Origin: Macrostomum lignano
Taxonomy: Eukaryota
NCBI GenBank assembly: GCA_002269645.1
Contig: NIVC01002606.1
Span: forward strand, 17,123 to 81,122
Length of the DNA: 64,000 nt
Reading direction: 5' to 3'
This document shows, in pieces, positions 1 through 64,000 of this stretch (the first letter of the stretch is position 1; the number at the start of each line of letters is the position of its first letter). A model generated the notes under the pieces. The model saw nothing but the letters and a program-made list of their open reading frames with translations, had not been told where the DNA came from and searched no databases. A program made the position numbers and the translations under genes.

Positions 1-3
1 GCT

Positions 4-877
4 TTGTCTAAAGAGAAACAAAGACGCATCTCAGACGTTGTGGAGATGACCACATCGTTATTAAAAAAAGATCGATCGCTGCTGGGAGCTCGCCTCCGAG
101 ACTTTCCCAATGAAGAGCTGATGAGGCTTCAAGCAAGCTTGCAAAAGTTAAACGGTCTGCCAGACAAACGGAAGAGCGTATCGGAGAAGAAAGAAGAGAA
201 TAGACAAGAGGAAACCGTAATTGAAAAAATAAAGGAAAAATTGGAGGATATCGAAGATCGCGGCGTGCGAGTCAGTCTACAGTCACTATTCTCTTCGATT
301 AATTTCGTCGGAGAAAAGTTGTTTGATTTGTCGAGAACATCGATTATCGAGGGCACCAAACAAGTGATAGTTGGCATTGACAATGTGTCAATACTTAAGG
401 CGATCTTACAATTCGAGTTCGGAAGAAGAGTCAACTATTTAAGCTCAAAGTTTGGTATGGACGAACGCGAGCTAGCTCGTGTGTTTGACGTAACCATTCG
501 GAAAGTGAGTGATTATGTGAAGTATTACCGGCTGTGCCTGGAGTTCCCGGGGCTGATCTTCTCGGGTTATTCAATGGGGCGTGTGTTGAACTATAGCGCT
601 CCAATCCGCAAGAAGGCTGCCACCGACACCAGATTTGACCAGCTGCTGAGAATGCAGCACGAAAGTGTTGCCTTCCTTACAATGGAAGGTGAATTTGAAA
701 AGACAATCCAAGCCTGGTACGAAGACGGTAAGTAATTGCTTCACAGTTTTAATTCTATTAAATTTAAATTGATAATTCTTAAAACGTTGCTTTTTTTCAG
801 AGGCCAACGAGGAAGATGATGAAGATGAGGACGAGGACAAAAAAGTGAAGACGTGCTGACGGTGACAACACTCTAAT
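4..877 (+). CDS. Uncharacterised two-exon protein, 5'-truncated by the window edge, with a helical/HTH-like segment and acidic tail; probably mobile-element borne
   Basis: ORF 4-735 has a GTAAGT donor at 728 and a TTTTTTTCAG acceptor ending at 800. Splicing keeps the frame (ED|EANEEDDEDEDEDKKSEDVLTVTTL*, stop 875-877). No family recognised. Confidence 0.65.
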
Positions 878-971
878 ATTTATTCAGGCATTTTATTGAC
901 AAGTCCTTTAGGTTATTGTTTGTTGTGTTAAGATTTCATAAGTATTAATATTTTCATAGAGTGTAGAGAGA

Positions 972-995
972 AGTGGTAAGATATCACTTACCACT
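972..995. other. Perfect 9-bp hairpin
   Basis: AGTGGTAAG-atatca-CTTACCACT, followed by CTAG twice and a G11 run. Confidence 0.7.
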
Positions 996-1170
996 AGATA
1001 CCACTAGGGGGGGGGGGCAAGGCAAGAAAGGCATGAAGAGGTTGTCGCCAAGGTTGTGTGTTAAGAATAGCGGAGTGTAACAGAAAGCGTACACTGGCGT
1101 GGGAGAGAGATTTCTCTGAAACCGAGGTACCCAAGGCCAGCTGGGGAGACGGCCTTGAACGTACTGGGCG

Positions 1171-1250
1171 CACATGATTTTTTCTAACGCGTTAGAGAAA
1201 ATGATGTGTGTACATGATTTTTTCTAACACGTTAGAGAAAATCATGTGTG
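1171..1250. repeat. Two tandem 40-bp imperfect palindromes
   Basis: 1171-1210 and 1211-1250 are near-identical. Each is CATGATTTTTTCTAAC-(G/A)C-GTTAGAGAAAAT(G/C)ATG. Confidence 0.85.
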
Positions 1251-2102
1251 GTTTTTCCGAGACAGTCCAGAATGGCGTCAAGTTGTTTAGAGCCTACTTA
1301 TAAGTAATATGACTAGAAATTCTTACTTCAAGTAATAACACGAGAAAATGTGGGATATGTAGAGAGGATACTGTAGGTTTGTTAGATAACCTTCCTTCTA
1401 ATATAAATTTAGAGCAACTTGTAGACAATTTTAGAAGTACCACCAATTAATAATCATTCTTGTTTTTGTTTATGTAAAACATTGTTATTCTATTTATTAC
1501 AAAATTTCGATAAATAAAAATTCAAAGCTTCATAGAATAAACTCCAACTACAATACGGTATTTTCGGTACCGTATTACGGTACGGTATTTATTTAACAAT
1601 TAATAAATAAGGTCTGCTTTCTTTCTTTTCTTTGTTTTAAGTGAAATTACCATCAACGATTGTACCTTTCATGCAGAGCCAAACTCTTACTAGCATGACT
1701 AAGCAAATTTTCTCAGCTGTGTTCTGAACCAGTGTCTTTGGAGAGCTAGATTAATATTAGGGACATTGATATCAACGCCGGGCCAATATTTTCTCATGTA
1801 CTCGCTGCATTCTAGTTTGCATTGGTACTTACTCTTGTAATTAGGCTCGTGCGCTTTGTAATAAGAACCTGGGGAGACAACTGGAAACATTTTTAGAGAA
1901 AATTTAGATTTTTTTTCAAAGGGTAAGGACCCTGGGTTAGGGGATTTAAAGTCTTAGGGATCTGGTAGCACGTTGCGGATTGAATGTGGGGAGAAGAATG
2001 CAGATTATTTTCTGATTGTTTCGAAGATGCTATGGGTGGATTTGGAGCTGTTATGCTCAGAGCATAAACCCTCAGAGCATAACAGTAGGACACCTGTTAT
2101 GC

Positions 2103-2316
2103 TCTGATTCTGTCAGGGATAATATGGATGGATTTAATGGGATTATGGAGGATGTTTTGTGAGCGAGTGCGACCCCCTTTTTTCTGATTCTGTCGGGGAT
2201 AATATGGATGGATTTAATGGGATTATGGAGGACGTTTTGTTAGCGAGTGCGACCCCCCTTTTTTTCTGATTCTGTCAGGGATAATATAGATGGATTTAAT
2301 GGGATTATGGAGGACG
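2103..2316. repeat. About 80-bp direct repeat, ~2.6 copies
   Basis: TCTGATTCTGTC(A/G)GGGATAATAT recurs at 2103, 2183 and 2265. Confidence 0.85.
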
Positions 2317-2356
2317 TGAAAAATTTTGTCCCAAAAGCCCCCTCATGCCTTCTACT

Positions 2357-3140
2357 AAGCCACAAGGCAACTCACCCCAGCTCAAAGCCACAAGGAAACT
2401 CACCCCAGCTCAAAGCCACAAGGCAACTCACCCCAGCTCAAAGCCACAAGGCAACTCACCCCAGCTCAAAGCCACAAGGCAACTCACCCCAGCTCAAAGC
2501 CACAAGGCAACTCACCCCAGCTCAAAGCCACAAGGCAACTCACCCCAGCTCAAAGCCACAAGGCAACTCACCCCAGCTCAAAGCCACAAGGCAACTCACC
2601 CCAGCTCAAAGCCACAAGGAAACTCACCCCAGCTCAAAGCCACAAGGCAACTCACCCCAGCTCAAAGCCACAAGGAAACTCACCCCAGCTCAAAGCCACA
2701 AGGCAACTCACCCCAGCTCAAAGCCACAAGGCAACTCACCCCAGCTCAAAGCCACAAGGCAACTCACCCCAGCTCAAAGCCACAAGGCAACTCACCCCAG
2801 CTCAAAGCCACAAGGAAACTCACCCCAGCTCAAAGCCACAAGGCAACTCACCCCAGCTCAAAGCCACAAGGCAACTCACCCCAGCTCAAAGCCACAAGGC
2901 AACTCACCCCAGCTCAAAGCCACAAGGCAACTCACCCCAGCTCAAAGCCACAAGGAAACTCACCCCAGCTCAAAGCCACAAGGCAACTCACCCCAGCTCA
3001 AAGCCACAAGGCAACTCACCCCAGCTCAAAGCCACAAGGCAACTCACCCCAGCTCAAAGCCACAAGGCAACTCACCCCAGCTCAAAGCCACAAGGCAACT
3101 CACCCCAGCTCAAAGCCACAAGGCAACTCACCCCCAGCTC
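2357..3140. repeat. 28-bp minisatellite (~28 copies) in an RNase T2 intron
   Basis: Unit AAGCCACAAGG(C/A)AACTCACCCCAGCTCA; explains ORFs 2247..3248 and 2345..3151. Confidence 0.97.
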
Positions 3141-6100
3141 GGATTCGTTGAACGCAGTGGAGTTGCAGAACATGGGCGGCTTGGACGGAGAATCTTTGGA
3201 CTCGGCCCTGAAAAAAGCGGTGTTCCGAAATTAACCACTCTACTTTAAGTAGGCCGCTTAGGCCGCTGATAAAATCAAATCGCAGTCGAACTCACCAAAG
3301 TCCATGAATGTTGAACCTTTTCTGTAGCAGCTCCTTGTGCTTGCACTGCGGGTTAACACGAGGAACTACGAATGTGTGCGTGATTCCATTGAGTTCATCA
3401 GGTCATGACCTCATATAGAAAGTACGTCGTGTGAGCTTCCTAAATTTTGCAGGCAGGTGCACGCTATAGTTTACATTTTAAATTACAAAGAATAATTCTG
3501 TCACCCCGAGTTCACTGTCTCGAAAAGTTCACACCGGCCCTTAGTTCACCCTCTCCACAGGTTAACACCCCCTTAGTTCACCCTCTCCATAAGTTCACAC
3601 CCCTTAATTCACCCTCTCCCTAAGTTCACACCCCTTAGTTCACCCTCTCCATAAGTTCACACCCCTTAGTTCACCCTCTCCATAAGTTCACACCCCCTTT
3701 AGTTCACCCTCTCCCTAAATTCACACCCCCTTAGTTCACCCTCTCCATAAGTTCACACCCCTTAGTTCACCCTCTCCATAAGTTCACACCCCCTTTAGTT
3801 CACCCTCTCCATAAGTTCACACCCCTTAGTTCACCCTCTCTACAGCTTAACACCCCCTTAGTTCACCCTCTCCATAAGTTCACACCCCTTAGTTCACCCT
3901 CTCCATAAGTTCACACCCCCTTTAGTTCACCCTCTCCATAAGTTCACACCCCTTAGTTCACCCTCTCTACAGCTTAACACCCCCTTAGTTCACTCTCTCC
4001 CTAAGTTCACACCCCTTAGTTCACCCTCTCCCTAAATTCACACCCCTTAGTTCACCCTCTCCCTAAATTCACACCCCCTTAGTTCACTCTCTCCCTAAGT
4101 TCACACCCCCTTAGTTCACCCCCTCATCCTTGAATCCCCAGTCAACCAGAGACCGCAGCACAGACCGAGGTCACCGAGCAGAAGGAGAAGGGCCACTCTC
4201 TGGTGAGCAGGATGAAGTCAAACTCCGACTTGTCTCGGGCCGCCCCGAGGCAGCAGAGGCTGGCCAGGGTGATGAGGCCTACAAAGCTGCTGGAATTCAA
4301 GCGGCGATATGGAATTTAAGTTCCAAGTTCGAGTCAGCTAAAAATTGAAAACTTGGCTTTGAAATCAAGGTAAATCAGAAATCTGCGTACCGGCCTTTCT
4401 CTCAGTCCACCTGTATCCGTCTGAGTCACCTGTCTCCCTCTCAGTCCACCTGTCTCCCTCTCAGTCCACCTGTATCCGTCTCAGTCCACCTGTCTCCCTC
4501 TCAGTCCACCTGTCTCCCTCTCAGTCCACCTGTATCCGTCTGAGTCACCTGTCTCCCTCTCAGTCCACCTGTATCCGTCTCAGTCCACCTGTCTCCCTCT
4601 CAGTCCACCTGTCTCCCTCTCAGTCCACCTGTATCCGTCTCAGTCCACCTGTCTCCCTCTCAGTCCACCTGTCTCCCTCTCAGTCCACCTGTATCCGTCT
4701 CAGTCCACCTGTCTCCCTCTCAGTCCACCTGTCTCCCTCTCAGTCCACCTGTATCCGTCTCAGTCCACCTGTCTCCCTCTCAGTCCACCTGTCTCCCTCT
4801 CAGTCCACCTGTCTCCCTCTCAGTCCACCTGTATCCGTCTCAGTCCACCTGTCTCCCTCTCAGTCCACCTGTCTCCCTCTCAGTCCACCTGTATCCCTCT
4901 CAGTCCACCTGTCTCCCTCTCAGTCCACCTGTATCCGTCTCAGTCCACCTGTCTCCCTCTCAGTCCACCTGTCTCCCTCTCAGTCCACCTGTATCCGTCT
5001 CAGTCCACCTGTCTCCCTCTCAGTCCACCTGTCTCCCTCTCAGTCCACCTGTATCCGTCTCAGTCCACCTGTCTCCCTCTCAGTCCACCTGTCTCCCTCT
5101 CAGTCCACCTGTATCCGTCTCAGTCCACCTGTCTCCCTCTCAGTCCACCTGTATCCGTCTCAGTCCACCTGTCTCCCTCTCAGTCCACCTGTATCCGTCT
5201 CAGTCCACCTGTCTCCCTCTCAGTCCACCTGTCTCCCTCTCAGTCCACCTGTATCCGTCTGAGTCACCTGTCTCCCTCTCAGTCCACCTGTATCCGTCTC
5301 AGTCCACCTGTCTCCCTCTCAGTCCACCTGTCTCCCTCTCAGTCCACCTGTATCCGTCTCAGTCCACCTGTCTCCCTCTCAGTCCACCTGTATCCGTCTC
5401 AGTCCACCTGTCTCCCTCTCAGTCCACCTGTCTCCCTCTCAGTCCACCTGTATCCGTCTCAGTCCACCTGTCTCCCTCTCAGTCCACCTGTCTCCCTCTC
5501 AGTCCACCTGTATCCGTCTCAGTCCACCTGTCTCCCTCTCAGTCCACCTGTCTCCCTCTCAGTCCACCTGTATCCGTCTCAGTCCACCTGTCTCCCTCTC
5601 AGTCCACCTGTCTCCCTCTCAGTCCACCTGTCTCCCTCTCAGTCCACCTGTATCCGTCTCAGTCCACCTGTATCCGTCTCAGTCCACCTGTCTCCCTCTC
5701 AGTCCACCTGTATCCGTCTCAGTCCACCTGTCTCCCTCTCAGTCCACCTGTCTCCCTCTCAGTCCACCTGTATCCGTCTCAGTCCACCTGTCTCCCTCTC
5801 AGTCCACCTGTCTCCCTCTCAGTCCACCTGTATCCGTCTCAGTCCACCTGTCTCCCTCTCAGTCCACCTGTCTCCCTCTCAGTCCACCTGTATCCGTCTC
5901 AGTCCACCTGTCTCCCTCTCAGTCCACCTGTCTCCCTCTCAGTCCACCTGTATCCGTCTCAGTCCACCTGTCTCCCTCTCAGTCCACCTGTATCCGTCTC
6001 AGTCCACCTGTCTCCCTCTCAGTCCACCTGTATCCGTCTCAGTCCACCTGTCTCCCTCTCAGTCCACCTGTATCCGTCTCAGTCCACCTGTCTCCCTCTC

Positions 6101-6857
6101 AGTCCACCTGTCTCCCTCTCAGTCCACCTGTATCCGTCTCAGTCCACCTGTATCCGTCTCAGTCCACCTGTCTCCTTCTCAGTCCACCTGTATCCGTCTC
6201 AGTCCACCTGTCTCCCTCTCAGTCCACCTGTCTCCCTCTCAGTCCACCTGTATCCGTCTCAGTCCACCTGTATCCGTCTCAGTCCACCTGTATCCGTCTC
6301 AGTCCACCTGTCTCCCTCTCAGTCCACCTGTCTCCCTCTCAGTCCACCTGTCTCCCTCTCAGTCCACCTGTCTCCCTCTCAGTCCACCTGTCTCCCTCTC
6401 AGTCCACCTGTCTCCCTCTCAGTCCACCTGTCTCCCTCTCAGTCCACCTGTCTCCCTCTCAGTCCACCTGTATCCGTCTCAGTCCACCTGTATCCGTCTC
6501 AGTCCACCTGTCTCCCTCTCAGTCCACCTGTCTCCCTCTCAGTCCACCTGTCTCCCTCTCAGTCCACCTGTCTCCCTCTCAGTCCACCTGTGTCCGTCTC
6601 AGTCCACCTGTATCCGTCTCAGTCCACCTGTCTCCCTCTCAGTCCACCTGTCTCCCTCTCAGTCCATCTGTCTCCCTCTCAGTCCACCTGTCTCCCATCT
6701 TTCTACCAAAGTTGACTCCGAATAGGATTCCTTTGGCAAGTGGGACTTCATCCCAAAAGCTAAGCTATAAATACACTGACGTAATGCTAATCGATAATGG
6801 CGCTGTATTTTTGGCTCACTGGAGTAGCGATCTTAGAAAAACTTACAGAAGATGCAT
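3132..6857 (-). CDS. RNASET2: Ribonuclease T2 family protein, 5' part (4 coding exons; 3' exons not in the window)
   Basis: Exons are 6857-6847 (ATG, GTAAGT donor), 4289-4175 (or -4166), 3345-3296 and 3207-3132, all phase-compatible. Product: MHLLSFVGLITLASLCCLGAA (signal peptide) RDKSEFDFILLTREWPFSFCS..CKHKELLQKRFNIHGLWAESKDSPSKPPMFCNSTAFNESELG. It has the RNase T2 N-terminal F-x-L-x-x-x-WP-x-x-C motif and the CAS I IHGLW motif. Confidence 0.85.
3537..4125. repeat. 31-33 bp minisatellite (intronic)
   Basis: Unit CCCTTAGTTCACCCTCTCCATAAGTTCACAC(C). Confidence 0.95.
4402..6695. repeat. 20-bp minisatellite (~114 copies, two variants) in RNase T2 intron 1
   Basis: CTCAGTCCACCTGTCTCCCT interspersed with CTCAGTCCACCTGTATCCGT. 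Confidence 0.98.
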
Positions 6858-7094
6858 TTGGACCGAGCGACAGCACTGACAGGTGGCAGAAAGTTTCTAG
6901 CATAGCAATAAGCTGGGCTGGCCCCGCGCCAATACATATAGATGTAGCTTGTGCCAAGCTGCCTGCATCCGCATGTGGCCTGTGGCCCTGTGGCTGCTTA
7001 GATAAAGTCAGGGGTGGCAGCAATGTTTACATTTGAACGATTTGTTACCAAAAATTATCTGTGCGATACCCAGTCAGGCTTGAACACTCATGGC

Positions 7095-8172
7095 ACCTGT
7101 GCCACTCAGTTTGTGTCCCCTGTGCCCTGTGCCCACCCAGCTTGTGTCCCCTGTGCCCTGTCCATTCAGCTTGTGTCCCCTGTGCCCTGTGCCCACCCAG
7201 CTTGTGTCCCCTGTGCCCTGTCCATTCAGCTTGTGTCCCCTGTGCCCTGTCCATTCAGCTTGTGTCCCCTGTGCCCTGTCCATTCAGCTTGTGTCCCCTG
7301 TGCCTGTCCATTCAGCTTGTGTCCCCTGTGCCCTGTGCCCACTCAGTTTGTGTCCCCTGTGCCCTGTGCCCACCCAGCTTGTGTCCCCTGTGCCCTGTCC
7401 ATTCAGCTTGTGTCCCCTGTGCCTGTCCATTCAGCTTGTGTCCCCTCTGTGCCCTGTCCATTCAGCTTGTGTCCCCTGTGCCCTGTCCATTCAGCTTGTG
7501 TCCCCTCTGTGCCTGTCCATTCAGCTTGTGTCCCCTGTGCCTGTCCATTCAGCTTGTGTCCCCTCTGTGCCTGTCCATTCAGCTTGTGTCCTCTGTGCCT
7601 GTCCATTCAGCTTGTGTCCCCTGTGCCTGTCCATTCAGCTTGTGTCCCCTCTGTGCCTGTCCATTCAGCTTGTGTCCCCTCTGTGCCTGTCCATTCAGCT
7701 TGTGTCCCCTGTGCCTGTCCATTCAGCTTGTGTCCTCTGTGCCCTGTCCATTCAGCTTGTGTCCTCTGTGCCCTGTCCATTCAGCTTGTGTCCTCTGTGC
7801 CCTGTCCATTCAGCTTGTGTCCTCTGTGCCCTGTCCATTCAGCTTGTGTCCTCTGTGCCCTGTCCATTCAGCTTGTGTCCCCTCTGTGCCTGTCCATTCA
7901 GCTTGTGTCCCCTGTGCCCTGTCCATTCAGCTTGTGTCCCCTCTGTGCCTGTCCATTCAGCTTGTGTCCCCTGTGCCCTGTCCATTCAGCTTGTGTCCCC
8001 TGTGCCTGTCCATTCAGCTTGTGTCCCCTCTGTGCCTGTCCATTCAGCTTGTGTCCCCTCTGTGCCTGTCCATTCAGCTTGTGTCCCCTGTGCCTGTCCA
8101 TTCAGCTTGTGTCCCCTGTGCCTGTCCATTCAGCTTGTGTCCCCTGTGCCTGTCCATTCAGCTTGTGTCCCC
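7095..8172. repeat. 28-35 bp minisatellite
   Basis: Unit CCATTCAGCTTGTGTCCCCTGTGCCCTGT with length variants; explains the Cys/Pro-rich ORFs at 7014-8278. Confidence 0.97.
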
Positions 8173-9832
8173 TTCTCCTCCATCCATCATCTGCCTGCCT
8201 CTCAGACTACCACTACAGAGTGAATATTCAAGCTACACTACTGATTTTCTCTCAGCAGTAGTATGCCAAAAACATTGAACCACACAATGAAGAGAAGGAT
8301 TGACAACTCCGCGAAGCCGCCCGCCGAGGGCTCTCAGATGCCCATTGTTCCCGGCGACGCGACTAAACAAAGGAGCGCCGGGGCAGGCGGGCCGTGGGGC
8401 CGAGGAAGCTGGCCGGGCCGCAAGAGACGCGACCTGCAACTGCCGGCTGTAAAAAATTGATGAGGCAAGTCTGCTGAGCCGCCTCATCAATCATGCAACA
8501 GGAGGCTGCGCCGTTTCTCCTCGATTCTCCCCGCACCCCTTTCTCTATCCTCCCCTCCCCAACTGCCCATTATTTCGCTTCCTGGCAGCCGCACACGGCA
8601 GCTTCTCAGTTCCAGCATCACAAAAGGGATGAAGATGAGGAGCTGAGGACGGAGGGGAAGTGGGGAGTGCGGTGCGGCCGCCTGCTGGGAAGGAAAGCGC
8701 CCTTGCAGCCTCCGTGCCTCATCTACTACCTAGCGTTCCTATTCACTCGTCATCTCCCACGGCCCCATGTTGTGCTGCTCCCCCATTTTTTGCGCGGAGC
8801 TGGGCGGCTGCAGCCCTCACAGCCGGCAGACAATTGAGATGCTGGCAGTGAGAGGCGATGAAGCTGCAGCAGCCTCCAATTCACTGGCAATGCTGCTGCA
8901 GAAAAGTTTAGCTGAGTGGGCGGCCCAGCCTTGCGGGCTCTGGGACAGCTGGGGTGGGGCGGCCGCCAGCTGCTGCCGCCTGCCTTCCGCCCGCGGGCCA
9001 TTGTGGCCCGGCAGCCCCGGGGCCGGCAGGGAGAAGAAAAGGCGAGCCAGGCGAGGACAAAAAATTGCAAGAAAAAATTGAGAATGAAGGAGGGCGGGGA
9101 GGGGAGAGGGGGGCAGCGGCGACATTCCATGGGGCGCGCAGATTGCAGGAGAAACCGCGGCTGCCAGGGCTGGGATTTGCGCCAAGGTGTGGTGGGCAAG
9201 GCGGACACGCCGCCGTAAAAAAGGTAAGGGAGAGAAGAGAGGAGATTTCCGCTGGAGGGGCTGCTCAGCTGATTAGGAAGCAGAAATGCGGGATCCAGCG
9301 AATCGATTGCCGGAGGCCTGCCGCGGGTTGCTAAGGAAGTCAAGTACCCGGGGAGGGTCGTGGCCGCATGTTTTTTGCCTAAGCAGCGCCCACTGCAGCC
9401 GGGGGGAGTGCTCACTTCCCCTGCCCCCCGACTGGCACTCCAGCGCAGGCGCTGACACCTTGGCTTGGCTTGAAATCAGGGAGCCGAAGCGCGAGGCAAG
9501 GAGCCGAGTGGCCTGCCCTGGTCTCGCACGTGTTGGCCCCTTGCTGGGATTTCAACTGCAGGCTGACTTGGGAGACAGCCGAGCCTCTGGGAAAGTGACA
9601 GACAGACAGGCACTTCGCAGCTGAGATCTCCTCCAAGCCTGCAGAGGCGGAGGGAGAACCACCTGCTTGCAGTTCTCCCGTCTGCCTCTTCCCAACTTCG
9701 AACTGGCCGGGTTGAAATCACAGCTGCCAGCTTGACTTTCTCCAACACCTGAGCTTCATTCTCGAACTCAGACTGAGTGACCTGGGCTGAGCACCCCACA
9801 TTCTCAAGCCAGGCACGCGGTTAACGCGTTTG

Positions 9833-10520
9833 CATCAATAACAGAATCCGCTCCTTGAATAACAGAATCCGCTCCTTGAATAACAGAATCCGCTCCTTGA
9901 ATAACAGAATCCGCTCCTTGAATAACAGAATCCGCTCCTTGAATAACAGAATCCGCTCCTTGAAGAACAGAATCCGCTCCTTGAATAACAGAATCCGCTC
10001 CTTGAATAACAGAATCCGCTCTTTGAATAACAGAATCCGCTCCTTGAATAACAGAATCCGCTTCTTTGATAACAGAATCCGCTCCTTTGATAACAGAATC
10101 CGCTCCTTTGATAACAGAATCCGCTCTTTGAATAACAGAATCCGCTCCTTTGATAACAGAATCCGCTCCTTGAATAACAGAATCCGCTCCTTGAATAACA
10201 GAATCCGCTCCTTTGATAACAGAATCCATTTCTTCGATAACAGAATCCGCTCCTTTGATGACAGAATCCGCTCCTTGCATAACAGAATCCGCTCCTTGAA
10301 TAACAGAATCCGCTCCTTGAATAACAGAATCCGCTCCTTGAATAACAGAATCCGCTCCTTGAATAACAGAATCCGCTCCTTTGATAACAGAATCCGCTCC
10401 TTGGATAACAGAATCCGCTCCTTGAATAACAGAATCCGCTCCTTGAATAACAGAATCCGCTCCTTTGATAACAGAATCCGCTCCTTGGATAACAGAATCC
10501 GCCCCATAAAAACAGAATCC
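9833..10520. repeat. 21-bp minisatellite
   Basis: Unit AATAACAGAATCCGCTCCTTG; explains the 7-aa-periodic ORFs on both strands. Confidence 0.97.
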
Positions 10521-11632
10521 GCCCCATTAAAAAACGGAATATTCCCCTTACGGAAGCCAACCCAGACCGTGCAGCTTCGCTCCCGGGACCGACGACAAGG
10601 GAATCTGCTAAATCTGCTACTGAGATGAAAAGAAGTTGCAGCTGTGGGCAGAGCCATGCTGCAAGCGGTTCAGACAAAGCCGAATTTTTTGTGACAGAAG
10701 CTCAGACACCCGGCCGGCAACACAACCAGATAGCCAGCAAGGGACGCACAAGGAGCTAGTGCTCGGGAGTTATTTAACAGACATTTATCCGTAGCTCCTG
10801 AAGCAGCATTCCCCACGAAAAAACTGCATAAAAGCTGCCGCATCAACAGCAGGTGAAATGTGCTTCTCAAATTTGCTTATAGCAAAGAATCAGCTGCTTT
10901 AATCTGCTCAGGCGAGACAGCGCAAATTCCTGCAGTGAAAAATTTCAAACCTTCTCACGACACGGCAAACACTGGGAAGGCAGGACTGAGGAGCGGTGTG
11001 AGAGCTGCCTGCTGCTCCTGTGGCTCACAGCTTAGCCTGAGAAAATGAAAATTCTGTCGTCACGGCGACGGCCGACGCCGCTGCACCGCAGGGCGTCTCG
11101 CTGCCGCACCCGCCCCAACTCCGCCTGCGGCAGCTGTGAGCAGCTGTGAGTCAATAATAAGGGCGAGCCTGCCCTGTGCGGCTTGGCAGCTCGCAGCATG
11201 GGTGGCATCGCTCACTCTGAGCGCTCATCGCCCCATTTGGGGTGTTGGAGAGGCCCAGAGCTGCCCCACTCAGGCCTGTCCTGGGCTGACCCGCTACAGC
11301 TGGACCCCTGCCGCCTCCTTCGCCGCGTCGCCCTCCTGTAGCCACTCATTGTCCCGCGGCGGGGGTGGCGGCCCCTGCGGAGAAGAGCGAGGCGGGGCCC
11401 ACATCACTACCCACTCCATGTGTTGAGTTGCCCTTGGCCGGACAATTGTCAGAGAGTTGCTAAACTCGTACCTGGCAAATCTATTGTGAGCCTAAGAGGC
11501 TGCCCTGGAGACACCCAGCCCCTCCTCAGGAGACTGCAGTCTGCTGCAAGATCAATCACAATAGAAATTTAAGGGGTCCTAGAATGTAGAAGGAATATTC
11601 TTCACCCAGGAAGAGGATAGGGAGAAAAGATA

Positions 11633-12245
11633 GCTGCCAGGTGATATTAATTACCAGGTGAGATAGCTGCCAGGTGAGATAGCTGCCAGGTGAGATTAAT
11701 TACCAGGTGAGATAGCTGCCAGGTGAGATTAATTGCCAGGTGAGATAGCTGCCAGGTGAGATTAATTACCAGATATAAGATAGCTGCCAGATGAGATTAA
11801 TTACCAGATATAAGATAGCTGCCAGGTGAGATTAATTACCAGATATAAGATAGCTGCCAGGTGAGATTAATTACCAGATATAAGATAGCTGCCAGGTGAG
11901 ATTAATTACCAGGTGAGATAGCTGCCAGGTGAGATTAATTACCTGGTGAGATAGCTGCCAGGTGAGATTAATTACCAGGTGAGATAGCTGCCAGGTGAGA
12001 TTAATTACCAGGTGAGATTAATTGCCAGGTGAGATTAATTTCCAGGTAAGATTAATTACCAAATATAAGATAGCTGCCAAGTGAGATTAATTACCAGGTG
12101 AGATTAATTACCAAATATAAGATAGCTGCCAGGTGAGATTGCTGCCGGGTGAGATTAATTACCTGGTGAGATAGCTGCCAGGTGAGATTAATTACCAGGT
12201 GAGATTAATTGCCAGGTGAGATAGCTGCCAGGTGAGATAGCTGCC
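11633..12245. repeat. Compound 16-17 bp minisatellite
   Basis: Alternating CCAGGTGAGATAGCTG and CCAGGTGAGATTAATTA modules. Confidence 0.95.
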
Positions 12246-14579
12246 AGCCAGCGCATAAAGTGGCTTTCACTGACGATGAAATTCTTTTTGAAGCTGTCTG
12301 ACGATGCAGCCTGACCTTAATCTGGTGCCTAGAGACTGCTGGATGGCAAGGCAACTCATGCAATTGAAGACAGTTTTCCCCGATAATCATGAATACAACA
12401 ATGCGCTCAATGTGGACACTAATCGATAATCGATCGGGAAATCACTCATTAGCACTGAGCGCGGGCCCAATTAGTTCAGTTAGTCCGGCAGGTGCTTGTT
12501 AGGTACGGGTGAAGCTGCGGGCAGGCAGACAGATGAAGCTCCACCCCCATGAGCCGGAATGAAAGGTGACATAAACTGTAGTTTTTTGAGTAGTCCGCTT
12601 GCTTGTCAGGCTAATTGCCATGGCAACACTGGCCCGGCAGCGGAGGCGGGGCAGAGCAAGTGAGGACCGGCCGGGCCAGCTGCTCATCCGCGACTGTGAG
12701 CACCCGGCAACCAAAAGGGCAGAGCGAGCTGCCATAGGAACTCGGGCAGCCCGCATTCCAGAGGATTTTTATTTTCTATCAATAGAACTGATGCCGGGGC
12801 CCGGAGACTGCGAGCCCCGAGTTGCTGGGCCACATATCGCACTGCAGTTTCCAGGTTGCCAGCCAGCGGGCACTCAGAGACGGCGGTACACAGCGAGAGG
12901 GGACTTGGTTGGCAACAGGAAAGCTGGAGTCCAGGGAATCCTGGCTAATAATAAAAACCAGTTGCGCAACTGGTGGGCATGGCATGGCCATTGTTCAGAG
13001 CGGAGTTGACCGAATTGACCGGCTGGGGCGCGCGGTCACTCAATTAATTCTGCCTTTTAAGCAGCCCGAGTCCCCCCGCGGCCTGGGGTGCAGGTTGGTT
13101 GACTCAAAATTTCCAATTTCCAGCTGGAGCACGCGGTGCGACAGGGCAGGAGTCTGCGGGTCTGCCTCATCAACTCGTCTCAACAAGCAGCAGAACAAGG
13201 CGCCCAACCCACCCCATTATCGGGTCTCTCTCACCGCGTCTAGCAACAATCGCGGAACCAGAAACTCGAGCCGGAGCTAGACACGACAAAGAAAAAATAT
13301 TGCGGACAGCGTCTGAGTCACGCAAATCAGACGGTTGAGAAAATGAGCTGGAGTCGTTTCTTAGAAAATTTATTGGGCTGGATTTGAGGAAACTGTTAAT
13401 ATTAATATTATCCGGCCGTCAAACGAATGAAATATGCCATTCTTAAAAACTAGAAACAACGATGTTAAAAAACTACTCATTTAGTTTAACTAAAGTTTAA
13501 TTAATGGCCTGTTTGTCTAATACAGATGAAAAGATCAGAACTATTTTGCTATTGACTATTAACTAAGTCTTTTGCTGCCTACCTTTTATTTTCTCTTACT
13601 ACACGAAAACAAGTTCAAGCAGAATCAGCTCAAATGCACGAAAAAACACGGAAAGACAAAATAGGCAAAAATATCATACTGATGCTCTGTTTAATTCACT
13701 TTATTGCATTTTTCACTATTTCACACTGTCTCAAAAAGCAAAATTTTGAACATGTGGGGAGAGGGGCAACCGGCGATCGCTCCTCCGCTAGACATCATTA
13801 CCTGACAGTATTAGACAGAATTGGCTTACAGAGCTCCAATAATGCCAGGTAAGACGCCGCAGATCGGAGGGTGAGCATGAGCACAGCATGGAGCACACTG
13901 CTTGGGTGGGGCCACACAAGCGGAGCGGAAAGATGGCAAGGATTGTGGCCAGCACTAACAGGACAATATGTATGCATGCATTCATACAAGTCTGACTTAC
14001 CGACCCGCCCAGAGTCGGGGCGCTGGCTTGCTGAACTGCAAGTTGAGAAGACGGGAGGAAGGCAGGAGAGCAGTTGGGCAGAGAGGCGTTGGTTTTAATG
14101 TGAAAAGGAGGCGGAGTGGGGTGGGCAGAAGGCCCGGGGTGCTGGCTGGCTGGGCAGGGGTTTGGATGGGGGAGGGAGGCCGCCACCCCCCGCCGCGCCA
14201 GACCCAGGCTGGGGCACGCAGATTTTATTGAGCGCCGTGGCAGACTGGTATGGAGCGAAGGGAGGCCTCGTGCATTGCGTGTTTGTTGTGTGTGTGGACC
14301 GTGTGAGCCGGGCATGTCGCGTGAGTCAGACAGCGGGACTGAGGAGGGCAGGCAGGATAAAGGAAAGACAGGCCTTGGGGTGACGCAGGCGATAGAGGAA
14401 AAGGAGAACTATGCGTGTCTTTTGCCTCCCCAGCCGGTAAAATGCACTCCGAAAACCAGATGCCATATGCTCGCTTTGCAACCTGAATTAGCTTTATTTG
14501 TGGTTTTGTGTTTAACGGGATTGACGAACGACGAATCATAGAATTAAAATAATAGCCAAAGTTAGTGATATGCAAGGAA

Positions 14580-17240
14580 CATTTCTCACTAGAGAATACA
14601 AAATCTAGAGTTTTGCCAATCCCGAGATTCACGGGATCAAGATGTCCGTCCCGACCTGGGCTTTGAAAATCCCGGGATTCTCGGGATAGGGATATCCCGG
14701 ATCCCTAAATCCCGGGATTGAAGAAGTTTATAATATTTGTTTGTGCAATTTCAGTTTACGAAGCCGTCTAATCTGATTTTAAAGGGCTTTCAATGACAAA
14801 AGTAAAACAGAGTATTTTGCAAACAAGAAACTGACAGTGAGCTCTGAATTAGAGTGTGATGTACAGCGTGGCGACTGGCGTATTAATAGACATGCTTTTT
14901 TACATGTCAGTATCAGCTCAGAAAAATCACACTTGTGATGTAACCTGGGGAATGATAGCTTTACAGAGCTATGGCCCGTGGTACTGACACCTAGGTAGAA
15001 GGGGATCAGGCATCACCCTCCCAGGGGCACCCGCTCTAGTCTCTAGATGGAGAATTGGTAGCTTGTGTTGTGGTCCGACAGCAAGGTCCCACTTAGGGAT
15101 TAGGCCCAAATCCCGGGATTTCGATTATGCCTGAATCAGACTTGTCCGGGATTCGAAAATCCCGGGATTGACCATCGGGATCCCGATCCCGGTTTGCAAT
15201 AATTCAATCATTCATTCTCGAGTAGTAGTCAGTGTTCGGCGCAGGGGTATGCAATTTTCGCGCCTTGTGTAAATTTTCGCGCCTATGAGTTCTCTACTAT
15301 AAAACCTAGCGTAGGTGCAGTGGCGGAACCAGGAGCTTAACTTGACAAGTCCGCGCGCCAAATGACATTTTGATAAACGTTTTTAATGACCTTTTTAGGG
15401 GTTCGTGCGCCCACAAAAAACAGCTTTTCTGAGGTGAATGGGGGCTCCAGCCAGCAAAGCCCCCTCCCCTGCATTCGCTACTGCCTAGGTGTATATCCAA
15501 TATATGTACTTTCAACAAAATAATTGAATTCGCAAACATCAACGCAAATTTGGCTGCAATTCGCTTGCAGATCATGACTAAGAAACTAAGAAATACCGTT
15601 AATACAAAGATTTGGGATCCATCCACTGTATCAGAGAGTGCAACACAGAACTTATAGTCAGGTAGAACCAGGCAGCAAAACATATTGTGTGTATAGGCAA
15701 AAGAGAAATTGTACTTCCAAATTCGCGCCCCTGATGGACAAGGAAATTCGCGCCATGTCTTTAGAATTCGCGCCTGACTCCGAAGACTGGTAGTAGTATC
15801 TGCAGCTGAGCTGCTGTCAGGTGAAAATCATAACCCAGTTGGCCTGCTTTGATTTCTTAATCTTTTAAACATGCAGGCGGGCTGCAGGGATAAAAAGCTG
15901 AAGCTATTGGCATATTGAAGGAGATTTCCAGTGTAATAATGTATATATGCAACTGTGTGAATGGTACTCGCAGACTAATGTAATTATTGTTATTCTAAAA
16001 CCTGTGCACAGAGCCTAAAGCGATAGAAGCCAATTCCTCATTGTTTCCGGCACATGCAGCGCTATAGCTTGCCAGACGGGAGTCAAATCATTGTTCATCT
16101 GAACTCCCCCTCTATCCCAAACCCAGCTAAAATCAGGGGGTCTCGACCTTGCGCAGATCAGAAGCCCCCCCTCCATGCGAAAGACCTCATTCTCAGCACT
16201 GTCAGGACACCTTTTAGATGACCAGCATAGGAGTGGTGGCAGAACTACATCCATGTACTTTAAGCAGTCCCTACCTTCAAAACTCCTTTGGCCGTAGTTG
16301 GGATTAGAACAGTAGGACCTTGCTATTGGACCACAACCCAAGCTACGGCAGGTTGCCTCTGGGAGGGTGAGGTCTGGTCCCCTTCTACATCAGTACCTCG
16401 GGCCATAGCTCTGTAAGCTGTCATTTCCCAGGTTACATCACAATCAAGTGTGATTTTCCTGAGCTAATACTGGCATGTAAAAAAGCACGTATTTGCCAGT
16501 CTGTACATCACACTCCAATTCAGAGCTCACTGTCAGTTTCTTGTTAGGCCTAGCAAAATATTTTGTTCTACTCTATTTTATTATTGAAAGCCCTTTAAAA
16601 TCAGATTGATGGCTTTGTAAACCAAAATTGCATTAACAATGATTAGAAACTTTTTTAATCCTGGGATCCCAGGATCCCAGCCCAATTTGTTGGGATCCCA
16701 GGATTGGCAAAGTCTGGGACATCCTGATCCCAAGAATCCCAGGATTTTTAAAGTCAAGGATATCTTGATCCCAAGAATCCTGGGATTTTCAAAGTCTGCG
16801 ATATCCCAATTCTGAGAATCCCAGGATAGGCAAAACTTGGGATTTTTGTATTACCTAGTCCTACTGTTCTAATCCCAACTATGGACAAGGAGTTTTGAAG
16901 GTAGGGACTGCTTAAAGTAGTTCTACAATCTACATTCTACAATTTACAGCTTCTGTTTTTTATCCCTGCAGCCCTGTAGCCGTCTACTCACTAGCCTGCA
17001 TACTTGAAAGATTAAGAAATCAAAGCAGGACAACTGGGTTATGATTTTCACCTGACAGTAGCTCAGCTGCAGATACTACTACTTAGAATAAATGATAGAA
17101 TCTTTGCAAAGCAGGATTGGCATCCCAAGATTCCCAACCCAATGGTCAATCCTGGGGTTTTTAAATCCCAGACAAGTGTGATCCTGGGATTTAGGCCTAA
17201 TCCTAAGATTATGGGATCCTAGGATTCCAGTATTATATTC
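14580..17240. mobile_element. Nested cluster of diverged non-autonomous repeat copies in inverted orientation
   Basis: 14580-15040 is the reverse complement of about 16350-16850. 15090-15229 plus 15790-15900 match 16930-17215 inverted, and 16240-16330 matches 16855-16925 inverted. Rich in ATCCCGGGAT motifs. Confidence 0.7.
15230..15789. mobile_element. hAT-type MITE
   Basis: TIRs CAGTGTTCGG / CCGAAGACTG (1 mismatch). 8-bp TSD GTAGTAGT at 15222-15229 and 15790-15797. Confidence 0.8.
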
Positions 17241-18591
17241 CCTATTTTCACTGGATGTTTGCTTACCACATATAGAATATGAGAAGCCGATAAGACTGGT
17301 TCTGGGAAAGAAAAATAAAGAAACTTTACATAACAATTTTGCAATAAAGAAATAACTAGCCATAGCCTAGTAAAGAAAAAAACAAAAATCATAAAATGAA
17401 TTTTAGCTAAAACAAGCAAGTGATACTATTGCTACATTCAAACTTGTATAAATTGTCATTGAAAAATGCTGCAAATTTGATGGCTTAATCAATGGCAGAA
17501 TGAGGGAAAAGCAAAGAGCATGGTGCAAAGTGCAATAGGGACGTCAATCTTAGGATCCTGGAAAAAACACAATTTTAAAGCAAATTTTGGGATTATAGAA
17601 TCCTAAAAGGATCAGAATTAGAAATATCTAGGATTTTACTTTTCAAGTAAAAAGGCAATATAAAAACAAGGAGTGCAAAATATGATTGTAGTATATGAAG
17701 AAAAGGAAATAAAAAGCTTAGAGAAAGGTTATTTGGCATAAAATATAAGATTTCTAAAAAATGTTTACCTAGGCCTTAATAAAGAAATATAAATAACTTA
17801 TAGCTAAAAAAATAACTTAATGTAGAACTCAAGTAGTTCAATATAAAAATATTCAAATTTTGAAGAAATTGTTACTATCTATAATTTCAGAGCTAAATCC
17901 TGAGAACAGTGATAAAAGATATACTAAGAGTAGTGTTATGACACTCTAATCTCAGTAATACCCAAATTGGAAACTAGTTTTAAATGTAAGACTGCTTAGA
18001 CCATAACATATTAGATTACTACTATAATATATTAAACACTACCCAAAATGTGCTATAATTTAAACTATATTAAAAAAGTCCCATTAAAACTTTAGTGACA
18101 AATGTGGAATTGTAAAGACAAGACAAAACCCCTAGTACAAAAATATATAACATATTATGCATTATAACTAGAGCATAGTATTATTACTGGAAAAACCTGG
18201 AAAAAATACAGAACAAAATAAATATGGTTGAGCACAAAAAGATACCTATCTTATTAAATTGTTGGATATATATTTGAATTAGACTAACAAAAAATCTAAA
18301 TTTGAACATCTACCAATACTGCAATAATATATACTGATCAGTGGCAGATCTAGAATTTCATTTTATTGTATGAAAGTATAAAAATTATATAAAAACTATA
18401 TACAATACTGCAGCTAGAAATTTGTTGAGGGGGAGGGCAGATTCTGGAGGGTAAAGACCTAGGAAAGGGGGCAGAAGGGTGGCTCTGCTTTTGGCAAAAA
18501 TTCACTTGGTTCCCCCTTTGATTTTTTCTGGTCTCCACCTAAGCCTAAGGGGAGGGGGGCAATTGCCCCCCTGCCCTCCCCCATAGTCCGG

Positions 18592-19016
18592 ATCATGGCC
18601 TGTATGCCAAATTAATTTGGCGTACAGTCACCCCTTGCTAACCCTATTGGTGTACATAGGCGTACAACCAAAAAATTGGGCCCTACCTATTGGCCTAAGT
18701 GGCATACACACTGTTGCTGTTGCAACTTGCAATGTAATATACATAAACATTGGTATTTTTTAGGAATTTGCACGATAATGTAAAAAATGGAATTTATGTT
18801 AGAAATACATTCACTTTAACAAAATATATTCCCATCTATTGTTCTATTGAATAATTTTAATATTCGAATAATTGAATCATTAAATAGTTTTGAAGTAGGA
18901 AATTTGTATCTGTAAAAGTGGCGTACAGTTAGGGAAGGCAGAAAAAATTCGGCATACATTGGCGTACAAACTGTGGATCCATCAAGTTTTTGTTTGGCAT
19001 ACACCCTGCCATGATC
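18592..19016. mobile_element. Possible degenerate MITE
   Basis: Imperfect terminal inverted repeats around GATCATGGC..TGTATGCCAAA; internal GGCGTACA/GGCATACA motifs. No TSD established. Confidence 0.4.
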
Positions 19017-19572
19017 TAGACTATGGGCCCTTCCCTAGTTGCGCCACTATACCACCACATTATATACTGAAATTTTCTACTGGGGCACTGGGCTATTGCT
19101 ATGCTATGTATGCACCATGTATGCCAATTTGCAAATACATATTTTTGTTTATATGCATAAAAATTATCAGTCAAAATAAATTTTTTCTTAAAGTTAAATT
19201 TGACATAGAAAAAAAGCCATATTTAGGAAAGTGATAACCTATATACTAGAATAGGTATATTGACTAGCATACAAAAATTGTTGGCATATTACTGCATATG
19301 TTGGCATATATATCATTCTATTCTACATAGAGTAGAATCTAGAATGTAGAATAATATATATTCTCTGGCACTGGCACATGTTTCTAAAGATTATTTTTTA
19401 AAAATGTATTTACTTTTCTAACCATTCAATTATGCTCTTTGCTACTTAAATATATAATCATTAACAGCTTTTGTTATAATCCTGTCATTCAAAACATGTT
19501 GCTCTAATCAGTTAATTGCATACAAAAAAGCTGTAGCCAGCTGCATTGGCTGTTTACCATAGTTCGAAAAAG

Positions 19573-19776
19573 GGTCACTCTAATTTGAGGGGGGACGAAG
19601 GGACGAGGGGACGAGATAAATTATTTGCATTAGCGCATTTCTGATTATCTATTATGGTTATTTTAACCAATCAGCAAGAATGTGCGTTGGAAAGGAAAAC
19701 GTTGTTAAAATTAAGCATCTTTTTTTATTGACGTACGTCTGGACAGCTCGGGCCCACCCCTCAAATTAGAGTGACC
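19573..19776. mobile_element. Short MITE-like element
   Basis: Perfect 20-bp inverted repeat GGTCACTCTAATTTGAGGGG (19573-19592 / 19757-19776). Confidence 0.65.
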
Positions 19777-20189
19777 ATTTGAAAAACGCGTTTTCGAAAA
19801 TAATAGATAAATAATTAGTTTTTGAAATGCTAAAAGAACAATAGATTTCATCTATTAAGCAAATTTATTTATCATATTTTACGTTTTTTAGTTCTATATG
19901 ATATTGGTGCTTTAACTTTGTTTTACAATAAATACGTAATATAGTAGAAAACAGTTAACAGGATATGCTTTATGCAGTTCCAGGCGTTCATTTATGAATG
20001 AATATTCACATTTTAGAAAGCTTAGCTAAAAGCAAGAAAATTTAATGTGATGCAAATAAAATCTAGAAGAGAAAATTAGCACGTTAAAACAGAAATAAGT
20101 AACAATTCTTTAATTGCGTTCCGTGTCCAGAATTAATCGCTTCAAAATGAGTAGTAGACTTTGAGATAAAATTAATTGATCTCAGTATT

Positions 20190-20990
20190 ACTGAATAGGT
20201 TTTATCTGCTGCCGGCTGCATAGGAAACACCCTATAAAGCTGACTCGATCATCGATCTCGGATTGCGGCTGAGTCTCCACTCTCCGCTTCTATTGCATTA
20301 GCAACTCGTTTGGAGCTCTCTGTCTTCTGAAGTCAAATAAAGGCTTCCATCAATTTTAAATAGTTGAACACGATAACTTTGATATTATCTAGAATTCTTA
20401 AGTTGAGCCTAAACGATAGGTTCTGAGGGAGGGGGGGTGCCGCTCGGAGTTGAGGCTGTGGTCTATTTTTATTTAGAATCTGTTTGTTCGCATGGTTTCA
20501 TGTATAGCAACGGCAGGTTTTATAGGCAATGGAAATGGGGGACGTACATGTATTTCCCTAACTTTAGAACTATACTGTTTCTATGGGGTGGAGAGAAACC
20601 CTAGTTAAAGCTTGTTAGTTTGCATTGGAACAGTTGGGGGGGAGGTCAATCCATCGCTCTCTGTACGCATCAGCCCTTTTTGTGAAATTCTAGCATTCTG
20701 GCATCACTCTCTAAGCTACCTTTCTCCTGGTGGATTTATAAACACTAAAGACGTAACCCGTATTATTATCAGAAGGGCGGTGTCAGTGGGAGGAGCCAAG
20801 CCATGAGCTCAGGATTTATAGAGAAGTGAATATCAGGAATCATTTTTATTAAAGTGGATGTGAATGGTCGGTATTTAACGTACATGTAGGGATGATAGAT
20901 GTAGAACTCGGCATTGTTTTCCAGCCGTTGGCAGGCTGTGAAGAAGCAAACAATTTCCAGATCATCTATCCAAAAATAATGATTCAAAGA
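20190..20990 (-). pseudogene. Possible decayed Penelope-like retroelement (RT and GIY-YIG fragments)
   Basis: Stop-interrupted fragments in the expected order: FWIDDLEIV (RT YxDD-like), HRPSDNNTGY, and RILDNIKVIVFNYLKLMEAFI (GIY-YIG tail-like). Weak, by-eye similarity only. Confidence 0.25.
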
Positions 20991-21306
20991 GTTTCGCTTC
21001 GCCGCACCATTTCTTGAGCTTTAGAAACTTTAGGTTATCGGAAACTTTAGCTACACTCGTAATTCAATGCCAGCTCCTCAAGACTGGAGCCAGTCGCAGA
21101 CAAAGACATTTTTTATTTGACTCGTCTACTCTGTACCAAATCTAAGCAGTTGAATTAAATGGGTTAATGATTCCTGGAGTTTAACTTCAATTTGTGTGAT
21201 CTCAACTCTACTGTAAAAAATTGAGCAAAATATTATTACACTCAAATTAATAAAAGCTAAAGTTTTTACTTGAAATGCAGACAGAATGAAGGGGCACCAT
21301 AAAGAG

Positions 21307-23595
21307 TCAGTCCAGAGAGAGTCTGTAGGCCTGCAGCAGCACCCGCAGCTGGCTCATGCCTTCGTTCTCCCGTAGCAGCTGCAGTTCTAGCTCGTTAAGC
21401 TCGCCCGGCGGCCGCAGCGGCTGACAGCCAGTCAGGAAGTGATGCGGGGGCGTGAAGCTGGGCTGCACAACCCCATTGAGCTTCACGCCGGACACCATGT
21501 CCGGGCCGGAAAGCATGGGGTGGGCGGCGCCGTTTCCGGGGAAGTCGGCCACGGCAATGAACAGGCAGTCCAAGCAGCGGCCCGCCGGGCCCTCCTTCAG
21601 GTCCTCTGGGGTGCTGAAGGACAGGACGCGGCGCAGGCCGGCGCTGGGGCTGACAACGAAGGGCGGGGACACGGAGCAGGTCAGCAGGGCCCCGGGCAGG
21701 CAGTTTCTGACCACGGATTCGATCTCGTTCAGCAGCAGGCCCTGCAGCTCGTGGGCCCACAGTCGGGCTGTCTTCGTGGCCTCCTCGGGGAGGTCGGCAA
21801 TCCGGCCGGGCCAGAGCTCGGCGAACTCGGCCCCGCGCCACAGCAGGTAGCGCATAGTGGGGAACTGCCCCAGGCGCGCCGATCGCAGCAGCGCCGTGTC
21901 GCCCCGGTGGTCCCGCAGCTCCAGGCTGGCCCGGGCCTGCAGCAGAAGCTCGCAGGCGATCTGCAGGCCGAGGCCGGCAGCTGTCATGAGGGCCGTCCGG
22001 CCCGTGCGGCGCTCCGGCAGGTCGGGGTCGGCGCCGAACTGCAGCAGCAGCTGCAGGGCCTCCGTAAGGCCGCACTTGGCTGCGCAGTGCAGCAGCCAGC
22101 TGGTGCGGCTCTCCGGAATCTTGTTCAAGCTGGGACAGTCGGGATGCCGCAGCGCCTGGCTCAGCGCCGCCAGCGGCCGGTCCGGGTTCCGCACCAGCTC
22201 CAGCAGCTCCTTTTCGCCCAGCAGGCGTGGCGGGAATTCGGCGTCCCGCTCGGCCAGGAGGGTCCGCATTATGTCCGCCGGGCTGCCGTGCACCTGCCGC
22301 GCCGGTTTCACCAGCTCGGAGGCCAGCGTGGCCTTCAAGGCGTCGGACTCGGACCGGGCCGACTTGGCCGCGGCAGCAGCGGCATCGGGCTCCGATGCTT
22401 GGCCGGCACCGGCCGCAGACTTCGGCTGCGGGATTTCGCGTCCGGCGAAGCTCAGCAGCTTGGTCTGGCGCTTGCGGATCACCGCGCCTGAGGGCAGCGA
22501 CGCCCGGCCGTCGGTAGCTGCCTGAGCCGCCGCTCCGTGCAGCCGGCGAGGATCGCTAGGGCCTGTAGCTGCACTGCCGCCCGCCTCCTCGCTGATGTCA
22601 TTGCCATTGTCCAAGTCTTCGTCAGCCTGGTCGGCCAGCTGCTCGGCACCGCCGCCATCGCCATCTGCAGCGTCAATTTCATCGCCGTCTCTATCCCCGT
22701 CTGCTTCGCAGTCGCCGTCGCCTTCCGACGGTGTGTCGCCAGATTCGGCGATGCGCAGCTCCGAGAACGGCGTTTCGTCGTCTTCGTCATCGTCATCATC
22801 AGCGCCGTCGTCAGCATTGTAGGCCGGTGCAGCAATTATAAATGCCTTAGATTGCGGCTGCTGCACCTGCGGCTTTGGCTGTTGTATTTCTGACTCCCGC
22901 TGTTGCACTTCTAAAACCGGTGGTTGTGCTTGCGCCAGGGGCGGTTGCAGTTGCGACTCCGCCTGCTGCACTTGCGCCTTCGCAGTGGTCGACTCAGCCG
23001 CAGCCGACTGGGCCTTCCCGCTTCGCTCTTCCCGGTGCCGTTTGCGATGCTTCCCGCTTCGGCTCCGGCCGCTGCTCCTGCGCCGCACAGCCGACGAGCT
23101 GTCGTCGGAGATTTCGCCTTCTTCGAATTCTGCGCCGTCCTCTCGTGTGCCGGCGGCCGCAGCGGCCTCGTCTGTCTTCTTCTTTTTATGCTTCTTCTTT
23201 TTCGAAGAAGTTTTCGAAGAGGACTTTCGCGGCTTAACCTCTCCGTCTTCGTCGCTGCAGTCGCGGTCGGACAGGATGAACGCCTGTCTGCGGGGAGGCG
23301 GCGGCTGCTGCCTTGGAAGCCGCTTCGCCGCCTTGCTGGTCGTAGTGGAGCTAGCGGGCTCGGCCGTGGCCGCCTTGTTGGAGCTTCGCTGTAGGAAGGC
23401 GCGCACGGCCTCCTGCGCGTTGGCCAGGCTGGCCTCCTCCAGCCACTGGCAGCTGTCCGCGCCCCAGTCGCCCGCCCACTTCACCAGGTACTCGATAGCG
23501 CCCGTGCTCGAGTTTCTGCGCCGGTCGAGCACGCGCTCGATCTCAAACTCCTCGCCGCTGCTGTCGGACAGCGAGCCCTCCTCGTTCGAGTCCAC
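21307..23595 (-). CDS. MPHOSPH8: M-phase phosphoprotein 8 homologue (chromodomain, long charged linker, ankyrin repeats, MPP8-type C-terminal domain); copy a
   Basis: Chromodomain FEIERVLD..EYLVKWAGDW..WLEEASL; ankyrin repeats (LLHCAA..GADP, TALMTAA, TALLRSA..GAEF). The C-terminus LFI..DF.G..L.GP..V..V.LN..HF..N.L..LLQAYRLSLD matches the MPP8 C-terminus as I recall it. The ORF begins right after an acceptor (CTTCAG, 23596). AATAAA at 21117-21112. Confidence 0.88.
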   Translation of the reverse strand: MDSNEEGSLSDSSGEEFEIERVLDRRRNSSTGAIEYLVKWAGDWGADSCQWLEEASLANAQEAVRAFLQRSSNKAATAEPASSTTTSKAAKRLPRQQPPPPRRQAFILSDRDCSDEDGEVKPRKSSSKTSSKKKKHKKKKTDEAAAAAGTREDGAEFEEGEISDDSSSAVRRRSSGRSRSGKHRKRHREERSGKAQSAAAESTTAKAQVQQAESQLQPPLAQAQPPVLEVQQRESEIQQPKPQVQQPQSKAFIIAAPAYNADDGADDDDDEDDETPFSELRIAESGDTPSEGDGDCEADGDRDGDEIDAADGDGGGAEQLADQADEDLDNGNDISEEAGGSAATGPSDPRRLHGAAAQAATDGRASLPSGAVIRKRQTKLLSFAGREIPQPKSAAGAGQASEPDAAAAAAKSARSESDALKATLASELVKPARQVHGSPADIMRTLLAERDAEFPPRLLGEKELLELVRNPDRPLAALSQALRHPDCPSLNKIPESRTSWLLHCAAKCGLTEALQLLLQFGADPDLPERRTGRTALMTAAGLGLQIACELLLQARASLELRDHRGDTALLRSARLGQFPTMRYLLWRGAEFAELWPGRIADLPEEATKTARLWAHELQGLLLNEIESVVRNCLPGALLTCSVSPPFVVSPSAGLRRVLSFSTPEDLKEGPAGRCLDCLFIAVADFPGNGAAHPMLSGPDMVSGVKLNGVVQPSFTPPHHFLTGCQPLRPPGELNELELQLLRENEGMSQLRVLLQAYRLSLD

Positions 23596-23684
23596 CTGAA
23601 GGGTTCCGGTCGTTGAATTTGAGCAGCCGGATATTACAGCTCGCTTGGATATTCTAAGCGTAACCCGTACTTTGTGGAGCGCTG

Positions 23685-24420
23685 TCTGGGATCTGATGTG
23701 TACCAGCAGGGATCTGATGTGTGCCGGCTGGGATCTGATGTGTGCCAGCTGGGATCTGATTTGTGCCAGCTGGGATCTGATGTGTGCCAGCTGGGATCTG
23801 ATGTGTGCCAGCTGGGATTTAATGTGTGCCAGCTGGGATCTAATGTGTGCCAGCTGGGATCTAATGTGTGCCAGCTGGGATCTGATGTGTGCCAGCTGGG
23901 ATCTAATGCGTGCCAGCTGGGATCTAATGTGTGCCAGCTGGGATCTGATCTGTGCCAGCTGGGATCTGATTTGTGCCAGCTGGGATCTGATTTGTGCCAG
24001 CTGGGATCTGATTTGTGCCAGCTGGGATCTGATTTGTGCTAGCTGGGATCTGATTTGTGCTAGCTGGGATCTGATTTGTTTGTGCTAGCTGGGATCTAAT
24101 GTTTGCCAGCTGGGATCTAATGTGTGCTAGCTGGGATCTGATTTCTGCCAGCTGGCATCTGATGTGCGCTAGCTGGGATCTAATGTGCATTAGCTGGGAT
24201 CTGATGTGTGCTAACTGGGAATCCTGGGATCTGATGTGTGCTAACTGGGAATCCTGGGATTTAATGTGTGCTAGCTGGGATCTGATTTGTGCCAGCTAGC
24301 ATATGATGTGCGCTAGCTGGGATCTAATGTGCATTAGCTGGGATCTGATGTGTGCTAACTGGGAATCCTGGGATCTGATGTGTGCTAGCTGGGATCTGAT
24401 TTGTGCCAGCTGGGATCTGA
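23685..24420. repeat. 21-bp minisatellite
   Basis: Unit GCCAGCTGGGATCTGATGTGT; explains the CASWDLM-type ORFs. Confidence 0.96.
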
Positions 24421-25014
24421 GGATGTTAGGCATATGAAGATGCCAGTTGGGACAGGAACAAGAACTACGGTTCTAGCCTAATGGTCCAAGGTTTGCCTTC
24501 ACTGTTTAAATGAGTAACTACTGGAGCGCGAGTTGCACCTGCAGAGCCAGTGGGACAGGTCGCTACTAGCAGCAGAAGCATCTATCCAAGTTTATTGTTG
24601 CAAGCCTTTTACAAGTGCGATTGGATAGTAAGCAATGGCCCAAAACCATCAAGACAACATTTGGAACTAACAGTAATCAGAGTAACCAGTAACCAGGAAC
24701 GCTGCATACCAAATAAGGTAAGTACGCTCGCACAGAGGGCACACAAAAGTCAAACTGCTTCGAGTAAAACACAAACTAGAAACAGAAAAAGAAAACTGTA
24801 AGACTGGCTCGAGTTAAAACACGCGGGTGAATAAATTTGGGGCTCCAGGGGGTTCAAATAGCATTAAATGTGCAGGGCCCAGTTGATAATTTTTTCTAAA
24901 AAGCCGCAGGTAGAGGCCAATGTTTATTCAAAACGTTCGTGACTTGATGCGAGATCAATTCCAAAAATCTTCCAGAGTCCGGTGGCGGAGGCCCCCTTCC
25001 GGGCCGCGGGCAGC

Positions 25015-26589
25015 TCAGGCGGCACCGGCGTCGGGTCCGCGCGGCTGGGTGCAGGCGGCCGGCAGCAGCACCAGGCGGAGCCGGCAGCGGGCCGGACACT
25101 CCGGCCGCATGACCAGGTGCACCCGGTTGATCTGGCCGGGAGGCGCGCCGACTTCGTCAATTCTGTAGACGTAGAGGCAGTCCTTGCTGGGCTCGGGCTC
25201 GAGCTCGCGACCGTTCAGCTCCAGGCGGGCGAGCAGCTGGCAGCCGGCCACCCGGCGGAGCCGGACGCCGCCGCGGCCGTTGAGCTCCATGAGGCCGGCC
25301 AGCAGCAGGCGGGTGTCCGTTTCTGCCAGGCCTTCTGGGCTGACGAATTCAAAGGCGCACCTGGCGCCGGGCGCCACGCCGAACAGATGCGGCGGCTGGA
25401 CGCTGACAAAGCTGGACGGCCGGCCGGTGACGCGGCGCAGCGCGCTGAGCAGCGGCTCGGCCAGGCGGTCCGTCCAGCTGGCCAGCTGGGAGGCGGTCAC
25501 CCGCCTAAGCAGCTGGTCGAACTCGGCACCGTGGAACAGCAGCCCGGCCGCGACATCCCAGTGGTTGGAGCGGGCGGCCAGCAGCAGGGCGGAGGCGGTC
25601 TGGTCTCCGCCGGTGTCCGGCCGCGCGCCGAAATGCAGCAGATGGTGCACGGCGGTGGCATCGCCAGCCTGTGCGGCCAGCATCAGCGGGGTGATGCCGC
25701 TGGCTTCGGCTGCGTCGGCCTCGGCGCCAGCAGCCAGCAGGGCCAGCAGGAGGTCGGCGGAGCGCCGGTCCGCCCGAGCGGCTGAGTGCAGCAGGCGGCC
25801 GGAGCCGGCAAACTTGCTGTTCAGCGTGGCGGCGCTGGCCAAGCTGGCGGCGGCGAACAGGGTGGCCGGGTCGCCGGCGGCCAGAAGGCGCTGGAGGTTG
25901 CTCAAACTCGGTGCCGACGCCGATTTGGCGGCGAGTTTAGCCGAGGCGGCGGCAACGGCGTCGCTGCAGCAAAGCTGGCGAAGTGCGCCGGCACTGGAAC
26001 TGACGGGCGACGGGCGGCTGAGCGCCTGCGCCAAGCTGTCGGACCTCTGGAAATCCGGCAGGACCGGCTGCTGCTGGCCTTTGCGGGTGGCAACCAGGCC
26101 GCTGGGCCCGGGGGCGCGGCTCCTGCCAGGGTCGGTGCGCTGCAGTAGGCTGGCGCCAGTTATTTCTTTTGTGCTGCTGTGCAGCTTCTCCTTGCGCTTC
26201 CTGGCGGTGCACATTTTCTCTATGCGGGCCCGCCGGCTGCCGGGCGGGTGGCGCGGCTGCTGCTCGTACTCGGGCGTTTTGTCAGCTGAGCTGGCCGAGG
26301 TGTGGCGCCGCTTGGCCAGCTGGTCTTCCGTCAGGCTTTGGTGCGAGCGCTTGCGGGCGAGGGCCGAGGCGGCCTCATCAGCTCCGAGCACCCGGCTGTG
26401 CCGGTTGGTCCGCTTGAACTGCTCCAGCAGCTGGCGGTTCTGCGGGCAGTGGGTGATGATGTCGGCTTCGGTGGCCCAGACGTAGCTGGCGGAGGCGGCG
26501 CAGCTCTTGAATTTAGCCTGGTATTCAGTCTGGCCGCGGTGTCCGGCGCGAGAGCCAATGATTTTTTCCAGAATTCGTGATGACAGCAT
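25015..26589 (-). CDS. MPHOSPH8-like: Divergent MPP8 paralogue (degenerate chromodomain, ankyrin repeats, diverged C-terminal domain); copy b
   Basis: Likely ATG at 26589, 5 nt after a strong acceptor (TTTTGCCTTCCAG, 26595). Chromo-like ILEKIIG..EYQAKFKSC..VWATEADI; three clear ankyrin repeats ending LL.HGAEF as in copy a; C-terminal domain with LELNG and GQINRVHL. AATAAA at 24928-24923. Confidence 0.8.
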   Translation of the reverse strand: MLSSRILEKIIGSRAGHRGQTEYQAKFKSCAASASYVWATEADIITHCPQNRQLLEQFKRTNRHSRVLGADEAASALARKRSHQSLTEDQLAKRRHTSASSADKTPEYEQQPRHPPGSRRARIEKMCTARKRKEKLHSSTKEITGASLLQRTDPGRSRAPGPSGLVATRKGQQQPVLPDFQRSDSLAQALSRPSPVSSSAGALRQLCCSDAVAAASAKLAAKSASAPSLSNLQRLLAAGDPATLFAAASLASAATLNSKFAGSGRLLHSAARADRRSADLLLALLAAGAEADAAEASGITPLMLAAQAGDATAVHHLLHFGARPDTGGDQTASALLLAARSNHWDVAAGLLFHGAEFDQLLRRVTASQLASWTDRLAEPLLSALRRVTGRPSSFVSVQPPHLFGVAPGARCAFEFVSPEGLAETDTRLLLAGLMELNGRGGVRLRRVAGCQLLARLELNGRELEPEPSKDCLYVYRIDEVGAPPGQINRVHLVMRPECPARCRLRLVLLPAACTQPRGPDAGAA

Positions 26590-27543
26590 ATTCGCTGGAA
26601 GGCAAAAGTTAAAATGGCGAACTTGATTGAGGCTTCGCTGCTTCACAGGTTGCGTGTCCGGTCTTAGATATGAAATTCGTCCGATTCAGAGTGGAAGGCA
26701 GAGCGGCGGGCAGGATGGATGGGGATAAAGCGTGACCTCGGGAAGATGGATGGGGGATAAAGCGTGACCTCGGGAAGATGGATGGGCAAAGCCGGGGAAC
26801 AGGAGTGGGAAGCAGAGTTTGCTGCACTTTGGCTGCTTTATCGATTTTCTCGCCAAGTCTCTGCCCCACTAGCCTGTGGACACAGAGGGCTCGAGTGGGA
26901 GGGGGGAAGAGAGGCTGGCCTTACGTGCAATGAGGAGCGGGGCCAGCCCTACTAAACCAGGATGACTGAAAGCTTCAGTTCCTCTGTAAGCAAGAAAAGC
27001 TGCTAAAGCAGAGCCGGTCCTTTTTCTCCAGTTGAATCTTCAAGTTGACGGCAAAGTTAAAAAAGGCAGCGCAATTTCTTCAGACACAATCAAAGTAAAC
27101 CGCCCTCGCTTATTCGCGTTTCCTCTGTTAGAAAAAAGCAGGCTAGCTGAAGGCACACAGGGAGGCCAGGCACAGGCTGTAGAGCGGCAGGGAGTTGGGG
27201 CTCGGGGGTTTTGAACGGCAGCGGGCCGGGCGGGGAGCCAGCGCGAGCCTTTAAATACCCGCGGCGGTGGGGTGGGCGTCATGGGGCTGGGGTGACTGGG
27301 GTGGTGGGGCTGCACGGTGCAGGGAGGGAGGCGGGGCTCGCCAAACCGCAAACGAGAGGAGAGGGCCAGTGCGGAATGGACTTTGACCCTGCAACCATCG
27401 CAAGGCTCAGTGAATCCCAGCTAGATTATCACTTCACAGCTGGCCATGCTAAGAATGCGATGAATGGAGCAAGCCCGGCAAACTACCTACACCCAAGGTG
27501 GCAAAGCTAAAAATGATGGCAGATAACAAAACTCAGTAAAGCC

Positions 27544-27920
27544 CATAGATAAAGTATACCATAGATTCCACCCCTACCCCCGCGGAGTGTCTAAATTGTG
27601 ACCATCACTTTATTCACTGCGCTCCTATTGGCTGGGCCACGCTATGCACATTGAGTCCACGTGTGTACATTCCCCCAACTCCGCTTTTCTATTATCTCCG
27701 CTTTAACTGTTGAAACTGGTAAGACATCCTTTCGTTCCGCGCATTAAAGTTATAAAGCTTTCTTGTGTGGAAGGGGTGAGGGAATGAAATCGAAGGTGTT
27801 GAAAGGAAGGCTTTCGCGCCAGCCAATGAGAGCACGGTGAGTTTTATGGTGGTCAAAGTTTGGACACGAGCGTGTGTACATTCTGGGCAGGGGTGGAATC
27901 TATGGTATACTTTATCTATG
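27544..27920. mobile_element. MITE with 32-bp TIRs and 8-bp TSD (hAT or P superfamily)
   Basis: TIR CATAGATAAAGTATACCATAGATTCCACCCCT. TSD GTAAAGCC at 27536-27543 and 27921-27928. Confidence 0.85.
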
Positions 27921-28206
27921 GTAAAGCCTCTCCGTTTCTCAATGAAATCGGCTGTGCGGACACAATGCAAATCCATTATTTTATTACACAGGTAGGCTGT
28001 CAATGCAGTGGGGAATTTGAGAAGCGATGACATTCGTCGGGTCAGTTGAGTATAGTCTCAGCAACTGTGACCTGGCAACCCAACGAATGCTGTGATAAAA
28101 AAGAAAAAATACTGCAAACAGCTCTAAGCAATTGTATTCGCCTTAGTCTAGTGTCGCTCAATTTTTTAATTAAGATTTTTAATATTTGTTGTCTAACTCG
28201 ATCTCG

Positions 28207-28605
28207 TACACGTGCCTAACCCTAATCTTGTACCTGTCTGACCCTAATCTTGTACACCTGCCTAACCCTAATCTTGTACACCTGCCCAATCCTAATCTTG
28301 TACACCTGCCTAACCCTAATCTTGTACACCTGTCTAACCCTACTATAGTACACCTGCCTAACCCTAATCTTGTACACCTGCCTAACCCTAATCTTGTACA
28401 CCTGCCCAATCCTAATCTTGTACACCTGCCCAATCCTAATCTTGTACACCTGCCTAACCCTAATCTTGTACACCTGCCTAACCCTAATCTTGTACACCTG
28501 CTTAACCCTAATATTGTACACCTGTCTAACCCTACTATAGTACACCTGCCTAACCCTAATCTTGTACACCTGCCTAACCCTAATCTTGTACACCTGCCTA
28601 ACCGT
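28207..28605. repeat. 24-bp minisatellite
   Basis: Unit CCTAACCCTAATCTTGTACACCTG. Confidence 0.96.
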
Positions 28606-29126
28606 AATATCGCATAGCTGACTAAATCAATATTTACCTATAAAATAGGTACAAACAAAGATTAAATAGGTTACATCGAATTACAGGCATACGCTGCTTT
28701 AACCAGCGAGAATCCCGCAGAGGTGCAAATGAATGCAAAACCAGCAGCATTTGCTGCACCTGGCCTGCATCGAGTTCGAGTAGCCGGAACCGCAGACACA
28801 GCTAATACTACATTGAAAGTACATAAAAGAAGCCGAATTCAATACCACTGCAAGTATTAAATAGCGACACCTACTGCTGCTTGACGCAGTAGAGAAAATG
28901 ACATGAAAAACGGCCTACTGGTTGCTGGGCTCAGGCTCGGGTTTTGACAGACAGATACACACAGATAAGGTGAAAGTGAGATGAGAGACAGGTGCGCAGA
29001 GGCAGACCAGTTTAACCAGTGGAGCCGCGGGCAGGGGCGGCAAGCTCAGACAGCTAGTAGCAGGCCACATAAAGTCTAAAGTTACTATGCACTCCTATCG
29101 TGTCAGAGGTCAGGTGAGGTCAAAGT

Positions 29127-32100
29127 TCAATCCAGTCCAGCGGACCTCGGCATGGCGGCCAGGCGGGCGGCCAGACAGGCAAAGCTGGGCCGCTGGTCGG
29201 GACAGTAGCGCCAGCAGTGCAGCAGCAGCTCGTACACCGGACCCGGACAGGCGGCCGGACAGGGCAGGCGGTCGCCCCGCTCCAGCATCTGCACGATCTC
29301 CGTGCCCTTGAGGTCGTGGTAGGGCCTGGCGCCGTAGCTGAACAGTTCCCAGCAGGTGACGCCGAAGCTCCAGACGTCCGACTGGCAGCTGAAGCGGAAG
29401 TAGTAGATGCACTCAGGGCTGTACCACTTCAGCGGCCAGCGGCCGGCCGCATCGGCACGGTAATAGTCACTGCCGCCGGCCAGCGCGCGGCTCAGGCCGA
29501 AGTCCGAAATCTTGACGCTGCACCGGCCGGCCAGCAGGACGTTGCGGGCGGCCAAGTCGCGGTGGACGAGGCGGCGGGACTCCAGGTAGCGCATGCCCTG
29601 AGAGACCTGGTGGGCCAGCTCTGTGAGCTGCTCGACTGGGCACTCGCTGCGGGTTCGCGGTCGGGGATTCCGGTCAGTAGTGAAGATGGAGTGAAGGGAC
29701 TGTAGTGAAGATGGAGTGAAGGGACTGTAGTGAAGATAGAGTGAAGGGACTGTAGTGAAGATGGAGTGAAGGGACTGTAGTGAAGATAGAGTGAAGGGAC
29801 TGTAGTGAAGATGGAATGGAGGGACTGTAGTGAAGATGGAATGGAGGGACTCTAGTGAAGATGGAGTGAAGGGACTCTAGTGAAGATGGAGTGAAGGGAC
29901 TCTAGTGAAGATGGAGTGAAGGGACTCTAGTGAAGATGGAATGGAGGGACTCTAGTGAAGATGGAGTGAAGGGACTCTAGTGAAGATGGAGTGAAGGGAC
30001 TCTAGTGAAGATGGAGTGAAGGGACTCTAGTGAAGATGGAAAGGAGACTCTAGTGAAGATGGAAAGGAGACTCTAGTGAAGATGGAATGGAGACTCTAGT
30101 GAAGATGGAATGGAGACTCTAGTGAAGATGGAATGGAGACTCTAGTGAAGATGGAAAGGAGACTCTAGTGAAGATGGAATGGAGACTCTAGTGAAGATGG
30201 AAAGGAGACTCTAGTGAAGATGGAATGGAGACTCTAGTGAAGATGGAATGGAGACTCTAGTGAAGATGGAAAGGAGACTCTAGTGAAGATGGAATGGAGA
30301 CTCTAGTGAAGATGGAATGGAGACTCTAGTGAAGATGGAAAGGAGACTCTAGTAAAGATGTCTATAAATTTACCGTAATAAAGATATCTGGCAAAAATGG
30401 CAACTCTGAAAAAATATTAAGGGTACGCGATGAAACTTGCCAATTCATCTACTCACAGTAGGCTAGTAGTGGGTGCAAGCATTTTATATTAATTTCAGAA
30501 AAAATACATTGGCTTTGAACTGCCAGTGACTGCTAGTGAGAGGACCCTACTTCGCTTCAAAATTTTCAATGAGGCATGAATTATTCCGTTCGATAACAAA
30601 CGCTGACATTTTATTTCTTTCTAAACTTCCGAGCTGCAGCTGCCAGACAAACGGAAGAATTAAACTGGCACTCACGGGTGCTTCCTGAGGAACTTGTTCA
30701 CGGGCCCGAGCGGCGCCAGCTCCAGCACCAGCATCAGGCAGCCGCTGCCGTTCGCCCGGCTCAGGCCCAGCAGACGGAGCACCCGGGGATGCCGCAGGCC
30801 GCTCATCACCCGCGCCTCGGCCAGCACGTCAGCTTCAGCTGCGGCGCCGGCGCCAGAACGGAGGGTCTTCACCGCCACTCGAACCTCGCGGCCGGTGCAC
30901 GGGTCGCGGTGCAGGGCGGCTCGGACTTCGCCGAAGTTGCCGCCGCCGAGGCGCTCGCCGAGCCGCAGACGGTCAGCCGGCAGCTCCGGAGCGGCTCCGA
31001 GGCCGTCAGCGGGCGGCAGATCGGGCGGCTCCTCACTGTCGCTTCCGCTGCCGTACCACCAGTCGGCGATGTCCGCGCAGTCGCTGGTGCAGCCACCACT
31101 GCCGCCTCGGTCAGTTTTCTCCGGCCTGTCGCAGCTGCCGCCTTCATCAGCGGTGTCGTCATCAATGCGCACCAGGAGGTCCACGGCGACTGACGCAGCG
31201 GCGGCGGCAGGCACGAAACGGTTGGGGCTGTCGGTCAGCGTCGAATTGATGTCCAGAAGGCGCCGACATCGGCAGCAGGTGCCCGAGGAGGAGCCAGACG
31301 ATGAGGTCGGGTCAGTGATGTCGGAAGAATCTGAGGACAGCTGCCGGCTCTGCGCAGGGGAGACATCGATAAGAGCAATGCAAAGTACGCGGCGTCTTTA
31401 AAATATCTGCCTGACTAATTGAAATCCAGGCCAGAGCCCTTTCCCGCTACATGTTGTCAGAAAATTCGACTCGATTCGAGTCGAGGACTTCGAGTTTAGT
31501 CCAGGAAACGACCTGCATGCTTTCAAAGAGCATACTTGTTATAATGTTAGAAATTACGGGTTTCAAAATCCCTTTGTGAGAGTCTGAGGAGATCGCTTGT
31601 AAACCTGGCTGGTCCTCCCGGGGCAAAAACCTCAGCTTTAGCATTTCCGCCCGTCTGCCAACAGCCGGAGACCCGCCGCAGTGCACACGCACTGGTAGCC
31701 AGTAAACAGGACAGGCAGAAGGCGGGCGAGCCGGCCCAGTCAATTAAAAACAAGCACTGGAACTTTCCCACAGAATCCGGCCCTGAGAAGCAGCAATATC
31801 TGAACGAAAAGTTGCGCGCACTGCCCCGAGCCGTTCTGCATTCCGCTGCACCCCGGGAGATTTAGCGAGATGAGAGGCCAGACAGCGCAGTTCGATCCAG
31901 CGCCAGGAGGGTGGCTGGGGGGGGGGGCAGCGAGAGCCGAACCGGGAAATACAAAACAGAGATCAGAGAAACGCGGGCTAAACTAAGCCAATTTCGATTC
32001 CCGCAATTCAGCACGCGCAAACAAGCCAGCCAGCTCGCCTCTCCCGACAGCCCCGAGTTCGCTCTCCGTGTCACAACAGCCACACATTTACTAAGCAAAG

Positions 32101-35100
32101 CCGCAGTCCCGCTAAGAACCCTCATCTCAGCTGCCCCTACCTCTTGCACCTGACTAATTAGTCGCAGACTCTAATAAGGCCTAATTGACCCACTTTCCCA
32201 TGCCCGCTACCTGCGCAGGGGTCAAAGCAGCGGGTGGGAGCGGAGGAATTCGGCCACTGGAATTGAAAAAAGCTGGCGGCGCTCAGAAGCAGCGGAGGCT
32301 GCGGGGCCGGCCATCAAAAAGTCGCGAGCCTCAATCCAGATAGGGATGAGGCAGGCCTTTCGGCAAATCCGCCGCTACTGATCAAGAGACCTAATCCGAT
32401 TGGGCTGGGGTGGGCGGCCACTAGAGGCCAATTTGCCAGAACTGACAACTTATTGCCCAGTGAAAAACTGCAGACGGGTCACCGAAGTCGCCTGCCTCAG
32501 CCGGACGGACAGCCCGCCATTCTACAGCAGCAGCAGCTACCCGCTGGGAAATGGGATCGAGCCCCGGACACGTAATCAAGACAGGATTAGACTGTCGGAT
32601 GCGGCCTCCACTCGCGGTGATTGGCTATAAATTTTGATTCACTCTTCCCAATCCCATCCAGATCGGAGAGTCTCCCTCTCTCTACTCAATCAGTGTAGCA
32701 AATTTGCCGACTCTTTGGAGACACTGTTCCACTTACACAGAGGCAGGCTGCAACTTAATCACCTCTGCAGCTTCCAGCGAGCTCCATCAGGTTCAGGCAG
32801 GGGAAGGAAGGCCAAAGGAATGAGGGGGGGTCACAATTGAGGCACCAAAAGAAAATGGAAGGCGGAGAGCTGAGGCTGCGGGTAATTGAGAGGCTACCAG
32901 CGGGCCGCCAGCCGCTGACAGCCGGAGGGGCAAGTCTCTTAGAGCTGCCAGAGCTGCTGAAGGCAAATGCGCCCGCAGAAGAAAGCAGGCGGGCATTGTG
33001 TGCGTCCGTCGAGCACCACCAGTCATGACAAGCAAAGACAGGCTAACAGAGAAGAATTCACATGCGATCGCCTTGGCCACATGAAAGAGAGTCCGCCAGG
33101 AAGCGCAAAGGGCAGGAAGCAGACCCTTGTGCCGCTGCCATTAATCAGGCCTGGGCGCCGATCCGCCACTCAGATACGGGGGGGGGGGTCGCACAGACCG
33201 GACTGTGGATTCTGCGATATCGAAAGTACTCAAAACTCATCAATGCCTCATTGTGCGCGCCAAAGCAAAAGTGCAAGGCCTGCTTCTACTGACTCTTGAA
33301 GAAGACCATAAAGTTTAAGAGCCAGTCGGAATCGGATTGGATAATGCAAACTGGATGCGGCAAATCAGATCTGCGAGTCACCTGGCCAGCAGCGGGCTAA
33401 TTTAGCAGCCAGCGGCCCAGCATGCTCTCAGTAATCCCGCAGTCCTGCCTATAGCAGCTCTTGAACACCCACGCCGGACAGGAAGGACAGTCGGCATTAT
33501 TGAGTTAGGCTGTCGGGGTGGCCGGCCGATTTTCCAACTGGCCAGCAGCTCAAGTGAGTAGCCGGGCCAGGCTAAAAAGACTCTGGCGAGATCCCCGCAG
33601 CGGATCAATCAGGCGGGATGGGATCGGGACGGGAGGGGCTACTCGGCAACAAGATTTGCGAGCCCCGAAAGATGGAGAATCCGAGCCTAATGCGCCAAGT
33701 CCCCGCGGGCCGAGCAGAAGGCTGTGGCATCATAGGTACTCGCAGGAGGCGGAATGGCGCCTCGGCCAGCCCAGTTAGGGGAGAGCTGAAGACGGAGCCG
33801 ATGCGGCATCATTGCATTCCGGGCAGCGCTGGCGGGCCGCTAATAGTCGCCATTAGCTAGGTGGCTGGGATGAAGGAAGACAGCTGAGACTGGGAGACAC
33901 CCTGACTGCTGAGTGCAGGGCCAGGGAGACACCCTGACTGCTGAGTGCAGGGCCAGGGAGACACCCTGACTGTTGAGTGCAGGGCCAGGGAGACACCCTG
34001 ACTGCTGAGTGCAGGGCCAGGGAGACACCCTGACTGCTGATTGCAGGGCCAGGGAGACACCCACCCTGACTGCTGATTGCAGGGCCAGGGAGACACCCTG
34101 ACTGCTGAGTGCAGAGCAAATTAAACACAAGCAAAAAGCAAGCCGCTCGAAGCGAAACCGCACGGAAAAAATCTGACACTCTAAAAAGGAGCCAGAACTG
34201 GAGTGGCTGCAATCAGGCCTGACAATAACCTGCAGAACTTGCAGCCTCCAGTTTGATGCAAGCGCCTTGATGCACAGGAATTTTGGCGCGATTCAATCCG
34301 AACTGGAATGGCGGACGGTTTACACCAAAGCGGCGGCCAGAGGCAGTAAACACAGCATTTAAAAGCACCCCAGGGCCTGACATTGCCCATCAACTGTCGT
34401 TAAACATTCGCTTTACTCGCGCAAGAAGACCGCACCGGTTCCAATTGTAATTCTTTTCTTCGCTTTGCTGACGGCCATCTGGGCCGGTCAGGCGCAGCGG
34501 CGGCAATGCCCGGATGCCTGAGCCAGCTGGGAGGGAATTTCAGGACAAAAGGCCATTGTGAGCGGCAGCCAGTCCTTCACGCCGCTGCCCCCCACCCCCC
34601 AATGCGATGAGGCAGGCAGAGAGGGGAGGCAGGCCAGGCCGGACCTGTCAGGCGCCGCTGAGAAGCTGAGAAATCAATTATCGGAATTCAATGCCACCCC
34701 GACTCCGGGCCGGCCGGCAACTTCATCGCCCAGCCTCTCCGACCAACAAGAGCACTTTCTCCCATCCGCCTGCGCGCCCCTTGAGGAGGGAAGAAAACAG
34801 AGCGGGGAGGAGAATACCCCAGTTGAGCACGGAAGGCCGCCCAGAAACGGATCAAGCAGCCTGGCAAATCGGAAGTGCACCGGCCGATTTCTTCATTTGA
34901 GAGGAAGCAGCTTGTGTTTGAAGAAATCGCAGTTCGGACTGAGCCGAGATGCAACAGAGCTTGGCGGGGCTGGCGTGACTGCCGGGGTTTCCGCTGATTT
35001 CCCTGCGAGCCGAAGGATTTGAGCAGGCGAAGGACTTTTACGCACACAAAGGATGGAGCAGGCTAATCCTGCGGAAGACTTTGGGTGTCCCCAAACAGCG

Positions 35101-36921
35101 TGAGGCGCAAGGCTGCAGGGTCACGCGGGGCGCCACTCGCGCCAAGCAAAATGACGGAGGAATTCAGCTTCGGCCTTCAAAATGGAAGCTGATTAACGGC
35201 GGGGCTTTGACCGCAGGCCAGTCGGCTGGCTGGCTGGCTGGATCTCGCGAAAGGCAGGCAGGAAACCGGGGAGCAAGAAGGCTCAGGCGTTCACTTACAA
35301 TGGCCGCAACAAAGTGCCTGACAGTGCAAAATGGGACAGCATTGAGATCATTGAGATCTACTCAGCTGGCAGCTCACACATCCGCCCACACCATTGAGCC
35401 CAACATCCGACTGGCTTCAGTCAGCTCAAGCGGATTCACGGAATGGAAGCCGCACACGGCTGCGGGAGTCGGAAGAGAATTTTGATTGGGGAGGCCCGGT
35501 AGCAACTACTGCAGGCAAAGGGTAAATTTCTCGGGTAAGACCAAATATTGACCCGAAACTGAGGGAGCCATTCAGTCCTAAATGGGGTTGGCTGAAGACC
35601 AAATTTGCACCAATACTGAGGACCAAATGCAGCCCAATACTGAGGACAAAATGCAGCCCAATACTGAGGACCAAATTTGCACTAATACTGAGGACCAAAT
35701 TCGCCCCATATACTGAGGACCAAATGCACCTCAATACTGAGGACCAAATGCACCCCATTACTGAGGACCAAAAGCACCCCAATACTGAGGACCAAATGCA
35801 CCTCAATACTGAGGACCAAATGCACCCCATTACTGAGGACCAAATGCACCCCAATACTGAGGACCAAATGCACCCCATTACTGAGGACCAAATGCACCCC
35901 ACTACTGAGGACCAGATCCACCCCAGTGAAGCAAGCAGCTCACAGCTGGCTCAGATTCCGCCGTTTCCGTCCAGCTGAAGCGGGTGCGGCCGGTCCCAGC
36001 CCCGCTGCTGACGGTAGCGCAGGCGGCACTCGGAGCGACGTCAGGGTGGTCGGGCCGGGGAACCGGCCGGCGCAGGCGGCACAGCAGACCGTCCTGCCGC
36101 AGGTGGTAGTGATCGACCAGCTGGGCTAGCGAGGCGAAGGCGTGGCCGCCTTCGATGCGAAGCCGCTGACCGTTGGGCAGGCGGTCGATCCTGTAGTGCT
36201 TCGGCTCGCGGCGGCAGCTGAGGCTCAGCGCGAAGGCACCGCCCCCGCATGCGCTGCGCACCAGGAAGGCGCCTTCGACGTGGCCGGCGGCAGCCAGACG
36301 GCGCTCGGCCTCCTCGCGGCAGAGCCGGCCGTGAAACCAGGGCTGGCGCAGGTGCAGCTGTGACAGCGCCAGACGGCAGGCGAGGGCGCGCTGCGGCTCG
36401 TCCAAGTTGAGGCTGTCGTAGCCGAGTTCCGTCGCCTTGGCAACCGTGGCAGCGGCGAGGTCGTCCAGGGTGACGCCCTGCAGCGCCAGCGGGCTCGAGT
36501 CTGCTGGCCGGTCGCACGGCAGGCTGGCGAGGGTGACGAAGCCGTCCAGCCGGGCGGCATGATGTCGAAGGAGCTCCACGGGGCCGGGGAAGGCGCGGCC
36601 GTTGGCGATGCGGTAGGCGCCGTCGGGCTGCCGCTCGACACTGTAGTGCAGCACCCGTCCAGCGTGGCAGATGCTCACCGCGTAGTTGCCGCCCGTGGAA
36701 GCGCGCAGCAGGAAGAGGCCGTCGGCGGCGCCGCGCGCTAACAGCTGCTCCTCAGCCTGTTCCCGGGTGAGCCGGCCGTGGAAATAGGCCTGGCCGGCTG
36801 GGCTGACAGCTGACCGGAAGTCTTGGGTCGCCTGCTGATGCCGGCCAGCCGTGGCGCCGCCGCAGCCGCAGGCGGTGCAGCTGGAGCAGCAATGCACATA
36901 GGGATTAGCTGGGAATTTCAT
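29127..36921 (-). CDS. SYK: SYK/ZAP70-family tyrosine kinase (tandem SH2 plus kinase), 3 exons, about 723 aa
   Basis: Exons 36921-35944, 31349-30676 and 29646-29127, phases 0 and 2 consistent. Two SH2 domains (YFHG..FLLRAS; WFHG..FLVRSA) with no ankyrins between them. Kinase motifs: LGGGNFG, VAVKTL, HRDLAARN, DFGLSRAL, DYYRA, GRWPLKWYSPECIYYFRFS. Confidence 0.93.
29685..30360. repeat. 25/23-bp minisatellite in SYK intron 2
   Basis: TAGTGAAGATGGAGTGAAGGGACTG grading into TAGTGAAGATGGA(A/T)..GAGACTC. Confidence 0.96.
33883..34112. repeat. 32-bp minisatellite in SYK intron 1
   Basis: Unit CAGGGCCAGGGAGACACCCTGACTGCTGAGTG. Confidence 0.95.
35595..35925. repeat. 24-bp minisatellite in SYK intron 1
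   Basis: Unit ACTGAGGACCAAATGCACCCCAAT. Confidence 0.95.
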
Positions 36922-37945
36922 TCATTCGTTGGATTCGCTAAAAACCGCCGCGCGGGAATCTGCGGAGACGCCGCCGCTGCTGCTCCGGTGCCCAGCCGAA
37001 ATTTTGAATTCGCCTCGCGGTGAAAACCGGAGAGGAGGGAGAGGCGGCGGCCGGGGCAGGCAGGGGCCTCGCGCCAATGGCTGGCTGCCAGCAGCGGACC
37101 AGCCGCAGCTGAGCTGAAATGTGCAGTTGCTGGCCGCGTGAGAGTTGCGCCCGGACTGGCCCTGATTGACATCCCCTTCCTGGCCGGCGCCCGCTAATGC
37201 CGAGGAGGGGAAAGGTGGGGATTTCTCGGTCCCCTCCGTTTCTAACGAATTGAGAAGCCGGGCGGGAGGCCGCAGCTACCTGTCAGTCAGCGGCTGGGCA
37301 GGGCACGCAGCGTGCAGCAGTTGGCGGGCTGCGGCACTGGTTGCTAAGTGCGGGGTCTCGGCCCCACAAAACCAGGCCTGATGGACTCGAATTACTCAGG
37401 ACAGGCCTTTGGCTCATCCTACTGCTCAGCAGGGATGGGGGAACAGAAAGCCAGAAAGCAGTGGGAGGAGGCCAACAGCTGACTCGGTGTTAAGCCCCTG
37501 AAAAAGCAGCAGTGCAGCACAGGGACGCTGACAAGAGCAGCTTTAGCAATTAAGGTTTTAGATGCTCAAAAATCCAACAAAACCCTTGCAGTGCTACTAT
37601 AAGCAGAATGTAGCGAACTCGTTCCGAAATCAACAGTATTGGGCACAAGAATTAAGATGAAGCTTACCTTTGTCAGGTACAGATCCATTTTGACAATGCA
37701 TGCCAACCAGGTGTCACAACAGGCGCTGAGGAAGGGCATTAAATGGAAAAATGCTCAATTATTTGAAGAAAAAATATTTGGCAAGAAATACTCAAAGCTG
37801 AAGGCGACTTAAAACAGATGGATTAAATGAATCTGAAGTAAAAATGAATGAATTATTATATGAATAACCATTAGGCTTGTAAATTAAAAAATGTTTCCTA
37901 GTAGTGTTGCTACTAGTTAATAGAAGATAAAAACAGGGTTGCATA

Positions 37946-38243
37946 CATACATGTGCAACCTCCAAAATTCGGTCAGCCGTGCGACTTAGTTTTAACAAAA
38001 ATGCGACGTAGTTTTTGGCCAAAAATGCGACTTACATATAAAAAAACCCGAAAGCAAAATTAACGCAACTTTGGGTAAACGGCAGGAGTAACTATGACTG
38101 TTTTATTAAGCTAAAATGCCTCGTCAGCTACTTAGTACTACTCTTCAGGTTATTTTTCGGGTGGGCATTTTTGCGACTTCCTTGATTGGCCGCCAAATCG
38201 GTCGGCCGGATCGGCCGACTCGGCCGACTGTTGCGCATGTATG
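37946..38243. mobile_element. hAT-type MITE
   Basis: 14-bp TIR CATACATG(T/C)GCAAC. 8-bp TSD GTTGCATA at 37938-37945 and 38244-38251. Confidence 0.85.
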
Positions 38244-40394
38244 GTTGCATAGCATCCAGCTTCTATATGCATTAATTCTTTTATGATCATACCCCACAGT
38301 GAGGCTTATTATATTAATGAAAAGACAAAAAATTACCAACCACTTAATCACATCTTAAGTACTGTTTATAACTTGATATTTTTATTACTAACAGTGGAGG
38401 TTTCTATGCCTTTTAGCACCCCAGTTTATGACACCTAAATTAGAAAGATAACAATAAATATAGAGTTCTGCCATAAACAAAACTTTCTTGTATCAACATC
38501 TGTAGCCTAATCTAATATCTACAAGTTTTGCATCCATATACATAGCTAATTAATTTCCTATAACTTCTATAACTTTTAAAATGATATTTACTTTAATAAA
38601 GATGGACTCCAATGGGGAATAATAGTTTTTATTATTCACTATACTATAGTAAGAAAGTAAAGAATGACAGCAATAGCTTCACCTATCACTTCTTAAGAGT
38701 ATCTCATTTATTTACTGTACAAAAAGGCCAGAGCTACATTTATCCTAACTTTAGCCTTACCACTCTAAGCATATATCAAGCATATGGCATTGAAAATATG
38801 TATTTCTTGCTTAAGTCCATAAATGGACTTTTTCAATGAAAGTAAAAATATTCATCTTATAAACAATAAAGTCTATTAACAACAATGCTGTTTTGATCAA
38901 AATTATAAGTTGCCTATTAAGTTCTATCTAAATAATATAGAACAATGTTTTGCAAAAAACTTTTAACTTTAGTAACTTTAAAGAGTATCTCAAAAAGTTC
39001 CAACAATAATTCATTGTTCTTTTTCTGTTTGCACAATTTTTTTTAAATTGAGTTCACAATGGTCAAATACTGTTGAAGCTTCATATTTAAAAGGTAATTT
39101 CGGCTTAATTATCAATTGGCCCTGCCACCTGATAAACAATAAGTCTTATGGATCTAGTGCCACTTAATTTGCTTTATGTGGAAGATTCAGTGCTTTGTCC
39201 TTTTCGCATGGATATAGTGAAAATGCCACAAACTTATTAGCTACTATATGCCAAATAGGTTTATAGTTTTATTGTGAAGTAGTTGAAATGCTTTTTTAAT
39301 TTACTTATTGATACTTATACTTTAGCCTATTGATTTCATTTATATATAATAAATTTAAATTTATATTTGGTAAATTTAACAATTATTATTTTTTAGTATG
39401 CCTAATACTTATACTTAAAGAAAGTTTATTAACAAAGCTATATTCTACAAAGCAGAATTTCCTCTTTTTTAGCAAATAAAAAGGTTGCAATTGTTGACTG
39501 CTTAAAACCTGCGATGGAGGGCTAGAACTGCAAGTTCTGCTCATATTCGTATAAACTATTGATCCAATTAATTAATTAGCCATACCACACGTCATGCAAA
39601 TAGATCAAGGCAAGTTAAAATTGTATTGTATTTTGAATAAGTTGGTTTTAAGCTTATAATTGACTAGGCCCCTAATTGTAGTTTATCATTCTTATAATTT
39701 AGGTTCATCTGTCCAGTCCAACATTGTGTGCCTGTTTTCCCAACACTTATCAGTTTGAAAACACATGCATATAGGACACATTGAGAAAAATTTGAAGGAC
39801 AAAAAGGAGACTCAGGTAATAACATTTATATAACAGGGTTACCTATTATATATATTTATTATTTGTAGAATTTACAATATAAATTATCTATTTTACATTT
39901 TAGGATATACAAAGGACAAGTCTATGTTATCCAATAGTAATGCCTTTGCATCTGCTAGTAATGAGCATCAAATAAAAGTGGAATGTAGTATTTTAAGTCA
40001 AAGTAATAGTTCTATAAATTAATGATTCTGTTAGGCCTATTATTAATCAGTGTCTGATAAATAATATTGATTTACCTGCTATTGTCAATGCAAACAATCT
40101 ATCAACAAGTGAATTTTTGTCAATTATACAATTTCTTTTCCTCAAAATTCAGAAGTGTCATTTAGTGTCATTTAAAGCTGCTCTAGATATTGTCACATCA
40201 TTTGTTCTTAGCTTTCAAACTTTTAATAGCACATTTTGTCAAATGTACATAACTTTCTTATGATTTCCAAAGTACCTGAAAATGTTATAATAGAATTTGA
40301 TGCAGTTTTTTCATGTGACAGTTTTTTCAACTATCTTTTCCATCTGTTGTATTTAGCAAAAGTACTAAGGCAATTTTAAGCTCTAAGTATCATA

Positions 40395-40744
40395 TCTAAA
40401 TATACTAAATCTCTAAGGTTTGTATGTTTGAATGCTTGTCCATAACGCTCTAGAGATCGCAATTCTTCACCGATTTTGATCGTGTTTTCGCCAAAAGATT
40501 CAAAATTGTCTGGAAAGAAGACGGTTAAAATTTCTTGTATCTGCTTCAATGCTAAAGGGATTAAATATTCGAAAAACAGTTTTAAATGGGCGAATTCAAT
40601 GCAAATTTTATCAGCGAGAAACTTCACAGCTAATTTTAATTGATTGCGCCAGAGCCAACTGATAAGAAAACTCACTGGGCCCCAACTTAAAGGGGGGCAA
40701 TAAAAAATTATTCTGGCTGCTGGCAGCCAGCTCTAATTAGCTAG
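40395..40744 (+). mobile_element. Short non-autonomous Helitron (type 1, copy 1)
   Basis: 5' A|TCTAAATATACTAAA; 3' hairpin CTGGCTGC-TG-GCAGCCAG, then CTAG|T. Confidence 0.85.
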
Positions 40745-40759
40745 TCTTCTATCTTCTAA

Positions 40760-41177
40760 TCTAAATATACTAAATCTCTAAGGTTTGTATGTTTGAATGA
40801 ATGTCCATAACGCTCTAGAGAGAGCAATCTAAATATACTAAATCTCTAAGGTTTGTATGTTTGAATGAATGTCCATAACGCTCTAGAGAGAGCAATTCTT
40901 CACTGATTTTGATCGCGTTTTCGCCAAAAGATTCAAAATTGTCTGGAAAGAAGACAGTTAAAATTTCTTTAATCTGCTTCAATGCTAAAGGGATTAAATA
41001 TTCGAAAAACTGTTTTAAATGGCCTTTTTCAATGCAAATTTTATCAGCCAGAAACTTCACTGCCAATTTTAATTGATTGCGCCAGAGCCAACTGATAAGA
41101 AAACTCACTCCGCTCCACTTAAAGGGGGGCAATAAAAAAATTATTCTGGATGCTGGCAGCCAGCTCTAATTATCTAG
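40760..41177 (+). mobile_element. Short non-autonomous Helitron (type 1, copy 2), preceded by a 68-bp truncated 5' fragment
   Basis: Partial copy 40760-40827, then full copy 40828-41177 ending in the hairpin and CTAG. Confidence 0.85.
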
Positions 41178-41592
41178 TCCTATCCTATATACTAAAAATG
41201 AAAATCTTGCTTGCTTGCTTGCTTGTAATCGATTAGAGAAAAAATGGCTTAACCGATTTTCATGAGACTTGCACTGTTCGATCAGAAATTTTCCCGTGAC
41301 AGTACATGCATCGTGGCTAAGAAATTGCTTGATGCTAAAGGCATTAAATATTCGAAAAACATGCTTTTTTGCAAAGGTCAAGCAAACTTTTCGACTTGAA
41401 ATGCATTGTAAGAATGCTAGAGAAAAAATTGACTGGTTGATTCTGATTCTGAAATAGATTGCATCATAACTGAATTGTAACTCCAACTTGAATTGCGTCA
41501 CAGTATTGAAAATGCAGTGTGGATTGCGTAACCATATTGTCAACTTTAATTGAGACTGATACTTAAGTGCTACAATTTCATTTATAAATTCG

Positions 41593-41674
41593 ATAATAGC
41601 TAGCCTAGATGTGAACAGACTGGACTGCGAATGCAGCGACCTGGGTTCGAATCTTAGTAGTGAAAAGTTTTTTT
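41593..41674 (+). pseudogene. tRNA-derived (SINE-head-like) segment with Pol III A and B boxes and a T7 run
   Basis: A box TAGCCTAGATG (41601), anticodon-like arm CTGGA-CTGCGAA-TGCAG, B box GGTTCGAATC (41644-41653), T7 at 41668-41674. No acceptor stem. Degenerate copy at about 46725-46800. Confidence 0.55.
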
Positions 41675-41714
41675 ATTAAAAGCTTTTATTAAAGGACAAA
41701 TAAAGGACAAAAGG

Positions 41715-44700
41715 CGTCATGTAAAAAAGCATAGAAGCGTCATGTAAAAAATCATGGAAGCGTCATGTAAAAAATCATAGAAGCGTCATGTAAAAAAATC
41801 ATAGAAGCGTCATGTAAACAATCATAGAAGCGTCATGTAAAAAATCATAGAAGCGTCATGTAAAAAATCATAGAAGCGTCATGTAAAAAATCATAGAAGC
41901 GTCATGTAAAAAATCATAGAATCGTCATGTAAACAATCATAGAAGCGTCATGTAAACAATCATAGAAGCGTCATGTAAAAAATCATAGAAGCGTCATGTA
42001 AAAAAATCATAGAAGCGTCATGTAAAAAATCACAGAAACGTCATGTAAAAAATCATAGAAGCGACATGTAAAAAATCATAGAAGCGTCATGTAAAAAATC
42101 ATAGAATCGTCATGTAAACAATCATAGAATCGTCATGTAAACAATCATAGAAGCGTCATGTAAACAATCATAGAAGCGTCATGTAAACAATCATAGAAGC
42201 GTCATGTAAAAAATCATAGAAGCGTCATGTAAACAATCATAGAAGCGTCATGTAAACAATCATAGAAGCGTCATGTAAACAATCATAGAATCGTCATGTA
42301 AAAATCATAGAAGCGTCATGTAAAAAATCATAGAAGCGTCATGTAAACAATCATAGAAGCGTCATGTAAAAAAATCATAGAAGCGTCATGTAAACAATCA
42401 TAGAATCGTCATGTAAACAATCATAGAAGCGTCTTGTAAAAAATAATAGAAGCGCATTGTAAAAAATCATAGAAGCGTCATGTAAACAATCATAGAAGCG
42501 TCATGTAAAAAATCATAGAAGCGTCATGTAAAAAATCATAGAAGCGTCATGTAAAAAAATCATAGAAGCGTCATGAAAAAAATGATAGAAGTGTCATGTA
42601 AAAAATCATAGAAGCGTCATGTAAAAAATCATAGAAGCGTCATGTAAACAATCATAGAAGCGTCATGTAAAAATTCATAGAAGCGTCATGTAAAAAATCA
42701 TAGAAGCGTCATGTAAACAATCATAGAAGCGTCATGTAAAAAATCATAGAAGCGTCATGTAAAAAATCATAGAAGCGTCATGTAAAAAATCATAGAAGCG
42801 TCATGGAAAAAATCATAGAAGCGTCATGTAAACAATCATAGAATCGTCATGTAAAAAATCATAGAAGCGTCATGTAAAAAATAATAGAAGCGTCATGTAA
42901 ACAATCATAGAAGCGTCATGGAAAAAATCATAGAATCGTCATGTAAACAATCATAGAAGCGTCATGTAAAAAAATCATAGAAGCGTCATGTAAAAAAATC
43001 ATAGAAGCGTCATGTAAAAAATCATAGAAGCGTCATGTAAAAAATCATAGAAGCGTCATGTAAACAATCATAGAAGCGTCATGTAAACAATCATAGAAGC
43101 GTCATGTAAACAATCATAGAAGCGTCATGTAAAAAATAATAGAAGCGTCATGTAAAAAATCATAGAAGCGTCATGTAAAAAATCATAGAAGCGTCATGGA
43201 AAAAATCATAGAAGCGTCGTGTAAACAATCATAGAAGCGTCATGTAAAAAATCATAGAAGCGTCATGTAAAAAATCATAGAAGCGTCATGTAAAAAATCA
43301 TTGAAGCGTCATGTAAAAAATCATAGAATCGTCATGTAAACAATCATAGAAGCGTCATGTAAAAAATCATAGAAGCGTCATGTAAAAAATCATAGAAGCG
43401 TCATGTAAAAAATCATTGAAGCGTAATGTAAAAAATCATAGAATCGTCATGTAAACAATCATAGAAGCGTCATGTAAAAAATCATAGAAGCGTCATGTAA
43501 GCAATCATAGAATCGTCATGTAAACAATCATAGAAACGTCATGTAAAAAATCATAGAAGCGTCATGTAAAAAATCATAGAAGCGTCATGTAAAAAATCAT
43601 GAAGCGTCATGTAAAAAATCATAGAAGCGTCATGTAAAAAAATCATAGAAGCGTCATGTAAACAATTATAGAATCGTCATGTAAAAAATCATAGAAGCGT
43701 CACGTAAACAATCATAGAAGCGTCATGTAAAAAATCATAGAAGCGTCATGTAAAAAATCATAGAAGCGTCATGTAAAAAATCATAGAAGCGTCATGTAAA
43801 AAATCATAGAAGCGTCATGTAAAAAATCATAGAAGCGTCATGTAAACAATCATAGAATCGTCATGTAAACAATCATAGAAGCGTCATGTAAACAATCATA
43901 GAAGCGTCATGTAAAAAATAATAGAATCGTCATGTAAACAATCATAGAAGCGCATTGTAAAAAATCATAGAAGCGTCATGTAAAAAATCATAGAAGCGTC
44001 ATGTAAGCAATCATAGAAGCGTCATGAAAAAAATCATAGAAGCGTCATGGAAAAAATCATAAAATCGTCATGTAAACAATCATAGAAGCGTCATGTAAAA
44101 AATCATAGAAGCGTCATGTAAAAAATCATAGAAGCGTCATGTAAAAAATCATAGAAGCGTCATGTAAAAAATCATAGAAGCGTCATGTAAAAAATCATAG
44201 AAGCGTCATGTAAACAATCATAGAATCGTCATGTAAACAATCATAGAAGCGTCATGTAAACAATCATAGAATCGTCATGTAAAAAATAATAGAAGCGTCA
44301 TGTAAACAATCATAGAAGCGTCATGTAAAAAATCATAGAAGCGTCATGTAAAAAATAATAGAAGCGTCATGTAAACAATCATAGAAGCGTCATGTAAAAA
44401 ATAATAGAATCGTCATGTAAACAATCATAGAAGCGCATTGTAAAAAATCATAGAAGCGTCATGTAAAAAATCATAGAAGCGTCATGTAAACAATCATAGA
44501 AGCGTCATGTAAAAAATCATAGAAACGTCATGTAAACAATCATAGAAGCGTCATGTAAAAAATTATAGAAGCGTCACGTAAACAATCATAGAATCGTCAT
44601 GTAAACAATCATAGAAGCGTCATGTAAAAAAATCATAGAAGCGTCATGTAAAAAATCATAGAAGCGTCATGTAAAAAATCATAGAAGCGTCATGGAAGAA

Positions 44701-44745
44701 TAAAAGAAGCGTCATGTAAAAATCAAAAGAAGCGTCATGTCAGAC
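41715..44745. repeat. 23-bp satellite (~130 copies) inside a Helitron
   Basis: Unit GTAAA(A/C)AATCATAGAAGCGTCAT. Confidence 0.98.
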
Positions 44746-45574
44746 ATGAAAGAAGTGTAATGTAAAAATTAAATGAAGCTGTGCTGTGCTGGGGAGACTT
44801 ACTGAGATGTCAAGGCTCACGGAGAATAACTGAGATTACGGAGGGGGTGGGTTTCTGAGATGTCAAAGCAAAAGTCAGAAACTACTTCAAAGTACATGTA
44901 CTTTACTCAATTTTTTTATTACATTCTTTGTTGGCTCGCCACGGGGGGGAGGCGCTGATAGAAGAAGAGTCATGTAAAAAAGAAAAGAAGCACTATGTAT
45001 ACATAAAAGAAGATTCATGTCGAAGTTAAAAGATTCATTTGGGAATTGCTACGATGTCAAGGCTTGGAGGGAATCGCTATAGTGCTGTGATTCTTGAAGA
45101 AAGAATCACTAATTTGTCAAGGCTTAGGGGAGAAGAATTGCTGAGATTTCAAGGCTTTTATAGGTTGGGTTAAAGTTAGGTTTAGGTCAGGTTTGGGTTG
45201 AGGGTTAGATTTTAGCGGGTTTCAAAGTTAACAGGGGATTTTTCAGATATCAAGGTTTATGGGGGGCATTGCTGACATTTCAAGGCTTATGGGGGGAATA
45301 GCTGAGATGTCAAGGCTTATGGGGGAATAAATGAGATGTCAAGGCTAAAGTCAGAAGCAACATGTAGTCTATTAAAAAGTTATTTTTCATTATTTGTTGG
45401 CTCCTCACGGGAGGGATCGCTGATAAAAAAGTGTAATGTAAAAAATAAGAAGCTTCATGTCGAAAATAAGAGATTCATTTGGGAATCCCTACGATGTCGA
45501 GGCTTGCAGGGAATCGCTATAATGCTGTAGTGCTATAATGACTGTTGGAGAGAATTACTGAAATGTCAATGCTT

Positions 45575-45618
45575 TAGGGTTAGGGTTAGGGTTAGGGTTA
45601 GGGTAAGGTTAGGGTTAG
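45575..45618 (+). repeat. Interstitial (TTAGGG)n tract
   Basis: About 7 telomeric hexamers; homologous tract at 49613-49680. Confidence 0.85.
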
Positions 45619-46238
45619 AAGTTTGACAGATTTTTTTAGATTTCTAGGCTTATTGGGGGCATTGCTGAAATGTCAAGGGGGAAGTTGATATGTTAAAGCT
45701 TGTGGGGGGGGGGAATTACTGACATGTCAAGGCTTACAAGGGACTTCTGATATATATTGCAAAAAGATTCTACATGTACTTTATTACAAAACTTGTACTG
45801 CATTTTTGGCTCCCCGACGCTAAGATACTAAGCTAAAAAATACTACTAGCGCTTTACAAACTTATGCAGATGTCAGGCTGTAGGGTTAGTGTTCGGTTGG
45901 TATTATGGTTTAGGTTTAGGGTTAGGTTCAGGGTTATTGCGTTAAGATTCGTGTTAGGGTTAGGGTTAGAGTAGTTTATAACTTTAGCTCATGTAGCTTA
46001 TTAAAAATTTTTATCATGGAAGCATGATGCAAAAATAATGCAAGCGTCATGTAAAAATTATAGAAGCATCATGCAACAACCCATGGACAAAATATTGAAT
46101 TTAGGGTTTTGGTTAGGGTTAGGGTTAGTGTTAAAAGTTTGACAGGAGATTTCTTAAGATTTCAAGACTACATGTAGCTTATTAAAAAAACGTGTATTGC
46201 ATTTCTTTGGCTCCCCAACGGGGGGCGTAGATTGCTAG

Positions 46239-49200
46239 TCCTTTATACTAAAAATGAAAATCTTGCTTGCTTGTAATCGATTAGAGAAAAAATGGCTTAA
46301 CCGATTTTCATGAGACTTGCACTGTTTGATCAGAAATTTTCCCGTGACGGTACATGCATCTTGGCTAAGAAATTGCTCCATGTTAAAGCGATTAAATATT
46401 CGAAAAACATGCTTTTTTGCAAAGGTCAAGCAAACTTTTCGACTTGAAATGCATTGTAAGAATGCTAGAGAAAAAAACTGACTGGTTGAATTCTGATTCT
46501 GAAATAGATTGCATCATAACTGAATTGTAACTCTGACTTGAATTGAAAATGCAGTGTGGAAGCGTAGCACCAGACTTGATTTAAATTGCGTAACCATATT
46601 GTTAACTGATACTGACTGACTGAGAAATTGATTATGTCATAACTGCCTCGTGTGATTTACTCCATGCTTGGAGTTTTGAAACTTATAATTATAAGTGCTA
46701 AAATTCATGTTATCAAAACGATGAGAGCTAGCCTAGAGGTAAACAGACTGACTGCTAAATGCAGGGACGATGGTTCAAATTTTGAGAGAGTGGAATTTTT
46801 TTAATTAAAGCTTTTTAACACCAAGAAGAAAACTAAAAAATCATAGAAGCGTCATGTAAAAAATCATAGAAGCGTCATGTAAAAAATCATGGAAGCGTCA
46901 TGAAAAAATCATAGGAGCGTCATGAAAAAATCATAGAAGCGTCCTGCAGAAATCGTAGAAGCATCATGTAAAAATCATAGAAGCGTCATGTAAAAAATCA
47001 TAGAAGCGTCATGTAAAAAATCATAGAAGCGTCCTGCAGAAATCGTAGAAGCATCATGTAAAAATCATAGAAGCGTCATGTAAAAAATCGTGGAAGCGTC
47101 ATGAAAGTATCATAGAAGCGTCATGTAAAAAATCATAGAAGCGTCATGAAAATATCATAGAAGCGTCATGTAAAAAATCATAGAAGCGTCATGTAAACAA
47201 TCATAGAAGCGTCATGTAAAAAATCGTAGAAGCGTCATGTAAACAATCATAGAAGCGTCATGTAAAAAATCATAGAAGCGTCATGTAAACAATCATAGAA
47301 GCGTCATGTAAAAAATCATAGAAGCGTCATGTAAAAAATCAGGGAAGCGTCATGCAAAAAATCATGGAAGCGTCATGAAAAAATCATAGGAGCGTCATGA
47401 AAAAATCATAGAAGCGTCCTGCAGAAATCGTAGAAGCATCATGTAAAAATCATAGAAGCGTCATGTAAAAATCATAGAAGCGTCATGTAAAAAATCGTGA
47501 AAGCGTCATGAAAGTATCATAGAAGCGTCATGTAAAAAATCATAGAAGCGTCATGAAAATATCATAGAAGCGTCATGTAAAAAATCATAGAAGCGTCATG
47601 TAAACAATCATAGAAGCGTCATGTAAACAATCATAGAAGCGTCATGTAAAAAATCATAGAAGCGTCATGTAAAAAATCATAGAAGCGTCATGTAAACAAT
47701 CATAGAAGCGTCATGTAAAAAATCATAGAAGCGTCATGTAAACAATCATAGAAGCGTCATGTAAAAAATCATAGAAGCGTCATGTAAAAAATCAGGGAAG
47801 CGTCATGCAAAAAATCATAGAAGTGTCATGTAAAAAATCATGGAAGCGTCATGTAAAAATCATAGAAGCGTCATGAAAAAATCATAGAAGTGTCATGTAA
47901 AAAATCATGGAAGCGTCATGTAAAAAATCATAGAAGCGTCATGTAAAAAATCATAGAAGCGTCATGAAAAAATCATAGAAGCGTCATGAAAAAAACATAG
48001 GAGCGTCATGAAAAAATCATAGAAGCGTCATGTAAAAATCATAGAAGCGTCATGTAAACAATCATAGAAGCGTCCTGCAGATATCGTAGAAGCGTCATGA
48101 AATAATCATAGAAGCGTCATGTAAAAAGCATAGAAGCGTCATGTAAAAAATCATGGAAGCGTCATGTAAAAATCATAGTAGCGTCATGTAAAAATCATAG
48201 AAGCGTCATGAAAAAATCATAGAAGCGTCATGAAAAAAACATAGGAGCGTCATGAAAAAATCATAGAAACGTCATGTAAACAATCATAGAAGCGTCATGT
48301 AAAAATCATAGAATCGTCATATAAAAAGCATAGAAGCGTCATGTAAACAATCATAGAAGCGTCATATAAAAAGCATAGAAGCGTCATATAAACAATCACA
48401 GAAGCGTCATGAAAAAATCATGGAAGCGTCATGCAAAAAATCATAGAAGTGTCATGTAAAAAATCATGGAAGCGTCATGTAAAAATCATAGAAGCGTCAT
48501 GTAAACAAGCATAGAAGCGTCATGTAAACAAGCATAGAAGCGTCATGTAAAAAATCATAAAAGCGTCATGTAAAAAATCATAAAAGCGTCATTTAAAAAA
48601 TCATAGTTGCGTCATGTAAAAATCATAGAAGCGTCATGCAAACAATAATAGAAGCGTCATGGTAAAATCATAGAAGCGTCATGCAAACAATCATAGAAGC
48701 CTCATATAAAAACTAATGAAAGTGTCATTTAAAAAAATTAAGAAGAATAATGGAAGAATAAAAGAAGCGTCATGTAAAAATCAAAAGAAGCGCCATGTCA
48801 GACATTAAAGGTGTCATATAAAAATTAAATGAAGCTATAGTACAGTGCTGTGCTGGGGAGAATTACTGAGACGTCAAGGCTCACAGAGAATAACTGAGAT
48901 TACAGGTGGGGGGGTTTCTGAGATGTCAAAGCAAAAGTCAGAAGCTACTTCAAAGTTCATGTACTTTACTCAATTTTTATTACATTCATTGTTGGCTCGC
49001 CACAGGGGGGGCGCTGATAGAAGCAGAGTCATGTAAAAAATAAAAGTAGCACTATGTATACATATAAGAAAAGTCATGTCGAAGTTAAAAGATTCATTTG
49101 GGAATTGCTACAATGTCAAAGCTTGGTGGAAATCGTTATAGTGCTGTGATTCTTAAAGAAGGAAACACTAAAATGTCAAGGCTTAGGGGAGAAGAATTGC

Positions 49201-50314
49201 TGAGATTTCAAGGCTTTAGGTTGGGTTAAAGTTAGGTTTAGGTCAGGTGTGGGTTGAGGGTTATATTTTATCGGGTTTCAAGGTTAACAGGGGATTTTTT
49301 TAGATTTCAAGATTTATGGGGGCATCGCTGACATGTCAAGGCTTACGGGGGAATAGCTGAGATGTGAAGGCTCACGGGGGTATAAATGAGATTTCAAGGC
49401 TAAAGTCAGAAGCTACATGTAGTTTAATGAAAACTTTTTATTACATTTTTTGTTGGCTCCTCAGGGCTCACTGATAGAAAAAGCATAATGTAAAAAATAA
49501 AAGAAGCTTCATGTCGAAGCGAAGAGATTCATTTGGGAATCCCTACGAGGGAATCGCTATAACGCTGTAGTAGTGCTATAATGACTCAGAATTACTGAAA
49601 TTTCAATGCTTTAGGGTTAGGTTAGTGTTAGGGTTAGGGTTAGGCTAGGGTTAGGGTTAGGGTTAGGCTAGGGTTAGGGTAAGAAGGTTGACAGATTTTT
49701 TTAGACTTCAAGGCTTATTTGGGGCATCGCTGAGATGTCAAGGGGGGAGTTGATTTGTTAAAGCTTGTGGGGGGAATTACTGACATTTCAAGGCTTACAA
49801 GGGACTTCTGAGGTATATTGCAAAGAGATGCTACATGTAGTTTATTACAAAACTTGTACTGTATTTTTGGCTCCCTAACGCTAAGATACTAAGCTAAAAA
49901 ATACTACTAGCTCTTCACAAACTTATGCAGATGTCAGGCTGTAGGGTTAGTGTTAGGGTTGGTATTAGGGTTTAGGTTTAGGGTTAGGTTCAGGGTTATT
50001 GCGTTAAGATTCGGGTTAGGGTTAGGGTTAGGGTAGCTTATAACTTAACTCATTTAGCTTATTAAAAATGTTTATCATGGAAGCATCATGCAAAAATAAT
50101 GGAAGCGTTATGCAAAAACAATGGAAGCGTCATGCCAAAAATCATAGAAGCATCGATCATGCAAAAACTCATGGACAAAATATTGAATTTAGGGTTTTGG
50201 TTAGGGTTAGAATTTTGACAGGAGATTTTTTAAGATTTCAAGGCTACATGTAGCTTATTAAAAATACGTGTATTGCATTTCTTTGGCTCCCCAACGGGGG
50301 GCGTAGATTGCTAG
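46239..50314 (+). mobile_element. Satellite-bearing non-autonomous Helitron (type 2, copy 2)
   Basis: 5' TCCTTTATACTAAAAATG; same internal order as copy 1; hairpin and CTAG at 50311-50314. Confidence 0.85.
46835..48800. repeat. 23-bp satellite (~85 copies) inside a Helitron
   Basis: Same unit as 41715-44745, more heterogeneous. Confidence 0.97.
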
Positions 50315-51738
50315 TCCTATATACTAAAAATGAAATGTCTGTAACTAACTAGCTATGCGATAGATTTCAGAAAAATTGGCTCAACCGATTTTCTTCAAAC
50401 TTGCACCATTCGATCAGAAATTTTCCATGGACGGTACATGCATCTTGGCTAAGAAATTGCTCAATGTTAAAGGGATTAAATATTCGAAAAACATGCTTTT
50501 TTGCAAAGGTCAAGCAGCTCTTTCGACCTGGAATGCATTGTATGAGTTGTAAGAATGCTAGAGAAAAAACCTACTGGCTGAATTCCGATTGTGATAAAGA
50601 TTGCATCACAACTGAATTGTAACTCCGACTTGAATTGCGTCACAGTGTTGAAAACACTCTGTGGAAACATAGCACGAGACTTGATTTAGACTGCGTAACC
50701 ATATTGTTAACTTTAATTAGAACTGATACTGACCGATTGAAAAATTGATTATGTCATAACTCTCATAACTGCTTCGTGTTCATCTCTGCTTCGTGCTCAT
50801 CTCGATCGCGTTAAACATACGAGTAAAAGAAGCGTTATGTAAAACGCTTAGTGGGGGAATTGCTGAGATGTCGATGCTTACTCCAGAACCAAGAACCAAA
50901 TGTTTCATTTCAAGCATAAGTAGCTCATGTAAAGCATAGAATATAAACGAATATTCCATAACACATGCCTTTCTGCAAGGGTCAACAGAACTTTCTACTG
51001 CGAGCCATTCTGACTGGAATTAAACTAGGCAGCGTCAGTAAATTAGTATTTTTTGTCGCCACTCTAGAGAATTATAAATGTACACTGCGAGAAGAGATGT
51101 GTATTATAAAATGTTCACGTGCACAATTAACAAACTAACTTTAAAAGCTGGAAATAGGGAGAGTGAGAGAGTGAAACACATACGAGCGTACGAGTATATT
51201 TAATCGATTCACATCGCAAGCTAAAGCTAAAGAAACCTGAGTTGCCTTTTCATATGCGATATTCAAGACCCCAATCTATAGGCTAAAGTACGTTTTAGTA
51301 AGACCGTCGTATCATAAAAAGTGCATACCATCCATCGATAAATAGAATTATTATTAAATGCCACAGAGATGTACATTGGCTACTGAGATTTGCGCCTCCT
51401 TCAGAAAATTTATCTCAATCCTTTAACATGGGAGAGTTAGCCTTAGGCTTAAAAATTCATTACAGTACTGGGCCAAGGTGTTTTAGAGAGAATATTAAAT
51501 AGTAAAAAGTCCTGACCAATTAGCAGGCGGGTGTTGGAGACAGAATTTAGGCTTGCTGTACACACTGACAGTCTGACGACAGTGTACAAATGGTGTCCAG
51601 CTTTTTGGGGTTGTGTGGTTGATGAGTTTAAAACGCGTGACATGATAGATTTCATACCATACTCTTTTCTCGCACACAACCCCCATACTATTTTTTCATT
51701 ATCACTCAAAATTCTTATTTTTCAATTCGAATTCCAAT

Positions 51739-54700
51739 ATGGCTCGACGTGGCACCAGCGCATTGAAGAAGAGCAGAGATGCCAAGAAGAAGCGTCAGCA
51801 AGAGAGTGCCGTTCAGCGAGAAGAGCGCCTGATGAGACTCCGACAGCAGGAGGCTGAGCGAAGAGCAAGTGAAACCGATGCTCAGCGAGAAGAGCGCCTG
51901 ACGAGACTCCGACAGCAGGAGGCTGAGCAAAGAGCAAGTGAAACCGATGCTCAGCGAGAAGAGCGCCTGACGAGACTCCGACAGCAGGAGGCTGAGCAAA
52001 GAGCAAGTGAAACCGATGCTCAGCGAGAAGAGCGCCTGACGAGACTCCGACAGGAGAATGCTGAGCAAAGAGCAACTGAAACAGACGCTCAGCGTGAAGA
52101 GCGTAGATCTGCAGACAGAATTCGTGCAGAGAAGCGACGCGCTTCAGAAACCGAAGATGAACGAAGAGCTCGAATCGAAGCCGAACAAATTCGCCGTCGA
52201 GGAGTGTCGGTTAGCAGGTAGGATGACGTTTTAATCTGAGCTATTATATATTTCTGTGATCATTCTTAACACACTGTGACCGTTAAATGATAATAATCAA
52301 TGTGCCCGTTGTGTTCATGTTTATTCTTTTATGGGTATTTTGTATTGTAGTTGTTGTTTAATTGGTACATAGGCTTATACTGAAAAACTAGAGCCCATTT
52401 CTAAGTCTTTTAACGCAATTTTTCTCATATTTTTGAGATAGGCTTCCAGGAATTATACATATGAGATAAGTATTTTAGATAGAATCTACAATTAAAATAA
52501 ATTCGGTTTCTAATAATATTAAGTTTTGAAGCCTGTTTCTAAGAATATTATATGTGTGAGTCGGCTTCGAAGAATCTTAAATCTATGAGATAGGTATTTA
52601 ATATAACAATATTAATTTATGAGAATCGGTTAAGCATTTTTTACTGATGAAAATGGTTTTCGAAGAATCTTTGTTTATAATGCAATTACATTTTAGACTG
52701 GTTTGTAAGAATGTAGAATGGCATAAAAATATTCTTCACTATTCTAAGAACCGCCAAATGAAGTTGTGTATAATCCAAATATACTAAATCTTTATTTCCT
52801 CTATTCCAGGTTTGATAGTAGTGAGTTGGCCACACCGTCTGTGGTACCTTTTGATGCGTTGCGCATAATTCGAATTCCTGGTGATGGGAACTGTTTTTTT
52901 CATGCAGTCTGTGACCAGTTGCAGGGCACTCCACTTGAGACCGATGCAGCATCTTTAAGACACGAGCTGACGAGCCGTGTAGTGCAGATTATGCCAGAAT
53001 TGATTGAACAAGGCTTTGTTTTGCCAGAAAATGCTGATTTCATTGTTGATTCATCTTTTTCTGAAGGCACATATGTGCCTGATGAAGTTGTTCCGCTTTT
53101 AAGCCGTTGTTTTAATGTTGATCTGGTAATTTATCAAGAAAATGGCAGTGTATTGCAGTACTGTATGTCCCCTTTGCAGCCACCGATTGCAATCGTCCGA
53201 ATTCTTTTGCGTCATGAGCATTATGAGTCATTGCGATTTGCTAATCCGATTTCAGTTTCTGAGCCCATTGCAGATGCAGAGGAGCCAAGATTAACTCAGC
53301 AGAGTGCAGGTCATTTTGGCGCAAGACCTGCTCAAGAGAGGTAGGTCATTGGTGTGACTGGTCATCATAATTTATTTGTCATCGAAATCAAGTTTTAAGT
53401 TTTATTCTAATATTTTTTTGTAAAATGAAAGATTAACCGGGAAAACTATTTGCCATTAATCCTTCCTAATCCTAATCCTTCCAATCACAGGCCAGAACGG
53501 ATTATCAGGCCTGAAGCGCCAGCCCATAACTGTGGCCCAATGGACAGAGCATGCGACCAATGCGGTGCATTACTTTGGTGCTCTGAGACGAGGAATTTCT
53601 GCTGCGCCAAAGGCAAGGTAAAGCTACCCAGCCGCACCGTGCCTCAAGTGCTGGCGGATCTGTACATGGGGCAGCACAGAATGAGTGCTGAGTTCCTGAC
53701 CAACATTAGAAGTTACAACTCGGCGCTGCACCTGACATCGCTGGGTGCCAAACTGCGGTTGGTGCCAGGCTGGTGTCCCAGCTTCATCATCAGCGGCCAG
53801 TTGCATCACAACACGGCGTCGCTGTTTGCAGAAGATTCAGCTGAGCCCCATGGCTGGCAAGTGTATTTCAATGATCGCGAACTTGAAAGCCGCCAGAGTC
53901 TCAGCCAGAAGGTGAAGCCGGAGCTACTGGAGCTGCTGCAGACGCTGCTTCACGAGTGTAACGGCTATGTCCGCAGCCTGAGGGCAGTCGCTCATCGAAT
54001 CAGTCAAGATCCGGAGTTGGGAGATGCGCGAATCGTGATTCACCCTGACCGTCGACCATCTGGGGAACACATTCGGTATGTCTGCAAGACACTTTAATAA
54101 CATATTTTGCGTAATAAAGTATCTAATTATCCAATTTGTACAGACTCTGTATCCCACAAAATCCGTTTGAAATCAGGCGCTACAACTTGCCTACGGCGAA
54201 CGAGGTCGGTATCCTGATCGTTGAGGACAATGAGAACACACCGGCCAGTCGGGACGTCGTGATTCAGCTGCGTGGAGGCGGTTCCCAGCGAATCAGTGAG
54301 ACGCACCGCTCATACGACCCGCTGGAGTATGTGCTGCTGTTCCCGAATGGCGAAGATGGCTGGCACCCGGAGTTGCTGATGAGTAATGGCAAGAAATTAA
54401 CGCCCATGAAATACTATGCGAGCGAAATCATGGTGCGAGCGGGCCAGTTCAGTGTGCTGCACTATGGCCGAAGATTATTTCAGCAGTACTTGGTGGACAT
54501 GTGTGCCAAGATTGAGGCAGAGAGGCTGCTGTATTTGCGGACCCATCAGCAGGACCTGCGCAGCGAGACGTATAGCGGTCTGCGGGACGCTTTGTTTGCG
54601 GCTGATGGCAGGTCTACCGACAGAGATCCGAGTGACATAGGCAAGCCCGCGCATGTGCTTCTGTCTTCGAGCTTCGTTGGCGGGCCAAGGTACCTGATGG

Positions 54701-57700
54701 AGAGGCTACAGGACGCTATGACCTATGTTCACAAGTTCGGTAAGCCGGACCTGTTTGTCACCGCAACGTGCAATCCGAAATGGCCGGAGATCAGCGCTCA
54801 GCTGCTGCCTGGACAGCGGGCAGAAGACCGGCCGGACATTGTTAGCCGAGTCTTTGAAATGAAGAGGAAAGCTCTTCTGGCCCAGTTGACCAAGCGCTAT
54901 GGGAAAGAGGCCGCTCACGTTTGCTCACTGGAGTACCAGAAGCGTGGTGAGTAAAAATTCTGACTTGCAAGAATCAAAGTTTTATGATTTATTAAAATTT
55001 AGATTTACAAAGGTTTTGTGATATTTTTTAATACTTTTTTGACGCTCCAGGTCTTCCCCATGTGCACTTTCTGCTGTGGCTCGTGAGCGGTCAGCGAGTG
55101 ACTCCGGACCGATACGATGACATCGTGTCTGCCGAGATTCCGGACCCAGAGCAGCAGCCTGTGCTGTATGAGCTGGTGAAGACGCACATGATCCATGGCC
55201 CCTGCGGCAAGGAGAATCCGGCGTGTCCTTGCATGGAGAATGGCGAATGCAGCAAGGGCTTTCCGAAAGAGTTCCAGCAGGTGACGCTGACCAGCGATAC
55301 TGGCTACCCACTGTACCGCAGACTGTCGCCTGAGATGGGCGGATTTACAGTGGACAAACTCTTCAAAGGCCGGAGCATTCGCATGGACAACAGGGAAGTT
55401 CAAACGCTAATATATTGCTTAGTTGTGCATTGCAGCTTTTGTTTCTGAAAGTTAATGATATTATTTTTTCATTAAAACAGGTGGGTCGTTCCGTACAGCC
55501 CTGACCTGTTGCTCCAGTTTGCGTGCCACTTGAACGTCGAAGTTTGCGCCACTGTGAAGTCGGTCAAGTACGTGATCAAGTACCTGTTAAAGGGTGGCGA
55601 CATGGCGACGTTCAAAGTCGATGCCAATAGGAATTCTACTGAACCGAGAGAGCAGGCAGTGGGTGACCAGCAGCCGACGCAAACGACAGGAAATAAGCCG
55701 CGTGATGAGATTAAGGAGTACCTGTCCGCGCGCTACATTGGTCCAATGGAAGCCGTGAATACCATCTTGGGCTTTGAAGTAATTCGCATTCTAATTATTA
55801 TTGGCTCATTTTAACCAGAGCTGTGAACACCTCGTCATAGTATAAATTGAATTTCATCGAAACTTGAAGGCTGTATATTTTCCTTCCACTTTCTGATCAG
55901 GTGCACAACAGGTTTCCGGCGGTCATCCGACTCTGCGTTCACAAGTCGGAAGAGCAGCTCGTGTATTTCAACGAGGGGACCGCAAGAGCAAAAGCGAGAA
56001 CGCCGAAGGATTCGACGTTGACGGCATTTTTCAAGCTGTGCCGTATTGACGAATTTGCTGGGTCCTTGCTCTACACGGAGGTGCCGTCCTACTTTGTGTG
56101 GCACTCCAGCGAAAGAGAGTGGCGGCGGGCCAAGCAGGGTGTGCGAGTCGATGGCCATCCGGGTGTAGTGCGGAACAAAAACGTTGCACGCATGTACACG
56201 GTGAGTCCAAGAGCAGGTGATTTATTTTATGTTCGAATGCTCCTTTTGAATGTTAGGGGACCGACTAGCTTCGAGGCGCTGCAGACCGTGGACGGCGTTG
56301 TGCATCCGAGCGCCAAGGCTGCTTGCATGGCCCTTGGCCTGCTGCAGCGAGATGATCACTGGCGGCGGTGTCTAGCTGAGGCCGTTCAGTCAAGAATGCC
56401 AAGAGCCCTGAGACATCTTCTGGCCGTAATTCTCATATGGGGTGAGCCTGAGGATGGCAGCGACCTCTGGTGCAGTTTTGCCGAGGATCTCAGCGAGGAC
56501 CTGCGGTTTCACCACCGAGACTTGAGCACCGAGGAGATTACTGACCTGGCGCTGCGTGAGCTTCAGAGCATGCTGATCTCCATGGGCGGGAGAAGCCTGC
56601 CAGAGTACGGCCTGCCTGCGGCCTCCGTGATACCTCAAGATGGACCAATGCAGTTTGATACGGTTGAGCAGGCACTGATTACTGAGGCGCGCTTACCAAT
56701 GCTGACAGATGAGCAGAAAGCGGTGTACGAGTCCGTGACTCAGAATCTTGTGGACGGCACCAGCGGCTTGCACTTCCTGGACGCACCTGCTGGCACTGGC
56801 AAGACCTTCCTGCTAGAGGTTCTGCTAGCCTTCGTGCGCAGCCGGGGTGAAGTCGCCCTCGCCGTTGCGGCTTCTGGAATCGCAGCGACTCTTTTGCCAG
56901 GTGGACAGACGGCGCATTCAACGTGAGTAATTTATTGTCAATATTTCAAAAAGCAGTTGTAAATATTTCGTGTGCTGTAAATATGTTCGGCATGGTAAAC
57001 TATTTGTCTATGCCAGGTTCAAGATACCAATTCGGGCGATCCGTTCGAGCAAAGACGTGTGCGCTGTTGGAGCGCAGTCCAAACAGGCCGCTGTATTTCG
57101 GACAGTGCGTCTAATTGTCTGGGACGAGATTTCTATGACAAACTGGAAGGATTTGGAGGCCGTTGACCGGTGCTTGCGAGACGTGCGGAAGCAGGACGTG
57201 CCATTCGGCGGAGTGGTTTTCGTTTGCGCTGGGGACTTTCGCCAGCTGCTGCCCGTTGTGGTGCACGGGACTCGAGCCAACAGCGTCATGGCGTGTGTCA
57301 GCAGATCCCCACTGTGGAAATTTTTCCGGCGGCATCGCCTTACAAGAAACATCCGATTGCTGAGCAGTTCCGATTCTGCAACGTATTTGAGATACACCGA
57401 GCTACTCAAGCAGGTAAGTTTGTTTTCATCAGTTTATTAATTAGAAGACTTAAGGATATTCGGTTTCTTTCGTGTTGAGAGCTCCATTTTTTAAATTGTG
57501 GCTTATTCAAGAATGCCTAGCTCAAAGTCTGTCTAGCGTTTTAAATATTTGCCTTTTAACTCCCCAGATCGGATCCGGAACAATTGAGCAGGATGCAGAG
57601 GAGAAAGTGTCTCTTCCTGCTGAGATCATCATTTCTGCGGAGGCGCCGCTCAATGATCTGATAAATTTTGTGTACCCATCGTTTGAGGCGTCAGTGGAGA

Positions 57701-58332
57701 GGGACGGCTACTTTGCAAGCCGAGCGATCCTGGCGCCGTACAATGACTCAGTGGATGCCATCAACGAGACGTGCCTGGGCATGTTCCCCGGCAGCCTGCG
57801 GGAGTACCGCTCAATAGACAGTGTGGCCGATGAGGATGCCGCTACGCACTTCCCGCCTGAGTTGCTCAACCAGCTGGATGCCCCGAACTTTCCGATTCAC
57901 TTGCTGAGGCTAAAAGTGGGTATGCCAGTAGTTCTTCTCAGGAACATCAACCCGCCACGATTGTGCAATGGTACGCGGCTAATCATACTCGCAATGGGCG
58001 AGAACGTGCTTAGATGCAAGATTGCCGCCGGCCAGTTCACGGGAGACGAGATTCTTCTGCCGCGAATCCCGCTGATTCCTAGCAATGCGGACCTCCCCGT
58101 CAGTTTTAAGCGGCTGCAGTTCCCTGTGAAGCCGAGTTTCTGCCTGACGATTCACAAGTCGCAGGGACAGTCTCTGGACACAGTTGGCATTGACCTGTCA
58201 GTCGGTTGCTTCACGCATGGCCAGCTGTACACGGCGCTGTCACGAGCAAAGAACGCGGCAAATGTTCGCGTCCGGATTCCGGGAACAAGGACCAGAAACG
58301 TTGTGTTTCCAGAAGTTCTCACTGAAGACTAA
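51739..58332 (+). CDS. Helitron RepHel transposase (charged repeats, OTU protease, Zn finger, HUH Rep, PIF1 helicase), 9 exons, about 1729 aa
   Basis: Exons 51739-52217, 52810-53340, 53491-54075, 54177-54946, 55051-55393, 55481-55778, 55901-56922, 57017-57413, 57568-58332; all phases match (5190 nt). Motifs: GDGNCFF..HY (OTU), CxxC..CC, LFVTATCNPKW, EYQKRGLPHVH (HUH), YVIKYLLK, DAPAGTGKT, WDEISM, TIHKSQGQ, HGQLYTALSR. The donor of intron 5 reads GG. Confidence 0.93.
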
Positions 58333-59544
58333 TTTATTTATCGTAAAAAATGAGGGGTGAGCAATAATTTTCCTTATGCAAAAGGCTAGAAAGTATATTC
58401 ATTTATTTTTAAGGAAAAATAGAATAATTATTTCCCATATCTCTTAAGTAATAGCTCTCATTCTCTAAAGCAATAGCTGTCAATAGCTCTCATTCCTAAA
58501 AGAATCGCAGGAAATTTATTGCCCCAACCTCATTTCTAACGAAGCGTAGATATTGCATGGCAGTGAGTACGAGCTAATAGCTGATGAACTTAATGTTGAA
58601 GCTCAATTAGGCTTATTTTATTCATTGTATTAATTTTTACAGTCATTTTACAGTTAATTTGTACTTTAAGGCAATTTCATATTAGCCGAAAGTAACTTTT
58701 GAAACAAACCTTCTTTTGCACTGCTTTGAATGAATTAAGTCTTTGATGAGCAGTTAATTTGTCTTTTATTTTTCACCTGAAATTTCATTATAATTCGAAT
58801 ACTAACTTTACCTATTTTATATCGCAAATTTATGCAAAAGACGAAACAATTTTGTTTTTAAATTTTAGTTTTCCAAGGTGTGCAAAAACTTAACATTTAG
58901 AGTGAATTTTTACGCAAACTACGATTGACAGTCTTTTTTCAAAAATCCAAAATATCTCAAGTCACCTGTAACAACTGTGGACTGTAAGCTCATAAAAAAC
59001 GATTTGCATCAACTTGCGACGGGGCCTTCGTCTTCCATATATTGAAAGTTGAATAATATACGAAACTCGCAAGATGTCAATTTTAACTAAGGCGAAGGCC
59101 CTGAATGAAGCTTTTGTCTTACTTCATTTCTTAATCTTTGGCGAAACAATAAATACGAATAGACTGAGGCAAAGCGCAAAGGCTAAGGAAATAGAGCCGA
59201 ACAGAAAATCTTAGCGCGAAAGAAAGAGACCAACAAAAATATGAGATCGAGAGATCTAACTTAAAATTAGAGTTAGATGGGATTATTGCTGAGAAAATAT
59301 TTTTCCAAAAGCTGAGTCAAGGAGTAATGCAAAATTGCAGAAAATGAAAATTGCAAACTTCAGAAAGGTCAAAGGATTCATTTAAGGCGCCGCCGTGGAA
59401 TTTATGGTGGGGGAGACAAAGCCAAGAATTCTACATGTGCATTCCTACATTATTTTGAGAATCGGTTTTTTCAGCGCTTATTTTGGCGTAGCCGGCATTC
59501 ATCCCAGCGCCACAAACGCCACACATTTTAGCACCGCAAGCACT

Positions 59545-60150
59545 CATTTTGGCGTCGCCGGCAGACACTCATTTTGGCACCGCAGACACTCATTTTTGTA
59601 CCACAGAAACTCATTTTGGCACCGCAGACACTCATTTTGGTACCACAGAAACTCATTTTGGCACCGCAGACACTCGTTTTGGCGCCGCAGGCAGACACTT
59701 ATTTTGGCACCGCAGGCGGACACTCATTTTGGCACCACAGAAACTCATGTTGGCACCGCAGACACTCGTTTTGGCGCCGCAGGCAGACACTTATTTTGGC
59801 GCCTCAGACACTCATTTTTGCACCGCAGGAACTCATTTTAGCGCCGCAGGCACTCATTTTAGCGCCGCAGGCACTCATTTTGGCGCTGGCACTCATTTTA
59901 GCGCCGCAGGCACTCATTTTAGCGCCGCAGGCACTCATTTTAGCGCCGCAGGCACTCATTTTGGCGCTGGCACTCATTTTAGCGCCGCAGGCACTCATTT
60001 TAGCGCCGCAGGCACTCATTTAGGCGCCGCAGGCACTCATTTTAGCGCCGCAGGCACTCATTTTGGCGCTGGCACTCATTTTAGCGCCGCAGGCACTCGT
60101 TTAAGCGCTGGCACTACTTGTAGCGCCGCAGAAACTCATTTTGGTCCCGC
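59545..60150. repeat. About 21-bp minisatellite between RepHel and RPA
   Basis: GGCACCGCAGACACTCATTTT grading into AGCGCCGCAGGCACTCATTTT. Confidence 0.93.
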
Positions 60151-61109
60151 ACGTACTTAGTTTTCATTATTAATGCGGCAGAATTGCAGGCACTATATTT
60201 TTTGCCGAAGGAAAACTATTGATTTCAATATTGGGTCACACGGTTGGGTGGTGAGGCCGTATAGCTTTTACTAGGGAAAGATGTCCCCTCTGTTGGCGAC
60301 GCCCTGGATTCACAGCGAAAGCAGAGTAAATGATGATTGCAAAGCTGAGAAAGAGTTCTTGAACTGGCTGAGAAACGACAACAATAGGGAGAACCAAGAA
60401 AAAGCGAAAGTGCAAACGAAAGAGAGCCAAACTAAAAATCTGAGCGAGAAGGAGAGATGAACGGAAAATTTCCTTGAGAAAGTGAGCTTTACTGTTACAT
60501 GATTTGCATAATATTACAATATTATAGTGGCTGCTTGAATATTGTTTAACTATTAAATTGGTAAATCAATAAATTACTGTACTCGTTTATTACTAAACAA
60601 CACTAACTTTCGTTTTATTCTTTCCCCTACGCTCAGCGGTTCTTACTCGTTCATTTATCTTTTTGAATTAATAAGAAGTTTCAATGAATCGTATTGCATT
60701 CGAAATTTAAAACTTGCTCTTTTTAGTATTACTTATTATTTTATTATCTAAATATTATACTGTTAAAGCCTGTATCTTAAAAATTATCTTCTTCTACTAT
60801 AAACCTTTGTCCGACTGTTTAACAACAGTTGAAAAATAAAGACAAAGACAAATATTCAGAGCCTACGCCTTGGGTAAAAGTTTTCCCGAAAATCGTTTTT
60901 ATTTATCGAATTTAAGACGTAGGCTCCGTCGCAAATTGATGCAAATAAAAATATTCAAACTTGTCAAACTGCTAGCGAATTTTGCGTGATTATTACTTAT
61001 TACTACTGTAAGTAAAAAAGGTGATATTATTCAAGCCCTTCTACAGTTACAAATTTAAAATGGATTTTTAGATCTTAAAAATATATCTTTAGCTGCATTT
61101 TGAGGCATA

Positions 61110-61302
61110 AATTTGCGAAAGTTAAAAGACAACAGCACAGAAATGAGGTTGAGTAAAAAATGTTCTGATTGATATCTGTTCGAATTCAGTTTAAAGAAAT
61201 TCAAAATTTGCGAAAGTTAAAAGACAACAGCACAGAAATAGAGGTTGAGGAAAAAATGTTCTGATTGATATCTGTTCGAATTCAGTTTGAAGAAATTCAA
61301 AA
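61110..61302. repeat. About 96-bp tandem duplication
   Basis: AAATTTGCGAAAGTTAAAAGACAACAGCACAGAAAT..AAGAAATTCAAAA twice. Confidence 0.85.
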
Positions 61303-61310
61303 AGAAAAAA

Positions 61311-62933
61311 TTAGTCTTCATCTTCTGCTGGTGATGTCAAAAATTCTTGATTTCGAGTGCTCGAGTCACCAGTGTACGGAGTTCTAGGTGTAGAGCCTGT
61401 GGGTACCTGCTGATTCCAGCTGTTCTGCTGAGACATGTCACTCGTGTACAGAGGCCTAGGTGTAGAGCCTGTGGGCATCTGCTGATTCCAGCTGTTCGAA
61501 TCTCGTGAAAATGTTACCTGTGAAGTGGGATTCGGTTTGAAAAGTATATAATTATAACTGTCTTTGATTAAATTGAAGTGAACACTCATAAGAAGTATAC
61601 AATAATAACTGCCTTTGATTAAACTAAAGTGAACACACATTTTCGAAATAAACTAACCTCTTTGCTTCCGAAACGCAGTCTTATTCTTCGCATGTTGTTA
61701 AACTGGTGAAACATTCGTTCGGGGTAGTGTAATGTCATTTCTTCATCATGTGATGCTTGCTGCTCAGGTGGTGGAATCTGTGTCGCTCGCACAGCCTCGA
61801 AATGCTGCTGGCTAGCTGTGGCGCCGTTGTACCACTCGGTTAGGTCGGAGAACTCTTGCGAATTTTCTGGCCAGTGATGCACTTCTGCTTGCGAACAGCC
61901 GAGGCTTATCATCTGGGCGTACTCTTGGACTTGAGAGCCATGAATCGCGAGAATGTCGCCGATAGACCAATTATTCACCTGCGCAGAAGAACTGGCCCAA
62001 AAAGTGCAGGACACAGAGGACCCGGACCGATCAACGATGGTAACTTTTGCTAAATCGACGAGCTTTCCGGCACCAGTTTTTACTTCCTTTGGCTTCTCAA
62101 CTGCAGAAATGATGCCACGAACGTCAACTTTCCTGTCGTACGGTGAAAGTTTTTGAGTAGGGCAAATTTAGCTGAATGACTAGCAATCAGCGCCCCCCGT
62201 TGGGCAGCCAAAAAATGCATTACAAGTTTTTTAATAAACTACATGTAGCGTCTCTTTGCAATACCTCAGCAGTCCCTTGTAAGCCTTGGCATGTTAGCAA
62301 TTCCCCCCACAAGCCTTAGCATATCAATTTCCCCCCTTGACATCTCATCGATGCCCCCCTCCCCATTAAGCCTTGAAATCTTAAAAAATCGGTCAAGCTT
62401 TTAACCCTAACCTCAGCCTAACTCTAACCGTAACCCTAAAGTAAAGCAAAGCACGAGGAAATGTATAAAAGAAAATAAAGGCACAAAGTGCAAGATATTT
62501 ACGTTTTCATTTGGCATGCAGAAATTTCCGATATCCTCCTGTAGTCCCGGGGACGCCTGTTGACCGTCTCGTTTGAAGTCATGATGGTGCCGCTTTTGTC
62601 AACTGAGACGCTCATCTCATACTCGTTTTCCGTAGTGTTGTACCTTGGGTCAGCCTTTTTGATCCAGCCTCCAGAAATGCGCACTGTCTCGACCGTTTGG
62701 CACATTTCCAGCAATGACTTCAGGTCCTTGCCAAAAACGCTCACTCTGATGTCTGCAGTCTCGTCAGTCAAAGTGAAGGAGAACACTTGGCCTGATCCAG
62801 CTTTGTTGTTCTCGTAGGCGTGGATTTTTGTCAGTCTCGTTATCAGACCAACGACCGGTGAATCCATCAAGCCGGGCAGAAGAGCAGAGATGCCGAATTT
62901 GACCTTCTGGGCTGGCGTAGGGTTTGATTCCAT
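61311..62933 (-). CDS. RPA1-like: RPA70-like ssDNA-binding protein (two OB folds plus S/T/P-rich tail), 3 exons, about 370 aa
   Basis: Exons 62933-62503, 62132-61658 and 61517-61311 (phases 2 and 0; 1113 nt). DBD-A-like: GLITRLTKIHAYENNKAGSGQVFSFTLTDETADIRVSVF..KKADPRYNTTENEYEM. DBD-B-like: VDVRGII..VTIVDRSGSSVSCTFW..ILAIHGSQVQEY..LTEWY. Confidence 0.85.
62180..62450 (-). mobile_element. 3'-terminal fragment of the type 2 Helitron family inside RPA intron 1
   Basis: Reverse complement matches 49600-49880 and ends GCCCAACGGGGGGCGCTGATTGCTAG|T. Confidence 0.75.
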
Positions 62934-63884
62934 TTCTCTTCGTTACTTAAAGAATCTAAGTTAAAAGTAGATAAAAGTGATGCTTGACTTGAAACAGTTG
63001 AGGCGAAAAGTTTACTGCATTTACAGTTTGTTTTTATTATATATTGCAGCCCTGCAGCCACCCCTTCGTCCCAAAACAACTCTCAATATTTTCTCGCTGC
63101 CGTCTGATTGGTCAGCATCTCGACTTTCTGTTATAGCCTTTTTCTTACCGTCCACTCTATTCTATTTTTTAGTCACCCCTGTTTGTAAATTTTAGCCACC
63201 TTTATAATTTTGGTGGCCTCTGATTGGTCCGCTGGTTTAGGCTGGGGTCGATTGGGGGCTGCAGTCAGCGCCAACCCCTCCGCTGGGTCGAACTGGATCG
63301 CTGAGACTTTTTTCATGCAATTACTTTATTTGGGCTGTTTACGCGTGCCGCGGAAAGTTATTGATTTTTTGGACTACAAGAACAAATACTAACAGATATA
63401 ATATCAAATTATATAATAATAACTTTTGTTATTTTTTACAAAACAAAACTGAAACTTACACTTAAACTTAAAAGTGCATTTTGTAGCTAAATTTTCACGA
63501 CAGAGGTAGAGAGACACCAGATAAAATCAATAATGAGGTGATTAAGTATGATGTCTCACCCTCATTGTCCACTGAAAACAAAATATAGGCTTAATTATTA
63601 GGCTGGGCTGGGGAGTTAGGTGATTGGTTAGAAATAACTCAGGAATCAAAAGCCGACAGGGTGAGCCAATCATTGTTAGAGATAACAAGAGATTTGGGGG
63701 TGAAAAAACAGCAAATTTGGGGTGGTGGAGCAGGCAGCCATTATCTGGTTTTGGCCACTGTACACTATAGTATATATAACCAACTCTGTTCTTAACAATT
63801 TCACTATACGCCCGAACAAAATAAAAAATAAGTTTAAAAGCCCACGCCAGTCTTTTTTCCAGTACTATGAATCCGTATCTAAGT

Positions 63885-63947
63885 AATCCCTACCTAAGTT
63901 ATCCCAATCCCTATCCGTATCCCTATCCCTATCCCTATCCCTATCCA
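63885..63947. repeat. Degenerate (CCCTAT)n microsatellite
   Basis: Run of CCCTAT and CCGTAT hexamers. Confidence 0.8.
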
Positions 63948-64000
63948 TTTCCTGGTGTATTTTATCCCCCCCATCTACTGGGATGCCCTATCCCAACCCA

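What the first reader, a model, noticed from the sequence alone, without database searches (positions are those of the whole stretch)
25015..26589. Tandem MPP8 paralogue with a dismantled methyl-lysine cage
Seen: aligned to copy a, the three cage positions read R/I, F and C (SRILEKIIG..EYQAKFKSC) instead of F, W and W. The chromo scaffold (EY.A.F, VWATE), ankyrins and C-terminal domain remain in an uninterrupted ~525-codon frame. Inference: a retained reader-dead MPP8 that could form an alternative HUSH-like complex, act as a dominant-negative, or bind another ligand such as RNA. I know of no described MPP8 pair of this kind; vertebrate HUSH2 diversifies through TASOR2.
Basis: partly seen in the sequence, partly recalled or inferred. 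Interest (0 to 1): 0.8.

Follow-up and report, generated by a model that had tools for sequence, protein, structure and literature searches.

The report
Flatworm MPP8-like gene, degenerate chromodomain
In the flatworm Macrostomum lignano, a gene resembling the human chromatin-silencing factor MPP8 sits beside a much-diverged duplicate that stays intact in three genomic copies but lacks most of the residues that normally grip methylated histone, so it probably works without reading that mark.

Summary
Window 25015-26589 (minus strand) is an uninterrupted 524-codon ORF, copy b. It lies 1.4 kb upstream of a 762-codon paralogue, copy a (21307-23595). The DNA is Macrostomum lignano contig NIVC01002606.1.

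- **Copy a is an MPP8 homologue.** It has a Pfam chromodomain, ankyrin repeats and a C-terminal beta-sandwich. The sandwich aligns with the human MPP8 PINIT-like domain (BLASTP E=3e-6, z=9.5) up to both C-termini.
- **Copy b is homologous to a.** The match is E=8e-8 overall and 1e-5 for the beta-sandwich alone. The AF2 model of its ANK+C-terminus, although low-confidence (pLDDT 57.6; TM 0.25-0.33), finds human MPP8 CTD (8QFB) as the best PDB match.
- **Copy b keeps the chromodomain fold but not the cage.** Its N-terminus is predicted as a chromodomain (best matches CDYL and HP1). The cage positions read R5/F27/C30.
- **Copy b is not a pseudogene.** All three genomic copies are intact. Against the divergent homeologue it has 0 indels (23 expected from flanks) and 1.2% divergence versus 4.7% in flanks. 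Its dN/dS of 0.50 is, on its own, not distinguishable from 1.
- **New here:** b is strongly basic (pI 10.0) and a is acidic (pI 5.1).

Loss of methyl-lysine reading, any TASOR-like partner and expression remain untested. This is a modestly interesting lineage-specific variant of a known family.

The parts
25015..26589 (-). Copy b: complete 524-codon ORF (ATG 26589 to stop 25015-25017), the MPP8-like paralogue with the degenerate chromodomain
   Evidence: ORF, GC3 0.84 versus GC2 0.55; called gene in GCA_002269645.1; intact in homeologue, 0 indels
26404..26589 (-). b residues 1-62: chromodomain-like fold (three strands plus helix), net charge +4
   Evidence: Pfam Chromo E=0.013; z=6.3 and 8.4 versus HP1a and CDYL; AF2; Foldseek chromodomain hits; charge
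26575..26577 (-). b codon R5, at cage position 1 (HP1 Y24, MPP8 F59, a F17)
   Evidence: alignments; coordinates
26509..26511 (-). b codon F27, at cage position 2 (HP1 W45, MPP8 W80, a W40); still aromatic
26500..26502 (-). b codon C30, at cage position 3 (HP1 Y48, MPP8 Y83, a D43 with W44 next); the following residue in b is A31
25915..26403 (-). b residues 63-225: basic, probably disordered linker (net +16, pI 10.9; RKRKEK and KRRH patches)
   Evidence: AF2 pLDDT below 50 for its C-terminal part
25516..25914 (-). b residues 226-358: ankyrin repeats
   Evidence: Pfam Ank_2 6.8e-10; AF2 helices, pLDDT 68-90; hhalign to human MPP8 ANK
25018..25515 (-). b residues 359-524: long helix followed by an eight-strand beta-sandwich (MPP8 PINIT-like position); lacks the terminal AYR motif
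   Evidence: AF2 H186-208 then 8 strands; Foldseek top hit 8QFB; BLASTP to a E=1e-5; hhalign
26595..26600 (-). TTCCAG, which matches the M. lignano spliced-leader acceptor motif [T/C]TNCAG, 5 nt before b's ATG
   Evidence: sequence; motif from PMC8629364; conserved in homeologue
24923..24928 (-). AATAAA poly(A) signal 86 nt after b's stop codon
   Evidence: conserved in homeologue
21307..23595 (-). Copy a: 762-codon ORF, the conventional MPP8-like gene (chromodomain 23380-23595, acidic linker, ANK 21820-22275, PINIT-like 21310-21819); no genomic in-frame ATG
   Evidence: Pfam Chromo 1.6e-9, Ank_2 1.3e-12; PDB chromodomain hits; human MPP8 PINIT-like match E=3e-6, z=9.5; omega 0.21
23596..23601 (-). 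CTTCAG acceptor motif immediately before a's first codon; the spliced leader's terminal ATG would be in frame (M-V-D-S-N-E-E...)
   Evidence: sequence; SL sequence and motif from PMC8629364; identical in all three loci
23686..24364 (.). 21-nt minisatellite (about 32 copies) filling most of the b-a intergenic spacer

Best explanation
Copy a is the M. lignano MPP8 homologue. It has an N-terminal chromodomain, a long acidic linker, ankyrin repeats, a long helix and a PINIT-like beta-sandwich.

Copy b is a much-diverged tandem duplicate of it that selection has kept intact. Its chromodomain still folds, but two of the three aromatic cage residues are replaced (R5 and C30, with only F27 aromatic). 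The strand that normally clamps the histone tail starts only four residues after the initiator Met. Copy b therefore most likely cannot read H3K9me3 in the canonical way.

I propose that b works through its ANK-helix-beta-sandwich module as a scaffold subunit. This module corresponds to the part of MPP8 that binds TASOR SPOC-DomI and suffices for silencing in mammals. Its now strongly basic chromo-like domain and linker would supply a different contact, either to nucleic acid or to an acidic partner. That would give a methyl-mark-independent version of an MPP8-type silencing subunit.

- **Shown:** paralogy, family membership, retained fold (predicted), cage substitutions, charge reversal and selective retention.
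- **Inferred:** loss of methyl-lysine binding, scaffold role, any TASOR-like partner and any nucleic-acid contact.
For: **Paralogy.** BLASTP of a against b gives E=8e-8 over ANK plus C-terminus and E=1e-5 on the beta-sandwich alone. In 1.84 billion representative proteins the a+b beta-sandwich profile finds only a, b and one spurious repeat protein.

**MPP8 family.**
- The a beta-sandwich against the human PINIT-like domain gives E=3e-6, 29% identity over 105 aa, ending LLQAYRLSL against LLIGAYRVQL, with z=9.5.
- hhalign of ANK+CTD against human MPP8 563-860 gives 97.7%, E=1.4e-12, 240 colinear columns. The human sequence was verified against 8qfb_B.
- The b model's four best PDB hits are 8QFB chains (E=4.9e-7 to 2.5e-6, 251-278 columns). 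The best pure ankyrin protein is about 200 times weaker.
- The model shows the long helix followed by a beta-sandwich, as described for MPP8.

**Chromo fold with lost cage.**

**Retention.**
- The ORF is intact on NIVC01002606.1, NIVC01002977.1 and NIVC01000195.1.
- Against the homeologue there are 0 indels where 23.3 are expected (P=7e-11), and 19 substitutions where 73.5 are expected from flanks.
- R5/F27/C30, the acceptor motif, the ATG and AATAAA are identical in all copies.
- GC3 is 0.84, like a at 0.80.
- The called genes at this locus include the multi-exon kinase gene, so they look taken from the GenBank annotation of this assembly. That annotation is wholly transcript-derived (PMC5730564).

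**Plausibility of a reader-independent role.** MPP8 F59A/W80A/Y83A and MPP8 112-858 still rescue mouse ES cells and repress LINE1, while the C-terminus is essential (PMC8144423). TASOR-like DUF3715-SPOC-DomI proteins exist in invertebrates (PMC10578480).

**Charge reversal.**
Against: - dN/dS for b against its homeologue is 0.50 on only 19 substitutions and does not differ significantly from 1 (P=0.10). It is higher than for a (0.21), though that difference is also not significant (Fisher P=0.26).
- The beta-sandwich of b shows 3 nonsynonymous changes to 1 synonymous.
- dS in b (0.019) is below the flank divergence (0.047). Gene conversion or locally low mutation could therefore contribute to the low divergence.
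- b's beta-sandwich has no direct detectable similarity to human MPP8 (E=2.5, z=1.1). It lacks the terminal AYR motif, so partner binding may be lost or changed.
- The AF2 models are low to moderate confidence (pLDDT 57.6 and 65.5, built on two-sequence alignments that include a). The TM-scores to 8QFB are only 0.25-0.33.
- F27 is still aromatic, and atypical cages exist, so residual methyl-lysine binding is not excluded.
- The homeologous b' is not annotated as a gene in NIVC01000195.1.
- If the mRNA is SL trans-spliced at TTCCAG, the leader's AUG lies out of frame 8 nt before b's AUG.
- No orthologue in any other species was found, so long-term conservation is unknown.
- Whether M. lignano has a TASOR-like gene was not testable.
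Confidence: 0.55

Rival explanations
1. Neofunctionalised paralogue outside any HUSH-like complex. Copy b has kept the ankyrin and beta-sandwich scaffold but has changed partners. It would use its basic chromo-like domain and linker to bind RNA or DNA, or an acidic protein, in an unrelated process.
For: - Charge reversal of every non-ankyrin region: b has pI 10.0 and a has pI 5.1.
- b's beta-sandwich is unrecognisable against human MPP8, whereas a's is recognisable.
- The C-terminal AYR motif is lost.
- Identity to a is only about 23-26%.
Against: - The domain order and predicted fold are still those of the MPP8 CTD.
- There is no positive evidence for nucleic-acid binding.
- Tandem linkage with a, and the same acceptor-type 5' end, are compatible with a related role.
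Confidence: 0.22
2. Competitive or dominant-negative subunit. Copy b still binds the TASOR-like partner but cannot dock on H3K9me3 or on H3K9-methyltransferase peptides. It would therefore titrate the complex away from heterochromatin and tune silencing.
For: - The ANK plus beta-sandwich fold is retained.
- The cage is lost.
- In mammals the MPP8 chromodomain is needed for stable chromatin binding and SETDB1 association (PMC8144423; bioRxiv 10.1101/2023.12.21.572340).
Against: - The same paper shows that cage-mutant MPP8 still supports LINE1 repression, so a reader-dead subunit need not be inhibitory.
- b's partner-binding surface is strongly diverged.
- There are no expression or stoichiometry data.
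Confidence: 0.1
3. Decaying duplicate. Copy b would be a young or slowly dying pseudogene whose open frame is a leftover.
For: - Omega is 0.50 and not significantly below 1.
- The beta-sandwich shows 3 nonsynonymous changes to 1 synonymous.
- The homeologous copy is unannotated.
- Pfam Chromo is below threshold.
- No orthologues were found.
Against: - a and b are only about 26% identical, so the duplication is old or b evolved fast. Yet b keeps 524 open codons, while the two other same-strand frames have 9-10 stops.
- All three genomic copies are intact, including one that has diverged 4.7% in flanks with 46 indels per 3.1 kb. The CDS has 0 indels (P=7e-11) and a quarter of the flank substitution rate.
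- Splice-acceptor, ATG and poly(A) signals are conserved.
- GC3 is gene-like.
Confidence: 0.06
4. Not MPP8 at all. The chromo-ankyrin architecture of a and b would be a flatworm-specific, convergent domain fusion.
For: - The profile search of 1.84 billion proteins with the C-terminal domain found no MPP8, and PDB sequence searches found nothing.
- a's chromodomain is closer to CDYL (1e-9) than to MPP8 (5e-4).
- MPP8 is said to have no orthologue in Drosophila or Caenorhabditis (PMC9635835).
Against: - Direct pairwise and profile comparisons with the verified human MPP8 CTD are significant and colinear to the very C-terminus.
- Foldseek ranks 8QFB first among 350,542 chains.
- The database-wide searches simply lacked power at this divergence.
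Confidence: 0.05

Closest known systems
Vertebrate MPP8 (MPHOSPH8), the H3K9me3-reading subunit of the HUSH complex; CTD structure PDB 8QFB
   Same: - The domain order matches: N-terminal chromodomain, long low-complexity linker, ankyrin repeats, a long helix and a PINIT-like beta-sandwich at the extreme C-terminus.
- Copy a matches the human PINIT-like domain by sequence (E=3e-6).
- The a+b profile aligns over 240 columns with human residues 563-860.
- The b model's best PDB hit is 8QFB.
   Different: - b has R/F/C at the cage (human F59/W80/Y83), no acidic N-terminal extension and a basic rather than mixed or acidic linker.
- b's PINIT-like domain is not directly alignable to human and lacks the terminal AYR motif.
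- hhalign places one fewer ankyrin repeat in a and b than the five in human MPP8.
- Both genes appear intronless here.
- Binding to TASOR, SETDB1 or ATF7IP is unknown.
Engineered MPP8 F59A/W80A/Y83A and MPP8 112-858 (Mueller et al. 2021, PMC8144423)
   Same: These are reader-dead or chromodomain-less MPP8 with an intact C-terminus, which is what b looks like. They still rescue self-renewal and LINE1 repression.
   Different: They are laboratory mutants of a single-copy gene. b is a natural, long-diverged paralogue that coexists with a cage-bearing copy, and its C-terminus has also diverged.
HUSH2 (TASOR2-centred paralogous complex, PMC11532391)
   Same: It is a precedent for diversifying HUSH-type silencing by duplicating one subunit.
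   Different: In vertebrates the duplicated subunit is TASOR, and MPP8 is shared. Here the duplicated subunit is the MPP8-like protein. No complex has been demonstrated in flatworms.
CDYL/CDYL2/CDY chromodomains
   Same: They are the closest chromodomain sequences and structures to both a (E=1e-9) and b (Foldseek rank 1, TM 0.69).
   Different: CDY-family proteins carry a crotonase-like C-terminal domain rather than ankyrin repeats plus a PINIT-like domain, and they have intact cages.
Cage-less chromo-type folds (HP1 chromoshadow domains)
   Same: They have a chromo-like fold without a methyl-lysine cage and are used for protein-protein contacts. CBX3 and HP1alpha chromoshadow domains appear among b's Foldseek hits (ranks 39 and 46).
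   Different: b's domain aligns better with canonical chromodomains, sits at the N-terminus and has no evidence of dimerisation.

Membership tests
MPP8 (MPHOSPH8) family | N-terminal chromodomain fold | tested here: met
   - Copy a: Pfam Chromo 1.6e-9 and PDB chromodomain hits.
- Copy b: sub-threshold in Pfam (E=0.013), but z=6.3 and 8.4 against HP1a and CDYL. The AF2 three-strand plus helix model finds almost only chromodomains in the PDB. The model was built with a in the alignment, so it is not fully independent.
MPP8 (MPHOSPH8) family | Three-residue aromatic cage for methyl-lysine (human F59, W80, Y83) | tested here: not met
   - Copy b has R5, F27 and C30, so only one residue is aromatic. 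These are identical in all three genomic copies.
- Copy a has F17 and W40, then D43 at the strict third position with W44 adjacent. It is probably met with a one-residue bulge, but this was not modelled.
MPP8 (MPHOSPH8) family | C-terminal module: ankyrin repeats, extended last helix, PINIT-like beta-sandwich ending the protein | tested here: met
   - Copy a against human PINIT-like: BLASTP E=3e-6, z=9.5.
- Profile of a+b against human: 80% and 1.4e-5 for the sandwich; 97.7% and 1.4e-12 for ANK+CTD.
- b model: long helix 186-208 followed by 8 strands, with top Foldseek hits being 8QFB.
- Caveats: b alone against human is not significant, model pLDDT is 57.6, and TM is 0.25-0.33.
MPP8 (MPHOSPH8) family | Long disordered linker between chromodomain and CTD | tested here: met
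   - Copy a has about 370 residues of low-complexity acidic and K-rich sequence.
- Copy b has about 160 basic residues, with AF2 pLDDT below 50 where it was modelled.
MPP8 (MPHOSPH8) family | Orthology (reciprocal best match or phylogenetic placement with MPP8 of other animals) | tested here: inconclusive
   Word-indexed and exhaustive searches returned only the flatworm proteins themselves and generic ankyrin proteins. No invertebrate MPP8 sequences could be retrieved to build a tree.
HUSH-type complex subunit | Binds the SPOC-DomI region of TASOR or a TASOR-like protein through the CTD | not testable with these tools
The literature shows only that DUF3715-SPOC-DomI proteins exist in invertebrates.
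HUSH-type complex subunit | Binds H3K9me3 and H3K9me3-like peptides of SETDB1, ATF7IP, G9a and GLP | not testable with these tools
   This needs peptide binding assays or complex modelling. The sequence predicts loss in b (inference).
Expressed protein-coding gene (as opposed to pseudogene) | Intact ORF under constraint, with processing signals and transcript support | tested here: met
   - Three intact copies.
- 0 indels against 23 expected, and 1.2% against 4.7% divergence.
- Acceptor motif, ATG and AATAAA conserved.
- A gene is called on two contigs of an assembly whose GenBank annotation is transcript-derived.
- Not met on dN/dS alone (0.50, P=0.10).
- RNA reads were not inspected directly.

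The most novel reading that the evidence does not exclude
Macrostomum has split the MPP8 role into two dedicated subunits. One is an acidic, cage-bearing reader (a). The other is a basic, cage-less paralogue (b) whose chromo-like domain and linker bind nascent RNA or DNA. On this reading a flatworm HUSH-like machine could be targeted either by the histone mark or directly by nucleic acid. This would be a natural separation of the 'read' and 'scaffold/target' functions that are fused in vertebrate MPP8.
Probability: 0.12. Interest if true: 0.65.

Novelty: new variant of a known kind. Interest (0 to 1): 0.4.

Why it matters
HUSH is usually described as a vertebrate system, and MPP8 is reported to have no orthologue in flies or nematodes (PMC9635835). 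A flatworm MPP8 homologue, recognisable down to the last strand of the PINIT-like domain, adds to the evidence from TASOR-like proteins in invertebrates that the core of this silencing machinery is older than vertebrates.

The cage-less, charge-reversed paralogue is a natural counterpart of the laboratory cage mutants that still silence LINE1. It offers a way to ask what an MPP8-type subunit does when it cannot read H3K9me3. M. lignano has RNAi and transgenesis, so the question is testable there.

The finding remains a lineage-restricted paralogue known from one species, and its function is entirely inferred. The interest is therefore moderate, not high.

Tried and rejected
- **Orthologue searches.** Full-length b, full-length a and a's chromodomain (which returned one candidate and nothing scored) gave only the query proteins and generic, mostly bacterial ankyrin proteins. 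No cross-species dN/dS was possible.
- **Exhaustive profile search.** The a+b beta-sandwich profile against 1.84 billion representatives found only a, b and a bacterial Ig-like repeat protein, which I judged spurious.
- **PDB sequence searches.** The beta-sandwich, both as a single sequence and as a profile, found nothing. The ANK+CTD profile was swamped by DARPins and ankyrins.
- **dN/dS between NIVC01002606.1 and NIVC01002977.1.** The two are identical across both coding sequences, so this was uninformative.
- **Global MAFFT of full-length a and b.** It misplaced b's chromodomain into a's linker, so it was not used for modelling.
- **An upstream exon restoring the first cage residue.** Rejected, because R5 lies inside the exon, downstream of the acceptor-like site and of the ATG.
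- **A role for the in-frame GTG-initiated extension (MKQRSLNQ..., ORF start 26646).** Considered unlikely, since it lies across the acceptor motif.
- **Literature on flatworm MPP8 or MPHOSPH8.** No papers were found. Searches on HUSH evolution gave no data on invertebrate MPP8.
- **Supplements of PMC10578480.** These were not held, so the presence of a TASOR-like gene in flatworms could not be read off.
Full report
**What and where.** The window is Macrostomum lignano genomic DNA. The protein of the flagged ORF is called on contigs NIVC01002606.1 and NIVC01002977.1 of assembly GCA_002269645.1, and the window is 100% identical to the former.

On the minus strand two long, intron-free ORFs lie in tandem, downstream of an SH2-tyrosine-kinase gene. 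Copy b is the finding. Its maximal ORF is 25015-26646 and its first ATG is at 26589, giving 524 codons. Copy a spans 21307-23595 (762 codons). A 21-nt minisatellite fills most of the 1.4-kb spacer between them.

**Checking the observation.** The quoted residues are present and the frame is open. The other five frames of the same interval carry 4-21 stops. Pfam finds ankyrin repeats in both proteins. It finds a chromodomain at the N-terminus of a (1.6e-9), but only a sub-threshold one in b (E=0.013, 15.8 bits against a 25.1-bit cut-off).

The weak chromo signal in b is nevertheless real:
- AF2 predicts three strands (6-15, 21-28, 36-40) and a C-terminal helix, with pLDDT 64-82.
- All but one of the 50 best Foldseek matches in the PDB are chromodomains or chromoshadow domains, led by CDYL, CDYL2, CDY1, Chp1 and HP1. 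TM-scores normalised to the target are 0.6-0.8 and rmsd is 1.8-2.6 A.

The alignment RILEKIIGSR / TEYQAKFKSC against HP1 YAVEKIIDRR / VEYYLKWKGY puts R5, F27 and C30 at the three cage positions.

In copy a the strictly equivalent third position is D43, with W44 next to it. Both paralogues share a one-residue longer loop between the second cage residue and the conserved Trp of strand 3. The reading 'F, W, W' for a therefore requires a bulge (sequence).

**Are these MPP8 genes?** Database-wide sequence searches could not answer this. Three word-indexed searches and one exhaustive profile search of 1.84 billion representatives returned only the two flatworm proteins, generic ankyrin proteins and one spurious bacterial repeat protein. 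PDB sequence searches with the post-ankyrin domain were empty.

The published crystal structure of the human MPP8 C-terminal domain defines the family's characteristic module. It has five ankyrin repeats, a last helix twice the normal length and a PINIT-like beta-sandwich that, with the repeats, binds TASOR SPOC-DomI (bioRxiv 10.1101/2023.12.21.572340).

An AF2 model of b residues 200-543 (ORF numbering) was built with a as the only other sequence, and has mean pLDDT 57.6. It shows ankyrin helices, a 23-residue helix and then eight strands. Against 350,542 PDB chains its four best Foldseek hits are chains of 8QFB, the human MPP8 CTD. E-values are 4.9e-7 to 2.5e-6 over 251-278 columns. The best pure ankyrin protein follows at 9.5e-5. 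The TM-scores are low (0.25-0.33), so this alone would be suggestive only.

I therefore obtained the human CTD sequence. My recalled version matched 8qfb_B at 100% over 298 residues, and I compared against it directly:
- Copy a's beta-sandwich aligns with the human PINIT-like domain at E=3e-6, 29% identity over 105 residues. The alignment runs to the last residues of both proteins (LLQAYRLSL against LLIGAYRVQL). The z-score is 9.5 against 5000 shuffles.
- The a+b beta-sandwich profile gives hhalign probability 80%, E=1.4e-5.
- The ANK+CTD profile gives 97.7%, E=1.4e-12, colinear over 240 columns.
- Copy b alone does not match human MPP8 (E=2.5, z=1.1), but it matches a (E=1e-5 for the sandwich alone).

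So a is an MPP8 homologue by direct sequence evidence. Copy b belongs to the family through a, through the profile and through its predicted fold. Copy b has lost the terminal AYR motif that a shares with human MPP8.

**Is b retained or decaying?** The second contig is essentially identical, with 0 differences in either coding sequence, so it is uninformative.

A cluster look-up revealed a third copy of a (PAA88366.1, 'hypothetical protein BOX15_Mlig016440g1, partial') on NIVC01000195.1. That locus is a diverged homeologue. It contains an unannotated but fully intact b' (L003 7367-8941).

| Comparison with the homeologue | Substitutions | Indels |
|---|---|---|
| Non-repetitive flanks (3107 nt) | 4.67% | 46 events |
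| CDS b | 1.21% (19 subs; 73.5 expected) | 0 (23.3 expected, P=7e-11) |
| CDS a | 1.70% (39 subs) | 0 |

Nei-Gojobori dN/dS gives the following:

| Copy | Synonymous | Nonsynonymous | Omega | P against neutrality |
|---|---|---|---|---|
| a | 24 | 15 | 0.21 | 2e-6 |
| b | 8 | 11 | 0.50 | 0.10 |

The difference between a and b is not significant (Fisher P=0.26).

In the chromo-like core of b (residues 1-58) there are three synonymous and no nonsynonymous changes. R5, F27 and C30 are identical in all copies. The TTCCAG acceptor-type motif 5 nt before the ATG, the ATG itself and the AATAAA 86 nt after the stop are also conserved. GC3 is 0.84, as in a at 0.80.

The called genes at this locus include a multi-exon kinase gene, so they appear to come from the GenBank annotation of this assembly. 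That annotation was built only from RNA-derived transcripts (PMC5730564). A called gene for b on two contigs therefore implies transcription, although I could not inspect reads.

Taken together, b is a maintained gene, probably under somewhat weaker constraint than a.

**5' ends.** The M. lignano spliced leader ends in ATG and its acceptor motif is [T/C]TNCAG (PMC8629364).

Copy a has no in-frame genomic ATG. It begins directly after CTTCAG, and the leader's ATG would be in frame (M-V-D-S-N-E-E). This explains why the GenBank protein is flagged partial. This step is an inference.

In b the leader's ATG would be out of frame, 8 nt before b's own ATG, opening an 88-codon overlapping frame. If b is trans-spliced there, its translation would depend on leaky scanning.

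The two proteins have opposite charge:

| Region | Copy a | Copy b |
|---|---|---|
| Overall pI | 5.1 | 10.0 |
| Chromodomain net charge | -8 | +4 |
| Linker net charge | -14 | +16 (pI 10.9) |
| Beta-sandwich region net charge | -6 | +6 |

**Most likely mechanism.** Two of three cage aromatics are gone, and the N-terminal strand that clamps the histone tail begins only four residues after Met1. Canonical methyl-lysine reading is therefore unlikely (inference from chromodomain structural knowledge).

In mouse ES cells a triple cage mutant and a chromodomain deletion of MPP8 still rescue self-renewal and LINE1 repression, whereas the C-terminus that binds TASOR is indispensable (PMC8144423). TASOR-like proteins carrying exactly the SPOC-DomI region that MPP8 binds exist in invertebrates (PMC10578480).

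The best-supported reading is that b acts through its ANK-helix-beta-sandwich module as a mark-independent subunit or adaptor. Its basic N-terminal half would provide a different contact, possibly to nucleic acid. The rivals are:
- complete neofunctionalisation outside a HUSH-like complex, which is favoured by the divergence of b's partner-binding domain;
- a competitive inhibitor;
- a decaying duplicate, which is disfavoured by the indel and divergence data;
- convergence rather than MPP8 homology, which is disfavoured by the direct alignments.

**Novelty and score.** I found no paper describing a flatworm MPP8, or an MPP8 paralogue pair with one cage-less member. The known diversification of HUSH is through TASOR2 (PMC11532391).

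This is a new variant of a known family, not a new kind of system. Degenerate reader-domain paralogues are a familiar evolutionary pattern. The evidence comes from one species, and no function has been tested. The interest score of 0.4 reflects three things: a clean, verifiable natural 'reader-dead' MPP8-type gene in a tractable animal; the extension of MPP8 to flatworms; and the unexplained charge reversal.

Noticed in passing
L003 (NIVC01000195.1) 7367-8941; homeologue of window 25015-26589: A third, diverged genomic copy of b is fully intact (524 codons, 19 substitutions, no indels). No gene is called there, although the neighbouring a' (PAA88366.1) and the kinase gene are annotated.
   Followed up: yes
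window 23596-23601 and 23595 (minus strand): Copy a has no in-frame genomic ATG. Its ORF starts right after a CTTCAG spliced-leader acceptor motif. The M. lignano leader ends in ATG, which would be in frame, so the start codon is probably donated by trans-splicing. The GenBank protein is flagged 'partial'.
   Followed up: partly
window 26590-26600 (minus strand): If b is trans-spliced at TTCCAG, the leader's ATG lies out of frame 8 nt upstream of b's ATG and opens an 88-codon overlapping frame. Translation of b would then need leaky scanning.
   Followed up: partly
window 21307-23595 versus 25015-26589: There is a charge reversal between the paralogues. Copy a has pI 5.1 (acidic chromodomain and linker) and copy b has pI 10.0 (basic chromo-like domain, linker at +16 and beta-sandwich).
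   Followed up: partly
window 23464-23469 (minus strand), a residues D43-W44: Even the 'intact' copy a has Asp at the canonical third cage position and Trp one residue later. Both paralogues share this one-residue longer loop, so the insertion predates the duplication.
   Followed up: partly
window 54136-58332 (+): Helitron-type ORFs (Helitron_like_N 3.5e-46; PIF1 helicase, Pif1 2B and UvrD_C_2 domains) are split over several separate reading frames. This is probably a degraded Helitron transposon.
   Followed up: no
window 29127-36921 (minus strand): An SH2-domain tyrosine kinase gene with introns lies upstream of b (SH2 9.2e-36; HRDLAARN kinase motif). The same gene order, kinase-b-a, is found on all three contigs.
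   Followed up: partly
window 2103-12238, 28201-30360, 33892-35925, 41714-48798, 59520-60142: The density of 17-33-nt minisatellite arrays is very high, for example a 20-nt unit x115 at 4399-6696 and a 23-nt unit x133 and x87 at 41714-44768 and 46834-48798. They produce strong GC and AT skews and spurious long ORFs in several frames.
   Followed up: no
window 38001-50000 versus 20001-38000: GC content shifts sharply between blocks: about 0.31-0.37 against 0.49-0.64. The two MPP8-like genes sit in the GC-rich block.
   Followed up: no
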